Part shown: positions 1 through 64,000 of the stretch, piece after piece | How positions within the stretch are numbered: position 1 is the stretch's first letter | Layout: each line of letters starts with the position of its first letter | Origin: Promethearchaeota archaeon | Lineage (GTDB): Archaea; Asgardarchaeota; Lokiarchaeia; Sigyniarchaeales; SOKP01 | Length of the DNA stretch: 64,000 nt | Assembly: GCA_016840165.1 (NCBI GenBank) | Contig: JAEOSU010000080.1 | Span: 96,001-160,000, forward strand | Reading direction: 5' to 3' | Position numbers and translations under genes: made by a program | The notes under the pieces: generated by a model | Database searches by the model: none | What the model saw: only the letters and a program-made list of their open reading frames with translations | Told to the model about the DNA's origin: nothing

Positions 1-180
1 AAGGTTGAACTATTGCAAATCATTCAAGAAAGTGATGCTTTTTTAACAACGGGTTGTCCCGGATGTAATCGGCCATATTATACATCGAAACCGTCGGGTC
101 CAATTTATAATTTTCCCAGAAAGTTGACTCAAGAAGAAATGAAGATTATTTATAATTCTCTGTTAAAATATGTGAATTAA
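1..180 (+). CDS. lipS2: 3' end of radical SAM lipoyl synthase component LipS2-like (truncated by window edge)
   Basis: Frame 1 reads ...AFLTTGCPGCNRPYYTSKPSGPIYNFP...YVN*, stop TAA at 178-180. TxGCPxCNRP is the C-terminal motif of the archaeal LipS2 type. Lies next to lipoate ligase and LipS1-like genes. Confidence 0.75.
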   Translation, partial: KVELLQIIQESDAFLTTGCPGCNRPYYTSKPSGPIYNFPRKLTQEEMKIIYNSLLKYVN

Positions 181-196
181 ATAAACTGTATATCAA

Positions 197-976
197 ATGA
201 ATGATTGGAGATTCATCCCACTGGAAACCAAAAATGGTTTTTGGAATATGGCATTAGATGAGGCTATTTTAACATATGCTATAAAAGGGAAGAGTCCTAA
301 CACGATTCGCTTTTACAAATGGAATCCCTCTACAGCATCGATTGGAAGGCATCAGAGTCTGTCAGCTGAAGTCGATATGGATGTCGTGGAGAAATTGAAT
401 TTTAATGTTGTAAGAAGAATTACAGGTGGAGGCGCAGTATTTCATGATAAAATTCGTGAAATAACCTACTCCATTGTCTGTCCAGTCAATCATTTAAAAC
501 TGCTAAAAGCAAATTCTATTCTTGAACAGTTCGAACTAATTGAAAATGGTATAGTAAATGGTTTAATTAATTATGGATTAGAACCAGAAAAAGGAGTTAT
601 CCATTGCCCCGCGATCTTTTTGGATGGAAAAAAATTTTCTGGCAATGCGCAAGTGAGAAAAAAGAATTTTATTCTCCAACATGGCACGATTTTGTTGGAG
701 ATTGATCCTGAGTTAATGTATTCCGTGCTTAAAGCGCCTTATAATGTTTCTAAATCGAGAATGGTAAAGTCGGTATATGCCAAGTGCGTGGGAATAAAGG
801 AAAAATTGAAAAATTATGAGGAAACGAGTTTTATTAGAAGCTTACGCAATGGATTTGAAAAAACTCTAAAGATTAATTTACAAGAAGATTATTATACTAA
901 AGAAGAGTTGAATTTAGCGGAGAAATTAGTGAAAGAGAAGTATTCTAATCAGAAATGGCTAAAGAAGTATGAATGA
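197..976 (+). CDS. lplA: Lipoate-protein ligase A / octanoyltransferase catalytic domain
   Basis: NMALDEAIL, VVRRITGGGAVFHD, GKKFSGNAQ and LQHGTILL motifs of the BPL/LplA family. Confidence 0.9.
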   Translation: MNDWRFIPLETKNGFWNMALDEAILTYAIKGKSPNTIRFYKWNPSTASIGRHQSLSAEVDMDVVEKLNFNVVRRITGGGAVFHDKIREITYSIVCPVNHLKLLKANSILEQFELIENGIVNGLINYGLEPEKGVIHCPAIFLDGKKFSGNAQVRKKNFILQHGTILLEIDPELMYSVLKAPYNVSKSRMVKSVYAKCVGIKEKLKNYEETSFIRSLRNGFEKTLKINLQEDYYTKEELNLAEKLVKEKYSNQKWLKKYE

Positions 977-2031
977 AAATGAGTGATCATATCAAGTTAT
1001 TAAAACGATTTGAATCAAAAACCCAAACATGGTCAGATTACCATGAATTCTTAGATTTACCCGAAAATGAAATTGAGAAGTATTTCAAGCTTACTAAAAA
1101 CATAACTATTGAGAATTTTGATAATATCCTTAAGATTTACATTCCAAATAAAAGGTTTCCAGCAATTAGCATAACTGGGAACGAGTGTTCTTTAAATTGC
1201 GAGCATTGTAATAAAAAGTATCTTGATGGGATGAAAGATATACGAAATGGTGAAGACCTAAAGGATTTTTTATATAAACATTTCCAAAATAGAGGTGTGG
1301 GGGCTTTAATTTCAGGTGGATGTGATCTTAATGGCTCAGTTCCTTTATTAAATTTCACAAATGTTCTTAGAGATGTTAAAGAAAATACTACACTAATAAT
1401 AAATGCTCACACTGGTCTCTTGAACGAAAAAACGGCAAGAGCATTAGCAGAAGCAAAAGTTGATATCATTTCATTTGATGTCACTATAGATAATAAGGCT
1501 ATTAGAGAGATTTATCATTTAAATAAGGATGTAGATGATTATAAAAACGCTTTAAAAATATTAAATAAATATCATCTGAACGTTGTTCCCCATATCTGTG
1601 TTGGCTTATATTATGGAAGATTACATGGGGAATTAGATACACTTAAATTTATCAAAGAATCAGGATTGAGCCCATCTCTAATCGTTATCATTGCGTTGAT
1701 TCCTCCAAAAGGAAAGGAAAGTAAATTTAAAGAGCCTAAACCCATTGAAATTGCAAAGGTTATAGCGATAACAAGATTTTTATTCCCTAATACTGAAATT
1801 TCATTAGGTTGTATGAGGCCAAAGGCAGGAGTTAAGATTGAAACTGAAAAATATGCGTTAAAAGCCGGAATTACCAGAATCGAATTACCCTCGAAAAAAA
1901 CAATAAAATGGCTAAAAGAAGTCAATCCACAAATCAAATTTAAGTTTTTTTCTTCATGCTGCGCAATACCAGAAGAGTATGAATCTCAAGCGTTGAGTTC
2001 AGAGGGAGATTTAAAAATCTATAAATTTTAA
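973..2031 (+). CDS. lipS1: Radical SAM lipoyl synthase component LipS1-like
   Basis: CSLNCEHC radical SAM motif, LISGG, C-terminal GCMR and CC motifs; ATGA overlap with the ligase gene. Confidence 0.8.
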   Translation: MKMSDHIKLLKRFESKTQTWSDYHEFLDLPENEIEKYFKLTKNITIENFDNILKIYIPNKRFPAISITGNECSLNCEHCNKKYLDGMKDIRNGEDLKDFLYKHFQNRGVGALISGGCDLNGSVPLLNFTNVLRDVKENTTLIINAHTGLLNEKTARALAEAKVDIISFDVTIDNKAIREIYHLNKDVDDYKNALKILNKYHLNVVPHICVGLYYGRLHGELDTLKFIKESGLSPSLIVIIALIPPKGKESKFKEPKPIEIAKVIAITRFLFPNTEISLGCMRPKAGVKIETEKYALKAGITRIELPSKKTIKWLKEVNPQIKFKFFSSCCAIPEEYESQALSSEGDLKIYKF

Positions 2032-2061
2032 TTATATGAAGATTTAAAAGGTTAAGAGATT

Positions 2062-3465
2062 ATGAGTGAGAAGATAGAATTAATTGGGATAAAAAACATA
2101 CCACTTATTAAAAAAGGAGATAACATTGCTGAAACTATCATGCAATCACTAAAAACTGGAAATTTAACTTTAAAAGAGGGAGACATCATCGTCATTGCTC
2201 AATCAATAGTATCAAAAAGCCGCGGGTATATCAAAAATTTAAAGGAAATTTCACCTAGTAGAGAAGCCTATCAAATCTATGAGAATATGGTTTCGAAGGC
2301 ACATAAGTTAAACATTCCAGAGAAGAGCCCAGAATTAATTCAAGCGATAATAGAGGAGTCAAAAGAGATTATTAAAAGTGAGCATGTAATAATCGTTGAG
2401 ACTAATCATGGCTTTATCTGTGCGAATGCAGGAATTGATAAATCAAATGTCAATGGGAACGATAACGTTACGTTATTACCAAAAGATTCAGATAAAGAAG
2501 CAGAAAAAATTAGGGTTTTACTTAAAAAGATGACCGAGAAAAACATTGCGATAATTATCTCAGATTCATTCGGCAGACCATTTAGAAGAGGTGCAGTTGG
2601 CGTAGCTATAGGAATTTCGGGAATAGAAGCTCTTTTGGATAAAAGAGGGAGTAAAGATTTATATGGAAAAACCTTACAGAGTACTATAATAGGACAAATA
2701 GATAATTTAACTTCAGCCGCTCAACTTATAATGGGGGAAGCAGATGAAGGCTTACCAGTTGTTATTATCCGAGGATATAAATATATATTTTCAGAAGCGG
2801 CTTCAATTAAAGAGATAATAAGAGAGAAAAGTGATGATCTTTTTCGAGTACCTAATGAAGAAAAAATAATGACAAAACACTTAAAATCTCGGAGGAGTTA
2901 TAAATTCGAATTTGAGATTGAGAAAATTACTAATAAAGAGATTGAGGAATGTATTGATATTGCTCGATATGCCCCCAGTGCGCATAATGGTCAATATTGG
3001 CGTTATATAATTCTGGAACAAGACTCTATACGAGACGATTTAATAGAAAAAATGAATAAAAAACTTAAAGCCGATTTAAAAAAAGATGGCAAATCAGATT
3101 TATTTATTTCGCAAAAAACTAGTAGTAGACGTGAGAAGTTTTTAAAGGCTCCAATACTAGTTTTACTATGCTTAGACACAGAAGAACTTGAAGAGTACAA
3201 TGATCCAGAAAGAGATGAACTTGAATATCTAATGGGGGTTCAAAGTATTAGTTCATCTGCTACTTATTTTTTATTAGCATTAGAAGCAAAAGGTTATGCT
3301 TCATGTTGGTATTGTGCTCCATTATTTGCTAAGGAAATCGTGAAAGAAGTATTGAATCTACCACAATCATACATTCCAATGGCATTTTTTACGGCTGGTA
3401 GAGCTAAAAAAGCTCCAACTGTGCCAAAAAGAAAAAATCTAAGAGAAATCATTTTCAAGATATAA
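2062..3465 (+). CDS. cofE: Coenzyme F420-0:L-glutamate ligase fused to a C-terminal nitroreductase domain (FbiB-like)
   Basis: N-terminal ANAGIDKSN, SDSFGRPFRRG and MGEADEGLPVVIIRG. C-terminal SRRS...APSAHNGQYWRY...GYASCW nitroreductase motifs. Confidence 0.9.
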   Translation: MSEKIELIGIKNIPLIKKGDNIAETIMQSLKTGNLTLKEGDIIVIAQSIVSKSRGYIKNLKEISPSREAYQIYENMVSKAHKLNIPEKSPELIQAIIEESKEIIKSEHVIIVETNHGFICANAGIDKSNVNGNDNVTLLPKDSDKEAEKIRVLLKKMTEKNIAIIISDSFGRPFRRGAVGVAIGISGIEALLDKRGSKDLYGKTLQSTIIGQIDNLTSAAQLIMGEADEGLPVVIIRGYKYIFSEAASIKEIIREKSDDLFRVPNEEKIMTKHLKSRRSYKFEFEIEKITNKEIEECIDIARYAPSAHNGQYWRYIILEQDSIRDDLIEKMNKKLKADLKKDGKSDLFISQKTSSRREKFLKAPILVLLCLDTEELEEYNDPERDELEYLMGVQSISSSATYFLLALEAKGYASCWYCAPLFAKEIVKEVLNLPQSYIPMAFFTAGRAKKAPTVPKRKNLREIIFKI

Positions 3466-3488
3466 TATAGATAAGGTGATTTGAGAAA

Positions 3489-4412
3489 ATGAAATGCATT
3501 GTGCTTCTTGCAGGTGGTGTAGGTGCAGCAAAATTTATTGAAGGGTTAGTTAATATTGTTGATCCCACTCAATTAAAAATTATCATTAATACCGGTGACG
3601 ATTTGGAATTATTTGGTTTAAAAATATGCCCAGATATCGATATTATTACTTATACATTGGCAGAATTGGTTGATAAGAATAAAGGATGGGGTTATCAAGA
3701 GGAAACTTTCAATTGCTTAGAAATACTTAAACAGTATTATGATCAAGGTTGGTTTAACGCTGGTGATAAAGATTTAGCAACCCATATTTATAGAACTGAT
3801 TTATTTAGACAAGGATATAATAAAACAGAAATTACCTCAAAAATAGCTGAAAAACTAAAATTAAAAGCCCATCTTATTCCAATGTGCAACGAAGAAGTAC
3901 AAACATTTATCGAAACGGAAATGGGAGTTATGCATTTTGAAGAATACTACATTAAGTATCAATGTAAACCTAAAGTGAAGAGTATTGAATATCGGGGGAT
4001 TAAAAATGCAACAATTTCTGAAAAGATACCTCTATATCTTGAAAAGGCAGAAAAAATAATAATCTGTCCTTCAAATCCAATTGTGTCCATTGGGACGATT
4101 TTACATATTCCAGGAATGAAAAATATACTAAAAAGTGCTAAAAAGAAAATCTTTGCGATTAGCCCTATTATTCAAGGTGCGACTATAAAGGGTCCTGCGG
4201 ATAAACTTATGGCTAGTTTAGATTTAGAAGTCTCTTGCGTTGGTGTTGCCAAATATTACCAAGAATTTTTAGGAAATTTTATTATTGATTTAAAAGATTG
4301 TGAACAAAAAGAGCAAATTGAAGAATTAGGGATTAAAGCATATTGTTTTGATACAATTATGGATTCTTTAGCTAAAAAGAAAAAATTAGCACAATTTTTA
4401 ATTGACTTATAA
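3489..4412 (+). CDS. cofD: 2-phospho-L-lactate/PEP transferase CofD/FbiA
   Basis: LAGGVGAAK, NTGDD, ICPDID, GDKDLATH, PSNPIVSI, GPADKLM. Confidence 0.92.
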   Translation: MKCIVLLAGGVGAAKFIEGLVNIVDPTQLKIIINTGDDLELFGLKICPDIDIITYTLAELVDKNKGWGYQEETFNCLEILKQYYDQGWFNAGDKDLATHIYRTDLFRQGYNKTEITSKIAEKLKLKAHLIPMCNEEVQTFIETEMGVMHFEEYYIKYQCKPKVKSIEYRGIKNATISEKIPLYLEKAEKIIICPSNPIVSIGTILHIPGMKNILKSAKKKIFAISPIIQGATIKGPADKLMASLDLEVSCVGVAKYYQEFLGNFIIDLKDCEQKEQIEELGIKAYCFDTIMDSLAKKKKLAQFLIDL

Positions 4413-4429
4413 GTAATTTTTAAAATTTA

Positions 4430-5860
4430 TTATGCTTCTGTAACTTCTTCGATGGTTGGTGGCTCACTTACTTCTTTCTTTACATAATCTCCTACCGAAG
4501 CTAAAATTTCTTTGATCCTACCTTCTTGTTGTAATTTAATAATGAGATTTCTGTGCTTTATATAAGAAATAATTTTTGCAATAACGGGAAAGATTAGTAT
4601 TATAGGAAGTAATAGAATAATTATTACTTCTGGAGAGAACATAACAACACTTTCTACGATGGCCGGTGGCATAGCAAAAACTGACTCTAAAAACCACTTT
4701 GGATGGATAATAATAAAACTAATAATTACTAATAAAACAACCCGAAAGAGAAAATTCAATAACGTTGAAAGGGCTAAACTCTGTTGTTTTGGAGCGGAAG
4801 TTTTTGCCGTTAGAGTGTCTTGAGCCTCAGGATCTTCCCGAAATAATCTATCTATGTATCTTCCGAGTCTCCTCGTTTTAGAAGCTGCCGTCACTAATTT
4901 CTTTTCTTCCTCTTCAAGTTTTTTCCTTTCAATCATCTCTTTCACATAAGAAAAAGATTCTCCAGTTTTGGAAAAAAACTTACTAATTGTAGGTTTCTCT
5001 TCAATTTTTAGTTCTTCTCTCCTCTTCTTTGCTTCTTCCTTTATTTTCTCCACATTTGCATTTACATAGTGCGATTCACTTCTTAATATATCTAATTGAG
5101 CTTCTAATCGAACACTTCTTTGAAGTGATGGTTTAGTGACTGTATCAGTATAATTAATTTGAAATGCTATTTCTAAATAAATATAGGCGACGATAGCAAG
5201 GGAAATCGTGGGGCTAGATAAAAATATGAAGATATTATCGATGGGGATTTGACTTAATGATGGATCTAATGGATTTGGAAGATCTTCTAAATATTCTACT
5301 TGGATATATAATAAGTCTAACATATCTTTTAATCCATTAAGAATGAGAGGCAAAATTAGCATTGTCACTAAGGCACCAACAGCAATTAAATCATGTTTGG
5401 GATTAGTTTTTATAAATGAGCGTATGAGAAAGAAAATTGAAACAATGAATAATAAAACAAATGCTATTAAGTATAAATCTCCTAAAAATATAAAAAACTC
5501 GTCAATTATAAGCGTTGGTATCTCATTTAATTCGGGAGGATTCCCGGATGGAAAATTAAACCATAAACCTACGAAATTTTTAAAAAAAACCATAATAAAA
5601 TTCTGCATAAACTCATATCGGACATTAAAAAACATAAATGAGGAGATTAAGGCACTTCCGAATGCAACAATCAGAGCTAATCCAAAAATTAAATAGCTAA
5701 TTATGTTACTAACGCTAGTAATAAAAGCAGATAATGCTAACTCTCCACTTTCAGTAAATAATACTTCATCAAAGTGAAAGATGTTAAGGAAAATAGATAT
5801 AATCAATATAAAAATGAAGATATTGATGATTTTTAAGATTAATAAATAATATCTTGTCAT
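4430..5860 (-). CDS. Multi-pass membrane protein with a charged coiled-coil cytoplasmic loop (MoxR cluster member)
   Basis: About 8 hydrophobic segments and a K/E-rich central region; starts 2 nt after the DUF58 gene stop. Confidence 0.7.
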   Translation of the reverse strand: MTRYYLLILKIINIFIFILIISIFLNIFHFDEVLFTESGELALSAFITSVSNIISYLIFGLALIVAFGSALISSFMFFNVRYEFMQNFIMVFFKNFVGLWFNFPSGNPPELNEIPTLIIDEFFIFLGDLYLIAFVLLFIVSIFFLIRSFIKTNPKHDLIAVGALVTMLILPLILNGLKDMLDLLYIQVEYLEDLPNPLDPSLSQIPIDNIFIFLSSPTISLAIVAYIYLEIAFQINYTDTVTKPSLQRSVRLEAQLDILRSESHYVNANVEKIKEEAKKRREELKIEEKPTISKFFSKTGESFSYVKEMIERKKLEEEEKKLVTAASKTRRLGRYIDRLFREDPEAQDTLTAKTSAPKQQSLALSTLLNFLFRVVLLVIISFIIIHPKWFLESVFAMPPAIVESVVMFSPEVIIILLLPIILIFPVIAKIISYIKHRNLIIKLQQEGRIKEILASVGDYVKKEVSEPPTIEEVTEA

Positions 5861-5862
5861 TT

Positions 5863-7191
5863 TTAATACGCCTTCCCCTTTTTCTTTGCTTCCATATATG
5901 TACTTAAGATCTGATTCATAATATCATCCGGACCAACAGTGATTATATTGACACCTAAATTACGTACTTCTTGCTTAATTTTTAAGATTTGTTCCATCAT
6001 TTCTTCTGAGATTGCTTCTGCTAAAGCTTTATCTGTTGCTGACAAATCCACCTCATGAATTTCAAACCAAGGACTAAACGGATTGATTAATATAATGGTA
6101 TGATTCATAGGAACTAACTTTCTTATTGCTTTTCCGATTTCTTTTACTGATCCTTCCAAATCAGATATGATAAAGACTAAGCTTCGTTTTTGATATCGTC
6201 GATTTAAAAAATCCATTGCTTCTACCATTCTATTTTTTCCCTGAGGTTTAATTTTTGCCACAAAATCTAATACTTGATAAAAGTGATCTTCACCACTACC
6301 AGGTTTTAAAAATTGAAAATTTTTCTTATCGGAAAAAGTAAAAACACCAACTTTGTCTCTTCTCGTTAATGCTACTTTTGTTAAAAGCATGCACGCTCTT
6401 ATTGCATATTCAAACTTGGTGTTTTCTATTGATCCTCCTGCCATTGAGTTTGAGGAATCAATTACAATCATTACTGAAACGTCTCTTTCCGTTTCGTACT
6501 CTTTGACAATCAAACTACGAGTCCTTGCACTTGCTTTCCAATCAATTAGTCTGAACTGATCACCAAATACATATTTTCTCATTCCATAAAATTCTGAGCC
6601 TAAACCTTTTTGTTTCGAACGTTGTAGGCCATAGTTTAATGAGAGGGATCGTTTTGAGCCCAAAATTTCGATTCTTTTTATATCTTCATAAGGCGGATAT
6701 ACCAAGATATCAGATACGCTATTGGGTACAATTCGCTCAACTGAATTGAATCCTAACCGGTCTTTTATGGTGATAGAGAGAGGTCCTAGTGGATATTCAC
6801 CCCTTACTTTTGGTTCGAGAACATAAGAAAACTTGATTAAACCTTTAGGCTTTAAACGAGTCGAAATATAGTTTTCACCTAACACTAATCGAAATAGTTC
6901 GGGATTATAATAATCTCGAATTTCTAAAAAATCAAAACTATTTTTGCCCGTATTCTCGATAATGACTTTAACATGTACAAAATCATCTTTAAATACTTTT
7001 TCCTTTTCTAGTTCTCTATGTACTTTCAACTCCTCAACATTCATTTGCCAATAAAATAATGGCAAGCTAATAATTGTGCTGAATAGTAAAAGAATAGCAA
7101 AATAGATCAGAAAGTAATTTACAAATGCAAATCCTGCAGTTAGAAAAAAAACTGCAAATATAATTAAAATTCTTCCTTTTCCTCCTAACAT
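5863..7191 (-). CDS. DUF58 / vWA-domain protein with N-terminal TM segments
   Basis: GSEFYGMRKYVFGDQFRLIDWKASAR...VKEYE DUF58 signature; DSSNS MIDAS-like motif. Confidence 0.9.
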   Translation of the reverse strand: MLGGKGRILIIFAVFFLTAGFAFVNYFLIYFAILLLFSTIISLPLFYWQMNVEELKVHRELEKEKVFKDDFVHVKVIIENTGKNSFDFLEIRDYYNPELFRLVLGENYISTRLKPKGLIKFSYVLEPKVRGEYPLGPLSITIKDRLGFNSVERIVPNSVSDILVYPPYEDIKRIEILGSKRSLSLNYGLQRSKQKGLGSEFYGMRKYVFGDQFRLIDWKASARTRSLIVKEYETERDVSVMIVIDSSNSMAGGSIENTKFEYAIRACMLLTKVALTRRDKVGVFTFSDKKNFQFLKPGSGEDHFYQVLDFVAKIKPQGKNRMVEAMDFLNRRYQKRSLVFIISDLEGSVKEIGKAIRKLVPMNHTIILINPFSPWFEIHEVDLSATDKALAEAISEEMMEQILKIKQEVRNLGVNIITVGPDDIMNQILSTYMEAKKKGKAY

Positions 7192-7273
7192 ATTATTCTA
7201 CCATTCTTTATTTTTTAGACCTTTTTATTAACATTATGTTTTTTATTACTTCAGAAAAGCTATTTGATATTCC

Positions 7274-8254
7274 TTAAATTGGGACAGGTATTTCCTCAAT
7301 GATTCCTTTTATAACGGCTTTAACATCGAGACCTTCTAACTCTGCTTCTGGTTTTAATAAGATTCTGTGATTTAACGCGGGAATTGTCAATGCTCGCACA
7401 TCATCAGGTGTTACATAAACTCGACCTAAAATTGCTGCTCTTGCTTTGGAACATTTCATCAAAACTAATGAGGCTCTTGGTCCACAACCTAATGCGATTT
7501 GGGGGTGATTTCTCGTTTTTAAAATTATATCTCTAATGTATTTTAAAATTCTGTCATCTATATAGACCATATTCATTAGTTTTTGAGCTGCGAGTATTTC
7601 TTCTCCATTAGTTATTGCTTCTACACTTGGAGAATCTCCAGATATTTGTCTTCTCATAATATCCACTTCTTCATCTTGCTCAGGATAATCTAGCCAAAGC
7701 TTAAACAGAAATCGGTCCACTTGGGCCTCAGGCAAGGGATAAGTACCTTCCATCTCCACGGGATTTTCAGTTGCAATGACAATAAAAGGTTTCTCCAGCT
7801 CTAATGTCTGACCCTCAATAGTCACTTGCCTTTCTGCCATTGCCTCTAATAAAGCTGCCTGAGTTTTTGGAGCACTTCGATTAATTTCATCAGCAAGAAC
7901 AACATTTGCAAAAATTGGTCCCTTTTGAAGTACAAATGCTCCCTCGTTTTGATCAAAGATTTTTGTACCCGTAATGTCGGCAGGTAGTAGATCGGGTGTG
8001 AATTGAACTCTTCGAAACGAAATTCCTAATGTTTTTGCAAAGGTTTTTGCCATTACAGTTTTCCCCAATCCCGGTACTCCTTCCAATAAGACATGCCCAT
8101 TGACGAGGAGGGATATAAATAGTTGCTGTAATATCTCCCCATATCCTACAATAACTCTGGATACCTCACTGAGAACTTCTTGAGCTATCTCACGGATCGG
8201 GCTAACATCTAATGCTTCTCTTTCATAATATTTTGCTTTTTCTGGGCTTTCCAT
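7274..8254 (-). CDS. moxR: MoxR family AAA+ ATPase (MoxR-proper type)
   Basis: GHVLLEGVPGLGKT, RVQFTPDLLPADITG, LADEINRSAPKTQAALLEAM, EGTYPLPEAQVDRF. Confidence 0.95.
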   Translation of the reverse strand: MESPEKAKYYEREALDVSPIREIAQEVLSEVSRVIVGYGEILQQLFISLLVNGHVLLEGVPGLGKTVMAKTFAKTLGISFRRVQFTPDLLPADITGTKIFDQNEGAFVLQKGPIFANVVLADEINRSAPKTQAALLEAMAERQVTIEGQTLELEKPFIVIATENPVEMEGTYPLPEAQVDRFLFKLWLDYPEQDEEVDIMRRQISGDSPSVEAITNGEEILAAQKLMNMVYIDDRILKYIRDIILKTRNHPQIALGCGPRASLVLMKCSKARAAILGRVYVTPDDVRALTIPALNHRILLKPEAELEGLDVKAVIKGIIEEIPVPI

Positions 8255-8287
8255 ATATATATCACTTCTTTTTTTATTATTATTTTT

Positions 8288-10024
8288 TTATAAATTATTT
8301 ACAACCCATTCCATTTCAAAGAATAGGTCTTCAAAATCTTGTTCATTTTTTACTTTACTTTTACCTTCCTTTATTGCAATTATTCTATCCATAAATTTGC
8401 TTATTCTTCTTGTCTTTAATTTTGTAATATTAGGTTCTTTTGCGATCTTCATATCAATTACATTTTTAGTAGTAATTTTTCTTTCTACTAATAGAGTGTT
8501 AAGTTTGCGTTCTAATCTCCGATATAATAAGACAAGTGCTTTACCATACTTACCTTTTTCTCGGTACCATTCAATTTTTTCAGCAAAAAAGGATGAGGTT
8601 CTGAACCTTTCTCTTTCCTCTTTTTTTTCTTGTTCTTTTGCTTTCTTTTTACGAGCTTTTTCATCTTTTTTAGGAAGGTATTTCCTTAAAGTATAGATTG
8701 CTATAATTGGATAAATCCAACTTGTAATTGGATTCGTGGAAAGATGCACTATGTACTGTAAAATAACCCCAAAAATACCCGCTGATGATAAATCACTGGA
8801 GTATTCAGGTCGTATATGAGCTTCATCAAAAGCGACCACCCAGTCATCCGTTTCGCCGAATGTAAGCCAATTGATAATATTAATAGCGAATTGGCGATTT
8901 TGGTATGAAGGATTATTGATCAACTCATTATTAAATAAGCTAGCATCGGCCGAAATAAAGACTCGTCCATTTCCTAGATCTTTTCCCATAAACATTGCAT
9001 GAGAATATCCCGCTAAAGGCCATCGATCTGGAATACCGGGTAAAAGAGCGGTCATTATACTCAGATCAAGATAATCATATTCTTCATCATACTTTTTATC
9101 ACCATTCTTATCTACAAATGAATAATCAGAAGAATAACCAACCACATCCCATCCAGGTGGTATTGAAGTAAAGGGTTCTCCTAGCGCACTCGATGCTTGA
9201 GAGAGAAGTATTTCTGAGATACCATTAGTTGTTGGATGGCTTGTGAATGATCGAATCACCGGAAAATCTGGTCTTGTATCGTAGGATTGGTTATCTCTCA
9301 AAATTCCATCAGGAAAGATCGCTACGGGAACTGATCCTTGAATATCGGGATCCATAGCACTTGCAATAAAAATTTCCCAAAGTAAGGTACTAGTGCTTCC
9401 ATGATCATGACAAATAAGTAATGAGTTTCGAGAGTCATTTTTAAAAAAATTAATGAAGTAGGGTATTTCAAATATTGGATTATAAAATTGATTGGGGCCT
9501 AGTAATACTAATAAAACAGATTTATTCAAACGCTCTGTGGCGCTTAAACTTGATTGAATTGACATTATATCGTATCCTTGTTGTTCTACAGTATTTCGAA
9601 AATCCGAAGCACCATTCCAATCTTCATTATATATTGAAAAATTCTGAGTATTTTTCCCTTGATCAAATATTGGACCAAAAAGTGGTATAAATACAAATAT
9701 GAATATAGTTATGAAAAGGGCTTGCTTATAAATGGATCCGGATTTAACTTTCTTCCGAGATTGTATTTCACGGGTTTTCTGTAAGTTCACATTACGAATA
9801 TAGATGAACATTCCAATTCCTAGGAATAATGCACCTATATAGCATACTAACGGAAGATAACTTATGTAAATTGGTAGACTTCCCGTTGGGTTACTCCTCT
9901 GATAATCTTCAATGAAATTAGTGAGAAAAATACCATATATGATTAAAAATATGGTTAAAAATCCTAATATTAATCCCATTGAAACATGAACATTTTTTCC
10001 TGTTGTTTTTCCACTAACTGCCAT
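8288..10024 (-). CDS. DUF4350-like membrane protein (gliding/ABC-auxiliary-like external domain)
   Basis: 3 N-terminal TMs, FSIYNEDWNGASDF, GRVFISADASLFNNE...NRQFAINIINWL, VAFDEAH, then a TM and a charged tail. Confidence 0.7.
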   Translation of the reverse strand: MAVSGKTTGKNVHVSMGLILGFLTIFLIIYGIFLTNFIEDYQRSNPTGSLPIYISYLPLVCYIGALFLGIGMFIYIRNVNLQKTREIQSRKKVKSGSIYKQALFITIFIFVFIPLFGPIFDQGKNTQNFSIYNEDWNGASDFRNTVEQQGYDIMSIQSSLSATERLNKSVLLVLLGPNQFYNPIFEIPYFINFFKNDSRNSLLICHDHGSTSTLLWEIFIASAMDPDIQGSVPVAIFPDGILRDNQSYDTRPDFPVIRSFTSHPTTNGISEILLSQASSALGEPFTSIPPGWDVVGYSSDYSFVDKNGDKKYDEEYDYLDLSIMTALLPGIPDRWPLAGYSHAMFMGKDLGNGRVFISADASLFNNELINNPSYQNRQFAINIINWLTFGETDDWVVAFDEAHIRPEYSSDLSSAGIFGVILQYIVHLSTNPITSWIYPIIAIYTLRKYLPKKDEKARKKKAKEQEKKEERERFRTSSFFAEKIEWYREKGKYGKALVLLYRRLERKLNTLLVERKITTKNVIDMKIAKEPNITKLKTRRISKFMDRIIAIKEGKSKVKNEQDFEDLFFEMEWVVNNL

Positions 10025-10077
10025 TGATTTTTCTTTCTCGTAATTTTATATTCGAAAGTGGTTATGGTTAATATTCC

Positions 10078-10458
10078 TTAAAAACTTACTGCTTGGAGCT
10101 TTTTACCCGTGATTTCAGAATATAAATTTCCGAACAGTTGAATAGTAAAATTTAATTCCTTATTAGTTGGTTCAACTCCTCCATATATGATATCCTCAAT
10201 TTTTTTAATAAAAGGATACACTGATTCAGGTTTTTGATTGAGTTCATTAACGCATGTTATAGCATATTCACGTATAGTTTGATGAGAGAGACGGGGTTTT
10301 TTATATTTTCTTCTTATTAAATCATTGTATACCAAGTATATGTAGGCAATAGCTTCTTTTGCTCGATTAGTTTTTACTAAAACTTTTATATTTTCGAAAC
10401 TCTGACTTACATCTAATTCTGGTTCTTCCACTTTCTTTTTTTTCTTTAGTTTTACCAT
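10078..10458 (-). CDS. Small DUF4129-like helical protein
   Basis: AIAYIYL...QTIREY...IEDIIYG; clear paralog of the C-terminal domain of 10526..12094. Confidence 0.65.
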   Translation of the reverse strand: MVKLKKKKKVEEPELDVSQSFENIKVLVKTNRAKEAIAYIYLVYNDLIRRKYKKPRLSHQTIREYAITCVNELNQKPESVYPFIKKIEDIIYGGVEPTNKELNFTIQLFGNLYSEITGKKLQAVSF

Positions 10459-10525
10459 TGTTTTCCCTTTTTTGCTATTTTTTCAATATTTTAATTTATT
10501 ATTTATTATGTATTTTTATTTTTAT

Positions 10526-12094
10526 CTAAAATTTTAATTCGAAATTATACCCAGTTAATTGAAAATAAACTGGTGAGAATAATTCAATTGTACCATAAAA
10601 ATGCTTATCTGATATTTGATAAGGTTTAGCATATATTATTTCTTCAATTTTTTGGATAAATGGGTAAATTGTGGTTGGATTTAATTTTAAGTCTTTAACA
10701 CTTACAATCGCAAAATCTCGGATCGTCTCATTTACCTCACGAGTTCTTCCGAATTTTGCTTTAATTAGCTCCATGTAAATACCATTAAATAAGTATGAGA
10801 TCGATTCTTCTAATCTGCCAGAATCTTTTAAAATCTTAAGGTTTTCTATTCGACTTTCAAGGGGTAAATTTACAGTCCGTGATATTTTATCTTGTCGGCG
10901 ATAATAATAATAACCATATCCAACTAATCCAAGGATTATCCCCGATAAAACAGGAATGAATACTAAAAAGAAACCAAGAAAAGGAATTTCAGTAGGCGTT
11001 GGAGGAGAGCCCTGTTCTACATTAATAAACTGAAAAGCAGAAATATATTTTCCTATGGAATTTTCCAATTCGATTTCGATAAGTGTGGAACCTGAACCTT
11101 CTGGAAGTGAAAAAGTGTAAGAGAAATACCCGGTTGCATCGCTATATACAGTTGTGAGATAGCCTCCGTCATAATATATAAGTACGGCTTTATTGTTAAT
11201 TAAAACACTATTATCTGTTTTAGAGACGAGATAACCTGCGATATTATATAAACTATATTCAACGGGATTTGCTGATAAATCCCAAAAGCAAGTAATATTT
11301 GAAAATGTTTTAGGATTAGAAATAAATCTTTCTGAAGAATTAATATAAGGAAGGGATGAGTAATTTAACTTCACGGATAAGCTGTCAGAGATAATATCTG
11401 GAACAGGTATGCTTGAAATATAACCAACATCGTCAGTTAGAATAACATTAGAATAAACAAGAAAAGTGTTATCATACCAATAATAATCTACCGGTACATT
11501 AGAAATAGCAGTACCATTATCATATCTTAAATAACCATCAATGAATAAATCTTCTCCTACTAGTGCGGGAATATTAGGATATGGTACATCAAAATAAGAT
11601 TGAGCGCGATAATTAATATTTATAGAGTTTAGAAATTCAATCGCGCCTCCAGGATCAGTTACTTCAGCACTAATATTATGAACTGAGTATATATCTCCTG
11701 AATAGGGAATATCGTAAATTATATTAAATTTTCCATTTATATCAGTCACGTCATTAAAAGAAGAGTATAACTTTCCATTATCAATTACGGAGATAGTATA
11801 TCCGTGGTAACTGGCATTAGTGTAATAATGAAATAGTCTTCCTTCAATGATTATTGAATCTCCATGATAATGGGTTGTTCCATCCAAAGCAGGATTGGTA
11901 AAGTTAATCCATCCCCACAAATAGGAACACTTGAGGTTTGAATCTTCAAATTTTAGTTTTTTATCATTAATAATGTTCCTATTATTGATTAATATAATAT
12001 TTGAAGCATAAAATATCGTAAGTAGAAAAAAGAAAAAATAAGTCGCCTTTATTGCCTTTTTTCCTATACTTTTGTAATGTTTTAAATGCTTCAT
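10526..12094 (-). CDS. Membrane-anchored beta-rich (Ig-like) surface protein with C-terminal DUF4129-like domain
   Basis: N-terminal TM, repeated G(Y/R)L...TD..G.F beta motifs, second TM, cytoplasmic ETIRDF...IEEIIYA. Confidence 0.65.
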   Translation of the reverse strand: MKHLKHYKSIGKKAIKATYFFFFLLTIFYASNIILINNRNIINDKKLKFEDSNLKCSYLWGWINFTNPALDGTTHYHGDSIIIEGRLFHYYTNASYHGYTISVIDNGKLYSSFNDVTDINGKFNIIYDIPYSGDIYSVHNISAEVTDPGGAIEFLNSININYRAQSYFDVPYPNIPALVGEDLFIDGYLRYDNGTAISNVPVDYYWYDNTFLVYSNVILTDDVGYISSIPVPDIISDSLSVKLNYSSLPYINSSERFISNPKTFSNITCFWDLSANPVEYSLYNIAGYLVSKTDNSVLINNKAVLIYYDGGYLTTVYSDATGYFSYTFSLPEGSGSTLIEIELENSIGKYISAFQFINVEQGSPPTPTEIPFLGFFLVFIPVLSGIILGLVGYGYYYYRRQDKISRTVNLPLESRIENLKILKDSGRLEESISYLFNGIYMELIKAKFGRTREVNETIRDFAIVSVKDLKLNPTTIYPFIQKIEEIIYAKPYQISDKHFYGTIELFSPVYFQLTGYNFELKF

Positions 12095-12127
12095 TAAAGT
12101 TTTTTCTCACTTTTTAATTCTTTTTTA

Positions 12128-15100
12128 TTATAAATATTTACTTTCTGAGCTTTCAACATACTGTAAACCGTTATTAATTGGATCGAAATAAACCCAGATT
12201 TCTGATTCATCTCTGTAGCGTGGCCAGAGAGGATTGTTTTGATCTATAAATATTCGTGCATGAAAGTTACCTGCGGAATCTGTTTGGACCGTATCATTGA
12301 AAGCAATTATAGTACCATCCAATAATTTCACAGTTACATTAATAAACATAAAAGCCAGCGCAGAACCATTATCCCATTGTAAACTACCAAGGATATGTAT
12401 CGTATCATTTACGATCCACTGATCGGAATATTGGGGCCAAATCAAGTCATAATCAGTATACCAACTATTTTGAATTATGGTTGTGCCAGCAGTTACCGTT
12501 ATTGGCACAACTGAGCTACTTACATGACCTAAGTAATCTGTAAGATTAACTTCAAATGGAAAATAGATACTACCATTGAAATCAATTCGAAAATAATAAT
12601 TACCTTGAGGACAATTGAGAGCAATTTGATTATCAAATTGATAACTTCCATCACTGACGTGTATATAATGAGGTTGTGATAAGTATAATCCTGTAACATC
12701 ATTATCAGTTAGGCTATCAAACATCCGAATTCCAATAATTAAATTTCGCATATTATTTGTGCCATCACGTAAAAATCCAGAAATTTTTAGATTTTCGATG
12801 TCTCTCTGTATTGTTCCTTGATTTGGAGTAGCAGATATCGTGAAAGGCTCATCTATAATTATATAAGTAACGTTAATTGTTGCAAAAGAATGATATTCGA
12901 CTCTTATTTTACGTAGACCAGCAGGGAAAAGATTTGATGAAATACTAAACTCATGAAAACCATCCGGAGTTGGATAAGTATAAGATTGTAAGAGGTTATT
13001 GGTATAATCATCATAAATTCTTACGGTTCTTCCGGTAACTGGGAAATTGTGAGAAATATTTACCTGAAAATGGGCTATTTGGCCATAAATATAGCGTTCT
13101 GGTGGATAAAAATCATCATAATATGGGACCGTTGGGTTTCCCTCAACAGAGAGAAATATATCTAAATTTTCAATGTCCAATACTTTTAACTCGTAGTTCC
13201 CTTCTGTTGAATTCACGAAGTTAGAAATCCAAGACATATGATAATCATATTCATTAAATTGATTGAATGGGGATTGGTAATTAAATTCTCCATCAAATTC
13301 AATTCGGATCGTGTAATTATCTTCTGGTGTATAATCTTGGACTGAATAATCGAGGTCAAATTGACCTGTTTCATCTAACTGGAGAGAGCCACTCTCATAA
13401 ACAAGATAATTTACAGGATTCGATCCTTGATAAAGATAAACATTAATTCGAGCATACTTAATAGGATTCCAATTATTAAAATCTCTTATGTATCCATTTA
13501 AATTGAATATATAGGGTGCTGTGTCGGTCCTATAAATCGTATTGGGCTGTGGACCACTCACTAAATCTATAATGATTGGAGCATCCAAAATGAAATAAGA
13601 ATAGTTATAGTAGGTGCCCCAATTTGCATAAATAAGATGAGGGCCAGCTGTGGTGGTTGCGTCAGTTTGATAAAGGAATTGAGTAGATCCATTAGTAGTT
13701 TGGGCGCTTCCAATAGGAGTGTCTTGTGTAAGGTCATAGAAATAAATAGTTTCTTCATCCCCGATAGGATCTGGTCCCCATTGGAGATATACAGATAGAT
13801 TAAGGTCACCATTTCTTGATATTATTGGTTGGTGATATTGGGTTGAACTAGTACCATTTATCCAAAAATTAAATAAAAGTGTGGAGGGAGTAGTCACTTT
13901 CAATTGATTATAAAAAGACGTGGAAGTATTGAAATTAGATAAGGTAAAAAGGTAAGGATATGGTGCTATCCAATTGCAATCAATAGTGCCATTAAAATCC
14001 ATCCGAAGAGTGTAATTTCTGGTAGGAATATCAGAGTCAACTTCAAAATATTCATTAAAGTTACCATTGAAATCAGTCCATATTCTATCAGAAGGTAAAA
14101 TATCATACCAATAATCTGTTCCTCCCCCAAAGATTTTTAAAGTTAGCTCCGAAAGTCTTATTGGATTACCATTAGTTCGATCTGTTATATTTCCTGCGAT
14201 TTGAAATAAAGTATTTGTTGCACCACCACTGGTACGATTAATCTCGCGGGGGACGGGACCAAAATAGATATTAATCTCTGGTTCTTCATTCAATATAAAA
14301 TAGGAATGATTTTCCAGTGAACTTAATTTTGCGTATAGTAAATTCGGTCCTGCAGTATTACCAATTCCTAATGAGTAATCGCAGCTTGCGATTCCATTAG
14401 AATCTGTAGTATTTGCTCCTATTAATATTCCTTGGGTATAATCATGGAATTCTATATATTGATTTGGTATTGGATAATTAGTCTCGTTTAAAACTAATGC
14501 TGTTAAGCTAAGTGTAGTTGATCGACTTACGACAGGAGAGTCAGGTACATCTGAAGGAACTCCATTTATATAAAATAATAATTTCTTGATTGGTTCTCGA
14601 GATACGTTAAAATCTATTAAATTGCTAGAATCATACATATTGCCAAAGGGATAGAACACACCACTCCACGTATTGTTCACATCAGCACGAAAATCATATA
14701 ATCCATTTGGAACTGAAGGATCAACATTTAAATTAATATAAAATTCACCAAGATCATCAGTATCAACAAATGGAGATTCTATAAAGGGAGTTAGACTTGG
14801 CCTATTATTTGTCCCTTTTTCTAAAAGTAATAGTTCTACGGTTACATACCTTACACGTTCATTATTTACCGGATCTGAAACATAACCTTGTACAAAAGTG
14901 TTTGTATGAGTAGGCAGGGTTACATTCGCAGGATTAACACTTGTTAAAGTAACCTCAATATCACCATGAACCATGTATGATGTATAATTTGAGACACCCG
15001 AATAGTAGGCAGTTATCATATGTGGTCCAACAATCTGAGTGTCATCAATATTGATGAGAATAGATGCGTTTCCATTAGTATCTGTCAAGGATTGTCCAAG

Positions 15101-16570
15101 AAATTGATTATAATATTCATCATAAAAGTAAATTATTCTATCCGAGACAGGGATGTTATTATTTTCTAAGTGTGCCGTAACATTTGCATCAGCTCCCCTA
15201 ATTCCTGATGTAAAATTTGAATACAGTGAAAGGGAGTAATTACTTGGAAGAGGATAAATCTCCATCTGAATCCATCTCCCATTTCCGAAAATATCATTAG
15301 GGATAAATACTTCTGCCCAGTTATATAAATTTCTATATTTAATTGAAAAGTAATGCTGACCTTTATCAGCATCAAATTCCTTAGTAATATTAATAGAATT
15401 AAACCCGCTCACAAATCTGCTTGCAACCCCAAGACTGCGAGTGAATGCGCAAAAAGCTGAAGCAAAATCAGAGTACATTCCTGAACCTGTTCCGCAAAAC
15501 CAATCCACCGCATCTGTTCCATCTGGAGCAGGATTATAATTTAAAGAAAAGCAAGTTTGTAAATAATTCTTCACTTTACTCGCAACTTGAAAGGCATTAT
15601 CATCACTGGAAATAGTTTGATTAATGATATTAAAATGGTTGTTAAAATTTGGATTATTGATTCTGTAAAGAGTTATTGAAGGAGGTAATCTAAGATATTT
15701 ACTTCTTATTCCTGAAGGGGTATATCTTGCTTCCACGGCACTATTGTTAATTTCTTGCTCAGTAGGTAGGTCTAATCCGAACATTTTATATGTTAAATTA
15801 ACCGGATCATTATTATTGAAATAAGGATCCAAGGTTGTACAGTTAAAATCATCTTTATATATATCAGTTTGACCTAAATCTAAAGTATTTATACTATAAT
15901 TATTCACAGCGCTTAAACTATTCTCCATAACATAAGGATTAGGAAAAAGAGTTGGAATAACCATTGAATTTTGTCCAGCAGAAGGAGAAAGAGACATTTG
16001 AACTTTTAAAATATCTTCAAGAGGGGGATGAGAATAATAATCAGAATAAGTATAATAATTATAATTTTGTTTTCCAGCCGTGGATTGCCAGCCACTGCCA
16101 TTATATTCATCAAAACATTCATATTTCCATAAAGTATCATAAAAGTTAAGCACATTAATATCAAAATTTTCATCATTATAAATCCTAAATACCTCAATAT
16201 TTGAGGCAGCAAGGCCAAGTAAAGCAGCCCCAAAATCGGATAAATCTAAATCGTCTATATTACCGTCAAACATGTCTTGTAGCGCATCAAGAGCATCTTG
16301 AATTTGATCTGGATTTAAGGTAAAATTATCAAATAAATCTTGAAAGTCAGAAAAATTGATTGTTAAGGGGATATCTATTAATTCTGCGTCTTCCCATTCC
16401 GCTTCAGACAACTGATCATTAGGGGGTAATCTTAGACCACCCCATAATAAACTCAATAGCACTGTTGAAAACGCGAATAGTGTAATAAACAATCCAACGA
16501 GAAGGAGTGTTTTAATTACTCGTTTTTTATCAACACTTGAAGCTAATAAATCTTCACGGAATTCAGACAT
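12128..16570 (-). CDS. Large surface protein: transglutaminase-like domain (degenerate triad) plus about 4 Ig-like repeats
   Basis: N-terminal TM; FDEYNGSGW; FASAFCAFTRSLGVASRFVSGF...WAEVF...GRW transglutaminase core; repeats marked by AGPH/AGPN about every 230 aa. Confidence 0.75.
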   Translation of the reverse strand: MSEFREDLLASSVDKKRVIKTLLLVGLFITLFAFSTVLLSLLWGGLRLPPNDQLSEAEWEDAELIDIPLTINFSDFQDLFDNFTLNPDQIQDALDALQDMFDGNIDDLDLSDFGAALLGLAASNIEVFRIYNDENFDINVLNFYDTLWKYECFDEYNGSGWQSTAGKQNYNYYTYSDYYSHPPLEDILKVQMSLSPSAGQNSMVIPTLFPNPYVMENSLSAVNNYSINTLDLGQTDIYKDDFNCTTLDPYFNNNDPVNLTYKMFGLDLPTEQEINNSAVEARYTPSGIRSKYLRLPPSITLYRINNPNFNNHFNIINQTISSDDNAFQVASKVKNYLQTCFSLNYNPAPDGTDAVDWFCGTGSGMYSDFASAFCAFTRSLGVASRFVSGFNSINITKEFDADKGQHYFSIKYRNLYNWAEVFIPNDIFGNGRWIQMEIYPLPSNYSLSLYSNFTSGIRGADANVTAHLENNNIPVSDRIIYFYDEYYNQFLGQSLTDTNGNASILINIDDTQIVGPHMITAYYSGVSNYTSYMVHGDIEVTLTSVNPANVTLPTHTNTFVQGYVSDPVNNERVRYVTVELLLLEKGTNNRPSLTPFIESPFVDTDDLGEFYINLNVDPSVPNGLYDFRADVNNTWSGVFYPFGNMYDSSNLIDFNVSREPIKKLLFYINGVPSDVPDSPVVSRSTTLSLTALVLNETNYPIPNQYIEFHDYTQGILIGANTTDSNGIASCDYSLGIGNTAGPNLLYAKLSSLENHSYFILNEEPEINIYFGPVPREINRTSGGATNTLFQIAGNITDRTNGNPIRLSELTLKIFGGGTDYWYDILPSDRIWTDFNGNFNEYFEVDSDIPTRNYTLRMDFNGTIDCNWIAPYPYLFTLSNFNTSTSFYNQLKVTTPSTLLFNFWINGTSSTQYHQPIISRNGDLNLSVYLQWGPDPIGDEETIYFYDLTQDTPIGSAQTTNGSTQFLYQTDATTTAGPHLIYANWGTYYNYSYFILDAPIIIDLVSGPQPNTIYRTDTAPYIFNLNGYIRDFNNWNPIKYARINVYLYQGSNPVNYLVYESGSLQLDETGQFDLDYSVQDYTPEDNYTIRIEFDGEFNYQSPFNQFNEYDYHMSWISNFVNSTEGNYELKVLDIENLDIFLSVEGNPTVPYYDDFYPPERYIYGQIAHFQVNISHNFPVTGRTVRIYDDYTNNLLQSYTYPTPDGFHEFSISSNLFPAGLRKIRVEYHSFATINVTYIIIDEPFTISATPNQGTIQRDIENLKISGFLRDGTNNMRNLIIGIRMFDSLTDNDVTGLYLSQPHYIHVSDGSYQFDNQIALNCPQGNYYFRIDFNGSIYFPFEVNLTDYLGHVSSSVVPITVTAGTTIIQNSWYTDYDLIWPQYSDQWIVNDTIHILGSLQWDNGSALAFMFINVTVKLLDGTIIAFNDTVQTDSAGNFHARIFIDQNNPLWPRYRDESEIWVYFDPINNGLQYVESSESKYL

Positions 16571-16876
16571 AAAAAATCATAATTTCCCTAAACTTGATCG
16601 GTTTGAAATTTGCAATATTAATTAAAATTATTATATATATAATTTTCCTAATATTTCTCAAATATATTAAATATCCATGATTAACTAGCTATCAAGTTCT
16701 AAAAGCAATTATCATCATGTCAAAAAGGAGAGGAAAAAGGGGAAAATAAAATTTTTTTTTTATTCCTTTGAATACAATTGAAGACCTTAATATCTCAAAA
16801 GATAAACTGATGAAACTATTAAATCCGTTTGGAAGTAAGTTCGAATAAAATAAAGATTTTAAAAAAATAATTTAAT

Positions 16877-17749
16877 CTAGAACTCAAAACCACATTTGGT
16901 GCAAACATTTTTTTTAGCATAAACTGGCTTTGGAATGTAACTAATGATTTTAGTCTTATCTTCAACCTCTTTAATAGCAAATCCACTTGCCCCGCAATTT
17001 GGGCACACGCGCCTTCCTGAAGTTAATCCACTTCCTACATCAGAGCTAGGCGTAGAGCTAGCTGTAGGAGAGGGAGTACTGCCAAAACCACTACCAAATG
17101 TAGATGTTGGGGTTTGAGATGTAATTCCTTGAGCCAAACTTGATGGCATAACTGCTTTTGGTTCTTTTAATTCCTGAATACGTTTTTCTTTGTAGACTAT
17201 TTCTTCTTGTAATTGATTTACTCGGGATTGTAATGGTCCAATCTGTTGCTGTAGATTCATATTTTCTTGTTGCACGGTTTGTAATTGACCCTGCAATTGA
17301 GGGATAGCAACTTCTAATTGGGCTTTTTCATTATTCAATTGATTGATTTGTGATTGATATCCTTCCATGGTTGATTGAAGATTACCTAGTTGAGAACTTA
17401 ATTGTCTGATTTGGTTATCTTTTTCTGCTAATTGAGTATTCAAATTTGCACACTGTGAGTTAACTTGATTAAGTTTAGATTGTAATTGCTCTATGGTCAT
17501 ATCTTTTTCTTGGAACTGCATCATCATTGTATCATAATCAGCCTGGGAAGGGCCAGATGGTTCTGATGTATATGTAGGGGCAGAAGAGGGATAGGTAGGG
17601 GCCGGAGGTGGTGAGCTTGGCGGGGTTTGAATTGGAGGTGGCATCGATGGTGGCACTCCAGAAGGTGGGGGCATGGATGGGGGTTTTATCGGAGGAGGTC
17701 TAGGCCTTCCATATTCATCCTCGTCATCTCTTTCATATTCGTCCGACAT
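16877..17749 (-). CDS. Proline-rich, coiled-coil, C-terminal zinc-ribbon protein
   Basis: Poly-Pro N-terminus, Q-rich heptads, CPNC...CTKC at the C-terminus. Confidence 0.75.
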   Translation of the reverse strand: MSDEYERDDEDEYGRPRPPPIKPPSMPPPSGVPPSMPPPIQTPPSSPPPAPTYPSSAPTYTSEPSGPSQADYDTMMMQFQEKDMTIEQLQSKLNQVNSQCANLNTQLAEKDNQIRQLSSQLGNLQSTMEGYQSQINQLNNEKAQLEVAIPQLQGQLQTVQQENMNLQQQIGPLQSRVNQLQEEIVYKEKRIQELKEPKAVMPSSLAQGITSQTPTSTFGSGFGSTPSPTASSTPSSDVGSGLTSGRRVCPNCGASGFAIKEVEDKTKIISYIPKPVYAKKNVCTKCGFEF

Positions 17750-17859
17750 AATATTCTACTTTTTTATTTATTTATTTTTTATATTTTCTGTAACTTAAAT
17801 GGGGGACTATGTTTATAAATTAATGCAATAATGATGAAGAAAATCTTATAGATACTCCA

Positions 17860-18960
17860 TTAATTGAAGCAATTCCAATAAGGATTTAGAATTTCTTTCA
17901 ATTTAGGTATGAGTTTTTTCGTAATATAATTTAAAGTTTGATCATCTGATTTTCGCGGATTTTCAGTAATTAGTTTTTCTTTATCATTATTTAACACTTG
18001 CAGGCAATTATAGACGGCTTTCGCTTGTTTATCTATTTCATAGCCACCTTCAAGGGTGATTTGAATCCTACCTTCCGCGAATTTATCAGCTACTGTTTTG
18101 ATTTTACCTAAATAATTTGCAGGAGCTTGAAATGTCCATCCCATATTTGTTAATCGATCTGTCCAATGCGTGTCAAATCCAGCAGATATCAGGATAAATT
18201 CGGGTTTAAATTGATTACAAATTGGTTCGATTATTTCATCAAAATATAGCATGATTGTATCATCCGCTGCTCTTGGAGGTAATGGATAATTAATTATCTT
18301 ACCCTCTCCTTTTCCAGAGCCAATATCATTTATAAACCCACTACCTGGATAAAGTGTCCTCCCATCTTGATGAGAATTAAATATGACAACATCTCCATGA
18401 TCGGAACCATTGTAAAAAATATCTTGTGTTCCATTTCCGTGGTGACAGTCCCAGTCAATAATTGCAACTCTTTTAATGTTTTTTTCTCTAAATAAATATT
18501 CAGTAGCTATTGCTATATTATTAAATATGCAAAAACCCGAACATCTATAAGCATTTGAATGGTGGCCAGGAGGTCTCACAGCAGCAAATACGTTATTAAC
18601 ATTGCCTGCTAAAATCTCATCAATACCTTTCAAATTACCCCCAACACTATATAATGATGCCTCATATGTCTTTGCAGAAACTGCAGTATCCATATCAAGT
18701 TGTTGGATATGACCAGTAGTTTTTGCTAATTCACTGACTTCTTTTACTTCCTGAATTAAACTATCTTCATGCACGTATCTGATTTGTTCTAAGGTTGCTT
18801 TTTCCGGCTTTATTAATTTAAAATTTGAACTCTCAAATAATTTTTTTTGATTTAATAACTCCATGATAGCTACAAGTCTTTCATGACTTTCCACATGTGT
18901 CCCAATTCTATGTTCTAGAAAAATATCATCATAGACTATTCCGGTCGTCAATTTTACCAC
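17860..18960 (-). CDS. Histone deacetylase family protein (class II/AcuC-like)
   Basis: RPPGHH, GFCIFNN, DWDCHHGNGTQ, SAGFD, LEGGY. Confidence 0.92.
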   Translation of the reverse strand: MVKLTTGIVYDDIFLEHRIGTHVESHERLVAIMELLNQKKLFESSNFKLIKPEKATLEQIRYVHEDSLIQEVKEVSELAKTTGHIQQLDMDTAVSAKTYEASLYSVGGNLKGIDEILAGNVNNVFAAVRPPGHHSNAYRCSGFCIFNNIAIATEYLFREKNIKRVAIIDWDCHHGNGTQDIFYNGSDHGDVVIFNSHQDGRTLYPGSGFINDIGSGKGEGKIINYPLPPRAADDTIMLYFDEIIEPICNQFKPEFILISAGFDTHWTDRLTNMGWTFQAPANYLGKIKTVADKFAEGRIQITLEGGYEIDKQAKAVYNCLQVLNNDKEKLITENPRKSDDQTLNYITKKLIPKLKEILNPYWNCFN

Positions 18961-19096
18961 TTCATATTTGTTTTGTTTTTTATTGTTATATTTATCTTAG
19001 TTTTTATAAAGTTTTTACTCTTGGGGCTTAATTGATTGCATACTTGTTTAATCAATAATTGAAGTAAAAGAATAAACTACAACTCTTTAATCAAAA

Positions 19097-20077
19097 TTAG
19101 GGTTTTACGAGTATCTTGATAAATTCTCTATTCTGAGATTCTAAAAATCTTTCAAAAGTTTTTTGTATTTCTTCAATTGGTATAACTTCTGAAATATATT
19201 GATTAGCGGGTACTTTTTCTTGAGCAAATAATGCAATCGATTCTATGATGTCTTCGCTATCATGCCCTAAACATCCTTGTAAATTGACTTCCTTAGAGTT
19301 AAGCATAAATAGGGGGAAAGTTATACTCCCTTTGTGAATGCCCATAAGTACAATAGTTCCTCCTTTTTTTATGAAATTAATAGCATTTGAAATTGTTTGT
19401 TCATTACCAACGCAATCAAAAATAAAACTAGGAGGTCCAAGTTTTTTAATAACCTTTTTGACTTTTGCTCTACTTGTACCAACAGCATCAGTTGCTCCCA
19501 TACCTAACGCCTTTTTCTGTAGAAACTCGTTCGGTTCAATAACAACGACATAATTTGGACTCTTTTTTATCAGTAATGCTTTAAGAAATGCTAAACCTAG
19601 ATTACCTCCTCCAATAATGAGAACCTTTTCATTTTCCTGAATTTTAGATAACTTAAAAGCTCTCATTGCTAAGGCAAAGGTTTCTACCATTACAGCATCC
19701 TTTATTGAGATGTTTTCTGGGATAGGGAAAAGTGATATATTAGGAACTTTAACATATTCAGCGAAACCACCATCTTGAAACATACCAAGTCCTTTAAGAT
19801 CGCCTTGACTTACATCAAGGGAAACATTCACACAAATTACTCTATCTCCAACTTTAGCATTAGTAATATTCTTTCCAATTTCTTCTACAACACCCGTAAT
19901 TTCATGACCCATAATTAAAGGAAAATTATACATTTTATACATAAAATTTGTAATATCGCTACCACATATTCCACAGTAATGGACTTTAACAATAGCTTCA
20001 TTTGGACCAGGAGTAGGTTTGGGATAATCTTCCTTAAGAACAATATTTTTTATATCCTCAATAACGGCTGCTTTCAT
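19097..20077 (-). CDS. Zinc-dependent alcohol dehydrogenase (MDR family)
   Basis: CGICGSD, GHE, GGFAEY, GGGNLG Rossmann motif; the four-Cys structural zinc loop is absent. Confidence 0.88.
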   Translation of the reverse strand: MKAAVIEDIKNIVLKEDYPKPTPGPNEAIVKVHYCGICGSDITNFMYKMYNFPLIMGHEITGVVEEIGKNITNAKVGDRVICVNVSLDVSQGDLKGLGMFQDGGFAEYVKVPNISLFPIPENISIKDAVMVETFALAMRAFKLSKIQENEKVLIIGGGNLGLAFLKALLIKKSPNYVVVIEPNEFLQKKALGMGATDAVGTSRAKVKKVIKKLGPPSFIFDCVGNEQTISNAINFIKKGGTIVLMGIHKGSITFPLFMLNSKEVNLQGCLGHDSEDIIESIALFAQEKVPANQYISEVIPIEEIQKTFERFLESQNREFIKILVKP

Positions 20078-20192
20078 TATCGTAAATATACCTTAGTTTT
20101 TAAATGAATTTAAATGATAAATATACTATTTAAGAGGTTAAAAATAATAAAACTTTTTGGATTAATTAAATTCATGCTATCTAATCATTTTA

Positions 20193-22106
20193 TTGGAAAT
20201 TAAAGGATATCATTCCATTAAAATAACTGGAATTATAATGATAGAGCTATTTGGGGATAAAATTTTTGGTTTTTCTGGTAAGATAGTTAATATCGACTTA
20301 AGTTTACAAAAAATTTCAGAGGACCCAATCAATAATGCATTTATAAATCTTTTTTTCGGTGGAGCGGGTTATGCCTGTCGATATTTATTTGATCATATAG
20401 AAAAGGATACGGATCCCTTATCCAAAGAAAATATTTTATTCATAATGAATGGTCTTTTTACTTTAACTGATGCACCCCTATCGAGTAGATTCGTCATATG
20501 CTCTAAATCACCCTACACAAACTTATGGGGTGAAGCGAACTGTGGGGGAACTTTTGGTCCAGAATTAAAGAAGGCAGGATTTGATGGGATTATTATACGT
20601 GGTCGAGCAAAGCATCCAATTATGATTAGTATTAAAGAGAATAAAGTTAAGATACTCGATGCTAAAGAAATATGGGGCCTTGGAATTAAAAAAACGAGAA
20701 CTCATATTAAATCACAATCAGAATTTAAAAAGGCAAAAGTTCTCTGTATTGGACAAGCAGGAGAGAATTTAGTAAATTTTGCTACTATTAACGCAGAAGG
20801 AAGATCTGCGGGAAGAACAGGTATGGGTGCGGTGATGGGTTCAAAAAATTTAAAAGCGATCACGGTTCAAGGAAGTTCATTCAAACCCAAAGTCGCTCTG
20901 TTAAAATCTTTTAAATGTTCAATTAAGAAACTAATAACTTATTTAGTTAAAGCAAATGCAACCAAAGTCTTAAGAGAATTTGGGACATCCGCGACTGTTT
21001 TAGGGGCATATGCTACTGGAGATCTGCCTATTAAATACTGGTCAAAAGGAAGATGGAGTAAAATTAATGATATCTCAGGTGAGAAACTAAAAAATATACT
21101 CCTCGTAAGAAATAAATCCTGTTATGGTTGTTTGATTGGTTGTGGCAGAATAATTAATATTGATAACGAGAAATATCATGCTCAGGAATGCGAAGGACCT
21201 GAATATGAAACTATTGCTGGTTTTGGCTCAATGATATTAAACAATAATTTAGAGTCAATAGCTATAGCAAATGATATGTGCAATGATTATGGATTAGACA
21301 CTATTAGTACCAGTGGAGTTATTGCTCTTACTTTTGACTTGTTTAATAAAAATATGATACAAAGTGCTGATGTCGACAATCTTAATTTAGAATGGGGAAA
21401 TGCCGATTCTATGTTAAAATTGATTGAAAAAATTGCTAAAAAAGACGGAATTGGAGAGATATTGGCACGGGGTTCAAATGCAATGGGGAAAAAGTTTAAA
21501 ATTCCTAAAGATTCTATAGCTACAATCAATAATATGGAAGTACCATATCATGACTTAAGATTTTGTCATGGTATGGCTCTAACTTATGCTTATAGCCCAA
21601 GAGGACCCTGTCACACCACTGCTGATGGGTTCAAGGTTTTTCGAAAAGAAAATGAAGTAGATTTCTCTAGCCTTGGAATTAAAAAGATTAAAATGAACTC
21701 AAATAGTAAAACAATGGTCAAAAACATAATTAAGCTACAAAATTACCGTTCGATCTATTCAAGTTTAATTTTTTGTTTTTTTTCTAATCCTCCACCGTCA
21801 TATATCTGTGAACTTATACATGGTTTAACGGGTGTAGAATTTGATGTAAATGATCTATTAATTTTTGGTGAGAGGATTTTTAATTTGAAGAGATTATTTA
21901 ATATTAAAATGGGACTGAGTCCTCAATATGAATCCATTCCAAAGATCCTTTTGGAACCTTTAGATGAAGGACCAATTAAATCAATGAGTCCAAAGTTCGA
22001 GAAGTTAAAAAAATATTATTATAGATACAGAAAGTGGGATCTTAATAATGGAAAACCCAGTCAAAAATTACTTTATGCATTAAAATTAAATGATCTAACA
22101 TTCTAA
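20193..22106 (+). CDS. aor: Tungsten aldehyde:ferredoxin oxidoreductase family protein
   Basis: KSPYT, AGRTGMGAVMGSKNLKAI, CYGCLIGC, GPEYET, GLDTIS, RGPCH. True start may be the ATG near 20238. Confidence 0.9.
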   Translation: MEIKGYHSIKITGIIMIELFGDKIFGFSGKIVNIDLSLQKISEDPINNAFINLFFGGAGYACRYLFDHIEKDTDPLSKENILFIMNGLFTLTDAPLSSRFVICSKSPYTNLWGEANCGGTFGPELKKAGFDGIIIRGRAKHPIMISIKENKVKILDAKEIWGLGIKKTRTHIKSQSEFKKAKVLCIGQAGENLVNFATINAEGRSAGRTGMGAVMGSKNLKAITVQGSSFKPKVALLKSFKCSIKKLITYLVKANATKVLREFGTSATVLGAYATGDLPIKYWSKGRWSKINDISGEKLKNILLVRNKSCYGCLIGCGRIINIDNEKYHAQECEGPEYETIAGFGSMILNNNLESIAIANDMCNDYGLDTISTSGVIALTFDLFNKNMIQSADVDNLNLEWGNADSMLKLIEKIAKKDGIGEILARGSNAMGKKFKIPKDSIATINNMEVPYHDLRFCHGMALTYAYSPRGPCHTTADGFKVFRKENEVDFSSLGIKKIKMNSNSKTMVKNIIKLQNYRSIYSSLIFCFFSNPPPSYICELIHGLTGVEFDVNDLLIFGERIFNLKRLFNIKMGLSPQYESIPKILLEPLDEGPIKSMSPKFEKLKKYYYRYRKWDLNNGKPSQKLLYALKLNDLTF

Positions 22107-22171
22107 TAAAATATATAATTCTAAAAACCATTTGTCTATATTAAAATTATATATGAAAAAAGTTTAATTAT

Positions 22172-22885
22172 GTGATTATAATGATGGAAAGAGAAGAAGA
22201 GCATATCGTAGGAGGCGGTAAAATTAGAAGTGCAATATTAGGGCTTAATGATGGTTTAATTTCCACCTTTACATTATTAGTTGGAATTGCTGCTGCATCG
22301 TTTGCGGGAGGAGGAGGAACGAATATTATAATCTTAACGGGTATAGCTGCTATGGTATCAGGAGCAATAAGTATGGGGCTTGGAGAGTACGTGTCATCAA
22401 AATCAGAATATAATTATATTAAAAATGAAATTAGGAAAGAAAAAGCAGAAATAGAGTTATTTCCGGATGAAGAGAAACAGGAAGTGAAAAATTATTTTGA
22501 AAAGATGGGACTTAAAGGTAATACCTTAGATTCATGTGTTGATTCAATCACAGGTAATAAAGAGACATGGCTCAATTTTTTATTAAAAAGTGAATTAGGA
22601 TTAGAGGAGCCAGAATCACCAATATTAGGAGCTCTTCTGACATTTATATCATTCATTCTTGGTTCATTAATCCCTCAGATTCCTTACTTTCTAAATTTAG
22701 GATTCATATCTTTGATACTATCGATGATAATCTCATTTGGTTCACTTTTCCTTGTCGGTGCTTTAAAAACCAAAATCACTGGTGAAAAAAAAATAAAGGG
22801 GGCTTCTGAAATGTTAATTATTGGAATTATTGCATTTAGCATTTCATATTTAATTGGTTTGGGACTTGAACAATTGATAATTTAA
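22172..22885 (+). CDS. VIT1/CCC1 family Fe/Mn transporter
   Basis: ILGLNDGL, GAISMGLGEYVSSKSE, 5 TMs. Confidence 0.9.
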   Translation: MIIMMEREEEHIVGGGKIRSAILGLNDGLISTFTLLVGIAAASFAGGGGTNIIILTGIAAMVSGAISMGLGEYVSSKSEYNYIKNEIRKEKAEIELFPDEEKQEVKNYFEKMGLKGNTLDSCVDSITGNKETWLNFLLKSELGLEEPESPILGALLTFISFILGSLIPQIPYFLNLGFISLILSMIISFGSLFLVGALKTKITGEKKIKGASEMLIIGIIAFSISYLIGLGLEQLII

Positions 22886-22903
22886 GAAAAAAATTAAAAT
22901 CTA

Positions 22904-23485
22904 TTAAAGGAAAATTTCTTCAAAAAATTGTTGATCATGGTCACAATTAGGACATTTTAAAGGTGCTTGATTTAATTCTACATTTCCACATATTTTGCAT
23001 AAAAAAATCTCAATTTCATCGATAGTTTGACCACTATCGAGGAGTTCTAAGTACTTCATAAACAATTCGCCATGTACTTTCTCAGCTTTTCTCGCTAAAT
23101 CAAAACTGAATTCAGCTAGGTAAAAATCTTTCTTTTTAGCATTTTTTATGAAACTCTTGTACATTTTTTTAAATTCATAGGTCTCTCCTGCAATAGCATC
23201 TTTTAAATTATCTCTGGTGGAGCTAACTTTAATAGATAATTCAGACTCATCAGAACCAACTATATGATTAATATTAAATTTTTTATTAGTGATTTTTTCT
23301 AAGGCTCGTAAGTGATTCTTTACATGAATCTCCTCTGCTAGAGAAACAGTCTTAAATAATTTGGCGATCATTAAGTGGTTTTCTTTCAACGCTTTCTCTG
23401 AAAATAAAGCATATTTTCTTTTTGCTGTATACTCTCCTCTAATACCTTCCTTTAAATTTTCGATTATTATATTAATCTTTATCAA
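22904..23485 (-). CDS. rbr: Rubrerythrin
   Basis: AEEIH, GETYE, AEKVH diiron motifs; CKICG...CPNC rubredoxin domain. Confidence 0.9.
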   Translation of the reverse strand: MIKINIIIENLKEGIRGEYTAKRKYALFSEKALKENHLMIAKLFKTVSLAEEIHVKNHLRALEKITNKKFNINHIVGSDESELSIKVSSTRDNLKDAIAGETYEFKKMYKSFIKNAKKKDFYLAEFSFDLARKAEKVHGELFMKYLELLDSGQTIDEIEIFLCKICGNVELNQAPLKCPNCDHDQQFFEEIFL

Positions 23486-23569
23486 TCTCTTATTTTATTA
23501 TAAAGAGATTAATGAATTATATTATAACAATTTTACTTTATATGAATTTTTAAAGTAATTAAAAGTAGG

Positions 23570-25696
23570 TTAGTCCTCCTTATTTGTAAATCGTAGAAAA
23601 TTATTTCTTGGCTCATAAAGAGTACCTTCCTTTACAAGTTCGTCAATGGCGTCTTTTATCCATTTCTCATCTAATTCTTCCTCTAATTCGAGAATCTCAA
23701 TAACATTTTTCCTCTCTAATGCTTGCCAATGATTCTCTTCAAATACTTCTTTTAATCTATTTAATAGTTTGTCTAGTTTATTGATTGAGCTCCTTGATTG
23801 TCCCACTAAAATCCGATCCATGTCAATTTTTCCAGTCGTTTCATCGTAACCTGTATCTTCTAAATAGCGTTTAAATAATTTAATTATCTCTTCTACATCT
23901 TCTTTTACAACTTTATTTCTTAAGGCCATTTTTGCATAGGCTTCACTTAATCTTACAAGAGCATCTAAATTTCTTGCTAAAATCGATACTATGGCATCTT
24001 CACTGTCATATTTCCCTCGCAAATCTAAATAGTATTCTTTAATTCTTTCTTTTGCCTCATCTGTTAAGAGTGGCTCATAATTTCTTCGAGCGTGCTTTAT
24101 ATACTTTTTAAGCAAATCTCCATTAATAGGTGCCGTAATATCTGTTAGATCATCATTTAGAGAGCCATTCCTGATTATTGAGTTCTTTAAAATAAATTCT
24201 GCCATTAGGGCATCATCTGCAGGATCAGGTCTATCAATTACCACAAATATCAGATCAAACCTGGACAATAAAGAGGGTGGTAAATGAATATTCTGAGTTG
24301 GAGTTTTATATCTATCATATCTTCCTGAACGAGGATTTGCTGCTGCTAAAATTGCAGTTTGAGCCTTTAATGTAGCCACAATTCCTGCTTTGGCTATGCT
24401 TACAGTTTGTTGCTCCATTGCTTCATGTAGAGCAGATCTATCTTGTGGATCCATTTTATCAAATTCATCAATTGCAGCAATTCCACCATTTGCTAATACA
24501 ACTGCTCCTGCTTCAAGATTCATTTGCCCTGTATCTGTATCTTTAATTACAGCTGCTGTTAAACCTACTGCAGTTGATCCTTTTCCAGAAGTATATATTC
24601 CTCTTGGGGATATATCTATAGCAGATTTCAAAATTTCACTTTTTCCGGTTCCAGGATCTCCTACAAATAGAACATGAATATCTCCTCGTTTATAGCCGCC
24701 ATCAGGCTTTTTTTTTCTTGTCCCTGCAAATAAACTTAAAGCGCATGCCATTTTTAGATCTTCTCTTCCATATATTGTTGGAGCAATTGAACGCGCTATT
24801 TTTCTTTGTATTCGTGGTTCTTTGGCTAGTTTCTCTATTTCTTTTTTATCTTCTTTTGATAAATCCATTATTTCATCGGTTTTATCTTCGGGATCTATTA
24901 GATTCACCTCGATAAAGGTCTTAAAAAGTGTGCTATTGATACTTTTTGTAGATTGAGCTAAAGTTGATTTATATATACCTACTACATTAACCCTATCTCC
25001 AGGTTTGACTGTATCAACTAAATCATGTTTTAAGATAGATTGAATAGCTCTTGGAATTCTACCAGGTGGTAAATCTTCTGGGATTTCTTGAATGGTTACG
25101 CTTTGCCAATCAATAAAAGTAGAGTTTTTCGATATGAGTCTAAAATCTGATTGAGCTTTTGCTTTACAACTTTTTTTTATACAAAATTTTGGCCATTTAA
25201 TTCGCGAGGTAAGTTGAGTAACGTTGAATTGAGTTTTACAAACCATACATTCGAATGTTGCTTCAATTAATTTAGGCCGAATAGTAGAGCTTCTAATCAA
25301 AATTCCATTAAAAGAAACTAAAGTATCAATATGCTTTGCCCTTAAACCTCTTAATGGAATAGTTAATGGACTCTTTTCATCAATAGTAGATAATCTAACA
25401 AAAAAATCCTTATTGCTCGTTTTTGATCCTTGGGATTTCAATAATTTTTTAAACGCTTTAATAGCCTCCTCTATTGACGATTCAGGGTCTTTTCTAAGCA
25501 TTTCAGCTAATTGTGAATCAAAAGCAAGAAGATCTTCATAATATATTATTAAACTATTACCATTTTTCGAGATAATTTCATTTATTTGTTCTTGATATTT
25601 ATAAACGCCAGGTTCATCCTCAAATAGACGGAAAAAGTCTTCATATCGCTGAGTTGTATAAATGGGTACACTAGGAGTTGATGCGGGAGATGCCAA
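23570..25696 (-). CDS. mcm: MCM replicative helicase
   Basis: GDPGTGKS, AVGLTAAV, IDEFDKM, EAMEQQTVSIAKAG, SRFD; CMVC/C..C zinc finger; GGTGA upstream of TTG start. Confidence 0.97.
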   Translation of the reverse strand: MASPASTPSVPIYTTQRYEDFFRLFEDEPGVYKYQEQINEIISKNGNSLIIYYEDLLAFDSQLAEMLRKDPESSIEEAIKAFKKLLKSQGSKTSNKDFFVRLSTIDEKSPLTIPLRGLRAKHIDTLVSFNGILIRSSTIRPKLIEATFECMVCKTQFNVTQLTSRIKWPKFCIKKSCKAKAQSDFRLISKNSTFIDWQSVTIQEIPEDLPPGRIPRAIQSILKHDLVDTVKPGDRVNVVGIYKSTLAQSTKSINSTLFKTFIEVNLIDPEDKTDEIMDLSKEDKKEIEKLAKEPRIQRKIARSIAPTIYGREDLKMACALSLFAGTRKKKPDGGYKRGDIHVLFVGDPGTGKSEILKSAIDISPRGIYTSGKGSTAVGLTAAVIKDTDTGQMNLEAGAVVLANGGIAAIDEFDKMDPQDRSALHEAMEQQTVSIAKAGIVATLKAQTAILAAANPRSGRYDRYKTPTQNIHLPPSLLSRFDLIFVVIDRPDPADDALMAEFILKNSIIRNGSLNDDLTDITAPINGDLLKKYIKHARRNYEPLLTDEAKERIKEYYLDLRGKYDSEDAIVSILARNLDALVRLSEAYAKMALRNKVVKEDVEEIIKLFKRYLEDTGYDETTGKIDMDRILVGQSRSSINKLDKLLNRLKEVFEENHWQALERKNVIEILELEEELDEKWIKDAIDELVKEGTLYEPRNNFLRFTNKED

Positions 25697-25874
25697 ATAT
25701 TTTCACCTTTAATCTAAATTTACATACCAAAGTTATTTTTTATAGCTTTTTAATTCGTCATATTAACGATTTAAGCTTATTAAGGAGAAAATAATATTTA
25801 ATGGAAAAAAGCATAAAGACCGGATAAATTTAGTAATATTTATTGATAATATTTAATGAAAATGAGCAAGATAT

Positions 25875-28800
25875 TCAACTTTCTTTTAACTTAACTAAAG
25901 TTTCACAGATTATCGGATCTTGTGACATTTCACATCTTACTTTTAATAAAGAAATTACTCTATCCTTAATATTTTGCTCTTCATATTTTACCGTTCTTCC
26001 AAGTATTAAAGCAATTGACTGCTGAGTTTCTATTGCTGTCTCGTCAGTTAGTTGTTGTAACAATTTTGAAAGGATTTTAGTAATACCCTTATTTTTAATA
26101 ATATCGACCATAGCATTTACGGCTGATCTTCTCACTTCTTTAGATTCATCTGCAAGAAGCTTAATAAAATAATCAATCGTTTTACCAATATCTTCTTCTC
26201 CATATATTTTTAATAAATTAGCCGATCCCTCTCTTACTATCGGATCTTTATCATTCACATTATTCAATACTTTTTCAAAGGGAATCTGTGAAGGTTGTAA
26301 GTCCTTTATTGAAGATAGAAGGTTCATTGAAGAGCGCCGAACCCAATTATTTTTATCTTCGAGTAAAATAACCAATTCATTGATGATTTGTTCTTTATTT
26401 TTAATTAATTTAACTAGACTTCCAATGCTTGATATGCTAGCTTCTCTAACATTCCACTCTTCATCATTTAAAGCGTTATTTATTAAAAATTCGCATACTT
26501 GATTGGGAGATTTCACACCGATAAATCCTAGTATTTTCACTACCGTTTCCCTAATAAATGAATCATTATCAGAAAATAATTCCAAAAGGGGATCTAGTGG
26601 AATGATATCCGGGTTCTTCTCTGTGAGGATCATTATTATTTTTATAAGAGGAACCTTGAGATGCGACTCTTGCTTTTTTAAAATATCCAAAAGTTGATTA
26701 ATTATTGCAGTAAACGACAGGGGAGAATTTTTTGCTACTTTTGAGAGTAATTGTATTATATTTTTTTTTACTTCATTAACATGTTCACGTTGAAATATAT
26801 TCAGAAGTAAACCCACATCGATTTTCTGAATATGATCATCAATTATACCATCAAGAGAATTTATAGCATTTAATCTAGTGAAATCATTTTCAGAATCTAA
26901 TGATTTGATCAACCTTTCATAAATTTCATAGGGATGATGCCTAGCAATCTTAATGATGGTATTGGATATGATACCTTTTGAGAAAAATTTTGAATCATCT
27001 TCAATCGTGATTAAATTATTAAAAACCAATTCTGGAGATTTATCATAATTTTCAACTAAAATATTAGAAACTGTTTTTTTTATTTCCTCATTTTCAAATT
27101 TGATGAATTTTAGAAGTGTGGATAAGATTTTTTCACTATCCATCTCCCATAAATCACCAATCAATTGTAAAATACTCATAGTAATGGAGGGATTGTTTTT
27201 ATCTAATTTGTTTATGATGCTATCAAGATTAATCAATTTTGGACTCTCATTATAAAATTTGATGAGCACTAAAATTGCTGCGTCTCTTACTAATTTATCT
27301 GCATCACTTAATGCATCAAGAAATGGTGAAATTTGGATTGAATATTTCTTAAAATTTCCTATCTTAGAAAACAGAGTATAAATTGAAGCTCTGACTGAGC
27401 TAGATGGGTCTTTCATATAAGGAATTAAAGTTTGGACTAAATCTTTATCAATATATTCTGTTTTCAGTCCTGCTAAATTACTTATTGCTTTTGCTCTGAT
27501 TTCTTTATTTGGATGATTTATCTTCTTTATTAAAATTTTAACTGGGATCTCATATGGAGCTTTAGGTATACTATTTAGTATCTCAAGCTGGACCTTTTCA
27601 TCTGGATCCTCTAATAATTTAATAAATTCATTGGATTTTATTAATTCATCCTTGATTAATTTAAGTTTTATCAAAAGTTTAATCCCAATTAATTTAATCC
27701 TCCATTCAGAATCTCTAATCAAATTTAGAATTTTATTTTTTGAGATAGTTCTTAAAATATCATTATTCAAATTAAGTATAATTTTAGCTATTGACAGAGC
27801 TTTGGTATAATTTGAAGATTCTAGTTCTTCAAGTAGCCAAGGGAATATTAAATTAGGTGCATCTTGAGATAACCTATTTAAAATATTGAAACAAATCTTT
27901 CTCATAACATCGTTTTGGTCAGATAGACCATCAATAAGTAAGTCTTTAAATTTCCAATTATTAAGATCTATTTCAGAACGAAGCGTAATTCTTTCAAACA
28001 TCAAATTAATTGTCTTTTTAGCATGATTGTGTATCTTAGGATTTTTATTTTTGAGAAAATTAAAAAGGGGGATGGGATCAAAATTATGACCACACTGAGT
28101 TATCTTTGAAATTTTAAGATTGATTATGAATTCATTTCTTTGAGATAAAAAGTAATATGTTGTAAATAGTATCATTGTAATCTCCTCGATAATTGCCGCC
28201 CAAGAGAGTAGAAGATAATTAGGTATAATTTGATTCGTGATAGCCCAAAAGTTAAAAACTTCAGATAATTTATCTGAATTGACAATTAAGAAATTAATTA
28301 GGACATTAATCCCAATAGCAGCGATTAAATAAGCGGAAAAATATATATCTATAGCTTTATATTTAATTTTTCTCCCCCAAAATCTTGTGAAATATCCAAC
28401 GACTCCAAAGAATAAGGTGACAAATACAAATACTGAAGTCATAGTAGAAAAAGCCAGAGAGCCGGTAAAATATAATCCAATAGTTTGAAAAAAAGAAATC
28501 CAAGCCCATACAAATACAAACAACATGACTCCAAAAGTTATATAGGGAATCGGCTCAGACAGAAACTGTTTAATTCCTCTTTTACTATTTTCAAAATTAA
28601 GGAAAGAATAACGCTTTATTTCCGGAATATGATAATATGCATTAGAAAGGCCGGCGATATACCCTTTCGAACCAAAAAAAGTTAAAATCGTTATAGGATA
28701 TATTAACAGCCAAGAGATCCATATTATCGCAAAAGGAATATTTACTATAGCTATAAAAAAAGGTGGTATTATAAAAAATAAATAAAGAATAATTGCCATT

Positions 28801-29222
28801 GAAATTGACACTATTTTATTATTTGAGATATTAATAAAGTGTTTACTCAAGAACTTATGAAAAACTGTCAATCCTTCACTTGATTTTCCACTAATAGCAA
28901 TAAATAGGAAATCTATTAAGGGGTATATTGAAATATAAAGCACACATACTAAAAAAGGGAGGAGAAAAGCTAAAGGATGGATTTCTGGTGGTGAGATAGA
29001 GGGATTTGTCCAAAATTCAGGAGTTTTTACTGTGAAAATAAAAGCCATCACCACAACAACCATGACAGAGAAACTAAAAATTATTCCATAAAAAATTGTT
29101 AATATCCTATCTTTTAAACTAAATTCTCCTTTCTTAACCAAGCTAACTTGTTTATTAATTATAAAAAACCCGAAAATGCAGAATATTATAAACAAAACAA
29201 GAAAAATCGATTCAACAATCAA
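25875..29222 (-). CDS. Multi-pass membrane protein fused to a long HEAT-repeat solenoid
   Basis: About 9 TMs in the first 360 aa, then many L.D....VR..A HEAT motifs (DSEWRIK, DPSSSVRAS, DEEWNVREAS, DKNNWVRRSS). Confidence 0.8.
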   Translation of the reverse strand: MIVESIFLVLFIIFCIFGFFIINKQVSLVKKGEFSLKDRILTIFYGIIFSFSVMVVVVMAFIFTVKTPEFWTNPSISPPEIHPLAFLLPFLVCVLYISIYPLIDFLFIAISGKSSEGLTVFHKFLSKHFINISNNKIVSISMAIILYLFFIIPPFFIAIVNIPFAIIWISWLLIYPITILTFFGSKGYIAGLSNAYYHIPEIKRYSFLNFENSKRGIKQFLSEPIPYITFGVMLFVFVWAWISFFQTIGLYFTGSLAFSTMTSVFVFVTLFFGVVGYFTRFWGRKIKYKAIDIYFSAYLIAAIGINVLINFLIVNSDKLSEVFNFWAITNQIIPNYLLLSWAAIIEEITMILFTTYYFLSQRNEFIINLKISKITQCGHNFDPIPLFNFLKNKNPKIHNHAKKTINLMFERITLRSEIDLNNWKFKDLLIDGLSDQNDVMRKICFNILNRLSQDAPNLIFPWLLEELESSNYTKALSIAKIILNLNNDILRTISKNKILNLIRDSEWRIKLIGIKLLIKLKLIKDELIKSNEFIKLLEDPDEKVQLEILNSIPKAPYEIPVKILIKKINHPNKEIRAKAISNLAGLKTEYIDKDLVQTLIPYMKDPSSSVRASIYTLFSKIGNFKKYSIQISPFLDALSDADKLVRDAAILVLIKFYNESPKLINLDSIINKLDKNNPSITMSILQLIGDLWEMDSEKILSTLLKFIKFENEEIKKTVSNILVENYDKSPELVFNNLITIEDDSKFFSKGIISNTIIKIARHHPYEIYERLIKSLDSENDFTRLNAINSLDGIIDDHIQKIDVGLLLNIFQREHVNEVKKNIIQLLSKVAKNSPLSFTAIINQLLDILKKQESHLKVPLIKIIMILTEKNPDIIPLDPLLELFSDNDSFIRETVVKILGFIGVKSPNQVCEFLINNALNDEEWNVREASISSIGSLVKLIKNKEQIINELVILLEDKNNWVRRSSMNLLSSIKDLQPSQIPFEKVLNNVNDKDPIVREGSANLLKIYGEEDIGKTIDYFIKLLADESKEVRRSAVNAMVDIIKNKGITKILSKLLQQLTDETAIETQQSIALILGRTVKYEEQNIKDRVISLLKVRCEMSQDPIICETLVKLKES

Positions 29223-29325
29223 TTAATTCACAATAAATTTTGTTATGTTAAGTAAATAATAAATTATTATTTCCGTTTTATTGTATAGTTTTAGTATATA
29301 AAGGTAAGTTTATTTATTAAATATA

Positions 29326-29895
29326 GTGAGTGAGACTTTGGAAAGAGTAGAGGAAAATTTCGAGAATTATTTATTAAGGCTGAATTTTATATATAAAAAT
29401 CAAACTATTACCACTAAGTGTATTAAAGATCATCCAGGAGTACCCTTATTAGGAGAAACTTACGGTCCTTATCAAAAGGATAAGGAATATAATATAAAGT
29501 TTTTTATAGCAGTACCATTCATAAAAAACGGTTATTTAAAAGTGAAAGAGACGGAGAAATGTGATAATGTTGATGTAATGAATTATGCAGTTGAGGAAGG
29601 AGATAATGAAAGCTTGATTCGCAGAGAAAATAAACATTTTCTAAATAAAATTAAAGAATTCAGATATTTTATGGAAAGAGAGGTTGAGAAAAAGTCGAGA
29701 CCAGAAGTTGAATTAAAGCGCTATAAATCATATCATGCAAGTATTGTTGATAGTAGATTAAGCAAGTTATTAAGATTAGCAAAGGTTGATTTATCGTTGA
29801 ATGATGAACAGAAATTGACAAATTCAGAGATAAGATTATTCAATCAATTTTCAAAGAAAATTAAAATTTGGAGAGAGTTTTTTTTAAATCGATAA
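29326..29895 (+). CDS. GINS complex subunit (Gins23-like, B domain then A domain)
   Basis: N-terminal beta domain (KCIKDHP...YGPYQK...IKFFIAVPFIKNGY) then helical domain with RLSKLLRLA...KLTNSE; close to mcm. Confidence 0.6.
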   Translation: MSETLERVEENFENYLLRLNFIYKNQTITTKCIKDHPGVPLLGETYGPYQKDKEYNIKFFIAVPFIKNGYLKVKETEKCDNVDVMNYAVEEGDNESLIRRENKHFLNKIKEFRYFMEREVEKKSRPEVELKRYKSYHASIVDSRLSKLLRLAKVDLSLNDEQKLTNSEIRLFNQFSKKIKIWREFFLNR

Positions 29896-29910
29896 ATTCA
29901 GTAAGAAAGT

Positions 29911-30597
29911 TTATTTGTTAGTTTTTAATTTTATTTCTCTTATTCCATACTTTTTATAATAGGTTTCAATTTGGTGGGCAATTTTTGGATCTAAGTCCAT
30001 ATGGAATAAGATATTGGGAACATTACTCATTGAATAATATTTAATGCCCATCTCTTTTAATGTATCCTCAAAATAATTTCCATCATCTGAAATCTCTTCA
30101 CGATTAGTTAAAGCAATTACTGAAAGGATATTAATATTAAGATTTTTTAGTAAATTGACGCTTTTTATTAATGATTGACCGGTGGTACTCACATCCTCTA
30201 ATATAATTATATCACCTTTAGGATAACCAAGAAAAAACTTGTCTTTTGAATCACCATGATTCTTTGGTTTCCCTCTTCCCATTGACATAGGAAATGCCCC
30301 AATTTTGTAATCCTTATGGGATCTTGCCCATTTAAACTGAGTAATTATACCTAGTTTTGATGCACCTTCTGGAACCCCATAAAAGCAATTTGGTTCTAAT
30401 TTCAAATATTTAGTAAAAGATATTAAATAATCAGTTAATTTATCAAGTAAAAAAACATCCTCTGCAATAGTTCTCCAATTTACATAAAAACATGAAGATC
30501 TACCAGATTTTAGTTCAATTGGTTCCTCAGGAAATCCAATTACTTTGTTATTTATGATAAACTCAATGAACTGTTCCTTAACGGTTTCCCATATCAT
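29911..30597 (-). CDS. pyrE: Orotate phosphoribosyltransferase
   Basis: LKSGRSSCFYVN, KPKNHG, IILEDVSTTGQS PRPP motif. Confidence 0.85.
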   Translation of the reverse strand: MIWETVKEQFIEFIINNKVIGFPEEPIELKSGRSSCFYVNWRTIAEDVFLLDKLTDYLISFTKYLKLEPNCFYGVPEGASKLGIITQFKWARSHKDYKIGAFPMSMGRGKPKNHGDSKDKFFLGYPKGDIIILEDVSTTGQSLIKSVNLLKNLNINILSVIALTNREEISDDGNYFEDTLKEMGIKYYSMSNVPNILFHMDLDPKIAHQIETYYKKYGIREIKLKTNK

Positions 30598-30606
30598 TTA
30601 AAAAGG

Positions 30607-31131
30607 TTAACCTCGCAATAATAAGTATTCTTTTCTGATTTTAGCATATTCTTCCCCTGAGATTTTTCCAGCTAAAAAATCTTTTTCTTTTTGTTGCATC
30701 AATTTCCTTTTTGTATCTAGTTTCTTTTTCTTCTCTTCGCTACTAAATCTCTCTGAAATCTTTGTTAGTAAATTTTGTACTTTTTCATTTTTTAAAGTTG
30801 CAAGTTTTTTTAAGTATGGTTTGATTGGTTCCATTTGGTCGATATTCTTCTTCGAAAGTTCTTCTAATCTTATTAGGGCATCAAGAATTTCATCCTCTTT
30901 ATCACTTTCTAATACATCTATCAAACGAGGTATAGCAACATCGTTCAAAACTTCATTGAGATAATTTTCTACTTCCTTTTTAAGTATATTATCATTATAA
31001 GATTTTAGTTGATTATTCTTGACATATTCAATAAAGATTAAAGGTAATTCGACTGGCCACTCTTCCATTTTTTCTTTATCAATTAATTGTACAATTCCAC
31101 CATCTTTTTTTTGAAACACTCTTATATCCAA
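30607..31131 (-). CDS. Hypothetical helical protein (HEAT-like segment, SHOCT-like C-terminus)
   Basis: Overlaps the top6A stop; AIPRLIDVLES...; GKISGEEYAKIRKEYL. Confidence 0.6.
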   Translation of the reverse strand: MDIRVFQKKDGGIVQLIDKEKMEEWPVELPLIFIEYVKNNQLKSYNDNILKKEVENYLNEVLNDVAIPRLIDVLESDKEDEILDALIRLEELSKKNIDQMEPIKPYLKKLATLKNEKVQNLLTKISERFSSEEKKKKLDTKRKLMQQKEKDFLAGKISGEEYAKIRKEYLLLRG

Positions 31132-32309
31132 TCACCCGTACTTAATTTTTCTGGTAGATACTCTTCTGATAAAAATTCAAGCCCATGTGAAGATAATGCT
31201 TGGATCTCAGCCTTTTTCTTGAATTGTAATGCTAGTTTTAAATCTTCTTCCCATTTCTTATTTTTCTTTACAAAATCTTCCTTTAACAATTCTTTTGTTC
31301 TCTTAATGTCCATAGGTTTCATATCTAACCGTGCTTTTTTAGGAACGTTATATTTATCTAGATCTTTAGTTAACACCCCCAGAAGCTTTATATCTGGGGT
31401 TGCTAAAAACGGTGATTCATAGCTTAATCTTTTCGATCCCCGTAAATAAACACTATGAATATAGTGACCATAGGGATCACTGTCTACTAAACTAAAAACC
31501 GGTAATTGAAGTTCTTTATTTAATCTTTTTAAAAACATACGCGTAGCGATATCGGCAGCACCTTTTGCAGTCATTATTATGGAGGGATACTTCTTCCAAA
31601 ACTTATCCTCTGAAATACGCCTCATTGCGGCTTCTTTTTCAATTACAAGGATAAATTCAGCATCAGATTCAATAATATCTACTTTATCTAACATTGGAGT
31701 TATTGCCCAAGCTCCAGACCCAAATTTTTCTAAGTCGATGATATTATTTTCATCCCTAATTCTCAAGCGACCAACACACAAACCTTTAGCTGAAGCAATG
31801 ATGTGAGTGGAATTTCTAGTAGTATAGAGCATAGAAGAAATATCTTCAATACTTTTATCACTATTTTTCTGTTCTCCATATATCTCGACATCTTGATAAA
31901 AAACATCCCTTAATGTACTATGTTTATCTTTAACAAGCAACTCGTGAACTACTTCAGCAACTCTCATCAATCGGGTTATATCCGCTACACTAGCAAGAGA
32001 ATGAAATTGTTTTTTAATAATTTGTTTGCCTAATAACAATAAATCATTTTCCTCGTCCCATATTATATTACTTGCGGTTCTAGAAGGTAATTCCAGCGAT
32101 GGCCTTCCAGTTGCATATATCATCTCGATTAGGTTATCCACGACCTCGTATAAGCGATTAAGCGTTTCATTTCTACTCAGTTCATCTACTTCAATAGTAT
32201 CTAGTGGAAGTTTTACTTCCTTAGTATCTTTTCTTTTTGCTTGATAATCTTCGAAAAGCTTTCGAGCTGCTTTTAAATCATATTCTGTTATAGCTTTTTT
32301 TTTTGCCAA
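31122..32309 (-). CDS. top6A: DNA topoisomerase VI subunit A
   Basis: STLRDVFYQ (catalytic Tyr), IEKEA, DSDPYG TOPRIM motif, KAEIQAL. Confidence 0.95.
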   Translation of the reverse strand: MAKKKAITEYDLKAARKLFEDYQAKRKDTKEVKLPLDTIEVDELSRNETLNRLYEVVDNLIEMIYATGRPSLELPSRTASNIIWDEENDLLLLGKQIIKKQFHSLASVADITRLMRVAEVVHELLVKDKHSTLRDVFYQDVEIYGEQKNSDKSIEDISSMLYTTRNSTHIIASAKGLCVGRLRIRDENNIIDLEKFGSGAWAITPMLDKVDIIESDAEFILVIEKEAAMRRISEDKFWKKYPSIIMTAKGAADIATRMFLKRLNKELQLPVFSLVDSDPYGHYIHSVYLRGSKRLSYESPFLATPDIKLLGVLTKDLDKYNVPKKARLDMKPMDIKRTKELLKEDFVKKNKKWEEDLKLALQFKKKAEIQALSSHGLEFLSEEYLPEKLSTGDWI

Positions 32310-32321
32310 TTCAATTACCTA

Positions 32322-35300
32322 CTATTTTAATTTCCAATGTTTTTTCCCTTTTTTAATTTCAACAATTATGATTCCTTTTCTTTCTAATTCTTTTAATTTA
32401 AGCTGTAGGAATCGAGCATCCATCATATCTTTTATTTTCATCTTAAAAATTAATGAAGTGATTGGTTGCCATTCATTAGATAAGAATTTCAATATTTTAT
32501 CAGTCGATATTATTGGTAATTGTGTTTGAGTCGTTTTCTTTTCAGTAACTTTTGGTTCTTTTTTGATGGGAACTTTAACGATATTCTTTTGCTCAATAAG
32601 AGGAGTTTCTTGGTAGGGTTCTTTTACTTTTTCTTTTAATTCCTCAGCAGTAGCCTTATCATGTAAAAGAGATTCTTGAATAATAGTAATCATTTCATTC
32701 TTTTTTAGGTTAGATGAAAGTTCGATATTCTTTTCCTCACAATATTCCATGAGTTCTCCTTTAGTCATATTTTTTAGGGTTTTTGGGGATAAAACTTCCA
32801 TTTTTGAAATAGGTGCCTCCTTAGATTTCACAATTGTCTCAGTTTCTTTTAATTTATTGATGTATTGTTCAGACTCAATTTTTGGAGTTTCTGTAGGAGT
32901 TATTTTAGCACCGATGGCATTTATCATTAAAGTTTCTAATTCAGAAACAGATATTTTATCCGTATATTTACTATTCCCCTGAGTAGCAATATTATAAATG
33001 CTTTCTACGAAGGTTGGAATATATTTCTCAATATAGCTTGCTCTTTTCTCTTTTTTGCTTAAGTTCGCTTTTCTGTTAAGATAAACACGTAATCTTCTGC
33101 CTATAGCCTCAAGACAATATTTTATTTCTTTTATTAATTCTGGATCATCTGCTAAAGCATTTTTTGACTGGGATTTGAACATAAGATGGACATAAGGACC
33201 TGAAACATTAATTAATAACAATATAGGTCCTTTAGGTAAATTATTATCATATACATCAAGTTTGTAATTCTTCCAATTGACAGTTTGAACTGCTTTAGTA
33301 ATAGCGCAATCAGCGTTATCTCTCAATTTTGGAGTTCGGTTGACATATCTAAATAAAACATCACTAGATCGTTTAGGAGTTTCAAGTTTTTTTGGATCAT
33401 TACAATAAGCTAATACCGCTTCTACGACATAAGCAAGTCCTTTTCCACTTGTAGGAGGTCTAGTCTCAGCAGATACAAAATCGTCATCCCGAGAATAATT
33501 ATCGGTAAAATATTCAAAAATCTGTTCATAGGATTTTAAGGATGGATTTACTGATAATTCTAATATATTTTGTATTGAATGCTTGAGTTTTTCCTTATCA
33601 ACACTTACTTCATTTAAATTGATCCCATTCATGATCTGCAGATTAAACTCGAGAAGATCTTGCTTTGTTAATTGTTTATCGTCTTTTAATTGAACCTGTT
33701 TAGCTAACTGTATTAGTTCTTCAATGGGCTCCTCAAAATCTTCAGTTGCTTCTGAAATTTTTAAACCTATTTCCTTAATTAATGTATTTTCTAAGACGGT
33801 GTCCCCCACAGGAATGGCTGTATCAGTGGGGGGTGCCATGTACTTTATAGACTTAAAAGCGTGGAATAATGAATTGAATTGTTTATTTGTAACTTCTGAT
33901 GGTTTCGATTTAGAGATTTGAACCTCTTCCACCAGATCTTCTAATTCTGATCGATTGATCACTTTTTTTAATTCAACTAAATTGTCCTTATTCGACTCAA
34001 TCAGTTTGTTTAAATCGTTTTTAATCTTTTGCTTTTCTTTATTGATGGCTTTGATATCGACTAGTAATTTATCAATATTTTGTTCTATCTTCTTTTGATC
34101 TTTTTTAGTCTCAGCTTTTTCAATACGATCGCTGTATTTTTTTATTTGTTTTTGGATTTTTTCTAAATCTTTATTAAATTGATTATAATCTGATATCTTT
34201 TCCCAGTATTTCTCTACTAAATCATGTGATTCAATTTTATAAATGATAAGTTTTTCTCGTGGTTTTTTAGATTTCCCAAAAACACGCTTTTCGAAAGTTA
34301 AGAATAGAATATCTTCATTCTTTTTTTCATTTTTTTGGATAAATCCCGACTTAAGAATGAGTAGGTCTAATTCATCCTCTAAACTTCTTTGGGCAGACTT
34401 TATAATTTTTTTTGCTGTATTAGAACTTACTCGGACGAAATTATCTTGTAAAAACGCAGAAACGGTTAGATTTTCGGATTTGGCGATTAAATCCTGCAAA
34501 TCCCCGATATTTGTTGAGGAAGGATGAGGTTTTGCATATTTTGGTTCCCTTGGAAATGAGGAGACTAAACGCTCGAACTTTAATTCCTCACCATAAGGAT
34601 CGATATAGATTATCGTTATATGAGGATTCATAAGTGCGGTTTGTCGAATGTAAATATCCGCTGAACCTCTTTTATATTTTGTATTTAAATAATTAAGTTT
34701 TATGTACGTGCCATGTAAAAAGGGACTGTCAACCTCAGTGGGATGTACTAGATATCTTTTTTCATTTTTAGATGTCGTGAAAAATTCTGAAACGGTGGCA
34801 TAGATGTTGTCACTCGATTTTGATACAGCAATAATTGGCTTACCAGTTGTGTTTTGTGAATCACTAAAAGCACTTGGAGCTCCGAATCCTTGACTACCTC
34901 TAGTCTGCTTTAATTCGAAACTTTTTGATGAAGCTAAGTATTTTCCGAATTTACGTAAATCATTTTTACCCATACCTATTCCATTATCAAAAATCTCGAA
35001 GGAATAACTCATAACATTTTTTTGAGATAACTCAGAAGTTAAAAAACTTGGTGCCTCTGACTCTCTGAGACGTATTATGACTAAAGGTTCTGTATCTATG
35101 ATGGATTCTACTGGCTTAATGATTTCATTCATATCTTCAATGATACGTAAAACTTCCTCTTCTACTTCTAATTCTGATTTGTCAACTATTTCTCCAGATT
35201 CTGTTTCTTTATCTTCGTTAAGTATTTTAGTTTCTTCTGAGATTTCTGCTGGACGGATACCCATCTCCTGCATGAGAACACTTTTAGCTTCATTATTTAA

Positions 35301-35573
35301 TGGTTTTTTTTCATCTTCATCCATTCCATCTTGAAGAATTGACAAATTTCGTAAAGTGAGTTCTTGATCTAATGAAAAGGCAATTTTTGAAGAATCTTTT
35401 TGTAATTCATTCCATTGAAAAGACTCAATTGCATCAAGAGCATTATCCATAAATTCTGCAGCGTATTGGGTATGTTTCCAATAACCAAATTCAAATCCTA
35501 CGAGCTGTGTGCGTTTCCTCATGAACTGAGCAATAGTTCCTTGCTCAATTCTTCCATCATCTTCAGAAGTAAT
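32322..35573 (-). CDS. top6B: DNA topoisomerase VI subunit B, greatly expanded (about 1083 aa; ORF track start 35522, inferred ATT start 35573)
   Basis: EFMDNALDA, DNGIG, QTRGSQGFG, HGT GHKL motifs; PKYAKPHP; RYVNRTP transducer. Open frame continues upstream as ITSEDDGRIEQGTIAQF, matching the usual Top6B N-terminus. Confidence 0.9.
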   Translation of the reverse strand: MTSEDDGRIEQGTIAQFMRKRTQLVGFEFGYWKHTQYAAEFMDNALDAIESFQWNELQKDSSKIAFSLDQELTLRNLSILQDGMDEDEKKPLNNEAKSVLMQEMGIRPAEISEETKILNEDKETESGEIVDKSELEVEEEVLRIIEDMNEIIKPVESIIDTEPLVIIRLRESEAPSFLTSELSQKNVMSYSFEIFDNGIGMGKNDLRKFGKYLASSKSFELKQTRGSQGFGAPSAFSDSQNTTGKPIIAVSKSSDNIYATVSEFFTTSKNEKRYLVHPTEVDSPFLHGTYIKLNYLNTKYKRGSADIYIRQTALMNPHITIIYIDPYGEELKFERLVSSFPREPKYAKPHPSSTNIGDLQDLIAKSENLTVSAFLQDNFVRVSSNTAKKIIKSAQRSLEDELDLLILKSGFIQKNEKKNEDILFLTFEKRVFGKSKKPREKLIIYKIESHDLVEKYWEKISDYNQFNKDLEKIQKQIKKYSDRIEKAETKKDQKKIEQNIDKLLVDIKAINKEKQKIKNDLNKLIESNKDNLVELKKVINRSELEDLVEEVQISKSKPSEVTNKQFNSLFHAFKSIKYMAPPTDTAIPVGDTVLENTLIKEIGLKISEATEDFEEPIEELIQLAKQVQLKDDKQLTKQDLLEFNLQIMNGINLNEVSVDKEKLKHSIQNILELSVNPSLKSYEQIFEYFTDNYSRDDDFVSAETRPPTSGKGLAYVVEAVLAYCNDPKKLETPKRSSDVLFRYVNRTPKLRDNADCAITKAVQTVNWKNYKLDVYDNNLPKGPILLLINVSGPYVHLMFKSQSKNALADDPELIKEIKYCLEAIGRRLRVYLNRKANLSKKEKRASYIEKYIPTFVESIYNIATQGNSKYTDKISVSELETLMINAIGAKITPTETPKIESEQYINKLKETETIVKSKEAPISKMEVLSPKTLKNMTKGELMEYCEEKNIELSSNLKKNEMITIIQESLLHDKATAEELKEKVKEPYQETPLIEQKNIVKVPIKKEPKVTEKKTTQTQLPIISTDKILKFLSNEWQPITSLIFKMKIKDMMDARFLQLKLKELERKGIIIVEIKKGKKHWKLK

Positions 35574-35793
35574 TTTAACAACCTACATTATAATATTAAT
35601 CTCAATAAGAAAACCTTAGATCATTATTTTTAATTGTATATCTATTGGTATTAAAACTATGACCTTATGGTAATTTTTCATAATCTTTTTATTTATTTTT
35701 CAAAATCTATCTATTTATTCATTTTGAACTAAAATTGATTTCTTATTTAAATTTTATCCTAGCAGAAAAATTTATCAAAAAGAGTGTAATGAA

Positions 35794-37074
35794 TTAATTA
35801 ATACCTCTAATACGATAGGCTTCTAATGCTACATCTATGATTTTAGATGCAATATAACGTTTAGTATTTTTTTCTACATGAGTAATGTGTTTTTGCTTAT
35901 CAATAATATATACTTCATTATCCTTACTCATAAAGCCTATATCTTCTCTGGCAATATCATTAGCTACTATTAAATCAGCATCTGATTTTAGAAGCCTTTC
36001 ATAAGCCCGATTTATTAATTCAGTTCTAGATACATTTGATTCTGCTTTAAAAGCAACGATGAAGGCTTTGTAGTTTTTCTTCCGAGCAACATCAATTATT
36101 TTTGGAGTAAGTTTCATGTTTACTTGTAATTCTTCAACATTATGAGATGATATTTTACCATCGATACGTTCGACGGGTTTATAATCTGATATAGCAGCAG
36201 CAGAGATGAAAAAATGATAATCTTTATAACTTAGTTCATCTTTAACCGTTCTAATAAAATCCTCAGTTGAAACCACGTTTATTGTTTCGATATACTCAGG
36301 TATTTTGACCATACATTTACCTGCAATTAAGAGTACATCCGCACCCCTCGCAGCAGCTTCTTTTGCAAGTTCAATACCCATTCTTCCTGAAGATCTATTC
36401 GATACAAATCGAACAGAATCTATTGCCTCTCGAGTTGGACCAGCTGTTATTAAAACTTTCATTCCTTCCAAATCTTTCTTCGCTATAACTAAATCAATTA
36501 CGCGATCGATTACATCCTCAACTTTTGCAACTTTAGCTTTCCCTTCTGAAATTCTCGGCCCTAAGATATCAATTCCATATTTTTTAAGTTTAATTATATT
36601 TTGCTCGATTATGGGGTGAAACATGCTTTCATGCATCGCAGGAACCACAACGATGGGTAAATCAGAACCAAAAGCAGTGGAAACAACTGTAGTGACTGGT
36701 GTATCATCAATACCATTAGCAATTTTTGAGATTGTATTCGAAGTAGCAGGACATACTAATATTAAATCTGCCTTACTTGATGCATTTGGTCTATCTCCAG
36801 CAAGAAAAACATGTTCTACCGCACCAGTTAATTTGGTAATAACAGGATTCCCAGTAGCCCAATGCATTATAGAAGGGTTTATTAATTCTGTTGCAGCTCT
36901 AGACATGACCGTTATAACTTCAGCACCTAATCTCATTAACTCTCTTGCAACTATTGGTGCTGTAATTACTGCAACTGATCCAGTTAAACATAAGCATATA
37001 GTTTTACCTCGTAAGATTGTTCCCTTAGTTTCTACGATGTCCTTAGATGGATGATGATACTTATCTCTCAACAT
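35794..37074 (-). CDS. coaBC: Bifunctional phosphopantothenoylcysteine decarboxylase/ligase
   Basis: TGSVA, PATSNTISKIANGIDD, PAMHESM, TAGPTREAIDSVRFVSNRSSGRMG, AAAISDY. Confidence 0.95.
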   Translation of the reverse strand: MLRDKYHHPSKDIVETKGTILRGKTICLCLTGSVAVITAPIVARELMRLGAEVITVMSRAATELINPSIMHWATGNPVITKLTGAVEHVFLAGDRPNASSKADLILVCPATSNTISKIANGIDDTPVTTVVSTAFGSDLPIVVVPAMHESMFHPIIEQNIIKLKKYGIDILGPRISEGKAKVAKVEDVIDRVIDLVIAKKDLEGMKVLITAGPTREAIDSVRFVSNRSSGRMGIELAKEAAARGADVLLIAGKCMVKIPEYIETINVVSTEDFIRTVKDELSYKDYHFFISAAAISDYKPVERIDGKISSHNVEELQVNMKLTPKIIDVARKKNYKAFIVAFKAESNVSRTELINRAYERLLKSDADLIVANDIAREDIGFMSKDNEVYIIDKQKHITHVEKNTKRYIASKIIDVALEAYRIRGIN

Positions 37075-37218
37075 TTACATTCTCGTATATTAATTGTTCA
37101 ATATTATAAAAATATATATAAAATATAAAAATACTGGAAAATTAGATTTTTGTTTTAGAAACTTAGATTTAAACTATATTTATATTGAATGTTCTAACTT
37201 GAAATATATAAAAAAGAT

Positions 37219-39588
37219 TTACTCATTCTTCTCGATGATATTTAAATTAAAACCTAGTTTTGCTGTAAGATTTTCAAACTTTTGCATATAACTTTTATCT
37301 ACTTTTTTAGTGTTTTTAATATCCAAAATTTTTGAAAATTGATTGCCATAATACGTTTTACTAATTTCAGATAAGTCAAACCACACTCCTTTTTGCTCAA
37401 AATGCTTAATGATCATTGATTTTTGAAATTCACTCTCTCTTATATTCACAATTCTTTTAGAATATTTAATAAAGGGAGTATTTCGCATTTTTTTTAAATC
37501 ATAAACCTTAGTGGAACCCAATTTAGGGTTACTAAGATCCTCTTCTATATATTTGTGTATTTGATTTAGAATTTGTTTCTTTAATTGTTTTATAGTGATA
37601 TCATCTCTCATTGATTCTTCTATAAATCTTGTATAAGGTAATTGTAGCCCAGATAATTCCGTTGATAGATTAAGGAGTGTTAGAATTTGAGTCGTATAAT
37701 CTTTAAGATTCGATTTTAACGTATTAAATACGTATTCTTTTTCTTTTTTAATGAAATTAAATAAAAATTTTTGGAATGCTTTAATAAATTTTCTGTAACT
37801 TGGTATTAAAGTTTTATTTGGATTATTCAAAACAAGATTATAAGCATTAAACGGATTTATTTTCTTTTTTATTACTTTACTCACCAAAGATAATGGATAA
37901 TACCCTTCAAGATAATCCATACCTTTTGAAACGCCTTTTATTGCTTCATAGAAAGAGCATTTTTTAATAACATTGACTACTTTTATAATATTCCCTTCAA
38001 TTTTAACCGGTGTTTTTTGACAAAAACATAAATCAAAAGGTTTTAAATCATGAAAAAGACGGTTATTTTGATCAGGTATGATAATTTGAGAACTATATGC
38101 ATTCACAATGCTCCCCTGGTACGGTTTAATTGCTAAATCCCATTCAATAATCATACTATTCTTTATATTTGAAATTTCCTGTAGAGTTTCATAACTATAT
38201 TCAATTGATTTTCTTAATAAAGAGACTCCATCTATGGGATTTATTTTATATTTATCATTTTCTCCCCAAAACCGATTTTTATAATAGAAGATATCTGGAA
38301 ATTTCGTTAAATCATCTTTAAACAACTCTTTAAAAATTAAGTAATTTATCCCTATTTCTGAAGATTTGATCGTTGAATTGTTTAATCCAAAAAACCCAAT
38401 ATGTTTAATTATGTACAAGTATGCAGGATTAAAAATATTCTCCTTATTATGATTGGTTTCGTATGTATTCCTTCGTTTTCTAAAATCTACTTTTGATCTT
38501 ATGACTTTATGCTTTTCAGCGATAAGTTTTAAGTATGAAAATTTTTTTAAATATACTTTTCTTTCTAACTCTTTTATTTCTGCTTTATAAGCTTTATAAT
38601 CATCATAATATTGATCAACATTTATTTCAAACGTTTCAAATTGCTGTTTCATCAATTTTAATTTATCAATGATGCAAAAATTATCAATCTCATCGAAGAA
38701 TTTGGTTATCAACTCGTTCTCAAATGCTTTAAAATTTTCAGAATCTAATATATCTTTGAATTCTGTTGTATAATCATTAATCTTATCAATCTCTTTTTTT
38801 ATAAAATAGAATGAAAAATATTTTTCGTTAAAATCACTAGAATTTGTCATTCTTTTCATATGAACTAAAATTTTTGAGAGAAAGGACATATTTACAATCT
38901 CATAAGTTTCCAAAATCTTATCAGTAAAGCTAATGATCTTCAATAAATTGTAAAATGAATATTTTGATATTGCCTTGAGAAATAATAAAAATCCTTTTTC
39001 AATATGATTGTTAAAACGGAAAACTTGATCTTCTATTTCATTTTCTTGGGCAGATTTTATAAATTCGAAGAATTCAATGAATAAATTATTATCTATAGCG
39101 GTAAGAAGATATTTTTCAATCATATCTTCGCATTCATATTGATTTAAAATGGCTTTATTAAGGTAATTTAGGCCTTCTACAGAATTTTTACCATCAAAAC
39201 ATGATTTTGCTAATAATGTATAGTTTTTGCTTTTTTTTTTTGAACCGAAATCTTCAGATGTAAAATTAAATTTATCAAGATTTTTGATTATTCTAAGAGA
39301 TAATTCCGGTTCTAAAGATAGTAGAAGTTTTATTATATGAATGCAGATTTTATCTTCCCTATTGCTGTGGATTAAAAACAACGGGCAATCATGAAAGATT
39401 TCATTTTTTGCCTCATCTATAATTATATGAAACTCTCGCTCATCATCTAAAATTGTACTTCTAATTTTTATTGGATGATCTTTTAAAGAAATAATAGTTA
39501 ATTTTGTATTTGGATAATCTTGAGCTTTATTAAAGAGATCTTGGCCAAATCTATCAATAATTGTTTGATAAATAACATTTTTTGACAT
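37219..39588 (-). CDS. SWIM-type zinc finger protein
   Basis: N-terminal FHDCP...KICIHIIKLL (HxC...CxH SWIM variant) followed by helical regions; downstream of vWA and MoxR genes. Confidence 0.65.
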   Translation of the reverse strand: MSKNVIYQTIIDRFGQDLFNKAQDYPNTKLTIISLKDHPIKIRSTILDDEREFHIIIDEAKNEIFHDCPLFLIHSNREDKICIHIIKLLLSLEPELSLRIIKNLDKFNFTSEDFGSKKKSKNYTLLAKSCFDGKNSVEGLNYLNKAILNQYECEDMIEKYLLTAIDNNLFIEFFEFIKSAQENEIEDQVFRFNNHIEKGFLLFLKAISKYSFYNLLKIISFTDKILETYEIVNMSFLSKILVHMKRMTNSSDFNEKYFSFYFIKKEIDKINDYTTEFKDILDSENFKAFENELITKFFDEIDNFCIIDKLKLMKQQFETFEINVDQYYDDYKAYKAEIKELERKVYLKKFSYLKLIAEKHKVIRSKVDFRKRRNTYETNHNKENIFNPAYLYIIKHIGFFGLNNSTIKSSEIGINYLIFKELFKDDLTKFPDIFYYKNRFWGENDKYKINPIDGVSLLRKSIEYSYETLQEISNIKNSMIIEWDLAIKPYQGSIVNAYSSQIIIPDQNNRLFHDLKPFDLCFCQKTPVKIEGNIIKVVNVIKKCSFYEAIKGVSKGMDYLEGYYPLSLVSKVIKKKINPFNAYNLVLNNPNKTLIPSYRKFIKAFQKFLFNFIKKEKEYVFNTLKSNLKDYTTQILTLLNLSTELSGLQLPYTRFIEESMRDDITIKQLKKQILNQIHKYIEEDLSNPKLGSTKVYDLKKMRNTPFIKYSKRIVNIRESEFQKSMIIKHFEQKGVWFDLSEISKTYYGNQFSKILDIKNTKKVDKSYMQKFENLTAKLGFNLNIIEKNE

Positions 39589-39595
39589 TTTTACT

Positions 39596-42088
39596 TCAAA
39601 ATCGTGATTTTATAATATCGGATATTAATTTAGGAAATTCATTCCAATCCTTTATTGTAAGTAACTGTCCTCCAGCAGTTTTAACCATTTTTTCTGCCTC
39701 TTTTAAATTATATGATGCTTCTGGACAGATTAATATGAAATCGACTCCTAATGATCGCATTACTCTCAATTCATGAATCGAAGCTTTTATATCAAATACT
39801 TCTGCATCAGTAAATAATATATTTAACTTTTCTCGAGAAGTTGAATGGTCTTTAAACTGTTTATTAGCCCATTCAAGAGCATTTTGCATTCTTGTGCCTC
39901 CCCGAGCACTTATAGAGAGTAACTCATCTGCTAATTTCTCTAAATCAACTTTTTCATCTAGTTTTTTTAGAACATGAGTATCTGATTCGAAGAAAGTTAT
40001 GGCAAATTCATCTTTTCGCATGCCATAGCACATCATTGTGACACATATGCTCATATAAGCAAGTTTATCGCCTGACATAGAACCACTAATATCTAGTTCA
40101 ATACAACATGATCTTAACCCTTTTGCGGTTTCATAAACGTAGAAATCATCGTAATCAATATGATCTAGTTTTTTTCCTTTCTCAAGCAAGTTAAAAAGAG
40201 TTTCCTCTAAATCAATATTTTCAAAATCATCTCCTACTGAATATGGTCTTACTATATTAATAGGTATTGGCCCCGTTGTAGCAGATCCTAATCTGGCTCT
40301 AGAATAATATATGCCTAATTCTATTAGGAGCTTCTTCGCCAACTCCTTTACTTTCTGTTTAGATCCCTCTGGTAGATCTTTACGATGAATAAACCATTCT
40401 TTGAGTAAGTTTTCTCCGCTTCCTGCTGATAAACATGCAATCATTTTATCTTGACCTTCATTTCCACCAATGGTTTGTGCCACTTTAAGAGCCTCACTTA
40501 AATTAAAATGCCCAAGTGCTCCTAAAGCATCTCTATTTTCATTTGATAATGCGCTTGCAATTAATTCTTTCATTCTATCATAATTTATTTGGTCTTTGAT
40601 TTGATCCATAAGATTCTGTATCTTTTGAAAGTCAGCACTTTTATTATCAATCATTTTTTTTAATAACTGATAATTTGGTTCAATCAATTCAAAGATATCT
40701 TCATCAGACATATTAAGTTTCTCTCCAACTCGTTGAATATCTTCCGATTTTGGATCAAGCCCAATCTTTCTTAAAAACTCTGTTGCATCTCTTAGCTGAT
40801 CAGCATTTTTACATACATCTAATGTCTGCGAAGTTAAATCAGGGAGATTTTGAGCTATCTTTTGACTACAATGCATATTTTCACAGCTATTCATTAGTTG
40901 TTGTATCTGATGAGAGAGGTTTTTGAATGCTTCATATTTTAGAGGTTGATTTTTGGCATTTTCTATAGCATTCTTTAGTGCTTGATTAAATAATTCATTC
41001 CAAGATTTGTTTGCATATGCACTTTTAGTAAGAGACTCTAATGATAAATTCATTTTATTATTCATTTTTTGTTCATGAAATTTATCAAGTAATTCAGCCC
41101 TCAAATTACTTCCAAAAAATTGATCCAGTGAATTAGCTAAATTATAATTATGTTCAAATGATGAATTTTCTAAGGAATTGTTAAGAATTTTTTCCTTGTT
41201 AAAATTCGGCAACTCTCCTAATGTCTTTGCTGCATTGAATAGTTGTTCTAAATCTTTAATCTGGTCTCGAAGTTGGTTTTGTAAACGCGCTAACTCATTT
41301 TTTATTTCATTTTGACTCGAAGTCTCATTAAGAAACTTCATAGTCTTTAATAAATCATTTAATTTACCTGAATTTAGTAAATCTTCCAAATCTTTTTTTA
41401 TATCCTCACCATTAAGAGCCTTACTTGAAATTTTCTCCCATTCTCTCAAAGATTTATCTTGAATTAGATCATTCAAACCAAGTTCTGATCCTGCTCTTAT
41501 ATCCGCAGGTTCTAGCGAGTTAATTTTTTGTTCAAACCTCTTTTTTGCCTCTTCAATCAATTGTTCGAGAGATGAAATTTCTTCTTTAAACAAGTCTGAA
41601 TTATCACCAAAAAACTCGAGTGCAGATTTATACGGCTCTTCCTCTCTTTTTTCATTTAATTCTTCTAAAAATTTCTCTAAATTTTCGATAGATTCTTGAT
41701 TCACGGTATTTGATATCTCTATCTCATCGATTAATTCCTGTATTTTATCCAATTCAGATTTAAGGTTTTCATCCAAAAAATCTTTTTTATCAGTTACAAG
41801 ATCGTCTTGAAAGAAGGAATCAAGCATATCTTTTTTATAATTAGGGAATAAAATCTGAAAAGCAATATCTTTTGCCAGTTCTTGATTATCTGGAAATGAG
41901 GTAACTACGCTAATTTCAATATAATCATTTGGGTTAACGCTTCCTTTTCTATAATATCTTGAAAGGATTAATTTTGGGATAGATAACACTTGTCTTGAGG
42001 AGGGAATCTGGACGATATCAGGATTAGTTCGCATTTTCCTGATGAAGTCAACGGCAAATTCACATGGATTCTCAGGGAAGACACTCAT
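39596..42088 (-). CDS. vWA (MIDAS) domain protein, CoxE/ChlD-like, with N-terminal AAA-lid-like segment
   Basis: C-terminal LDISGSM...GGT...FTD; IDLEETL upstream motif. Confidence 0.85.
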   Translation of the reverse strand: MSVFPENPCEFAVDFIRKMRTNPDIVQIPSSRQVLSIPKLILSRYYRKGSVNPNDYIEISVVTSFPDNQELAKDIAFQILFPNYKKDMLDSFFQDDLVTDKKDFLDENLKSELDKIQELIDEIEISNTVNQESIENLEKFLEELNEKREEEPYKSALEFFGDNSDLFKEEISSLEQLIEEAKKRFEQKINSLEPADIRAGSELGLNDLIQDKSLREWEKISSKALNGEDIKKDLEDLLNSGKLNDLLKTMKFLNETSSQNEIKNELARLQNQLRDQIKDLEQLFNAAKTLGELPNFNKEKILNNSLENSSFEHNYNLANSLDQFFGSNLRAELLDKFHEQKMNNKMNLSLESLTKSAYANKSWNELFNQALKNAIENAKNQPLKYEAFKNLSHQIQQLMNSCENMHCSQKIAQNLPDLTSQTLDVCKNADQLRDATEFLRKIGLDPKSEDIQRVGEKLNMSDEDIFELIEPNYQLLKKMIDNKSADFQKIQNLMDQIKDQINYDRMKELIASALSNENRDALGALGHFNLSEALKVAQTIGGNEGQDKMIACLSAGSGENLLKEWFIHRKDLPEGSKQKVKELAKKLLIELGIYYSRARLGSATTGPIPINIVRPYSVGDDFENIDLEETLFNLLEKGKKLDHIDYDDFYVYETAKGLRSCCIELDISGSMSGDKLAYMSICVTMMCYGMRKDEFAITFFESDTHVLKKLDEKVDLEKLADELLSISARGGTRMQNALEWANKQFKDHSTSREKLNILFTDAEVFDIKASIHELRVMRSLGVDFILICPEASYNLKEAEKMVKTAGGQLLTIKDWNEFPKLISDIIKSRF

Positions 42089-42106
42089 CGAATTTAATAG
42101 ACCTCC

Positions 42107-43048
42107 TTAAACTCCAAGGGTTTTATGTATGATATTTTCGATTATATTTTCGACTTTTATACCGGGTTTTGGTTTTATACTACCCAGCAAAACATGTCGA
42201 GTAATCTCTGAGAGATATTCATACATCGATTTTTTTTCTTTTACTTCTCCTTTTTTCTCTAAAAATTTCCTTCTCGCTAATAACTTAGCAATAGCAATCC
42301 CAGCTCTAATAGATGCAGGAACTTCAATATCGATTTTATTTCTCCGAGTTTCCTCAATGATTGTATAAATTAATTCTAATTCTGACTCTTCGATAATAAA
42401 GTGTTCTGGGAGATTAATTCTAATAATATCTAATTCAGTAGACTTTTCAGGATATGTTAACTTTATCCAGACTTTGATTCGGTCTTTTAAAGCTTCTGAG
42501 AGTCTATGTGTTCCTGACAATTCCTCGGGATTCATTGCAGAGATGAAAAAAAAATCATCGCTGGCTTTTATTCTGCCTAAATGAGGTATACCGATAGAGG
42601 CTTCTTCTAATGGTTCTAATAAAGTATTTTGAGAATATTCTGTGGCACGATTTATTTCATTTGCTAAAAAGGTTCCTCCCTCCAACATCGCACTCAATAA
42701 CGGTCCAGGATTAAAAGCTTCTAAGACAAACCCTTTCTTCAAAGTTATCGCCGGATCAAATGACCCTATAAAATGTGAGGGTTTAATGCTCTCATCCATT
42801 GTGAGCCAATGAAAGCTTTTATTTTTATTTTCTTTTGCCCTTAAACTTGCGAAGTATCTGCACAGGATTGTTTTACCCACACCAGGTGGACCGACGAGGG
42901 CAGGAAAAAGACCAGTTGCCTCTGCGTCCCTGAGTAACTCTAAAGCTCTTCCATATTGTCCAGATAAGACAATTTTTATTTCTTCTTCGGAAATATCTTT
43001 AATAAGTTGTTGATTAAACAATTGCTCAAATCTTTCTTTATTAATCAT
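42107..43048 (-). CDS. MoxR-type AAA+ ATPase (CoxD/AAA_5-like)
   Basis: GPPGVGKT, GPLLSAM, LANEINR (Walker B D to N), AMNP, LSEALKDR. Confidence 0.88.
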   Translation of the reverse strand: MINKERFEQLFNQQLIKDISEEEIKIVLSGQYGRALELLRDAEATGLFPALVGPPGVGKTILCRYFASLRAKENKNKSFHWLTMDESIKPSHFIGSFDPAITLKKGFVLEAFNPGPLLSAMLEGGTFLANEINRATEYSQNTLLEPLEEASIGIPHLGRIKASDDFFFISAMNPEELSGTHRLSEALKDRIKVWIKLTYPEKSTELDIIRINLPEHFIIEESELELIYTIIEETRRNKIDIEVPASIRAGIAIAKLLARRKFLEKKGEVKEKKSMYEYLSEITRHVLLGSIKPKPGIKVENIIENIIHKTLGV

Positions 43049-43244
43049 CTATAAAACTCATTTGAATTATTTGTAATTCTAGTAGGACTAATATGTGTAT
43101 ATTTAATTATTGGGAATTTAAAACTTTAAAGTTAATATTTTAAAATTATAATTTTATTAAATTCTGGTCAAATTCGTAAAAACGATGAATTGATGTGCTA
43201 ATAATAATTATTTATATATAGGAAAAAGAGTATTTTATATTTTA

Positions 43245-44174
43245 ATGAAAGAGACGCAAAACCCTCATAACCCTACCATGAAATTATCAGAGACTGAAAT
43301 CGCAATAGATTCTATTCTCGATTCAAGGAGGAGAGAAAATAAAAAAGCTAAAACGATTACTGGAATTCCTTATCCATTTCTTAAATGGGCAGGAGGTAAA
43401 AGACAATTGCTTTCACAGATGGAAAAGTTCATACCAAAAGAATTTAATAGATATATCGAACCGTTTGTAGGGGGTGGGGCATTATTTTTCTTTTTATTAC
43501 CGAAAAAAGCTATTCTATTAGATAATAACTTTGAATTGATTAATTGTTATAAAGTTATTAAAAAAAATGTGAATGAGCTTGTACAGTGTTTAAAAAAACA
43601 TACCTATAATAAGGAATATTACTATAAGATTCGAGCGCTTGATCGAAACATTGAAAAATACAGCATGTTATCAGATTCTGAAAAAGCTGCTAGGATGATC
43701 TTCTTAAATAAAACTGGCTATAATGGATTATATAGAGTAAATCAAAAGGGATTTTTTAATGTACCTTTTGGTAAATATAAAAATCCTAAAATCTGTGATA
43801 GAAAAAATCTTTTCGCAGTCCATCATGCTTTACAGTCAGTCAAAATAATTCATAATTCATTTGAACATTGCTTGGATTATGCTGAAGAGGAGGATTTCGT
43901 ATATTTAGATCCCCCATATTATCCTATTTCTGACACTTCATTATTTACAAGTTATACTAAATTTAATTTCGGAAAAGATTCGCAGATAAAACTACATAGT
44001 GTCTTTAAAAAATTGGATCAAAAAGGCTGCCAGATCCTTTTAAACAACTCATATTCGGATTTCATTTTAAATTTATATAAAGATTTTCGAATAGAGATTT
44101 TGAAAGCTAAAAGAGCAATTAATTCAAAGTCTAATAAAAGAGGCGAGATTAAGGAAGTTTTAATTATGAACTAA
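43245..44174 (+). CDS. dam: Dam-family (D12 class) DNA adenine methyltransferase, orphan
   Basis: PFLKWAGGKRQL, EPFVGGGA, YNGLYRVN...FNVPFG, YLDPPY. Confidence 0.92.
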   Translation: MKETQNPHNPTMKLSETEIAIDSILDSRRRENKKAKTITGIPYPFLKWAGGKRQLLSQMEKFIPKEFNRYIEPFVGGGALFFFLLPKKAILLDNNFELINCYKVIKKNVNELVQCLKKHTYNKEYYYKIRALDRNIEKYSMLSDSEKAARMIFLNKTGYNGLYRVNQKGFFNVPFGKYKNPKICDRKNLFAVHHALQSVKIIHNSFEHCLDYAEEEDFVYLDPPYYPISDTSLFTSYTKFNFGKDSQIKLHSVFKKLDQKGCQILLNNSYSDFILNLYKDFRIEILKAKRAINSKSNKRGEIKEVLIMN

Positions 44175-44216
44175 TACTATATTATTCTTAAATTACTTTA
44201 ATGTTGAGATCTTAAG

Positions 44217-46586
44217 ATGCAAGTAGAGGAGTTGGGATTTAGAGAAAGAACATCAAGAATAAAGGAAAGAATAATCTCACAACCACATGAAATATGTTTA
44301 GATAGAGCAAAACTGTTTACAGAATCGTATCAAAATACTAAGGATGAACCTCAAATTATTCGATTTGCTAAAGCCTTTCGCCATGTTTTAAATAATATGA
44401 CTATAAAGATCTGGGATGATGAATTTATAATAGGAAATAGATGTTCCAAATTAGTTGGTACACCTCTATTCCCAGAAGTGCGGGTTGATACTCTTGAACA
44501 AGATATTGATACTTTTGAAAATCGACCAGCACAGAAGATGTATATTAAATCAGAAGATCGAGATCTTATGAAAAAAATCATTATTCCCTATTGGAAAAAT
44601 AATGAAGAAACAGTAAAAGAAAAGTTTATGGGTAGTTTAGATCCTTCTGTTAGAGAAGTAATGGACACCCTTGTTTTCACAGTGGAAGCTGAAATGACAA
44701 ACGGAGTTGGCCATTTTATCCCTGGTCATGATAACCTTATAAGATTTGGATTGGGCTCCATCATTAAGAAGGCAGAGGAGAAACTAACGAGGATAGATGA
44801 AAATCCAGAAAAAGAAATTTTCCTTAAATCTGTGATAATTGAGTGTAAAGCAGTTCAAGAGTTCATATTAAGATATTATGATCTTGCTCAAAACTTAGCA
44901 TTGGAAGAGGGTAATGAAAGAAGAGAAAGAGAGTTAAGTGAAATCGCAAAAGTTTGCTTAAATATTTCATCTAAGCCTCCAAATTCATTTAAAGAGGCTC
45001 TTCAATTGATATTTTTTAATCATTTGGCTTGCAGTATTGAGGATGGGGGATACGCAATAAGTATCGGCCGGTTAGACCAGATTTTATATCCCTTTTTCCT
45101 AAATGATATAGAAGAAGAAAGAATAACAATCGAAGAAGTCCAATTTCTCACTGAATGCTTTTTTTTAAAACTTTCAACTCTTTGGAACTATGTTTTTTAC
45201 CTTGGGATTAGTGCTGTTGAGGGCCCTCCAATCGCGCAAAATGTCACCATTGGAGGATGTAATAGAAAAGGTGAAGATGCTGTTAATGAGCTTTCCTATG
45301 TAATATTAGACGCTTATTCAAATTTAAAATCTGTACAACCTACATTCTCAGTAAGAGTAAATAAAAATACCCCAGTTCAATTCTTGAAAAAAGTAGGCGA
45401 ATCAATAAAATCGGGAACAAGTATAGCATTATTTAATGATGATGTTATGATTAAAGGATTAATAAATCGAGGATTTTCTTTAGAGGACGCACGAGAATAC
45501 GCTCCTATTGGATGTGTTGAACCTCAACATCCGCATAAATCCTTTGGATCAACTAATGCTAATCAACTTAACATAGTAAAATGTTTAGAATTGGCATTGA
45601 CTAATGGTTTTGATATGTTTATTAGAAGAGAAATAGGAGTAAAAGATAGTAAACCTATCAGAACCTATGATGATTTATGGAATGCATTTGTAGAACAGAT
45701 GAAATTCTTTATAAGTAATATGGTACTTGCGATGAAAAGCCTTGATGAAACTATAGCCCAAATTAAACCGCAACCCTATTTATCTGCCTGTATCGACGAT
45801 TGTATTGAAAGAGGTTTAGATATAACAAATGGAGGCGCAATTTATAATTTCACTGGCCCTCAATTGATAGGATTGGCAACAGTTGCAGACAGTTTAGCGG
45901 TTATAAAAAAAGTTGTCTTTGAAGAGAAACTTCTTACTTTAGAGCAACTAACTCAAATTCTAATGAAAAATTATAGAGGTACTTATAATAATAGAAAAGG
46001 GAATGAATGGCGCGAAATTTTCATAAATAAAGTTCCTAAATTTGGAAATGATAATGATTATGTTGATCAGATAGCAGTTGATGTCGCTAAAATCTATTGC
46101 CATGAGATATATAAATACCAAAACTTTCGAGGAGGGAAGTTTAATCCTGGTATATATTCAACATCTTTACACTTAACGTTTGGTGCGTTCTCTGGAGCAT
46201 CAGCGGATGGAAGAAAATCAAGGGAGCCACTCTCCAATGGAGTGGGTCCTACCCATAGTAGAGATAAGAAGGGTCCTACAGCAATCCTAAATTCTGTGAA
46301 AAAATTGTATAATGAATTAATGACCAATGGAAATTCACTTCTGTTAGCTTTTCATCCCAACAGTATGTCTGAGGAGATTTTTATACCATTAGTTCAAAGT
46401 TTTTTTACAAAAGAGGGAGGTTATCAACTTCAATTCAATGTTGTAGGAAAGAAAACTCTCTGTGATGCTCAAAGGAATCCAGAGAATTATAGTGGTTTAG
46501 TAGTTAGAATTGCTGGCTATTCAGTATTATTTAATGAATTAACTAAAAATGCGCAAGATGAAATAATTGCCAGAACAGTTTATTAG
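44217..46586 (+). CDS. Glycyl radical enzyme (PFL2/eliminase-like, substrate unknown)
   Basis: SIGRLDQ, single-Cys loop IGCVEP, PKFGND, C-terminal LVVRIAGYS glycyl radical motif. Confidence 0.9.
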   Translation: MQVEELGFRERTSRIKERIISQPHEICLDRAKLFTESYQNTKDEPQIIRFAKAFRHVLNNMTIKIWDDEFIIGNRCSKLVGTPLFPEVRVDTLEQDIDTFENRPAQKMYIKSEDRDLMKKIIIPYWKNNEETVKEKFMGSLDPSVREVMDTLVFTVEAEMTNGVGHFIPGHDNLIRFGLGSIIKKAEEKLTRIDENPEKEIFLKSVIIECKAVQEFILRYYDLAQNLALEEGNERRERELSEIAKVCLNISSKPPNSFKEALQLIFFNHLACSIEDGGYAISIGRLDQILYPFFLNDIEEERITIEEVQFLTECFFLKLSTLWNYVFYLGISAVEGPPIAQNVTIGGCNRKGEDAVNELSYVILDAYSNLKSVQPTFSVRVNKNTPVQFLKKVGESIKSGTSIALFNDDVMIKGLINRGFSLEDAREYAPIGCVEPQHPHKSFGSTNANQLNIVKCLELALTNGFDMFIRREIGVKDSKPIRTYDDLWNAFVEQMKFFISNMVLAMKSLDETIAQIKPQPYLSACIDDCIERGLDITNGGAIYNFTGPQLIGLATVADSLAVIKKVVFEEKLLTLEQLTQILMKNYRGTYNNRKGNEWREIFINKVPKFGNDNDYVDQIAVDVAKIYCHEIYKYQNFRGGKFNPGIYSTSLHLTFGAFSGASADGRKSREPLSNGVGPTHSRDKKGPTAILNSVKKLYNELMTNGNSLLLAFHPNSMSEEIFIPLVQSFFTKEGGYQLQFNVVGKKTLCDAQRNPENYSGLVVRIAGYSVLFNELTKNAQDEIIARTVY

Positions 46587-46647
46587 TAAATCCAAAAAAT
46601 TTTTAGCGACTTATGTTTTTACTATTTATTACAAGTTTCATAGATTT

Positions 46648-46749
46648 GGGCCTGTAGATTAGTCGCAGATGGATGCCCTCATGAACGAAGCATCTTGAAA
46701 CGCGTGATTCGCATTCACGAGACCGCGGGTTCAATTCCCGCCAGGTCCA
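46648..46749 (+). tRNA. tRNA-Ala(CGC) with a 30-nt intron at non-canonical position 24/25
   Basis: Acceptor GGGCCTG/CAGGTCC with G3:U70 and discriminator A. Anticodon arm CGTGA-TTCGCAT-TCACG (CGC at 46710-46712). T arm GCGGG-TTCAATT-CCCGC. Removing 46671-46700 restores D stem GATT/GATC. Confidence 0.85.
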
Positions 46750-46869
46750 CTCTTAATTGAAAGCTTTTTGGTGTAAAAAATAATTATTAATTGGTTTACT
46801 TCTACATATTCATAGAATTATGAATATATTTTTTTAAATAATCTCATTTTATACAATTAAATATCCTAG

Positions 46870-47616
46870 ATGATGATGAAGCTCTTAGTAATCATTCCTG
46901 CATTTAATGAAGAGAAGACTATTGAGAATGTAGTAAAAAGTATTCCTAATATTCCTAATATAGATCAAGATGTGCTCGTTATCGATGATGGAAGCAGTGA
47001 TAATACTTTAATATATGCTAAAAAACAAGGAGCTGAGACTCGCTCAAATAGAAGAAATATGGGACTTGGTTCGGCTTTTAAATTAGGTTTAAATTATGTT
47101 TTACAAGAAAAAGTCGATTATATAGCAATTTTGGATGCTGATGGACAATATGAGCCATATGGATTAAAAAGACTCATCAATCCAATTATTAATGAAAATT
47201 ATGATTTGGTTATCGGTAATCGTTTCATTAATGGAGGATATTTTGAAGCAAGAACTATAAAACGTCTGGGAAATCTCTTTATTTCTACACTTATATCGAA
47301 AGTATTATTAAGATTAGAGATAGTCTATGATATTCAATCTTCTTTTAGGGCATTCAATAAAAAGTTAGCTATATTTATTTTAAACAATATTAACGCGAAA
47401 TATAATTATGCTCAAGAAATGTTTATTTTAGCTAGCCTATATAGATTCAGGATTAAGCAGATCCCGGTTATATGTAAAAAGAGACATTCAGGAAAATCCA
47501 GACTTATTAAAAACCCAGCTCTCCATATAGTTCGAATATTATGGGTTTGTCTTAAAACATTTATAAAAAATTTTTTTATAAGGAATTACTCTTTTCCCTC
47601 ATCAAGTCCTAATTGA
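46870..47616 (+). CDS. GT2 glycosyltransferase (DPM1-like)
   Basis: IIPAFNEE, IDDGSSDNT, LDADGQY, VIGNRF. Confidence 0.9.
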   Translation: MMMKLLVIIPAFNEEKTIENVVKSIPNIPNIDQDVLVIDDGSSDNTLIYAKKQGAETRSNRRNMGLGSAFKLGLNYVLQEKVDYIAILDADGQYEPYGLKRLINPIINENYDLVIGNRFINGGYFEARTIKRLGNLFISTLISKVLLRLEIVYDIQSSFRAFNKKLAIFILNNINAKYNYAQEMFILASLYRFRIKQIPVICKKRHSGKSRLIKNPALHIVRILWVCLKTFIKNFFIRNYSFPSSSPN

Positions 47617-48344
47617 GAGATCATCATTCTTTTTAAATCCTGTCTATTTTTTGGCAGCCCAAACATATCTGCATATTTGTCTGTAGTCATTAATTCATGG
47701 CTTCTTCCTTTTTTTTCTGCAGATATTAATTCATTATCAAGGAGATACTTAACATGTTCGTATGCACCAGTACCTCTAATTTTTATGACAGTTGACTTTA
47801 AAATTGGTTGCTTTAAGGCAATTATAGTAAGGGTTCTTAAATACTTTTCCGCTATCGCCCCACCTTTAGTAAATTTGGAAATAGTTTCTGTATATTCCGG
47901 TCTTAGCTGCATTTGGTAGCGCTCTCCAACTTGCGCTATGACAAGCGCACTCGAGCGATCTAAATATTCATATGCAAGTTCGGTGATTAATTCTTCCACC
48001 AACTTTTTTGAGATTTCTAGTTTAGTGGCAATTTCTTCTATATCCAATGGACTTCCAGCAGCATAAAGAGCTCCTTCAATTAAATTTTTTTGGATAATCC
48101 GAAATTCTTTATCTTCATCTAAAGTTTCTTTTTCTATTTTTTCTTCTCCAATATCCATTTCATCGCTGTCCTCACTCTCAATATCTTCGATTTGCTCACT
48201 ATCTTGATCAATAGTATCATTTATTTCAGTATCAGATTCATTATTTTCATGGGATCCTTGTTCTGGATCAGATATGGATTCAACTTCTTTTTGATTTTCA
48301 TCTTTTAAATATTCCTCAATTTGATTTTCTTCCTCATTATCCAT
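47586..48344 (-). CDS. scpB: SMC-Scp complex subunit ScpB with acidic N-terminal extension
   Basis: IEGALYAAGSPL, LRTLTIIALKQPILKS..IRG, TTDKYADMFGL. Confidence 0.92.
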   Translation of the reverse strand: MDNEEENQIEEYLKDENQKEVESISDPEQGSHENNESDTEINDTIDQDSEQIEDIESEDSDEMDIGEEKIEKETLDEDKEFRIIQKNLIEGALYAAGSPLDIEEIATKLEISKKLVEELITELAYEYLDRSSALVIAQVGERYQMQLRPEYTETISKFTKGGAIAEKYLRTLTIIALKQPILKSTVIKIRGTGAYEHVKYLLDNELISAEKKGRSHELMTTDKYADMFGLPKNRQDLKRMMISQLGLDEGKE

Positions 48345-48359
48345 GGTTTAATCTCCCAA

Positions 48360-49355
48360 TTATCTTATATTAATTATAAAATCCCTAAAATCCTCTTCCT
48401 GGTTTAAGGTTAACTTATTTCCCGTTGAGAGAAACATTAATGCTAAAAACATCCTTACAAATGCAAATCTTCTTCCAATATCAGATGGTTCTTCATTTTT
48501 AATTATTTGAGCTAAATCAAAAAAAGTAGTCTCTACACCTTCTAAGTTTATTTTTGCTTTTATTCGATTAAACCAGGACTCATGTAATTCCTCTATTGAT
48601 TGTTCTCTTCCACTGATATGCTTTAATAATTCTTTTGGTAACTGAGCTTTTGATCTCATCTGGATTTTTTGTTCTTTTAATTGTTCTCTTCGTAATCGTC
48701 TCCGCCTTAATTTCTCTTTATTTTGCATTGTTTCTATTATAGCAGAGCGCATAGCTTCGAATAACTCCTCTTTTGTTGCAATAAGCATTTTTGGCTGCAA
48801 TGGTTGAGATAATGTTTTCGGGATGGTTCTAGCATGCGATTGCCTGAACTTTTCGAGCTCCTCTTTTTTCTGTATTTCCTCCTCTTGTTTAATGATGCTC
48901 GAGATTTTATAGTGATGTAATGATGCAGAGGTTTTGAGAGCAATTCCTGAAATTTTGTAATTTATTAGACTTTCATGGAGCATGTTATCGAAAAATTTGT
49001 CTACCAGTGAAGCTAAGTCGTAAAATGCTACATTTGAATCTTTTGCGAGCTCCGTATCCAACAAACTCGAATAAGGAGGTTTTTGCCAGAATTTCAATTC
49101 CATTTTTTCCTTATACAATAAAGCAGGGTCATCATCTTCCTCTACTCCCGCAATTAATTCTTCTTCTAACTCAACTTCTTGCGTTCGATCAATAAAATCC
49201 GGGTGAGAAACAATCTCCTCCAGTAATTTAATTATATCTTTCTTTTTTGATTTAGAAGGAATTGTAATATTATTTTTTCCAGCAAAATCTCTTAATTGTG
49301 CAACAGTCCATTCAGTAAATTTGTTTTCTTCTTTAGCTTCACTTTCTTTTGAAAT
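48360..49355 (-). CDS. scpA: Kleisin ScpA with N-terminal HeH/SAP-like domain (ORF track start 49118; inferred ATT start 49355, 331 aa)
   Basis: YDLASLVDKF...ISGIALKTSASLHHYK N-kleisin; FLALMFL...LNQEEDF C-terminal winged helix; lies between smc and scpB; frame open upstream to a GGTGA-preceded ATT. Confidence 0.85.
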   Translation of the reverse strand: MSKESEAKEENKFTEWTVAQLRDFAGKNNITIPSKSKKKDIIKLLEEIVSHPDFIDRTQEVELEEELIAGVEEDDDPALLYKEKMELKFWQKPPYSSLLDTELAKDSNVAFYDLASLVDKFFDNMLHESLINYKISGIALKTSASLHHYKISSIIKQEEEIQKKEELEKFRQSHARTIPKTLSQPLQPKMLIATKEELFEAMRSAIIETMQNKEKLRRRRLRREQLKEQKIQMRSKAQLPKELLKHISGREQSIEELHESWFNRIKAKINLEGVETTFFDLAQIIKNEEPSDIGRRFAFVRMFLALMFLSTGNKLTLNQEEDFRDFIINIR

Positions 49356-49362
49356 TTCTATT

Positions 49363-49367
49363 TCACC
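49363..49367 (-). promoter_or_regulatory. Shine-Dalgarno-like GGTGA for scpA
   Basis: GGTGA lies 7 nt before the in-frame ATT at 49355; the same motif precedes mcm (TTG) and cofD. Confidence 0.6.
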
Positions 49368-49387
49368 TAATTAAAATGAATACTTAA

Positions 49388-52300
49388 TTAACTTTCCTCG
49401 ATGTTTGTGGGTACATCCGGTAATTCTAATAATTTTTTAGCCTCCTCCTCTAAATCGACGCTAAATATATCCGTTATACCACTTTGCTGCATTGTGACCC
49501 CATATATTCTATCTGCATTTACAATATTCTCTTCTCGATGACTAATAACCATGAATTGAGCTTGTTGAGCAAATTCTTTAATCACCATGCTTACTCTATG
49601 AACATTTGGACCGTCAAGGGCAGCATCTATTTCATCCATTATATAAAAGGGTGCGGGATAGAACTCCTGCACAGCAAAGATGAATGAGAGAGCTACGAGC
49701 GTTTTCTCTCCTCCACTAAGAATTTCCAAGCTTGAGATCTTCTTTCCTCTTGGTCGTGCTTCTATACTTACACCTCCTTCGAAAGGTTTATCCGGACGAT
49801 CTAAAATCATTTTAGCAGAGCCACCTGGGGATAATTTTTGAAAAATTCGCGAAAATTCTCGATTAATTTCATGATATGCTTTCATAAAAGTACGAGTTTT
49901 CTCAAGTTCAATCTTTTCTATAGCATCTAAGATAGCTTTACGTTCACGTTGGATTGTTTGTCTTCGCATATCGATCTCATCAAAGCGTTCTTTAACGGCA
50001 TCAAATTGTTCTATTGCTTTGAGATTTACAGGTTCCAAAGCATTTTTCTTTTTAGATGCTTCAGATATATCCGATTGGAGTCCAGATTCGGATAAATCAT
50101 CTGTAACAGGAGGAATAACACCATAATCTTTAGAACGATGATAAAGGGTTTCAATTTGATCTTTAGTAATTATAATTCTTGATTCATAATTATTTATTTT
50201 CGAATTTTCCATAGAATAATCTGTTTTTAAATCAGTGATTATTTTCTGATAGTTCTTTTGCTTATTCCAAGATTCATCTTTTTGTTGAATAAATTGATTT
50301 AATTCTTCTTGTTTGAGATTTTTGTTTTGTTTTTCTTGTGATAAATTCTCTTCGAATTTTTTTATTTCTATGGAGATTTTTTCAATTTCTTTCTCAGTAT
50401 CATCAATATCTTGATGTAATGCTAAAATTTTGTTTTCTCTTTCTTTATTTTTATTGATTTCATTTAAATTTCCTTGATTTTTCTGTAAATCATTATTAAG
50501 CTTATTTAGATTCTTTTGAGCGGCTTTCTGGAGCTCTATTTCTTTGCTTTTTTCTTGTCTTAATCCATCAATGATGTTTTGTATTTCATCAACTTTTGAT
50601 TGCAGGCTTTCAATCTGTTTTTTATTTTCCTCAACATTTTTCTTGCTAGCTTCAATATTTATCTTTGCATCTGAATTTTCTTTTGATAAATCCTCAATAG
50701 ACGTAATAATCATCATTATATTATCTAAAGATCTCAATTTGTTCATAGTTTCTTCTAAAATCTTATTTTGTTCGTCGATCTGAACCCTTATACTTTCAGT
50801 GTTTTCCCAAAATTTCTCCTTTTTACCAATTAATTCATTTATATTCGAATTGATGGATTCTTGTTCCCTGTTAACTGAGTCAATTTTATTTTTTATTTCA
50901 TTTATTGTCTCTTTCTTTGAGTCAATGTATTTTTTTAAATCTTCAATATTCGTCTCTATTTCAATAATACTATCAAAAAGAGATTGAATTCCCTGTAATT
51001 CTTGGAGATTTATCTGTAATTGTTCCAACTCTTTTTGTTTCGAATCGATTTTACCTTGAATTATTTCAATATTTTCCCAGTACTTAGATTTTAGATCTTT
51101 TAATTTTTTGATATCATCTTCATAATTTTCTTTTTCTTTTTCATTAATTTGATTACTCCTTTGACTTATTTCCTCTTCAGATTTACTTATAGTCTCACTC
51201 GCCTCAGAGATTTTTCTATTAACTTCATCTAATCGTTTAGTATACAGAGCAAAGTCTTCGGAATCCCGTTTTTTGTTAATATTAACCTCAGTTAATTTAT
51301 TCTCTATGGTATTTAAATCATCTGTTTGAGATGCAATGTTTAGAGAAATCGCCTCGAGTTGTTTATATAGGTCCTGACTCTTAGACATAGTTAGTTTTCT
51401 AAGAGAAATATAGACATTTTCAAGGATTTCCATAAGATCTTGAACAAAACTATCGAAGTTAGTCGTCGATTCTTGAATTTCAACATCAGCAGATTCTTTT
51501 ACTTTAGAAATTAACTGATCAATGGTAGAATCAACATTATCAGTAAATAGAGAAAGGGTTTGGAGTATTGAATTAATAGATTTCGAGGTTTCGCTTTCTT
51601 CATCAGTCTCACCACTAACGTCCTCAATGGTTTTCATAATATCTACGATATCTAATACAAATTTACGGAAATCATCAGCTGAAGTTTCAATAGCCTCAGC
51701 ATTTGATTGTTGTATATTACTCTTTATTGATTCTACACTAATATTGATATTTTGCGTTAACATATTTAGGATTTGAAGTATACCGGTTATATCTTCTGTA
51801 TTTCTCTCATATTCTTTTTCTGTTTTTTCAATTTTTAAAGAAAGTTCTTCTTTTTCTTTTATTAAATCATTTAAGCGTCTTTGAATATTTTCCTTTTTAG
51901 AAACGAGATTATTTTCGTCATTTTCTACTTTAGCGAGATTACTCTTTAGATTATTAACTTTTAACTCTGAATCACTCTTTTCTCGTTCAAGGTTTGTGAA
52001 GTCTCGGTTTACTAATTTTAATTTTGTATTTAGGTTTTCTATTTTTGCTTTGTGGTCATATATTTCTGATTCTATAGAATCTTGCTTCATTATCAATAAT
52101 TCTAAATCTTGTTCATATTTTCTGAATGTTGAATTTTCTTGTTGATATTCTTTCTTTAACTTATTTAATTCATTATTAATTGCTGATTTTTTATTCAGCA
52201 TTTCCTTTAAAACGATTTCTGTATCTTTACCCTCACTTAATTCTTTAATTCTGTTCTCAATTAATGTCTTTTTTTCCTCCATTTCCGCTATTCTCGTGTT

Positions 52301-53851
52301 ATTAATATTAATTTCCGTAGTTAAAGAGGATAAGGAGGATTGAAAGGCTAATTGATTTGAATTTAATTCACTTTGCTTATCCTGTAATTCTTTAATTTGA
52401 TTCTCTAGATTTTTCTGGTTTTGATTTTCTTTTGATATAGCTGATTTCAATTCATTTATTTTCTTTCTTATTGCGAGCTCCTCTTTTTTTGTAGCATCTA
52501 TTGCATCCTCTATACTTTCTGCCTCTCCTTTTAATTTTTTAAGATCCTCCTCTAATTTTATTTTCTTCTCTTCATTCTTCTTGATGTTCTCTTTAAGTAC
52601 TTTGATTTGAGCATTATCAGATGAAATATTTTGCTTCACATTTGAAATATCTGATTTAAACTTAGATTGTTCTTCATTTTTAAGCTTGATTTGATTATCT
52701 AAATCAGCTTGATTTTGCTGTCTTGTTTCTATTTCTTCTTTTGATTCTTCGATTAGTTTTTCAGTTTCAGAAATTTTGTTAGTAAATTCGCTTATAATTG
52801 AATCATAGGTTTGTCCCTCCTCAAGTTTCATCTGTTTATTCTCTAATGATACAATTTCTTTAGAATATTTATCAATAGTTTTCTTTGCAATTTCTAAACT
52901 GGTCTGATGAGAAGAGAGTTGAGTTTTTAATTGAGTAATATTTTCGTTAATAGTTTCTTTTTCCTTTTCCTTCTCAGTAATTGTTTTTTGGATGTTATCC
53001 ATGAGGAATGATTCCTGTTTTAATATTTCTTCTTGTCTAGTTATCCTCTCTTCCAGTTCCTCAATAATTTTGGTTGATTGCTCAACATTTTGCTGTAAAT
53101 TTTCTTCCTCCTCTTTTAATTTCGAAATCTTTAGAGCGATTAATTGAGCATTATAATATTTTATTTTTTCATCTAATTCCTTCCAAGCTAATGCATCATT
53201 CTTTTCTTTTTCAACTTTCTTCAACTGAGAGGATACCTCTTTAAAGATAGCTTCGAATTGACCCAAATCTCTCTCAGCTTTTTCTAGTTCTTTCATTGTT
53301 GCATCTTTCATTTCATCGTATTTCTGAAGGCCTATGAGTTCTTCAATAAAATCCCTTCGATTCTCCGGATTCATATGAGTCAATTCAACAATTTTCCCTT
53401 GTAAAACAAACTGATTTGTTCCATCAGGATCTATATTCGCAGTAGCTAGAGCATTTAGAATTTGCTGACGAGTTGCTCTTTTGCCATTTATTTTATATCC
53501 GCCCCCACCACCACGTTTAATTGAACGAGATACTTCAAATGTGTCACCTGGAGTAGGGAAAATATTCTCAGAATTATCGAAATATAGGCTAACCTTCGCT
53601 CTCTGAGAAGGATTCTTTCCTCTAGACCCCGCAAATATTAAATCTTCCAGACTCTTAGCTCTCATCGTCTTTTTGCTTAACCTTCCTAATGCAAATGTTA
53701 ATGCATCAATAATATTGGATTTTCCTGCTCCGTTTGGTCCCACAATGCAAGTAAAGCCACTTGAAAGCTTAATTGTTACAGTCCGGTCGCCAAAACTTTT
53801 AAACCCAGTCATTGATATTTTTTTTATGTGAGTCATCACATTATTCCTCAA
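49388..53851 (-). CDS. smc: Chromosome segregation ATPase SMC, elongated, with non-canonical hinge region
   Basis: GFKSF, GPNGAGKS, VLQG, LEPVNLKAIEQF, LSGGE, DEIDAALD, ISH. Real start probably 53836 or 53839. Confidence 0.95.
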   Translation of the reverse strand: MRNNVMTHIKKISMTGFKSFGDRTVTIKLSSGFTCIVGPNGAGKSNIIDALTFALGRLSKKTMRAKSLEDLIFAGSRGKNPSQRAKVSLYFDNSENIFPTPGDTFEVSRSIKRGGGGGYKINGKRATRQQILNALATANIDPDGTNQFVLQGKIVELTHMNPENRRDFIEELIGLQKYDEMKDATMKELEKAERDLGQFEAIFKEVSSQLKKVEKEKNDALAWKELDEKIKYYNAQLIALKISKLKEEEENLQQNVEQSTKIIEELEERITRQEEILKQESFLMDNIQKTITEKEKEKETINENITQLKTQLSSHQTSLEIAKKTIDKYSKEIVSLENKQMKLEEGQTYDSIISEFTNKISETEKLIEESKEEIETRQQNQADLDNQIKLKNEEQSKFKSDISNVKQNISSDNAQIKVLKENIKKNEEKKIKLEEDLKKLKGEAESIEDAIDATKKEELAIRKKINELKSAISKENQNQKNLENQIKELQDKQSELNSNQLAFQSSLSSLTTEININNTRIAEMEEKKTLIENRIKELSEGKDTEIVLKEMLNKKSAINNELNKLKKEYQQENSTFRKYEQDLELLIMKQDSIESEIYDHKAKIENLNTKLKLVNRDFTNLEREKSDSELKVNNLKSNLAKVENDENNLVSKKENIQRRLNDLIKEKEELSLKIEKTEKEYERNTEDITGILQILNMLTQNINISVESIKSNIQQSNAEAIETSADDFRKFVLDIVDIMKTIEDVSGETDEESETSKSINSILQTLSLFTDNVDSTIDQLISKVKESADVEIQESTTNFDSFVQDLMEILENVYISLRKLTMSKSQDLYKQLEAISLNIASQTDDLNTIENKLTEVNINKKRDSEDFALYTKRLDEVNRKISEASETISKSEEEISQRSNQINEKEKENYEDDIKKLKDLKSKYWENIEIIQGKIDSKQKELEQLQINLQELQGIQSLFDSIIEIETNIEDLKKYIDSKKETINEIKNKIDSVNREQESINSNINELIGKKEKFWENTESIRVQIDEQNKILEETMNKLRSLDNIMMIITSIEDLSKENSDAKINIEASKKNVEENKKQIESLQSKVDEIQNIIDGLRQEKSKEIELQKAAQKNLNKLNNDLQKNQGNLNEINKNKERENKILALHQDIDDTEKEIEKISIEIKKFEENLSQEKQNKNLKQEELNQFIQQKDESWNKQKNYQKIITDLKTDYSMENSKINNYESRIIITKDQIETLYHRSKDYGVIPPVTDDLSESGLQSDISEASKKKNALEPVNLKAIEQFDAVKERFDEIDMRRQTIQRERKAILDAIEKIELEKTRTFMKAYHEINREFSRIFQKLSPGGSAKMILDRPDKPFEGGVSIEARPRGKKISSLEILSGGEKTLVALSFIFAVQEFYPAPFYIMDEIDAALDGPNVHRVSMVIKEFAQQAQFMVISHREENIVNADRIYGVTMQQSGITDIFSVDLEEEAKKLLELPDVPTNIEES

Positions 53852-54016
53852 ATTGATTCAGATTTCTATACTTACAAGAAGATTTGAATAAAAATCATTC
53901 CAAAATCGTTGTTTATTTCTTGATTCTTTATAACTTAAAGAATTATTACAACTATATATATAATCATTATTTAAATAGTTAAGATTTTTGGAATATTTGA
54001 CTTATAAAATTAGTTA

Positions 54017-55207
54017 TTATTTGCCAAATATGGAATCTACAATCGCCTTAAGCTGTTTAGGATTAATAAATAAATAAAAAGATGTATCATCTGAAATCTT
54101 GCTAAAGATAGAACCCCTTTCAAATTTAAAACTCTTTTTAGAGATATTGATTAATCCCACACTCCTTAAATTTCGCAAAATGTCATTATATTGAGTTTTA
54201 CTGGCAATATATTCTATTGATTCACATGAGATGATATATAACTCTTTTAGCTTTTTATTAGATATGTAGTAATTAGAATTTCTTAAGAAAAAGTTTGCTA
54301 GATTATCCAGAAATATAATAATAAGGAGTTCTTCTTCAGAAATATAGGAAAGCAACGAAAATTCGTCTGAAATTTGGATGGAGTCAAATTGATTTTGAAT
54401 GAGTGAGATAAAATCTAAATGACTGATATATTTTGGATCTTTAAGAAGAGGATATAATTCTTTAAATATTTCAATTCCTTTTCCAGGCACGGGTACATAA
54501 TGTTCAAAAATTAAGTCTGTGATGTATTCAATCAATTCAATATCTATTTCGTGCATAAAAGTTAATGAAACTCTTTGTTTTAGAATATCTAATAATTCAG
54601 AATAAGAATAGAATTCTAATTTTTTTTTGTAATCAAACTCATTTAAAAGATCAAAAGTCTCACTTCGATTTACTCTATTTACTGTAGAAATTATTGTTGT
54701 TTTCGTCTCTTTTCCATAATTCAAAAATTTTTTGAAGTTTTGAGGTTTTAAATCTTCAATATTATTAAAAACCATAATCAACGGATTAGTAATTTTACTG
54801 GTTATCAGTTTAAATGTATTCCATAACTCAGATACACTAGCCTTTAAAAATGAAGTTAAATTTAGCTCAAAATTGCACATAAACGAGAGATCTGAGATTA
54901 AACCGAAAAAAATTTCATGCAGATTTTTGTCTTTACAATCTACACTAACTTCATAGATTATTGAATCCAATTGATTTTGATAGATTAGGTCTTTAGTAAC
55001 TTTATTTATTATAACTTTTTTACCTATTCCTTGCAGTCCTTGATATAGGACATTGCAACAGAAATTATCCGATAATGAATCGTTTAGAAGAGATTTAAGA
55101 TAATTCTCTTCTTTAGCTCGATATAATATTTTTGGAGGGACATAATTAACATCAAATAATGCTTTAGGACCAATATAATCATTAAATGTTTCAGATTTTA
55201 CTATCAT
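54017..55207 (-). CDS. Cdc6/Orc1-like AAA+ protein with degenerate Walker motifs
   Basis: LFDVNYVPPKILYRAKEE N-terminus, GLQGIGKK, VDC, YSYSELLDILKQRV, C-terminal winged helix (LY...C...LRSVGLI). Confidence 0.75.
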   Translation of the reverse strand: MIVKSETFNDYIGPKALFDVNYVPPKILYRAKEENYLKSLLNDSLSDNFCCNVLYQGLQGIGKKVIINKVTKDLIYQNQLDSIIYEVSVDCKDKNLHEIFFGLISDLSFMCNFELNLTSFLKASVSELWNTFKLITSKITNPLIMVFNNIEDLKPQNFKKFLNYGKETKTTIISTVNRVNRSETFDLLNEFDYKKKLEFYSYSELLDILKQRVSLTFMHEIDIELIEYITDLIFEHYVPVPGKGIEIFKELYPLLKDPKYISHLDFISLIQNQFDSIQISDEFSLLSYISEEELLIIIFLDNLANFFLRNSNYYISNKKLKELYIISCESIEYIASKTQYNDILRNLRSVGLINISKKSFKFERGSIFSKISDDTSFYLFINPKQLKAIVDSIFGK

Positions 55208-55340
55208 TTTATCTAAATTTAATTTTTAGATATAAATTTAATAATAACTATTTAAACCCCCCCAGAGAGTGGGAGGTGATTGGAAGTAAATTTAATTTTT
55301 TATAATTTAAAATTAGAATTATAGGGAAAAGAAAACCTGT

Positions 55341-56159
55341 TTATAACGAGATAATATTTACCTTTATATCAGTTTTTTCTAGTTTTTCATCTAATCTCTG
55401 CTTCCTTAGCTTATTTGCAAACTTTATATCGATTTTATCATAAATATATCCATTTGAGCTATAAGGAGCTTCAATTACTCTTAAAAGCGAAGGAGAGTAA
55501 TGTTCAGGAACAAAAGAAATGATTTTACTTTTACCTGAAAATTTTCTTTTAAAAAATTCTCCATAGGTATTAGAGGCTACAACGGGAATCCTATTTTCTA
55601 ATGCTCGAGCTTTTAAATAAATATCCCAGTTATTTAACCCCATATCTCTTATCTGAGTAGGAGAGAACAAAATCTCAGCTTCTTTTTCAGAAGCTAACCT
55701 TGGGGTTTCAAAGAAAGCCATATCAAAACAGATTAATATTGCAAAATTAAATGATTTCAATTTAAATATATTTAAAACCAATGAAGATTCAAACTTTTTA
55801 CGTTCATAAGAATAAAGATGAATTTTATCTTGACGACCAATCTCTTCACCATATTTATCGAAGAAATAGGAAGTAATAAATGGTTTTTTAGTTGTTGGGC
55901 GCTTTTCCCATATCCCTCCTGAAATAATATTAATACTATAATCCGTCGCGAGTTTTTTTACAAATTCATAATCTTGACCTCTTTCTTTTTGAAAGTTTAG
56001 GGCTATATCTTTCGAATAAGGTACCCACCTCTCAGGTAAACAAGCAATTTCACAATCATTATGCTCTTCAAGTAAGTTACTTATTAATCCTTCAATCTCT
56101 AAATAGCATTTTTTTTTATTTGGATATATTTCTGGTTGAATAGAAGCAACATTTAACAT
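55341..56159 (-). CDS. Carbon-nitrogen hydrolase (nitrilase/amidase family)
   Basis: LPE, KIHL, ICFD triad; RALEN. Confidence 0.9.
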   Translation of the reverse strand: MLNVASIQPEIYPNKKKCYLEIEGLISNLLEEHNDCEIACLPERWVPYSKDIALNFQKERGQDYEFVKKLATDYSINIISGGIWEKRPTTKKPFITSYFFDKYGEEIGRQDKIHLYSYERKKFESSLVLNIFKLKSFNFAILICFDMAFFETPRLASEKEAEILFSPTQIRDMGLNNWDIYLKARALENRIPVVASNTYGEFFKRKFSGKSKIISFVPEHYSPSLLRVIEAPYSSNGYIYDKIDIKFANKLRKQRLDEKLEKTDIKVNIISL

Positions 56160-56170
56160 TTTGAATCTAT

Positions 56171-56914
56171 TTAGACTTTTTTTTTATTCAAGTTAGACAC
56201 AATATCAAAAAGTTCATATAACTGATGGATTTCATAATCTGGCATACTTTTATCATCTAAATTTTGTTCAGATAAAGAGAGATCATATTTCCCTCCTCGA
56301 TGAATGTAAATTGTATATATGTTATTCAAATTTGCCGGAATAATATCTTTCTCTATATTATCTCCTACATATATAGTCTCATTCCCTTTAACACCAAATT
56401 TCTCTAAAAAATATTCAAAAAGTTTTGGATTCGGTTTCCGAATTCCAATCTCATCGGTGATTACTATTAAATCAACTAATTTGTCAATTTCAAGTCTTAA
56501 AATTTTTTCATATTGTTTGATTGGAATTCCATCACTAATTATGGCAGATTTAATTCCCATATCTTTGATTTTTTTAAGAGTTGGTTTCACATCGTCATAA
56601 AGTTTTATAGAATCAATTTTTTCTTGATGATAAGCCATTACAGCTGCAGCAATGTATTTATATTGTTCATTAAAAGAGATGGAAAAATCTTCGATGGTGT
56701 TTAATCTTCTGATAAAATAATCATAATGTTTAGAAGAATTAGATCCATATTCGTTTACAATCTCATTTAATAGGTTGATAGCATTTTTACGGTCTAATTT
56801 TAATCCTAGTTTAATCATTGCATCAATTCCTTTAATGCGAGCTCTTTCTGAAAGTCCAGTAGAATCAAAAAGGCAATCATCTAAATCAAATCCTATCAAT
56901 TTTATTGGACACAT
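56171..56914 (-). CDS. HAD-superfamily hydrolase (archaeal subfamily IA)
   Basis: FDLDDCL, ISDG, KPNP, YVGDNIEKDI. Confidence 0.9.
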   Translation of the reverse strand: MCPIKLIGFDLDDCLFDSTGLSERARIKGIDAMIKLGLKLDRKNAINLLNEIVNEYGSNSSKHYDYFIRRLNTIEDFSISFNEQYKYIAAAVMAYHQEKIDSIKLYDDVKPTLKKIKDMGIKSAIISDGIPIKQYEKILRLEIDKLVDLIVITDEIGIRKPNPKLFEYFLEKFGVKGNETIYVGDNIEKDIIPANLNNIYTIYIHRGGKYDLSLSEQNLDDKSMPDYEIHQLYELFDIVSNLNKKKV

Positions 56915-57129
56915 TATCTTTAGTAAAGGAAAATCAAATTTATTGGATTTAAAATTATATTTGAATTTTTAGTGTATGAAATCTCTACTACGGCTTTTAG
57001 ATATTTAGTTAAGTTAAATTTATTTATCTTTAAATATATATAATGTTTAAATATTAATTTATTATGCTTTAGAATTTAAATATTTAATTCGGTTTGCTGA
57101 ACTTCATTACATTTGTGGGGATTTAATTC

Positions 57130-58251
57130 TTGAGAACTATTACTGCATTGTGTTACTTTCATAGAAAAATTGGACCCATAGTTTTTTACTCTTATCCTGA
57201 AAACTTACTAGATGACCAATTATCTTTAAGACTTGCAAATATAATGGATCAAACAGTTAGTGAAGGTTTTTTTATTCATTCAATTGAAAATAGGAAATTT
57301 ATGAATTTTTATTTTGAAATCCGTTCTGATTGGGCTCGTGGAAACAAGGAAATGCTAATGATTTCTATTGTTTTTGATCGTCAAATCTCTTCCGATTTAG
57401 AAATAAATGTGAAAACTTTATGTGCAGAATTTTCTGAGAAACTTTTAACAAATGAAAACATCTTTACAGCATTTTATATTAATGACATCGATAATTTTGA
57501 TGAAAAAGATAAAGAACTGATTTTTAATAATAATTCTTTGATTAATTCGTGGGTAAAAGAATTATACTGGGCTGTTTTAGAAGAGACTCGTGAAAGAACT
57601 GAAGAGGAAAAAATCGCAACTTTGTTAAATAAAAAACATATCTTTTCAACGCTTAGAAAACTATCAAAAGGACCTATTACTTTGGAAGGTCTGAGAGAAT
57701 GGTTTGATGATGAATTCCCGAAATTAGATTTTAAAGAGCTTATTGACTCCTTAGCAGAAAAACAATTTATTTTTATCAACCAAATAGGGTTTGTTGAAAA
57801 ATATGTACTTTTATTGAAAGAAGTAAATGCGGAACGAATCCCTCCAGACAGCGTGATTGAATATATAGAAGGTGCACCTGAACAAGTTGAAAGGGAATTA
57901 ATTGATCTTTTACTGCCAAAAGTGCAGGAATATTTTAGCAGTTATGAAAATAAATCGAAAATGGAATTAGAAAAAGATACGTATACGTTATTTCAAATTG
58001 TATCTGATCCAAAGAAATATAATGTACTTTCAGAACTCAGGAATGGATTAATTTCAAAAGATAATCTACCTAAATTAGTCTCCAAAAGAACACTAGAATA
58101 TTTAAACTCTTCATTAGATTTCCTTAAACAGCATGATATTATTGAAGAGTTGAAGTTTAAAGGAAAACGATACGTGGTACTCAAAACTGATATACAAATT
58201 ACCACTTCTTTCCCCGAATATTTAAGAAAGTTATTACCGAAAGAAAGTTAA
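57130..58251 (+). CDS. Longin/uDENN-like protein (NPRL2/FLCN/SMCR8-like N-terminus) with probable C-terminal winged helices
   Basis: CYFHRKIGPIVFYSYP first strand-turn and FEIRSDWARGNKEMLMISIV hairpin. Confidence 0.6.
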   Translation: MRTITALCYFHRKIGPIVFYSYPENLLDDQLSLRLANIMDQTVSEGFFIHSIENRKFMNFYFEIRSDWARGNKEMLMISIVFDRQISSDLEINVKTLCAEFSEKLLTNENIFTAFYINDIDNFDEKDKELIFNNNSLINSWVKELYWAVLEETRERTEEEKIATLLNKKHIFSTLRKLSKGPITLEGLREWFDDEFPKLDFKELIDSLAEKQFIFINQIGFVEKYVLLLKEVNAERIPPDSVIEYIEGAPEQVERELIDLLLPKVQEYFSSYENKSKMELEKDTYTLFQIVSDPKKYNVLSELRNGLISKDNLPKLVSKRTLEYLNSSLDFLKQHDIIEELKFKGKRYVVLKTDIQITTSFPEYLRKLLPKES

Positions 58252-58294
58252 GAAAACTTATAGAAATAGGGACTCAAACAATAATAGTTTTAAT

Positions 58295-58555
58295 ATGGCT
58301 GAAGATAACGAATCATTAGAAGATTTAAAATATCTATTAGGAAATATGGGAATTGATATACTTTTAGCTATAGGGGAAGGCGCAAAAGATTTTGAAACTA
58401 TTAAGATATTCTCAGGTTTACCTTTAATATGTGTTAAAGGCCGCATCCCTGTTCTGTTGGAGCTTAATCTTGCGAACAAGGATAATGATGAATATTATTT
58501 AACAGAAAAAGGTTTGCGCTTCAAAAAAGAAATGAATTCAATAATAAAGAAATAA
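58295..58555 (+). CDS. Small winged-helix protein
   Basis: DILLAIGEG...LLELNLA...YYLTEKG pattern. Confidence 0.65.
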   Translation: MAEDNESLEDLKYLLGNMGIDILLAIGEGAKDFETIKIFSGLPLICVKGRIPVLLELNLANKDNDEYYLTEKGLRFKKEMNSIIKK

Positions 58556-58564
58556 ATTAGATTT

Positions 58565-58630
58565 CAGATTGGGGCGACAACGTCCTTGCTACGAGCAATA
58601 GCTCTAATCATTTGTCATAAGTTCATCATC
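58565..58630. ncRNA. Candidate small structured RNA between convergent genes
   Basis: GC-enriched island. Plus strand folds as a three-way junction; minus strand has ATGATGA...ATGA...CTGA boxes. Confidence 0.4.
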
Positions 58631-59105
58631 AATCTAAATCATTATTATCTAAGTCATTGTGAGTTAAATATTTTTTGTAATATTTTTTTTGATAGTACCC
58701 AGGTTCTTTATAACCACCTATTTTATTAATAAGATTGCTTAAACCATCTTCTTGTGAGAGCTCTGTTTTTATCAGATTATATAATTCAATTGAGAGTTCT
58801 TTTCTGTTTAATAAGTATTCTAATATCGCAAATGCATCACTTAAATTATCACAGCGCCTTATGAAATCAAAAACACCAGGATTGGTTATATTTTCCTTAT
58901 AATCTTCAAATGGATTTTTTTCTGATTCCTTTTTTATACGGATAGCGTCAATTGAAAGTTGTTTCTTTTTTTGAACTATCTCTGAGGTTAAGTTCGGAAA
59001 ATGTTTTTCTAAATCCTCTTTAGCATATATTATATTTAATCCATTCTCTTGATTAATTTCAGAATTATTGACGATCTTTTTCTTTTCTTTGATTTTTTTT
59101 TCCAT
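58629..59105 (-). CDS. DUF2095-like archaeal protein
   Basis: FPNLTSEI...PGVFDFIRRCD...ILEYLLNRKELS...KEPGYY. Confidence 0.75.
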   Translation of the reverse strand: MEKKIKEKKKIVNNSEINQENGLNIIYAKEDLEKHFPNLTSEIVQKKKQLSIDAIRIKKESEKNPFEDYKENITNPGVFDFIRRCDNLSDAFAILEYLLNRKELSIELYNLIKTELSQEDGLSNLINKIGGYKEPGYYQKKYYKKYLTHNDLDNNDLD

Positions 59106-59286
59106 TTTAAAGTAATTTAAAGGTAAAAATGCTCATTTGAGAGTTAATTAACATAATCCGTATAAAAATATATAATAATCTATTAAAATTATTCAAGAAA
59201 AACTTTAATTAAATCTAAATAAAAACAATAAAATTAATTAATTTCTCATTATTTAATATACCAAGATAGACACAGTTGTTTTTATT

Positions 59287-59871
59287 ATGAAGTCGGGATA
59301 TGCCTATGTCAAGGAAACCTTTGAGAAACATGAAAAAGAATACCAATCTCCAAATTGGAAACGAGGAATAGAATATCGAAAAGGTAAGGCCATCCAAAGA
59401 GTTGAATATCCATTAAATATTAGCCGTGCCAGAAATTTAGGATATAAAGCTAAACAAGGGTATGTAGTTGTTAGAGCGAAAATTAGAAAAGGTGGCATGC
59501 ATAAAGTAAGACCAAAGCGAGGTAGAAAACCTCGGGCGTTAGGTGTCTCCAAATATACAACAGGTAAGAATCTACGCTGGATAGCTGAAGAACGCGTTCA
59601 AAGGAAATATCCAAATATGCAAGTACTCAATAGTTATAAAGTATATTCTGATGGAAAAAGTTGGTATTATGAGGTAATTTTAGTCGATCCGAATCATCCT
59701 GTTATAAAAAATGACCCTAAAATTAACTGGATTTGTCAAGCACATCAAAAGAGAAGAGCCAATCGTGGTTTGACCTCTGCTGGTAAAAAGTCTCGTGGTT
59801 TACATAAAAAAGGATGGGGTTCAGAAAAGACTAGACCCAGTATAAGAGCTAATAAAGGACGAGGTAAATAA
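59287..59871 (+). CDS. rpl15e: 50S ribosomal protein L15e
   Basis: ARNLGYKAKQGYVVVR, IAEER...PNMQVLNSY, RGLTSAGKKSRGL. Confidence 0.97.
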   Translation: MKSGYAYVKETFEKHEKEYQSPNWKRGIEYRKGKAIQRVEYPLNISRARNLGYKAKQGYVVVRAKIRKGGMHKVRPKRGRKPRALGVSKYTTGKNLRWIAEERVQRKYPNMQVLNSYKVYSDGKSWYYEVILVDPNHPVIKNDPKINWICQAHQKRRANRGLTSAGKKSRGLHKKGWGSEKTRPSIRANKGRGK

Positions 59872-59916
59872 TTTCTCTTCCTATTATATTCTAATCCTTA
59901 ATTTTTTAAAAAAAAT

Positions 59917-60726
59917 TTATAATTTGTTTATACTACAAGTCATTCCGCCGTCTAATATTAGATTATGGCCTGTAATATAATCTGCTGCTGGAGAGGCTAA
60001 GAATAGGGCAACCCCGGCAACATCTGTAGTTTCTCCAACCCTATCAATGGGAAGAGATACTTTTCTTAATTTAATCCATTCCTTAATGAACTCTCGACTT
60101 TCATAAATTGGAGTAAAAAAGATTCCTGGACAAATAGCATTTACAGTTATATTATTAGCTCCTAGCTCGAGAGCCCACAATTTAGTGAACATAATGAGTC
60201 CAGCTTTACTTACGCTGTATATACCAATAAGAGGATTAGCACCACATTCCGTTCCGGCACATGAAGTAATATTAATAATTTTTCCCGCAATTGGTCTATA
60301 AGATTGGTTTTTCATTTTTTTATGGAATATTTTAGTCATATTCCACGCTCCTTTCAAATTTACATCCATAATTCTGTCGTATTCTGTTTCTTTGGCACTA
60401 AGTGAAAAAGAACTTGCCCTTTTTCCTACTCCTCTAACTCCTGCATTATTTACCAAAATAAAAACATTATCAAATCTACTAAAGGTTTGTTTACTCATCT
60501 CTTTAACTTCATCAACTTTAGAAATGTCTGCTTTCACTAGTAGAATATCAGATTTAACCGATTTTAAAATTATCTCACGAGTTTCTTCGATTCCTTTCAA
60601 GTTGATGTCATTTAGTACCAGATCAGCTCCTTTTTGAGCGAATCCTTTTGCCATCTCACGGCCAAAACCACTTCCTGCACCAGTTATCAAAACTGTCCTA
60701 TTTTCTAAAAATTTTTCATTATTCAT
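59917..60726 (-). CDS. Short-chain dehydrogenase/reductase
   Basis: TGAGSGFG, NNAG, YSVSK, VNAICPG, DGG. Confidence 0.92.
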   Translation of the reverse strand: MNNEKFLENRTVLITGAGSGFGREMAKGFAQKGADLVLNDINLKGIEETREIILKSVKSDILLVKADISKVDEVKEMSKQTFSRFDNVFILVNNAGVRGVGKRASSFSLSAKETEYDRIMDVNLKGAWNMTKIFHKKMKNQSYRPIAGKIINITSCAGTECGANPLIGIYSVSKAGLIMFTKLWALELGANNITVNAICPGIFFTPIYESREFIKEWIKLRKVSLPIDRVGETTDVAGVALFLASPAADYITGHNLILDGGMTCSINKL

Positions 60727-60766
60727 ATTGACTCAATTTATTTTTTCATTATAAAAATAAAAGAAA

Positions 60767-62512
60767 TTAATTTCCAAATAAACCTTTATTTTTCTTAAAC
60801 AAGCCTAATAATTTCATTGCGGGTGGTGTTTCGAATGCAATTTCAATATCTAAAACAGCAGGTTTTTTGGATTGGATTGCCCGCTCCAAAGCCGGTCTTA
60901 TATCTTCTGGTTTGTTTAATGTTTCCCCATAGCATCCAAAACTACGAGCAATTTCAGTATAATTAATTGGTGGAAAATCTACATCACAATATCTTTTACC
61001 AAAATTGAGTTTTTGATTAGACTTTATCATTCCCCATGCACAATTATTCGCAATTACTATAATAATAGGTAAATTCAATCTGACTGCTGTCTCTAATTCT
61101 TGTACATTGAAAAGAAAGCTTCCATCTCCAGTTAAACAGATTACTAGTTTATCTGGTTTAGCCATTTGTACACCAATAGCATAAGGAATTCCAGTACCCA
61201 AATGACCCATTGAGACCGATCTAAAAAAGCTTCTTGGAAGACGAGGTTTAAGAGAGATTAAATCGAGGGCAAATACATAAATATCACCACCATCAATGAC
61301 TATTTGCGCATCATCAGGAAGAAAATCTAACATTTCATATATCAATCGGTGTGGTTTCATAGGTAATTTATCAAATTTCAACATTTTTTCTATCTGATTT
61401 TTATCTTGTTTTCTTACATCTTGTAGATAATCATTCCATTGCGACCATTCCGTTATAGTTCCTTTAGGGAAACTCTTTTCCATCTCTTCTAGGAGCTGGA
61501 TTATAACTGATTTCGCATCTCCGATTATAGCAACACTTACCGGCCTATTCTTTCCAATTTCAGAAGGATCAATATCAACTTGGATAAGTTTTTGATTTTG
61601 GTTCCAAATAGGTGATGATCCATAAATAATTGTATGATCCCATTTGCACCCAAATGAAAGAATTACATCAGCTTCAGCAGCAGCTCTTCTATATGCTATA
61701 GCAGTTAATTTCCCTCCTACAAAGGTCTCATCCATTGTAACCGCTCCGATACCACTTGAAGTTGTCCCAATAGGAATTTTATAAGTTTCAGATAATTTAT
61801 TTATTTCATTAAAAGCTTCTGAAGCCAGAACACCCCCACCAGCAACAATTAAAGGTTTCTTAGCTGATTTTAACAATTCTACGGCTTTTTTTATTCCTTC
61901 AATATTACCAGCTGGTCTGAAGATCGGACGATATTGTTCTGGAGTTAAGATTTTTTTAAAATCTTCCTCTTTAGCTTCTCTTACTAAAGCAGTTTCTCTT
62001 AATTCTAAAAAGACAGGTCCTCTTCTTCCACACATTGCTGCCTTCATACATCTTTGGACTGCGTATGGAATTTCATGAGGTTCTTCGACGGAAACTTGTA
62101 GTTTTGTGATTGGTTTCATTAGACTCATTTGATCCAAATCACCTTGTAACATCCCAATATTTTCAAACATTCTGCCAACTTGAGCACCAATTACTAGCAT
62201 TGGTATGGAATCCGCATTTGCTGCCGCAACGGCAGGTATCAAATGAGATACACCGGGACCTGCTGTACCTAAACAAACACCAATTTCTCCCGTTGCTCTT
62301 GCCCAAGCATCTGCCATATGACCCCCTGCTTGTTCATGTCTAACCATCACGGTGTCAATTCCCTCTTCACGACCCCACCGTTCAATAGCGTCATAAATTT
62401 TTAACAATTCTCCCCCAACAATGCCAAAAATCGTAGTTATTCCTTCATTTATAAGGCATTTGACTAGTAAATCTCCACCATTCTTCATCTGTTTTGACAT
62501 ATTAATAAACAT
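60767..62512 (-). CDS. ThDP-dependent enzyme (acetolactate synthase large subunit / 2-hydroxyacyl-CoA lyase-like)
   Basis: RHEQAGGHMADAWARATG, GPG, GDGSFLFNVQELET...NN. Confidence 0.88.
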   Translation of the reverse strand: MFINMSKQMKNGGDLLVKCLINEGITTIFGIVGGELLKIYDAIERWGREEGIDTVMVRHEQAGGHMADAWARATGEIGVCLGTAGPGVSHLIPAVAAANADSIPMLVIGAQVGRMFENIGMLQGDLDQMSLMKPITKLQVSVEEPHEIPYAVQRCMKAAMCGRRGPVFLELRETALVREAKEEDFKKILTPEQYRPIFRPAGNIEGIKKAVELLKSAKKPLIVAGGGVLASEAFNEINKLSETYKIPIGTTSSGIGAVTMDETFVGGKLTAIAYRRAAAEADVILSFGCKWDHTIIYGSSPIWNQNQKLIQVDIDPSEIGKNRPVSVAIIGDAKSVIIQLLEEMEKSFPKGTITEWSQWNDYLQDVRKQDKNQIEKMLKFDKLPMKPHRLIYEMLDFLPDDAQIVIDGGDIYVFALDLISLKPRLPRSFFRSVSMGHLGTGIPYAIGVQMAKPDKLVICLTGDGSFLFNVQELETAVRLNLPIIIVIANNCAWGMIKSNQKLNFGKRYCDVDFPPINYTEIARSFGCYGETLNKPEDIRPALERAIQSKKPAVLDIEIAFETPPAMKLLGLFKKNKGLFGN

Positions 62513-62594
62513 TAAAAATAAAAATTAAATTTTGGTAAAATCAAAATTTTTACATTAGTATCTAAAAAAACTAAGATCTGTTGAGGAAAATAAT

Positions 62595-63884
62595 TTAAAA
62601 TACTTTTGGATAAAAATTAAGAGGTCCTGTAGGTTCCCTCAACTCAAATTTTCCTCTAAGTATTAAATTTTTAAGTTCAATAGCAAGTTTTATCGCATTA
62701 TATCTATCAGATTGCCTTAGAACTACTGGGATTTCCTCCCCTTCGAATTTAATAGTTTTTAAATCACATTCAAAAGCATTTTCAGGGCAAAAGTAAACAC
62801 ATGTACCACAGTTAAAGCAACGTGTGCGATCAATCGAAGTAATTTTTCCTTTTTCTATTATAAATGCATTAGTGGGGCATTCTCCAATAATTTCGCAACT
62901 TCTACACTCTTTGCATACACTTGGATTAAAACTAACGTAAAAATTGTTGTCCCATACATCTCCATATGAAATCTGCCCTATTTTATTTCTCCCTACCACA
63001 TTAAGGATTACTAAAGGAACTTCATTATCACTCTTTATGATTTGATTTAACACATTTTCATTAAGAATTGGGATCGGTACAGCTATACTGCATATATTTT
63101 CTAATCCATAAGATGTTTTAAAAGCACCCATATACTCAGGTTTCATTCCTTTAAAATCAGCAATAGTCTGCATATTAGGTTTAAGTTTATCATTACGAGT
63201 TCCGGGTCCAAATATAATCCCTTCACCTCCATTAACAAGAATCTTAGTTCCAACACCTAATACATCCGCATCGGGGTCATTTTGAAAGGGATTTAACGCC
63301 CCACATCCAGAAAATGTGAGTTGTTTCTTATGACCAGCTAACGGTAAAACAGAAAATATTGTATCGACCGGATCTTGACTAGGATTCAACATTGCAAAAT
63401 AATTTTTTATTGCTTGCCTTGTTCCCATCATCCTTGCGAACTGCATATCATCTAACGTTATTTCTCGTTCCAATCTTTCTCCATTCTCTCCCTCTGCGCA
63501 TACTTTTATCGTTTTACCTTCAACCAAATCCCTAAAGAGCATCCCACCGGAATAATTTTTAATTGTAGTACTATGATTTGTACCATATAATATGAGATCT
63601 ACTATCCCAAGAAATTCGTTTGGACAGGGTCCCGGGAAAGCGGTGATGCCATTTAGCGATACTTTTGTAAATTTTCTGATTTTTTTAGGAGGAGTTAGTC
63701 GAAAAGAAAAAATTCCTGCGATACCACTCATTAAAGCTTTAGTTGCAGTAGTGATCACATCAACATCCTCAAATCTAACCTTCTCTCCATCTTCTAATTT
63801 TTCAATAAGTTCTTGAACAGTTAAAATTACTGCTGTACCTTTAGAAATTTTCTGATTTATCTCACTATAAGTTCGTTTTTTCAT
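62595..63884 (-). CDS. DUF39 plus ferredoxin protein (methanogenesis marker 16-like / aspartate-semialdehyde sulfurtransferase paralog)
   Basis: RTYSEINQKI, DVDVITTAT, GPCPNE, SGCGALNPFQNDP, CKECRSC...CP and CFNCGTC...CP, RQSDR. Confidence 0.8.
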   Translation of the reverse strand: MKKRTYSEINQKISKGTAVILTVQELIEKLEDGEKVRFEDVDVITTATKALMSGIAGIFSFRLTPPKKIRKFTKVSLNGITAFPGPCPNEFLGIVDLILYGTNHSTTIKNYSGGMLFRDLVEGKTIKVCAEGENGERLEREITLDDMQFARMMGTRQAIKNYFAMLNPSQDPVDTIFSVLPLAGHKKQLTFSGCGALNPFQNDPDADVLGVGTKILVNGGEGIIFGPGTRNDKLKPNMQTIADFKGMKPEYMGAFKTSYGLENICSIAVPIPILNENVLNQIIKSDNEVPLVILNVVGRNKIGQISYGDVWDNNFYVSFNPSVCKECRSCEIIGECPTNAFIIEKGKITSIDRTRCFNCGTCVYFCPENAFECDLKTIKFEGEEIPVVLRQSDRYNAIKLAIELKNLILRGKFELREPTGPLNFYPKVF

Positions 63885-64000
63885 AAACCATATCTCATCT
63901 CGAGAACAATAAAAAATTTAATCTTAAATTTATAATAAAATTTTTTTATTATACAAATGCTTACATTTCTTAAAGAATTATTGCATGATCTGGTAGTTTA

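Follow-up and report, generated by a model that had tools for sequence, protein, structure and literature searches.

What does an SMC complex look like, and how might it work, when it lacks the hinge? The hinge is regarded as a defining part of SMC proteins: it is a dimerization interface, a DNA-binding site, and, in cohesin, a proposed DNA gate. The question is raised by a locus from Asgard archaea, the prokaryotic group closest to eukaryotes. The window, meaning the whole stretch of DNA that was analyzed, comprises 64,000 nt of a Lokiarchaeial contig (JAEOSU010000080.1, positions 96,001 to 160,000). It comes from a metagenome bin, with the genome being 99.7% complete and 3.6 Mb in size. Four co-oriented genes on the minus strand, cdc6-like, smc, scpA and scpB, each depart from the canonical form, as the initial annotation of the window had claimed. 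The features described there (a degenerate cdc6-like gene, a hinge-less SMC, an HeH module on ScpA, a ScpB tail and an HeH module on Topo VI-B) are all real. The neighbors of the SMC locus are metabolic and housekeeping genes, which led us to reject a defence-island context; no nuclease or defence genes adjoining smc were seen in the annotation of the surrounding genes. The elements of the locus are as follows.

54017..55207, minus strand: Orc1/Cdc6-like paralog, 396 aa; matches TIGR02928 below cut-off; fourth Orc paralog of the genome
49388..53851, minus strand: long-armed, hinge-less SMC open reading frame with a TTG start at 53851; matches SMC_N and TIGR02168
51347..51796, minus strand: apex module, SMC residues ~686-835; acidic and nearly invariant; four-helix bundle made of a duplicated helical hairpin
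49363..49368, minus strand: Shine-Dalgarno sequence AGGTGA, 7 nt before the ATT start of scpA
48360..49355, minus strand: ScpA (kleisin) of 331 aa, with the ATT at 49355-49353 taken as start codon; lies between smc and scpB
49212..49319, minus strand: HeH/SAP/Rho_N-type module at the ScpA N-terminus, followed by an acidic linker (net charge -10)
47586..48344, minus strand: kite ScpB, 252 aa; matches PF04079 and TIGR00281
48090-48344, minus strand: acidic tail of ScpB, residues 1-85 (net charge -30)

A hinge-less SMC with a remodeled kleisin and kite

Is the long SMC a genuine member of the family? Walker A, the signature motif, Walker B, the D-loop and the H-loop are all visible in the translation, and SMC_N matches the heads with an E of 2.3e-46. 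As a whole, the protein scores 603.2 bits on TIGR02168, above the cut-off of 567.35, and 619.5 bits on TIGR02169, below the cut-off of 729.4. The likely true start is the ATG at 53836, with which the first methionine of orthologues aligns, giving 1,482 aa rather than the 1,487 aa read from the TTG. The operon partners scpA and scpB lie directly downstream, and more than 120 protein clusters of 1,473-1,487 aa are homologous to the long SMC. Its arms are ~1.4-1.5 times the usual length and are extended by tandem duplications of 90-98 aa. The arm and apex duplications reach z scores of 9.9, 9.6 and 7.2 in Smith-Waterman comparisons with shuffles; blastp of the SMC against itself gave no off-diagonal matches.

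The initial annotation had described a long SMC with a replaced hinge, and this is what we find: the heads are intact, and a duplicated helical module stands where the hinge would be. Pfam gives no match of the hinge model PF06470 to the window SMC at E 0.1, and 0 of 120 homologues of the long SMC match it among the matches listed. The sole hinge match in the genome is a divergent SMC of 1,152 aa on another contig (C54), which groups with SMC5/6-like sequences. The genome has a single ScpB and lacks a strong hinge match. The two halves of the apex module align without gaps over 58 aa (z 9.9, 0/500 shuffles). Conservation of the apex equals that of the P-loop, with residues 691-720 having a mean identity of 98% to the window SMC across 108 homologues. 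The AlphaFold2 model of the apex is all-helical, with four helices and a pLDDT of 82.8, and the net charge of the module is -18. SMC residues 672-852 contain no cysteine, so there is no Cys-x-x-Cys hook.

Does the apex resemble anything already described? A profile of the module matched only 37 representatives among 1.84 billion proteins. Pfam searches with the apex alone gave only sub-threshold helical families, and Foldseek found nothing in the PDB at E <= 0.001 with the apex model. A wide search with VIA-align returned only generic four-helix bundles (vinculin, catenin and talin rods, sensor domains and designed bundles) at Z 12-14, a level that helical bundles commonly reach as background. 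A hinge, a hook and the MukB hinge are absent among the VIA-align rows listed, which does not exclude likeness. Prediction of an apex homodimer (two copies, alignment A1), run without controls, scored 0.00 and is evidence neither way.

The kleisin gene poses a different question, namely where it begins. The HeH module lies upstream of the first ATG, GTG or TTG of scpA and is readable only from the ATT at 49355-49353; the downstream TTG at 49118, taken as the start, would leave it out. Both the ATT and the Shine-Dalgarno sequence are invariant in four sequences (the window and three related contigs), whereas the surrounding non-coding DNA differs. Because they are conserved in independent contigs, we rejected an assembly or annotation artefact as the reason for the missing start. 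The methionine of one orthologue (P0128) aligns with the window ATT. We infer that scpA is probably translated from the ATT. The same HeH, which the initial annotation had reported on the kleisin, is present in 15/15 aligned ScpA orthologues, most of which start at a canonical codon, and its motif is invariant in 16 aligned sequences. The window module matches HeH with an E of 1.1e-4 and 22.3 bits (cut-off 28.9) and scores 19.1 bits on Rho_N (cut-off 24.9); in another orthologue (P0217), HeH at 38.9 bits and SAP at 36.4 bits are both above cut-off.

The rest of the protein is a recognizable kleisin, with the N-domain and C-terminal winged helix conserved. PF02616 gives it 16.6-16.8 bits, below the cut-off of 24.6, and Asgard kleisins are generally scored poorly by this model. 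With ScpA as the query, tblastn finds the gene located between smc and scpB in each of four further Asgard families (E 2e-5 to 4e-11), and JGI names the orthologues as Rec8/ScpA/Scc1 kleisin family. Every sampled ScpA of the Lokiarchaeial order discussed below carries an N-terminal head-piece, which is either HeH, a C2HC zinc finger, tandem HhH or a Lys/Ser/Thr-rich tail, and in most sampled loci of the order an acidic stretch follows it. The head-piece has been replaced at least three times, each time by a DNA-binder type. Such consistency points to selection for DNA contact in this complex, and the swaps would argue for a generic DNA contact over a specific partner. The exchange of four unrelated, putatively DNA-binding modules at one kleisin position appears to be new here.

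ScpB is clearly a kite protein, with 121.5 bits on PF04079 (cut-off 27.4) and 99.6 bits on TIGR00281 (cut-off 89.2). The acidic tail noted in the initial annotation is present in all examined long-SMC operons (the window and six loci, from families f1 and f2), with a length of 75-168 aa and a net charge of -20 to -50.

Paralogous condensins in one Lokiarchaeial order

How widespread is this form of the complex? The apex module occurs in 47 of the 54 genomes of family f1 and in all five of family f2. Only four apex matches were found in the other 26 families, two of them weak. The match in genome G193 lies on an 8.6-kb contig, and its SMC heads are nearly identical in the tree to those of an f2 genome; the match in G205 is probably mis-binned. 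Among the Asgard families sampled, the paralogous Smc-ScpAB complex is confined to those of a single Lokiarchaeial order, in which it is widespread throughout. At the four to five loci outside the order, the operon SMC is hinge-bearing and ~1,190-1,215 aa long, ScpA has 225-257 aa and no head-piece, and ScpB has 5-9 residues before its core. The hinge replacement, the kleisin head-piece and the ScpB tail occur together throughout the order and were not found in other sampled Asgard families, in keeping with the co-evolved variant complex proposed in the initial annotation.

The order also has hinge-bearing SMCs. In a tree of SMC heads, the long SMCs and the order's hinge-bearing SMCs fall into two separate clades (100/100 each), both of which repeat the split between f1 and f2. 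The two are joined in a polytomy (83/74), which fits sister paralogs or the acquisition of one of them. A hinge-bearing SMC coexists with the long SMC in genera g4, g6 and g8 and in part of f2 (genus g9, G264), and it has its own adjoining short ScpB, without the long tail. Its kleisin is elusive: the adjoining divergent 273-aa reading frame in G213 has no kleisin similarity by hhalign, and a PF02616 search gave only weak candidates elsewhere, with a model that misses this genome's own ScpA. The long SMC is the only condensin-type SMC in the genus of the window genome, as it is in g2, g3 and g5. The hinge-bearing canonical copy has been lost in this genus, and hence the long complex is the cell's only condensin-type SMC.

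A model of two complexes, with condensin/cohesin-like and SMC5/6-like operons, has been proposed for TACK and Asgard archaea (bioRxiv 10.1101/2024.01.07.573240; PMC8665677). The window genome resembles this model in having a condensin-type operon and the SMC5/6-like, hinge-bearing SMC on C54. It differs in its ancestry, since the ancestor of the order appears to have had two condensin-type sets, one hinge-less and one hinge-bearing, besides the SMC5/6-like one. Keyword searches of these two papers turned up nothing on hinge loss or kleisin head-pieces.

Neighbors that may or may not belong to the system

Is the gene upstream of smc an origin-binding protein? The initial annotation called it a degenerate Cdc6/Orc, and the profile scores agree: TIGR02928 matches with an E of 3.5e-12 and 45.9 bits, short of the cut-off of 181.3, while three other genes elsewhere in the genome are bona fide Orc1/Cdc6 above that cut-off. 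A profile of the cdc6-like family aligns end to end with S. solfataricus Orc1-1 (2qby_A; E 8.9e-10, residues 20-355 versus 15-347), and the AAA+ domain, lid and winged-helix architecture is present. All of the top 50 Foldseek matches of its model, which has a pLDDT of only 69, are Orc1/Cdc6, ORC or Cdc6 chains. The likeness thus extends to Orc1/Cdc6 and to the inactive ORC subunits of eukaryotes. What sets the cdc6-like protein apart from Orc1/Cdc6, besides being a fourth paralog adjacent to smc, is its active site. Walker A is G-x-Q-G-I-G-K-[K/Q] in 117/117 aligned orthologues, where Orc1/Cdc6 ends in S/T, and Walker B is F-N-N-I-E in 117/117, with N-N replacing D-E. Judged by these motifs, the protein is a conserved pseudo-ATPase. 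The locus would thereby add to eukaryotic ORC another, independent example of pseudo-ATPases in the Orc family. A role for the paralog as loader or site marker is possible. Synteny with smc holds in part: the gene adjoins smc in g1, g2, g3, g5, g6 and g8 only, lies 33-41 kb away in g4 and is far from it in f2.

Three further genes of the window bear on whether the complex has partners.

32322..35522, minus strand: long Topo VI-B, 1,066 aa from the first ATG; HeH at 32676-32777; order-specific terminal winged helix
31122..32309, minus strand: Topo VI-A (Spo11-type), adjoining Topo VI-B; PF21180 E 7.8e-59
25875-29222: order-specific HEAT protein, 1,115 aa; Cnd1 and SCD (stromalin-type) matches

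The transducer domain of Topo VI-B matches PF09239 with an E of 1.6e-28. Residues 916-949 score 30.8 bits on Rho_N (cut-off 24.9), which bears out the earlier report of an HeH-like module on this subunit. The HEAT protein scores above cut-off for both Cnd1 (62.6 versus 26.4 bits) and SCD (35.3 versus 27.5 bits), models that cross-hit widely. Its phyletic pattern is that of the long SMC, and in most sampled f1/f2 genomes with both genes on one contig, its distance to smc is 5-35 kb.

How might a hinge-less complex work?

The hinge-less Smc-ScpAB is a variant of known SMC-kleisin-kite complexes. It shares with canonical Smc-ScpAB of the B. subtilis and Pyrococcus type the operon order, the head motifs, the kleisin N-domain and C-terminal winged helix, and the tandem winged helices of ScpB. 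It differs in having an acidic four-helix bundle for a hinge, arms lengthened by internal duplications, a kleisin head-piece with acidic linker, and the acidic tail on ScpB. Within the SMC superfamily, the zinc hook of Rad50/SbcC and the small hinge of MukB are alternative apex solutions. Unlike Rad50/SbcC, the protein here has no cysteine at its apex, its heads are SMC-type, and its partners are a kleisin and a kite instead of Mre11; with no hook and with these heads and partners, we rejected an identity as Rad50, whose models score only 105-111 bits. The SAP/HeH/LEM/Rho_N tethers (PF02037, PF12949, PF07498) have the same ~35-aa helix-extended-loop-helix, in contrast to which the modules here are fused to an archaeal kleisin and to Topo VI-B. 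We found no paper on an HeH/SAP-type fusion to a kleisin or Topo VI-B in an archaeon, and none describing the hinge-less SMC or the shared HeH of Lokiarchaeia. A clade of "hinge-less" SMC proteins, Actinobacteria-like and from ocean metagenomes, has heads and coiled coil with neither a hinge nor the Rad50 CxxC hook, and these variants do not co-occur with regular SMC genes (PMC12153180). The Lokiarchaeial proteins come from another domain of life and are not related to that lineage; their loci also reveal the full kleisin-kite context, along with head-piece swapping and paralogy.

With moderate confidence, we favor the reading that the locus is an order-specific paralog of archaeal Smc-ScpAB in which all three subunits have been remodeled, with the following mechanism. 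The SMC retains an ABC-type ATPase head, and the complex would still be an ATP-driven machine that entraps DNA or forms loops. DNA contact may have moved from the basic hinge of other SMCs to the N-terminus of the kleisin, where the HeH/SAP module is a putative generic binder of double-stranded DNA. This N-terminus would sit at the SMC neck beside the DNA clamp of the heads and could anchor the complex. A possible function of the acidic linker and the ScpB tail is to mask or tune the kleisin head-piece. The apex bundle would serve for dimerization or partner docking, not for DNA binding. The earlier idea that HeH modules replace hinge-DNA contacts survives in spirit, in that putative DNA-binding modules of several kinds stand at the kleisin N-terminus while the apex is acidic.

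Could the traits instead be lineage-specific embellishments that arose independently, on the same or nested branches, without functional coupling? Each maps to one clade or a nested clade, and the HEAT protein, unrelated-looking yet with the same distribution, implies that clade-specific genes are common in this group. Indeed, the hinge replacement, the head-piece, the tail, the HeH on Topo VI-B and the cdc6 adjacency mark nested clades, and few evolutionary events suffice to account for their joint occurrence; since the traits are shared by descent, this is not independent evidence of coupling. We nevertheless find this account doubtful: three of the traits affect one subunit each of a single physical complex, the ScpB that accompanies the hinge-bearing paralog in these genomes is short and lacks the long tail, and the head-piece was always exchanged for another DNA binder. 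A role for the long SMC as a specialized paralog, for repair or for control of extrachromosomal DNA rather than for chromosome organization, has precedents in Rad50 and Wadjet, and it would fit the coexistence with a hinge-bearing SMC-ScpB pair in some genera. It is very unlikely, however, given that the long SMC sits in the ancestral smc-scpA-scpB arrangement without adjoining nuclease or defence genes, is near-universal and single-copy in the order rather than patchy, and stands alone as condensin-type SMC in four genera.

The initial annotation had further proposed a common chromatin or membrane partner, to which the topoisomerase and the SMC complex would both be recruited by their HeH modules (on Topo VI-B and ScpA, respectively), loosely like LEM/SAP tethering and eukaryotic condensin-topo II. 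The two modules share a subtype (W-T-[VI]-x-x-L-[KR]-x-[FY]-[AC] ... K-K-x-[DE]-I-I) and are ~70% identical in G210, there are only about six HeH-type loci in the 3.6-Mb genome, each sampled genome with HeH on Topo VI-B also has it on ScpA, and in f1 a single contig carries top6 and smc at a distance of 13-38 kb. This linkage is lost in f2, however, and the Topo VI-B module is absent from a sub-clade of the window's own genus, g3, g4, part of g6 (G144) and f2, where ScpA keeps its head-piece. Moreover, two other proteins of this genome, one with gelsolin repeats and one IFT52-GIFT-like, bear the same type of HeH, and the unrelated DNA binders at the kleisin position in sister lineages fit a DNA ligand better. 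A common partner is hence unlikely, and a coupled SMC-Topo VI system is only partly supported: across the sampled Asgard genomes, hinge replacement goes with the kleisin head-piece, but HeH on Topo VI-B is patchy, HeH also occurs on unrelated proteins, and adjacency of the cdc6-like gene to smc is limited to a sub-clade. We propose that the Topo VI-B module may be the same transferable DNA tether as that of the kleisin, rather than a device dedicated to coupling. Least probable of all, in our view, is that the hinge-less SMC forms the core of a eukaryote-like holo-complex, with the head-piece as DNA anchor for loop extrusion, the HEAT protein as a HAWK-like subunit and the dead Orc1/Cdc6 marking loading sites in the manner of bacterial ParB-parS.

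What are the implications of the remodeled Smc-ScpAB? An entire archaeal order makes do with a Smc-kleisin-kite complex that is complete but for the hinge, and many of its genera have no other condensin-type SMC. With the module swap on the kleisin, nature has in effect performed a domain-replacement experiment, which suggests that DNA contact at the SMC neck is a selected function. The purpose of the hinge, the placement of a DNA anchor on an SMC motor and the effect of longer arms on that motor are all testable through this complex. Three genomes of the order (G213, G259 and G264) consist of a single contig, so closed-genome strains may be at hand.

The hinge-less SMC and its distribution

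Between 47586 and 55207, four co-oriented genes encode a Cdc6-like protein, an SMC, the kleisin ScpA and ScpB, confirming as an observation the set of remodelled genes described in the initial annotation. The window covers 96001-160000 of contig C63 in a genome bin that is 3.6 Mb in size with a completeness of 99.7%, and names on the best protein matches of the locus include Promethearchaeota, Promethearchaeia and Lokiarchaeota.

Genes of the locus
Within 47586-55207, minus strand: cdc6-like gene, 396 aa
Within 47586-55207, minus strand: SMC, 1,487-aa ORF
48360-49355, minus strand: ScpA, 331 aa from its most likely start, ATT
Within 47586-55207, minus strand: ScpB, matching PF04079 and TIGR00281

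The SMC is probably 1,482 aa long, since the starts of its orthologues fall at the Met corresponding to 53836. Its heads are canonical (SMC_N, E 2.3e-46; TIGR02168, 603 bits, above cut-off). No hinge family matches this long SMC, and the sole PF06470 match in the genome is a divergent 1,152-aa SMC on contig C54 that clusters with SMC5/6-like sequences in a head-domain tree.

What occupies the position of the hinge? Residues ~686-835, here called the apex module, form two similar helical hairpins separated by a variable acidic loop; the hairpins align without gaps along 58 aa (z 9.9; none of 500 shuffles scored as well). Among 108 homologues, block 691-720 has a mean identity of 98% to the window SMC, equal to that of the P-loop region. 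An AlphaFold2 model built from a 52-sequence alignment has four helices (pLDDT 82.8), with the best-conserved stretches being the two long helices either side of the tip. The module has a net charge of −18 and no cysteine, and structure searches with the model returned only generic four-helix bundles. Tandem repeats also lengthen both SMC arms: the units of the C-arm are ~90 aa (z 9.6), those of the N-arm ~98 aa (z 7.2 and 4.8).

In a search of 251 genomes sampled evenly across the phylum, 47/54 members of f1, the family to which the window belongs, and 5/5 of f2, a sister family in the same order, had the apex module, always within ORFs of ~1,480-1,500 aa. The 26 other families yielded four matches, two of them weak. 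One match, in genome G205, consists of three fragments (75-79% identity) from a bin of 72% completeness and is probably mis-binned; another, in G193, lies on an 8.6-kb contig, and its SMC heads are nearly identical in the tree to those of an f2 genome. An apex profile found only 37 matches among 1.84 billion representative proteins. In five other Asgard families, scpB comes after the gene for a hinge-bearing SMC of ~1,190-1,215 aa; four of these families also have a detectable scpA, encoding a kleisin of 225-257 aa that lacks the extra N-terminal head-piece described below. A second f2 protein family of ~1,000-1,180 aa has an apex-like module near its N-terminus (residues ~69-235); its members include locus L012 (G213:C1:3822438-3822908) and proteins P0264, P0266 and P0268. 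It has no Pfam match and was absent from the window's genome in the search.

Passages of two reports describe a pair of SMC complexes in archaea of the TACK and Asgard groups (bioRxiv 10.1101/2024.01.07.573240; PMC8665677), and a passage of a third describes SMCs without a hinge that form a clade in marine Actinobacteria-like metagenome data (PMC12153180). Neither those passages nor further searches of mainly open-access literature contained any mention of a Lokiarchaeial SMC without a hinge, of HeH (helix-extended-loop-helix) or another head-piece on a kleisin, or of HeH on Topo VI-B.

Kleisin head-pieces and the ScpB tail

By the usual start codons, ScpA would begin at TTG 49118; the frame is open upstream as far as the stop at 49371-49373, and this extension bears a clear HeH/SAP/Rho_N pattern. 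The Pfam matches of the window extension fall under their cut-offs (HeH, E 1.1e-4; Rho_N, E 1.3e-3). The majority of more than 340 homologues are 330-345 aa long and cover 99% of the extended protein. Residues W20, V22, L25, F28, N32, I34, K42 and I45 of the HeH are invariant in an alignment of 16 sequences, and the orthologue P0217 has two copies of the module, above the HeH, SAP, Ish1 and Rho_N cut-offs. An ATT at 49355-49353 follows AGGTGA at a distance of 7 nt. Neither element varies among the window and three related metagenome contigs, in which the upstream non-coding DNA is variable and contains indels, and the Met of orthologue P0128 aligns exactly with the ATT. This codon is most likely the start, and ScpA would therefore span 48360-49355 and comprise 331 aa.

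In long-SMC operons sampled across the order, the kleisin always has an extra N-terminal piece, which is of four unrelated kinds.

Kinds of kleisin head-piece
HeH: f1 genera g1, g2, g3, g5, g6, g7, g8 and g65
C2HC zinc finger (C-P-Y-C-G ... H-K-C): g4 and one f2 genus
Two helix-hairpin-helix motifs (G-I-G-K): g67
Long Lys/Ser/Thr-rich tails: f2, f29 and f30

The head-piece is separated from the conserved K-F-W-Q kleisin core by an acidic stretch in most of the loci sampled. The repeated swapping of generic DNA binders at the same kleisin position is our strongest argument, and it suggests that the selected function is DNA contact. The window ScpB (PF04079, 121.5 bits; TIGR00281, 99.6 bits) has 36 Asp/Glu among its first 85 residues, with a net charge of −30. 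ScpB proteins of the sampled long-SMC operons have acidic tails of 75-168 aa with net charges of −20 to −50; in the sampled families outside the order, 5-9 residues precede the core.

The subunit parts and their conservation are directly observed; the mechanism beyond them is what we infer. The complex would still be an ATP-driven SMC-kleisin-kite machine. Its acidic apex may serve in dimerisation or docking, not in DNA binding, and the kleisin head-piece, which would sit on the SMC neck close to the DNA clamp of the heads, could act as a DNA contact or anchor. Both acidic elements, the linker and the ScpB tail, may bind the head-piece in competition with DNA.

Two SMC copies and the Cdc6-like gene

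Some genomes of the order also have a hinge-bearing SMC of ~1,200 aa (f1 genera g4, g6 and g8; f2, including single-contig genomes), adjoined by a short ScpB with an open frame of 199-229 aa (196 aa from ATG in G213). A maximum-likelihood head-domain tree (34 sequences, 384 columns, LG+C20 PMSF, with SMC5/6-like sequences as the root) places the long SMCs and the hinge-bearing SMCs of the order in two separate clades, each with 100/100 support and both inside the Asgard condensin-type radiation. Because the f1/f2 split recurs in each clade, both copies appear to have been present in the ancestor of the order. The window's genome has a single ScpB and, like g1, g2, g3 and g5 generally, only a weak SMC5/6-type hinge match; the hinge-less complex is the only condensin-type complex found in these four genera.

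The Cdc6-like protein matches TIGR02928 weakly. A profile built from 36 orthologues matches S. solfataricus Orc1-1 along its whole length (2qby_A; E 8.9e-10), and the structural matches of a moderate-quality model (pLDDT 69) are only Orc1/Cdc6, ORC and Cdc6 chains. The same altered motifs (Walker A G-x-Q-G-I-G-K-[K/Q]; Walker B F-N-N-I-E) are shared by 117 orthologues, which makes the disappearance of the catalytic residues an ancient and conserved change. The window's genome has three bona fide Orc1/Cdc6 genes at other loci. Orthologues of the Cdc6-like protein occur throughout the order (41-73% identity in f1, 23-32% in f2). Synteny with smc, assessed by comparing the coordinates of ortholog and SMC matches, holds in g1, g2, g3, g5, g6 and g8, where the gene is directly upstream of smc (at least 35 genomes), but not in g4, where the two are 33-41 kb apart, or in f2, where they are far apart or on different contigs. 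The adjacency persists despite considerable divergence, but its range is restricted to the sub-clade with the HeH-type kleisin.

Topo VI-B, other HeH carriers and neighboring genes

A C-terminal extension of Topo VI-B with a conserved terminal winged helix is present in 54/54 f1 and 5/5 f2 genomes; the sole match outside them is weak (E 4.6e-5, in f13), and Topo VI-B is 577-682 aa long in four other families. HeH was found in the Topo VI-B linker of 15/20 additional f1 genomes sampled (g1, 8/12; g2, 5/5; tandem copies in g5; also g8) and in G210 of g6. Among sampled genomes it is absent from a g1 sub-clade, G144 of g6, g3, g4 and f2, with Lys/Pro-rich or Lys/Ser-rich linkers in its place. By sequence, the HeH modules of Topo VI-B and ScpA are of the same subtype. 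The window's genome has HeH-like modules at ~six loci, and carriers besides ScpA and Topo VI-B include gelsolin-repeat, IFT52-GIFT-like, 318-aa and 184-aa proteins. This spread over unrelated proteins suggests that HeH is a portable DNA tether of f1, and with its patchiness on Topo VI-B argues against a dedicated SMC-Topo VI device. The proposed co-evolved SMC-Topo VI system is thus supported in part: the hinge-less SMC, kleisin head-piece and ScpB tail do occur together in the order, but the dedicated device is not supported as proposed.

The window Topo VI-B (32322-35600, minus strand) is ~2x the usual length. Its GHKL domain contains an acidic insert, and the protein also has a ~120-aa coiled-coil insert and a weak second, internal Rho_N-like match. 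Conserved-looking coding sequence without a canonical start codon precedes its first ATG, so a non-canonical start is possible. The gelsolin-repeat carrier is a 305-aa protein (G000:C104:52322-53236; L100:1322-2236, minus strand) with a repeat just above cut-off (21.2 bits) and a C-terminal HeH/SAP of the subtype on ScpA and Topo VI-B; such a protein would tether a domain like that of actin regulators to DNA. The 184-aa protein, with HeH at its N-terminus, is encoded on a 5-kb, three-gene contig (G000:C46:1-5151; L102) that may be a mobile element. Of the other two genes, one encodes an AAA_16 ATPase of 828 aa that weakly matches the phi29 terminal protein. The product of the second, 242 aa long, combines three zinc ribbons of the topoisomerase type with a winged helix like the Topo VI-B C-terminus (39% identity).

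A 1,115-aa HEAT-repeat protein (25875-29222, minus strand) matches Cnd1 (62.6 bits), Adaptin_N and stromalin SCD, all above cut-offs, and is a candidate HAWK-like partner. Its N-terminal half, which has no Pfam match, occurs in 53/54 f1, 5/5 f2 and 0/191 genomes of other Asgard families. For most f1 genomes, the gene and top6B are ~3-7 kb apart, with 9-21 kb between them in g4; in f2, 5/6 genomes have it at 5-23 kb from the long smc operon. It adjoins a complete MCM helicase gene (23570-25696, minus strand; N, OB, P-loop and lid domains all matched), which places MCM, Topo VI, the Orc paralog and SMC together in a 32-kb part of the window. Three co-oriented genes (37219-43048, minus strand) form a block that separates top6 from the gene for a Dam-type methyltransferase. 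Their products are a MoxR-type AAA ATPase (42107-43048), an 830-aa protein that has a VWA domain at its C-terminus, and one of 789 aa without Pfam matches. A 373-aa ORF at 57130-58251 (plus strand) has no Pfam match at E 0.001.

Follow-up and report, generated by a model that had tools for sequence, protein, structure and literature searches.

The locus described here lies in a 64,000-nucleotide stretch of DNA, the window, from a Loki-type Asgard archaeon. All features of the locus are on the minus strand, where three genes follow one another. The first, smc (49388..53851), codes for a 1487-amino-acid SMC protein with complete head domains (Pfam SMC_N, 158 bits) and ends in a TAA codon at 49390-49388. 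The second, scpA, ends in a stop codon at 48362-48360. The third, scpB (47586..48344), was recognized by a match of residues 88-238 to Pfam SMC_ScpB (121 bits, E = 3e-35), and an acidic stretch of about 87 residues extends the protein on the N-terminal side of that domain. The order smc-scpA-scpB is kept in metagenome relatives. Standard ORF calling begins scpA at the TTG at 49118 and leaves 269 nt after smc unassigned. A sequence-only reading of the window had proposed that this apparent gap is open in the scpA frame, and this proved correct. The frame is open from stop to stop between 49370 and 48360 (336 codons); upstream it is closed by an in-frame TAA (49371..49373) situated after the smc stop. 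There is no ATG, GTG or TTG for 84 codons, the first of these triplets in frame being the TTG at 49118, which is the 85th open codon. Within this stretch a GGTGA (49363..49367) is followed, after 7 nt, by an ATT (49353..49355). The peptide that the sequence-only reading had given as starting at this ATT is identical to the translation from 49355. A gene starting there would have 331 codons, and its product would consist of a short acidic leader (residues 2-12, 49320..49352), a domain resembling those of the HeH/SAP class (residues 13-50, 49206..49319), an acidic linker (residues 51-84, 49104..49205) and the kleisin core (residues 85-331, 48363..49103).

The kleisin core opens with the KFWQKPP motif of an N-terminal helical domain, continues with long central helices and closes with a winged helix. 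Pfam SMC_ScpA matched its C-terminal part only, with 16.8 bits (E = 0.007), below the cut-off of 24.6, and a weak profile match was found to the C-terminus of Scc1. The full-length AlphaFold2 model predicts the kleisin helices at residues 95-175. When the modelled C-terminal winged helix was compared to known structures, the top Foldseek matches came from structures in which the C-domain of ScpA, Brn1 or Scc1 is attached to an SMC head, with a probability of 1.0; they included 5xg3_C and 4i99_C (TM 0.73-0.78) as well as 6qj2_B, with TM-scores (target) of 0.56-0.78 and E-values of 7e-3 to 5e-2. In the JGI annotation, orthologues are named "Rec8/ScpA/Scc1 (kleisin family)". On the basis of the modelled winged helix and the location of the gene between smc and scpB, we accept the protein as the kleisin of the smc-scpA-scpB operon. 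It shares with the canonical ScpA of Smc-ScpAB from Pyrococcus and Bacillus (4i99, 5xg3, 5h66) the operon, a helical N-terminal domain, a long and partly disordered middle, and, at the C-terminus, a winged helix whose model can be superposed on the C-domains of ScpA in complex with Smc heads. Unlike canonical ScpA, it matches SMC_ScpA only below threshold, its partner is an SMC of about 1490 amino acids without a detectable hinge, and 84 extra residues, the HeH/SAP-like domain and the acidic linker included, would stand at its N-terminus.

The start of translation was studied in 76 scpA loci of the HeH type from eight genera of the family, and in two independent JGI metagenome contigs. In 46 of the 76 loci the interval from the upstream stop codon to the domain contains neither ATG nor GTG nor TTG in frame. 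A GGTG is found 6-8 nt upstream of one and the same aligned codon in 64 of the 76, and this codon is ATT in 37 loci, ATA in 12, ATC in 4, GTT in 6, GTA in 1 and ATG in 2, so that 53 family loci have ATT, ATA or ATC 6-8 nt after the GGTG. Eight further loci of the family have ATG at the aligned codon without the GGTG, which brings the ATG total to about 10. Both metagenome contigs show the identical arrangement of GGTG and near-cognate codon, and database orthologues whose sequences start with MPEE or MSEE begin at the aligned ATT column. In four loci (L014, L017, L082 and L037) a stop codon stands immediately 5′ of the aligned ATT or ATC, so nothing upstream of it can be translated in this frame. 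The GGTGA motif is complementary to the anti-Shine-Dalgarno sequence at the 3′ end of the 16S rRNA of this genome (GGATCACCTCCT, contig C49), and in genes of this genome with a GGTG ahead of an ATG the two are most often 6-7 nt apart (range, 5-9 nt). The GTT or GTA present at the aligned codon in seven loci is hard to read as a start; most of these loci have an ATC one codon upstream, at a spacing of 4 nt. These comparative data lend support to the ATT start suggested from the single sequence, and scpA translation most probably starts at the AUU at 49355, behind GGUGA.

Other ways of beginning the protein were considered. The GTG contained in GGTGA is out of frame (GTG AAA TAG) in the window and in most of the loci and was discarded. 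The ATA at 49361 is an unlikely start; it is located 2 nt after the GGTG, as opposed to the 5-9 nt usual in this genome. A fusion of SMC and ScpA through frameshifting or readthrough was ruled out by the TAA at 49373-49371, downstream of the smc stop, and by the stop codons that directly precede the start in the four orthologous loci just mentioned.

Conservation of the extension was assessed by six-frame searches with the 336-residue query. Each of the 24 other genomes in the genus had an orthologue, as did 85 of the 101 in the family. The matches nearly always begin at query residues 2-16, that is, within the extension, and have no internal stops. In every complete orthologous locus examined the extension was open and conserved at the protein level. 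Stops or frameshifts in relatives, which would have spoken against the domain, were therefore absent from the complete loci. A search of protein databases returned 355 homologues, many of them of about 335 amino acids with 99% query coverage, and several of these have precomputed Pfam matches to HeH, Ish1, Rho_N or SAP. A codon alignment was built from 17 loci of the same genus, and dN/dS was calculated from the 12 in which no canonical start is present. In these loci synonymous change had reached saturation (dS of at least 1.4) while dN was about 0.2, and the median dN/dS was lowest in the kleisin core (0.05), followed by the HeH segment (0.11) and the linker (0.18). Such a low dN against saturated dS, in loci without a canonical start, indicates that the extension is translated and under purifying selection, and we consider translation of the N-terminal domain very probable.

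The same data bear on the possibility that the extension is an untranslated relic, with ScpA made from the TTG at 49118 or the ATG at 49103 and the upstream frame left open by recent ancestry or by chance. Standard gene callers do pick a downstream start, and 51 of the best 120 database homologues were called with the HeH domain cut off. Nonetheless, the probability of an 84-codon stop-free stretch at the base composition of the window is only about 8e-4, and the frame remains open in the 46 family loci devoid of a canonical start, with a dN/dS of about 0.1 where synonymous change is saturated. Conservation also extends to the Shine-Dalgarno motif and its distance from the start, and other genes of the genome need ATT starts for their domains to be complete (see below). 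A relic is thus highly improbable. The absence of the HeH domain from about 40% of the database entries can be attributed to gene callers that disallow ATT, ATA and ATC as starts, and surveys built on such annotations are blind to the domain.

We also considered that two forms of ScpA could be made, a rare long one from the weak AUU and a short one from the TTG at 49118 or the ATG at 49103. A weak start codon lets ribosomes pass, and the two in-frame codons, at residues 80 and 85, lie just ahead of the kleisin core. However, the methionine at residue 85 is not conserved: its column, in the motif KEK-x-ELKFW, holds M, L, V, Y or F, and a conserved internal start for a short isoform was rejected on this ground. 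In addition, no conserved Shine-Dalgarno sequence was found ahead of the internal methionine, and purifying selection acts on the linker that precedes it. We regard the production of two isoforms as improbable, and the single long product started at the AUU is the one discussed in what follows.

Near-cognate starts were not limited to scpA. The genome was scanned for ORFs with at least 40 open codons ahead of the first canonical start, and the arrangement GGTG, 6-8 nt, ATH near the opening of the ORF occurred 13 times in frame and once and three times in the two other frames. Two of the genes give complete Pfam domains only when counted from ATT. In a Ras-family GTPase the domain begins at residue 9, and the first canonical start would remove 84 residues; in a GFO/IDH/MocA oxidoreductase it begins at residue 2, and 42 residues would be lost. 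The completeness of these domains indicates that the ATT start is needed in both genes. Within the window, top6B has an ATT at 35573 behind AGGT, and the homologous start codon in its relatives is ATG in 7 loci, GTG in 2 and ATT in at least 10. The presence of ATT or ATA starts on several unrelated genes of the genome weakens the idea that scpA has an ATT for the purpose of a throttling of translation specific to this gene. A full-text search of the open-access literature returned no description of ATT starts in Asgard archaea. The E. coli genes infC and pcnB are initiated at AUU behind a Shine-Dalgarno sequence, and they resemble scpA in combining a strong Shine-Dalgarno sequence at optimal spacing with a near-cognate AUU, AUA or AUC start that is kept across relatives. 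They differ in that the scpA system is archaeal (aIF1/aIF2) and in that the habit is lineage-wide, being found in at least about 10 genes of this genome.

The 84-residue extension was then compared to domain profiles. The sequence-only reading had seen in it the helix-extension-helix pattern of the HeH, LEM, SAP and Rho-N domains. Pfam HeH matched with 24.7 bits (E = 1.9e-5; gathering cut-off, 28.9) and Rho_N with 21.3 bits (E = 2.6e-4; cut-off, 24.9), both below threshold, and two further profiles of this fold class, Ish1 and SAP, matched more weakly; the class is taken here as the Pfam clan of PF12949, PF02037, PF07498 and PF10281. The matches were stronger in orthologues. When 36 members of the family were scanned one by one (E of at most 0.01), Rho_N was matched by 29, HeH by 26, Ish1 by 25 and SAP by 11, with top values of about 1e-6 to 1e-7 and a best E-value of 2.5e-7. 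NCBIfam gave no match to either the whole ScpA or the extension alone, and a sequence-profile search of the PDB with the N-terminal alignment found nothing significant (calcyclin, E = 0.09; Rho, E = 0.17; the SAP domain of Tho1, E = 0.65).

An AlphaFold2 model based on the 36-sequence alignment has a first helix at residues 18-27 (49304-49275), an extended basic loop at residues 28-37 with the motif IPSKSKKK, and a second helix at residues 38-49 (49244-49209), with pLDDT values of 82-87, and a leader with a pLDDT below 50. The same helix-loop-helix was obtained in the full-length model, where the domain is set off from the kleisin by low-confidence residues 60-84 (pLDDT below 50). A Foldseek search of the PDB with the isolated domain produced no match at an E-value of 1e-3 or lower. 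Its best rows, with E-values above 2, were to the SAP domain of rice SIZ1, to CDNF, whose SAP-like domain superposed with an rmsd of 1.6 A across 38 residues, and to Rho. An exhaustive VIA-align search returned a list made up mostly of SAP, Rho-N and LEM domains, with rmsd values of 1.7-3.7 A over 40-53 residues and Z-scores of 3.6-4.9; the highest Z for the domain was 5.2, and values in this range are common for small helical models. The SAP entries included 1zrj, 1v66, 2do1, 2do5 and 1h1j as well as the SAP regions of FAN1, SLX4, MKL1 and DEK, and the others included Rho-N (1a62, Z 4.4) and the LEM domain of emerin (7ndy and 2odc). The assignment to the fold class rests on the make-up of this list and on the Pfam profile matches, and not on the absolute Z. 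From the profiles and the models, we are confident in predicting that residues 13-50 fold as a domain of the HeH/SAP class, in agreement with the pattern recognized in the single sequence.

The predicted domain has a pI of 9.3 and a modestly positive net charge (7 K/R and 5 D/E). In the family alignment the loop residue K38 is invariant and K35 nearly so. It has in common with the SAP domains of Tho1, PIAS1, Ku70 and SAF-A, the HeH domains of Heh1, Heh2 and MAN1 and the LEM domain of emerin a length of about 35-40 residues, the succession of a helix, an extended basic loop and a helix, a hydrophobic L-x-x-F in the first helix and K-K-x-D-[IL]-I in the second. HeH/LEM/SAP-like domains tether chromatin in eukaryotes. 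In contrast to these eukaryotic examples, the Loki domain would be carried by an archaeal kleisin, away from any membrane or SUMO-ligase context, and the modest scores are consistent either with homology or with convergence on a very simple fold. The N-terminal domain of bacterial Rho is also close, being the most frequent Pfam match (29 of the 36 members) and, as 1a62, a structural neighbour. However, the Rho sub-domain precedes an RNA-binding OB fold, and the Loki ScpA has neither an OB fold nor a helicase.

The linker had been described as flexible and acidic. Its acidity is evident, with 13 D/E and 3 K/R residues among positions 51-84 and a pI of 4.05, and the low-confidence model of the region is consistent with flexibility. 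The notion of a passive spacer did not hold up: residues P52, F54, D56, R57, E66 and A69 are nearly invariant, and the region includes the motifs HP[DE]F[IV]DR, EELIAG and DPAL. Motifs conserved to this degree suggest that the linker is more than a passive spacer.

These motifs resemble interaction sites, and they are among the observations that would fit a HeH domain that is translated but binds protein or RNA instead of DNA. In that case it could dock on SMC, on ScpB, on the neighbouring Cdc6/Orc-like protein or on a chromatin protein, as LEM does on BAF. The fold class does include protein binders (LEM with BAF, and the SAP domains of MANF and CDNF with BiP) and parts of RNA-binding modules (Rho). 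In agreement with this, the complexes of CDNF/MANF SAP-like domains with BiP (9h0c and 9i5y) are among the best structural matches, with an rmsd of 1.6-1.8 A to the domain, the emerin structure 7ndy on the VIA-align list is a LEM-BAF complex, and Rho_N is the commonest Pfam match. HeH domains of the same type are found elsewhere in this genome: a gelsolin-repeat protein and a GIFT-domain protein, neither of them an obvious DNA enzyme, each carry one C-terminally. Within the window, however, the other carrier is a DNA topoisomerase subunit, Topo VI-B, which has a HeH of the same type near its C-terminal end. The sister lineages provide a further argument against a protein- or RNA-binding role, since what they have in place of the HeH domain are classical non-specific nucleic-acid binders and no modules of the protein-docking kind. 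A domain that binds protein or RNA is, in our estimate, unlikely.

The distribution of the N-terminal modules was followed outside the family. Canonical ScpA was said to lack such a domain, and in the sample of other Asgard classes the detectable ScpA homologues are indeed encoded in open frames of 225-259 amino acids, in which the match begins at core residues 3-9 and an extension would not fit. All the ScpA proteins examined from the order of the window carried an N-terminal appendage, the type of which varied. The HeH type is found in the eight genera mentioned above, and some database entries have a tandem pair of HeH domains. At the ScpA N-terminus of one locus (L100) there is a helix-hairpin-helix (HHH_5, E = 8.6e-14), and in four others (L101-103 and L022) a zinc knuckle, CPYCG...HKC, followed by basic residues. 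The other families of the order have lysine-rich ScpA tails in which 31-40 of about 100 residues are K/R, all of which start at ATG. Each type of appendage is followed by an acidic segment and then by the conserved motif [KQ][FW]W, which belongs to the kleisin core. The occurrence of four unrelated nucleic-acid-binding devices at one position suggests that the HeH domain likewise binds nucleic acid, most simply double-stranded DNA, and this exchange of modules, read from the sequences, is the strongest indirect argument for such a predicted activity. No HeH or SAP domain on an archaeal or bacterial kleisin was described in the full-text search of the open-access literature, which took in publications on the evolution of SMC proteins and kleisins with coverage of the Asgard archaea. 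What is new here is a kleisin with an appended domain of a DNA-binding type, hidden from annotation by a non-canonical start.

The partner SMC is also unusual. Pfam SMC_hinge found no match in the 1487-amino-acid SMC of the window, and in all three cases considered, the window and two further genomes (G025 and G044), the extended scpA adjoins an SMC of about 1490 amino acids without a Pfam hinge match. Both G025 and G044 code for a second, separate SMC of 1200 amino acids that has a strong hinge (E = 1e-30) and its own ScpB. With an SMC that has no recognizable hinge beside the extended kleisin and a hinged SMC encoded apart from it, the operon has the appearance of a separate SMC system peculiar to the order.

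A pathway that would account for these observations begins with the AUU of scpA, which would be positioned by the GGUGA located 7 nt upstream, the initiator tRNA placing methionine at position 1. The 84 residues that canonical ScpA does not have would then be a short leader, a basic HeH domain of about 38 residues and a linker of about 34 residues, acidic and for the most part disordered. The N-terminal helical domain of the kleisin would bind the SMC neck and the C-terminal winged helix the SMC head, while the HeH domain would bind double-stranded DNA without sequence specificity. Tethered in this way, it could serve as an anchor that keeps the DNA, or the complex, near the neck and head of an SMC that has no recognizable hinge. 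The acidic linker may give the domain reach, or may mask it until the complex engages DNA. Kleisins are usually viewed as proteins that close the SMC ring and recruit partners, and not as DNA binders themselves. The N-terminal end of the kleisin is located at the SMC neck, and in cohesin the neck is the DNA gate. Eukaryotic SMC complexes have kleisin-associated DNA anchors in the "safety belt" of condensin (Brn1-Ycg1) and in Scc1-Scc3 of cohesin. The predicted Loki site is alike in concept, being a kleisin-borne DNA site besides those of the SMC heads and hinge, but the eukaryotic sites, which may be borne by the kleisin or adjacent to it, are made of HEAT-repeat subunits and loops in the middle of the kleisin, and the Loki site would be a small domain of its own, right at the N-terminus. 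That the HeH domain acts as a built-in DNA anchor, as the sequence-only reading had suggested, is a prediction towards which we lean slightly. The complete account, in which an AUU-started ScpA combines a HeH domain acting as a DNA anchor, an acidic linker and a kleisin, seems to us reasonably probable. If the module does bind DNA, the extended kleisin represents a natural experiment on the effect of an extra anchor point on loading or translocation. The results also show the SAP/HeH fold, typical of eukaryotic chromatin tethers, to be a mobile module in Lokiarchaeia.

A broader and much more tentative proposal, which we hold to be rather unlikely, is that the order has a second, specialized SMC complex. 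It would consist of the SMC of about 1490 amino acids without a recognizable hinge, a kleisin with a slot that can be filled by HeH/SAP, a helix-hairpin-helix, a zinc knuckle or a lysine-rich tail, and the acidic-tailed ScpB, and its anchor would replace a DNA contact such as that of the hinge. The HeH modules of Asgard archaea, on the kleisin, on Topo VI-B and on cytoskeleton-related proteins, would in this proposal be related to the SAP, HeH and LEM tethers of eukaryotes. If true, this would provide an archaeal precedent for the tethering of chromosome machines to chromatin through the HeH/SAP/LEM fold.

The smc gene adjoining the extended kleisin (window 49388-53851, minus strand) encodes a protein of about 1490 amino acids, and an SMC of about the same length adjoins the extended kleisin in two other genera (L144:318-4802 and L145:227-4687). 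No Pfam SMC_hinge match was detected in this SMC, either in the window or in the two other genera. Both other-genus genomes also carry a separate 1200-amino-acid SMC with a strong hinge, which adjoins its own ScpB (L146:1537-5151 and L147:1687-5274). The sole hinge match in the genome of the window is weak (E = 5e-7) and lies in a 1152-amino-acid frame on contig C54. The ScpB encoded in the window begins with a highly acidic extension of about 87 residues (48084-48344, minus strand), located ahead of the ScpB Pfam domain (residues 88-238).

In sister genera and families, the N-terminal HeH domain of the kleisin is replaced by an HHH_5 helix-hairpin-helix domain (L100:498-1601, minus strand), a CPYCG...HKC zinc knuckle plus basic tail (L101:498-1484, minus strand; L022:762-1811, plus strand), or a long lysine-rich tail; loci L027 and L030 also encode kleisins with non-HeH N-terminal modules. 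Some orthologues have a tandem pair of HeH domains before the kleisin core (P0094, 410 amino acids; P0105, 400 amino acids).

Two more proteins of the genome of the window end in a C-terminal HeH/SAP domain of the type found on ScpA: a 305-amino-acid gelsolin-repeat protein (L034:1495-2409, minus strand, contig C104) and a protein with an IFT52-GIFT/ABC_transp_aux-like N-terminal domain (L035:1486-2664, minus strand, contig C30). A Rho_N/HeH-type domain was also found near the C-terminal end of the Topo VI subunit B of about 1083 amino acids encoded by top6B (window 32322-35582, minus strand), at about 32616-32780; its Pfam match at residues 933-966 scores 30.7 bits and exceeds the cut-off.

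Close metagenome relatives, whose ScpA is about 89% identical, have a gene of about 200 amino acids between smc and scpA (L040:577-1191; L041:598-1191), for which no Pfam match was found. The scpA downstream of this inserted gene retains GGTG followed, 8 nt later, by ATT. Within the start region of top6B (35573-35585), the start codon is most likely the ATT at 35573, which has AGGT 7 nt upstream and is preceded by a TAG at 35585-35583; the homologous codon is ATG in 7 relatives, GTG in 2 and ATT in at least 10. The Pfam domains of a Ras-family small GTPase (C78:13204-13728, minus strand; L107) and a GFO/IDH/MocA oxidoreductase (C58:133421-134674, plus strand; L113) in the genome of the window are complete only when translated from an ATT behind GGTG; the first canonical start would cost them 84 and 42 residues, respectively. 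About ten further candidate genes initiated at ATT or ATA were found in this genome.

Follow-up and report, generated by a model that had tools for sequence, protein, structure and literature searches.

The window, which is the whole 64,000-nucleotide stretch of DNA analyzed here, carries on its minus strand a gene for an SMC protein of 1482 aa (positions 49388 to 53836), as read from the ORF list and its translation with the start at the Met of codon 6. This start Met is common to homologues of 1474-1487 aa. The protein is referred to below as the long SMC, and residue numbers are those of the 1487-aa TTG-started ORF (window positions 49388-53851, minus strand). In Pfam, the long SMC matched SMC_N with 158 bits over aa 8-1460. 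The match to SMC_prok_B (TIGR02168/TIGR02169 equivalog pair) reached 603.2 bits and exceeded the cut-off of 567.35, and the match to SMC_prok_A reached 619.5 bits, under the cut-off of 729.4 for that profile. The equivalog-profile match fell into 5 stretches in which the hinge was skipped. The SMC_prok_A profile aligned only by its positions 1-522 and 753-1165, and its positions 523-752 were passed over.

The N-terminal half of the ATPase head (53342 to 53836, minus strand; aa 6-170) carries the Walker A motif GPNGAGKS and has a conservation of 0.87-0.97 per 30-aa block. The C-terminal half (49391 to 50116, minus strand; aa 1246-1487) carries the signature LSGGEK, the Walker B motif MDEIDAALD and the H-loop ISHR, with a conservation of 0.95-0.98. 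The sequence-only reading of this DNA had called the head motifs intact, and the motifs in the translation, together with the SMC_N match, bore this out. Directly downstream of the long SMC gene lies an scpA-like kleisin gene (48360 to 49118, minus strand), which gave a weak SMC_ScpA match (E 0.008) in its C-terminal part, and beside it lies the scpB (kite) gene (47586 to 48344, minus strand; SMC_ScpB, 121.5 bits). The smc-scpA-scpB order was also found beside the long SMCs of genomes G147, G213, G165, and G193. The gene at the scpA position of G147 gave weak ScpA and Rad21_Rec8 matches; the ScpA profile is weak in the Loki lineage. In its heads and in its partner genes, the long SMC is ordinary, and it resembles the canonical Smc-ScpAB of Bacillus subtilis and Pyrococcus in the ABC-type head motifs, the antiparallel coiled-coil arms (here predicted), and the gene order.

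The hinge is regarded as a defining part of SMC complexes and as important for their mechanism, with roles in dimerization and DNA binding and, in some loop-extrusion models, as a DNA gate or anchor. Searched against aa 560-960 and against aa 640-860 of the long SMC, the Pfam SMC_hinge model (PF06470) stayed silent even with the threshold relaxed to E<=10, while the same model, as a positive control, detected the hinge of the other SMC of this genome. SMC_hinge was carried by none of the 120 homologues listed (of 170 in the database). Profile-profile comparison of the apex module described below with a profile of Asgard hinge domains gave a probability of 0.14%. The module contains 2 Gly and 0 Pro and has a charge of -16, whereas a Loki hinge contains 12 Gly and 3 Pro and has a charge of +10. 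Pro is absent from the long SMC between aa 162 and 1247. The sole Cys of the protein is aa 35, within the head. Since there is only this single Cys, the long SMC has no CxxC hook, and metal-mediated hooking is impossible. It had been claimed from the letters that the protein has neither an alpha/beta hinge nor a Rad50-type CxxC hook; the single Cys settled the second point, and the silent hinge profile, the profile-profile probability, and the all-helical models given below agreed on the first.

In the long SMC, the alpha/beta hinge is replaced by a duplicated, all-helical module at the same position and of about the same size. In the HHalign alignment with a Loki SMC of 1195 aa, the residues that face its hinge (505-677) are aa 683-854, and the extra length of the long SMC falls in the arms. 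Apex unit 1 (51608 to 51802, minus strand; aa 684-748) contains the invariant TGILQILNMLTQNINISVESIKSNIQQSNAEAIE and was matched by the unit HMM with 87 bits. Apex unit 2 (51377 to 51589, minus strand; aa 755-825) contains VKESADVEIQ..FDSFVQDLMEILENVY.SLRKLTMS and was matched with 95.5 bits. The two units are joined by an acidic loop (51590 to 51607, minus strand; aa 749-754), which is marked by alignment gaps and variability and is at least 12 residues longer in some relatives. An insertion of the module in one arm was rejected, as HHalign placed the module opposite the hinge and both structure models turn the chain there.

It had also been claimed that two similar segments joined by an acidic loop lie at the apex. 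In the translation of the ORF, the first occupies aa 688-742 (nt 51626-51790) and the second aa 759-813 (nt 51413-51577). BLASTP of one half of the apex against the other gave an ungapped match with an E-value of 8e-8 and 16/58 identical residues. The Smith-Waterman score of the halves was 92, compared with 35.6 +/- 6.7 (maximum, 65) in 1000 shuffles and 33-62 for equal-length pieces of the arms. When the family profiles of the two halves were aligned by HHalign, the probability was 98.6% and the E-value 8.4e-16 over 59 ungapped columns. The similarity of the segments and the acidic loop between them were both upheld.

The apex is the best-conserved part of the long SMC apart from the heads. 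Conservation of aa 691-720 was 0.98, with nearly every residue invariant; it was about 90% over aa 781-840 and 0.88-0.92 in unit 2. The ATPase motifs were conserved to a like degree, and the arms to 60-75%. The apex was 59-99% identical to that of the 170 database homologues. The module helices were 36-44% hydrophobic and 25% charged, whereas the arms were 27-28% hydrophobic and 38-40% charged. When the module alone was searched against Pfam, we found only subthreshold matches of the coiled-coil type (Apolipoprotein, MCPsignal with an E-value of 0.012, and others), none near its cut-off.

AlphaFold models of the apex, one of 301 aa and one of 170 aa, were all helix and free of strands, with pLDDT values of 84 and 79, respectively. 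In the 301-aa model, the helices are broken at aa 715-717 and 787-788, which produces four helices. In the 170-aa model, there are two continuous long helices, with the acidic loop alone as the turn. The acidic loop is the only nonhelical stretch that the two models share and has a pLDDT below 60. The two models are thus at odds, one showing a four-helix cap and the other a plain helical hairpin; the apex pLDDT is 57-85, and the model alignments are shallow, with most rows more than 60% identical. The sequence-only reading had proposed a pseudo-symmetric helical-bundle dimerization domain. The duplication, the all-helical character, and the location at the hinge position held, but on the bundle itself the models differ, and the dimerizing role is putative.

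Neither Foldseek against the PDB nor VIA-align against 48,161 chains returned an informative fold relative, and the scores were those usual for any helical model. With the 301-aa model, Foldseek found generic helical hairpins and coiled coils. The nearest were fragments of the arms of SMC and MukB and other antiparallel coiled coils, and both chemoreceptor hairpins and stalks of dynein were among the matches. With the 170-aa model, VIA-align found generic helical hairpins at Z about 10, which is the stated noise range of the tool for helical models. A PDB-sequence profile search with the module gave designed helical bundles only, with E-values of 1e-4 or weaker, which we judged to be compositional. 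In a feature search of the ESM Atlas with aa 676-845, every match was below 0.9 and none gave a lead.

On either side of the apex, the long SMC is predicted to have long antiparallel coiled-coil arms. In the 301-aa model, aa 601-714 and 824-899 form long helices with a pLDDT above 90. Measured against Asgard SMCs that have a hinge, the N-terminal arm strand (51806 to 53341, minus strand; aa 171-682) has about 167 extra residues and the C-terminal arm strand (50117 to 51376, minus strand; aa 826-1245) about 103. By HHalign against hinge SMCs, the insertions are at aa 276-289, 294-355, 373-392, 535-561, 609-622, 649-662, and 667-682 in the N strand and at aa 838-845, 914-954, 1034-1046, 1067-1080, and 1109-1135 in the C strand. 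From head to apex, the N strand exceeds the C strand by about 90 residues. By these alignments, the growth amounts to about 100-165 residues per arm strand. RNA from the C-arm part was found in one metatranscriptome run (X20) as two 151-nt contigs with 1-3 mismatches, none of it reaching the apex, which is too little for a transcription claim.

The long SMC was found in 67/75 sampled genomes of one Asgard order and also in the cultured Lokiarchaeum ossiferum and in a Sigynarchaeota metagenome-assembled genome. The module was present in 72/301 sampled Asgard genomes. In the phylogenetic tree, for which two SMC5/6-like rows were the outgroup, support was 100/100 for the long clade and likewise for the Loki hinge clade. 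The long clade fell within the canonical Asgard SMC group, from which a 100/100 branch splits off the SMC5/6-like rows, and it was sister to the Loki hinge clade with weak support (62/77). Because the long clade groups with canonical Asgard SMCs, membership in the SMC5/6-related archaeal SMCs (the group of Yoshinaga and Inagaki, 2021) was rejected. The long SMC and a hinge SMC of about 1200 aa occur together in 12 genomes (G040, G129, G147, G180, G138, G144, G183, G291, G089, G213, G282, and G285), and in 4/4 such genomes checked (G147, G040, G144, and G213) each SMC had a separate ScpB. The tree and these co-occurrences show that the long SMC is a distinct paralogue, more than a canonical Smc with an altered hinge.

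In the genome that contains the window (99.7% complete), we found just the long SMC and an SMC of 1137 aa, whose hinge is weak and whose SMC score is low. The check for a second canonical smc gene suggested by the sequence-only reading therefore turned up a second SMC, but one with a weak hinge that is probably of the SMC5/6-related type. No strong hinge match was found in the 27 searched genomes of the genus, all metagenome-assembled. Since no canonical hinge-bearing Smc was found in the genus, the long form is the only condensin-type SMC seen there, as far as metagenome-assembled genomes indicate.

We consider it probable that the Loki lineage of the Asgard archaea acquired a second Smc-ScpA-ScpB complex of the condensin type, in which the long SMC is the SMC subunit and the helical module its dimerizing apex. 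The position, conservation, and hydrophobicity of the module suggest that it would be the apex joining two protomers. The protomers may pair via the unusually broad hydrophobic faces of the helices, which would pack into a helical bundle, either as two four-helix caps side by side or as two hairpins that form one four-helix bundle. The kleisin would bridge both heads, and the complex would act as an ATP-driven, DNA-loop-holding ring in the fashion of Smc-ScpAB. Since the module is acidic, the DNA-binding role of a normal hinge has probably been lost or shifted elsewhere in the complex. B. subtilis Smc in which the hinge was exchanged for the Rad50 zinc hook was described as functional (PMC5344682); because a foreign tip is tolerated there, a non-hinge apex is plausible.

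On the other hand, the tip formed by the module could serve for docking or regulation, like the conserved tip of chemoreceptor hairpins or the tip with which the dynein stalk binds microtubules. It would then bind another, possibly module-bearing, protein, and the protomers would be joined along the arms or only via the heads and the kleisin. We regard this as possible though unlikely. The invariance of nearly all of aa 691-720, beyond the core positions, would suit a partner-binding surface, and the recurrence of the module outside SMCs fits a portable interaction module. Chemoreceptor hairpins and dynein stalks were among the structural neighbors, and the MCPsignal match was marginal; however, the structural matches were generic helical hairpins in the noise range. 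No candidate partner was found. The non-SMC proteins with the module were not found in this genome, which has a single module match, so that no module-bearing partner is available here. To our knowledge, every characterized SMC-like protein dimerizes at its apex, which also argues against a docking tip.

It is very improbable that the apex is a canonical hinge that has diverged past sequence recognition with its alpha/beta fold kept. The module lies where the hinge lies in related SMCs and is nearly equal to it in length (about 170 aa), and since the hinge monomer is internally pseudo-symmetric, pseudo-symmetry by itself would also suit a hinge. However, a hinge of this kind is at variance with the silence of SMC_hinge, the profile-profile probability, the Gly and Pro contents and the charge, the absence of strands from both AlphaFold models, and the PDB profile search, in which only designed helical bundles appeared at marginal E-values. 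An assembly or binning artefact or a decaying gene can be dismissed, for although the assembly has 105 contigs and an estimated contamination of 6.3%, the frame is open across 1487 codons, 170 same-length homologues come from many studies and the module recurs across the sampled Asgard genomes, contigs of 3198 nt (run X5) and 530 nt (run X10), which come from two other studies, span the apex and differ there by substitutions and not by indels, and no part but the heads is better conserved than the apex. A match to the hinge profile, a hinge fold in the model, and misassembly, any of which would have told against the sequence-only reading, were each looked for with negative results.

A broader proposal is more doubtful, and we offer it as speculation. 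The duplicated unit might be a previously undescribed, portable self-association domain that two kinds of protein in Lokiarchaeia have recruited: a new condensin paralogue, at its apex, and chromatin proteins with a histone-H1-like tail. By a mechanism that has nothing to do with that of the hinge, it would close SMC rings and perhaps dock them on partners with the module, and the hinge-free, longer-armed condensin would then have displaced canonical Smc in several Loki genera.

Compared with canonical Smc-ScpAB, the long SMC lacks the alpha/beta hinge and has the acidic duplicated helical module instead; it is 1482 aa rather than about 1190 aa long, and its arm strands are about 100-165 residues longer. 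It falls in a clade apart from the hinge SMCs of the same lineage. With the zinc hook of Rad50/SbcC and the Smc(Zn-hook) chimera (PMC5344682), it shares a head and arms of the SMC type that end in a small apex other than a hinge. It differs from Rad50/SbcC in lacking CxxC, in its SMC-like heads, and in its partners, which are a kleisin and a kite, whereas that of Rad50 is Mre11. Rad50 identity was rejected, with scores of 105-111 bits against cut-offs of 700-1087. In the bacterial SMC-like proteins MukB and RecN, the region for dimerization at the apex is reduced or helical. They share with the long SMC, as interpreted here, the idea of an SMC-like ATPase that dimerizes without a full SMC hinge, but there is no sequence relation and the partners differ. 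RecN identity was rejected, since its model reached 42.6 bits, through the head alone, where the cut-off is 408, and the family-profile search gave no match to MukB. In chemoreceptor cytoplasmic domains and the Maxi antifreeze protein, two hairpins pair to form a four-helix bundle. The long SMC resembles these proteins in predicted shape alone, a long hairpin of antiparallel helices that ends in a conserved tip; the sequences are unrelated, and Z and TM are as for any helical hairpin. SMC homologues with a head and a coiled coil but without a hinge have been reported from an oceanic actinobacterial clade (Sussfeld et al. 2025, PMC12153180). Those homologues, compared here by their description only, are bacterial, come from marine metagenomes, and have no defined replacement module described, whereas the long SMC is archaeal and has a conserved duplicated module and an scpAB operon. 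A hinge-less SMC of this type was undescribed for archaea in the literature searched.

The long SMC would thus represent a natural SMC-kleisin-kite complex in which the hinge has been swapped for an acidic helical module and the arms lengthened, and it would be a third type of SMC complex in Asgard archaea, beyond the two recognized by published surveys. In some lineages, the long form is the sole condensin-type SMC found. As a natural experiment, it may show which functions of the hinge can be dispensed with and how arm length is tuned, a question hitherto approached only by engineered chimeras (PMC5344682). The hosts are Asgard archaea, the prokaryotes nearest to eukaryotes, and the occurrence in cultured L. 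ossiferum makes the question open to experiment.

The two-unit module was also observed outside SMCs, in proteins of about 1000 aa encoded in genomes of the sister family. In these carriers, the module occurs twice in tandem near the N-terminus, the middle region is beta-rich, and the tail is Lys-rich and histone-H1-like.

We found that the long SMC combines normal heads and normal partner genes with lengthened arms and, at the hinge site, a conserved, duplicated, acidic helical module with hydrophobic faces. It is encoded on the minus strand by an open frame of 1487 codons (window 49388-53851); translation probably begins with the Met of codon 6, giving a protein of 1482 aa that matches most homologues (residues are numbered here in the 1487-aa frame). 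The head motifs, which a sequence-only reading of this DNA had called intact, belong to a complete head: SMC_N (Pfam) scored 158 bits, SMC_prok_B 603 bits (above cut-off) and SMC_prok_A 619 bits (below cut-off). Downstream on the same strand lie a gene with weak similarity to ScpA (48360-49118) and a clear scpB (47586-48344, 121.5 bits). The gene directly upstream (54017-55207, minus strand) had a marginal match to the Cdc6_C winged helix (E 0.056).

The same reading had seen neither an SMC hinge nor a Rad50 CxxC hook in the protein, and both absences held. The Pfam SMC_hinge model did not match the isolated middle of the long SMC even at E<=10, as had been expected, while the identical model does detect a hinge elsewhere in the source genome. 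In a six-frame genome search, the SMC_prok_A profile aligned with the long smc through profile positions 1-522 and 753-1165 only and skipped the hinge part. Aligned with a profile of 14 Asgard hinge domains, the module profile gave an HHalign probability of 0.14%. The module contains 2 Gly and no Pro and has a net charge of -16, compared with 12 Gly, 3 Pro and +10 for the hinge of a related Loki SMC; the long SMC has no Pro between aa 162 and aa 1247. The only Cys of the long SMC is in the head, and a CxxC hook as in Rad50/SbcC is thus impossible. Misassembly of the apex was ruled out by two independent contigs that cross it, one of 3198 nt from a different study (50400-52517) and one of 530 nt from a third (51375-51904), both of which differ from the window by substitutions only, without indels.

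The two similar segments reported at the midpoint are both present in the translation (aa 688-742, nt 51626-51790; aa 759-813, nt 51413-51577). The module halves matched each other in BLASTP with an E value of 8e-8, and their Smith-Waterman score was 92, compared with 35.6 +/- 6.7 for 1000 shuffles and 33-62 for arm segments. The family profiles of the two halves aligned over 59 ungapped columns (E 8.4e-16). A single-unit HMM (~70 aa) detected two units, no more and no fewer, in each of the long SMCs tested, and had no match in SMCs with a hinge or of the SMC5/6-like type; on sequences outside its training set, among them the annotated Lokiarchaeum ossiferum Smc, it also found two. Judged by these sequence comparisons, the internal repeat in the apex is real.

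Among 107 full-length homologues, conservation reached 98% at aa 691-720 and about 90% at aa 781-840. The module is as conserved as the ATPase motifs, compared with 60-75% for the arms, and the loop between the units varies in both length and sequence. Hydrophobic residues make up 36-44% of the module helices versus 27-28% of the arms, and charged residues 25% versus 38-40%; between the heads, hydrophobicity peaks in windows of the last module helix. From this hydrophobicity pattern, each module helix seems to be buried on more than one side, in the manner of a multi-helix bundle.

The AlphaFold2 model of aa 600-900 (68-row alignment) was all helix with a mean pLDDT of 83.7. Its helices span residues 601-714, 718-746, 754-786, 789-822 and 824-899, and the sole low-confidence stretch is the acidic loop, 747-753. 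The second model covered aa 676-845, was built from 48 rows that included distant members, and had a pLDDT of 79.3; it was likewise all helix, with two uninterrupted long helices whose sole connection is the acidic loop. An alpha/beta hinge fold is thus absent from both models. The two differ on the shape of the tip, which may be either a helix-turn-helix in each unit, forming a four-helix cap, or a plain hairpin. Searches of solved structures with the models returned nothing beyond generic antiparallel helical hairpins and coiled coils, SMC and MukB arm fragments among them, and a sequence profile search of the PDB returned only designed bundles with marginal scores.

When the long family was aligned by profile with hinge SMCs, aa 683-854 of the long SMC paired with residues 505-677 in the hinge of a 1195-aa Loki SMC, and the extra ~290 residues relative to hinge SMCs were insertions along both arms, with ~167 of them on the N strand and ~103 on the C strand. 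The module therefore takes the place of the hinge one for one, on arms that have become longer. From head to apex (window 50117-53341), the N strand comprises aa 171-682 and the C strand aa 826-1245; the N strand exceeds the C strand by ~90 residues and, in a simple antiparallel coiled coil, would have to fold back or loop out an additional element. In a sediment metatranscriptome (run X20), two contigs of 151 nt align to the C-arm at 50774-50924 and 51157-51304 with 1-3 mismatches, a faint hint that a close relative's long smc is transcribed.

We infer that the module would serve, by helical bundling, as the apex joint of a homodimer. Such a joint is plausible because a B. subtilis Smc whose hinge was exchanged for the Rad50 zinc hook is reported to work at suitable arm length (PMC5344682). 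The complex would act like Smc-ScpAB, and the DNA contacts of the basic hinge surface would be either lost or supplied by other parts. In the main alternative, the module tip would instead dock another protein. Two tandem copies of the two-unit module are also present in non-SMC proteins (~1000 aa) of the sister family, so the module is portable, but no such protein was found in the source genome. One is encoded in Ca. Harpocratesius repetitus (MCF2141576.1; locus L015:2997-6122, minus strand), and six more are P0140, P0142, P0144, P0148, P0154 and P0155. These proteins (~1000-1180 aa), seen only in that family of the order, have no Pfam match; after two strong units (~aa 69-209) and two weaker ones (~aa 330-465) come a beta-rich region, a coiled coil and an extended Lys-rich tail that resembles histone H1.

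A word-indexed search with aa 620-880 returned 170 proteins, nearly all of 1474-1487 aa and 59-99% identical, assigned where named to Lokiarchaeota or Promethearchaeota; none of the 120 listed had an SMC_hinge match. When 1.84 billion representatives were scanned exhaustively with HMMER, the module turned up in only 35 clusters. Among 300 sampled Asgard genomes, it was present in 60 of 68 from the source family and 7 of 7 from the sister family, which belongs to the same order. Only four genomes outside the order matched, two weakly (G072 and G206, E about 1e-4) and two strongly (G193 and G205), the latter probably mis-binned. The module is carried by 99 species-representative genomes; carriers with a name include Candidatus Harpocratesius repetitus, a Sigynarchaeota MAG and the cultured Candidatus Lokiarchaeum ossiferum. 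The Sigynarchaeota form (P0141, MDO8116617.1, Candidatus Sigynarchaeota archaeon), whose name places it in another Asgard lineage, has 1296 aa, shorter arms and the same two-unit apex at aa 586-719, and falls in the long-SMC clade, which suggests that the module is older or was transferred between lineages.

Phylogenies built from whole proteins and from heads alone separated the long SMCs and the Loki hinge SMCs into two clades, each with 100/100 support, which fell within the canonical Asgard SMC group and apart from the SMC5/6-like outgroup; the sister relationship of the two clades was only weakly supported (62/77). Published Asgard SMC surveys, including PMC8665677, describe a canonical and an SMC5/6-related complex and do not mention a hinge-less form. 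Hinge loss has a precedent in the SMC homologues reported from an oceanic actinobacterial clade (PMC12153180), which are bacterial and are described without a defined replacement module, whereas the long SMC is archaeal and has one. We classify the long SMC system as an SMC-kleisin-kite complex with a novel apex.

A second smc does exist in the source genome (99.7% complete), although probably not a canonical one: the sole other full SMC, of 1137 aa, lies on a separate contig (C54, L002:5516-10117, plus strand) and has a weak hinge (SMC_hinge 26.8 bits) and low SMC scores (SMC_prok models ~190 bits). It is probably of the SMC5/6-related type described for archaea (PMC8665677). Its gene is followed by ORFs of 216 and 174 aa, neither matching Pfam or NCBIfam, which are possibly the kleisin and kite of that complex. 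Across the 300 genomes, the source genus and four further genera of its family had only weak SMC_hinge matches (E 1e-5 to 1e-11), in a ~1140-aa SMC. An additional ~1200-aa SMC whose hinge matches strongly (E about 1e-30 to 1e-35) is present in four genera of the source family and in most of the sister family, and in the two-paralogue genomes checked (4/4) an ScpB gene lies beside each SMC. At five Loki hinge SMC loci (L003:2373-6543, L004:2177-6393, L005:1990-6124, L006:2101-6271 and L020:2043-6239), a short ScpB (about 190-200 aa) directly follows, with no kleisin-sized ORF in between; in the other Asgard lineages examined the order is smc, a ~230-aa ORF and a ~190-aa ORF. The Loki hinge SMC may share the kleisin of the long SMC, or its kleisin may be encoded elsewhere.

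The SMC repertoire across Asgard archaea seems very fluid. SMC_prok_A at E<=1e-15 had no match in three fairly complete genomes, G026 and G003 of family f7 and G015 of f16. In family f24, the Pfam hinge model scored only E about 1e-3, and a 1203-aa SMC of G259 matched the whole SMC_prok_A profile with 614 bits.
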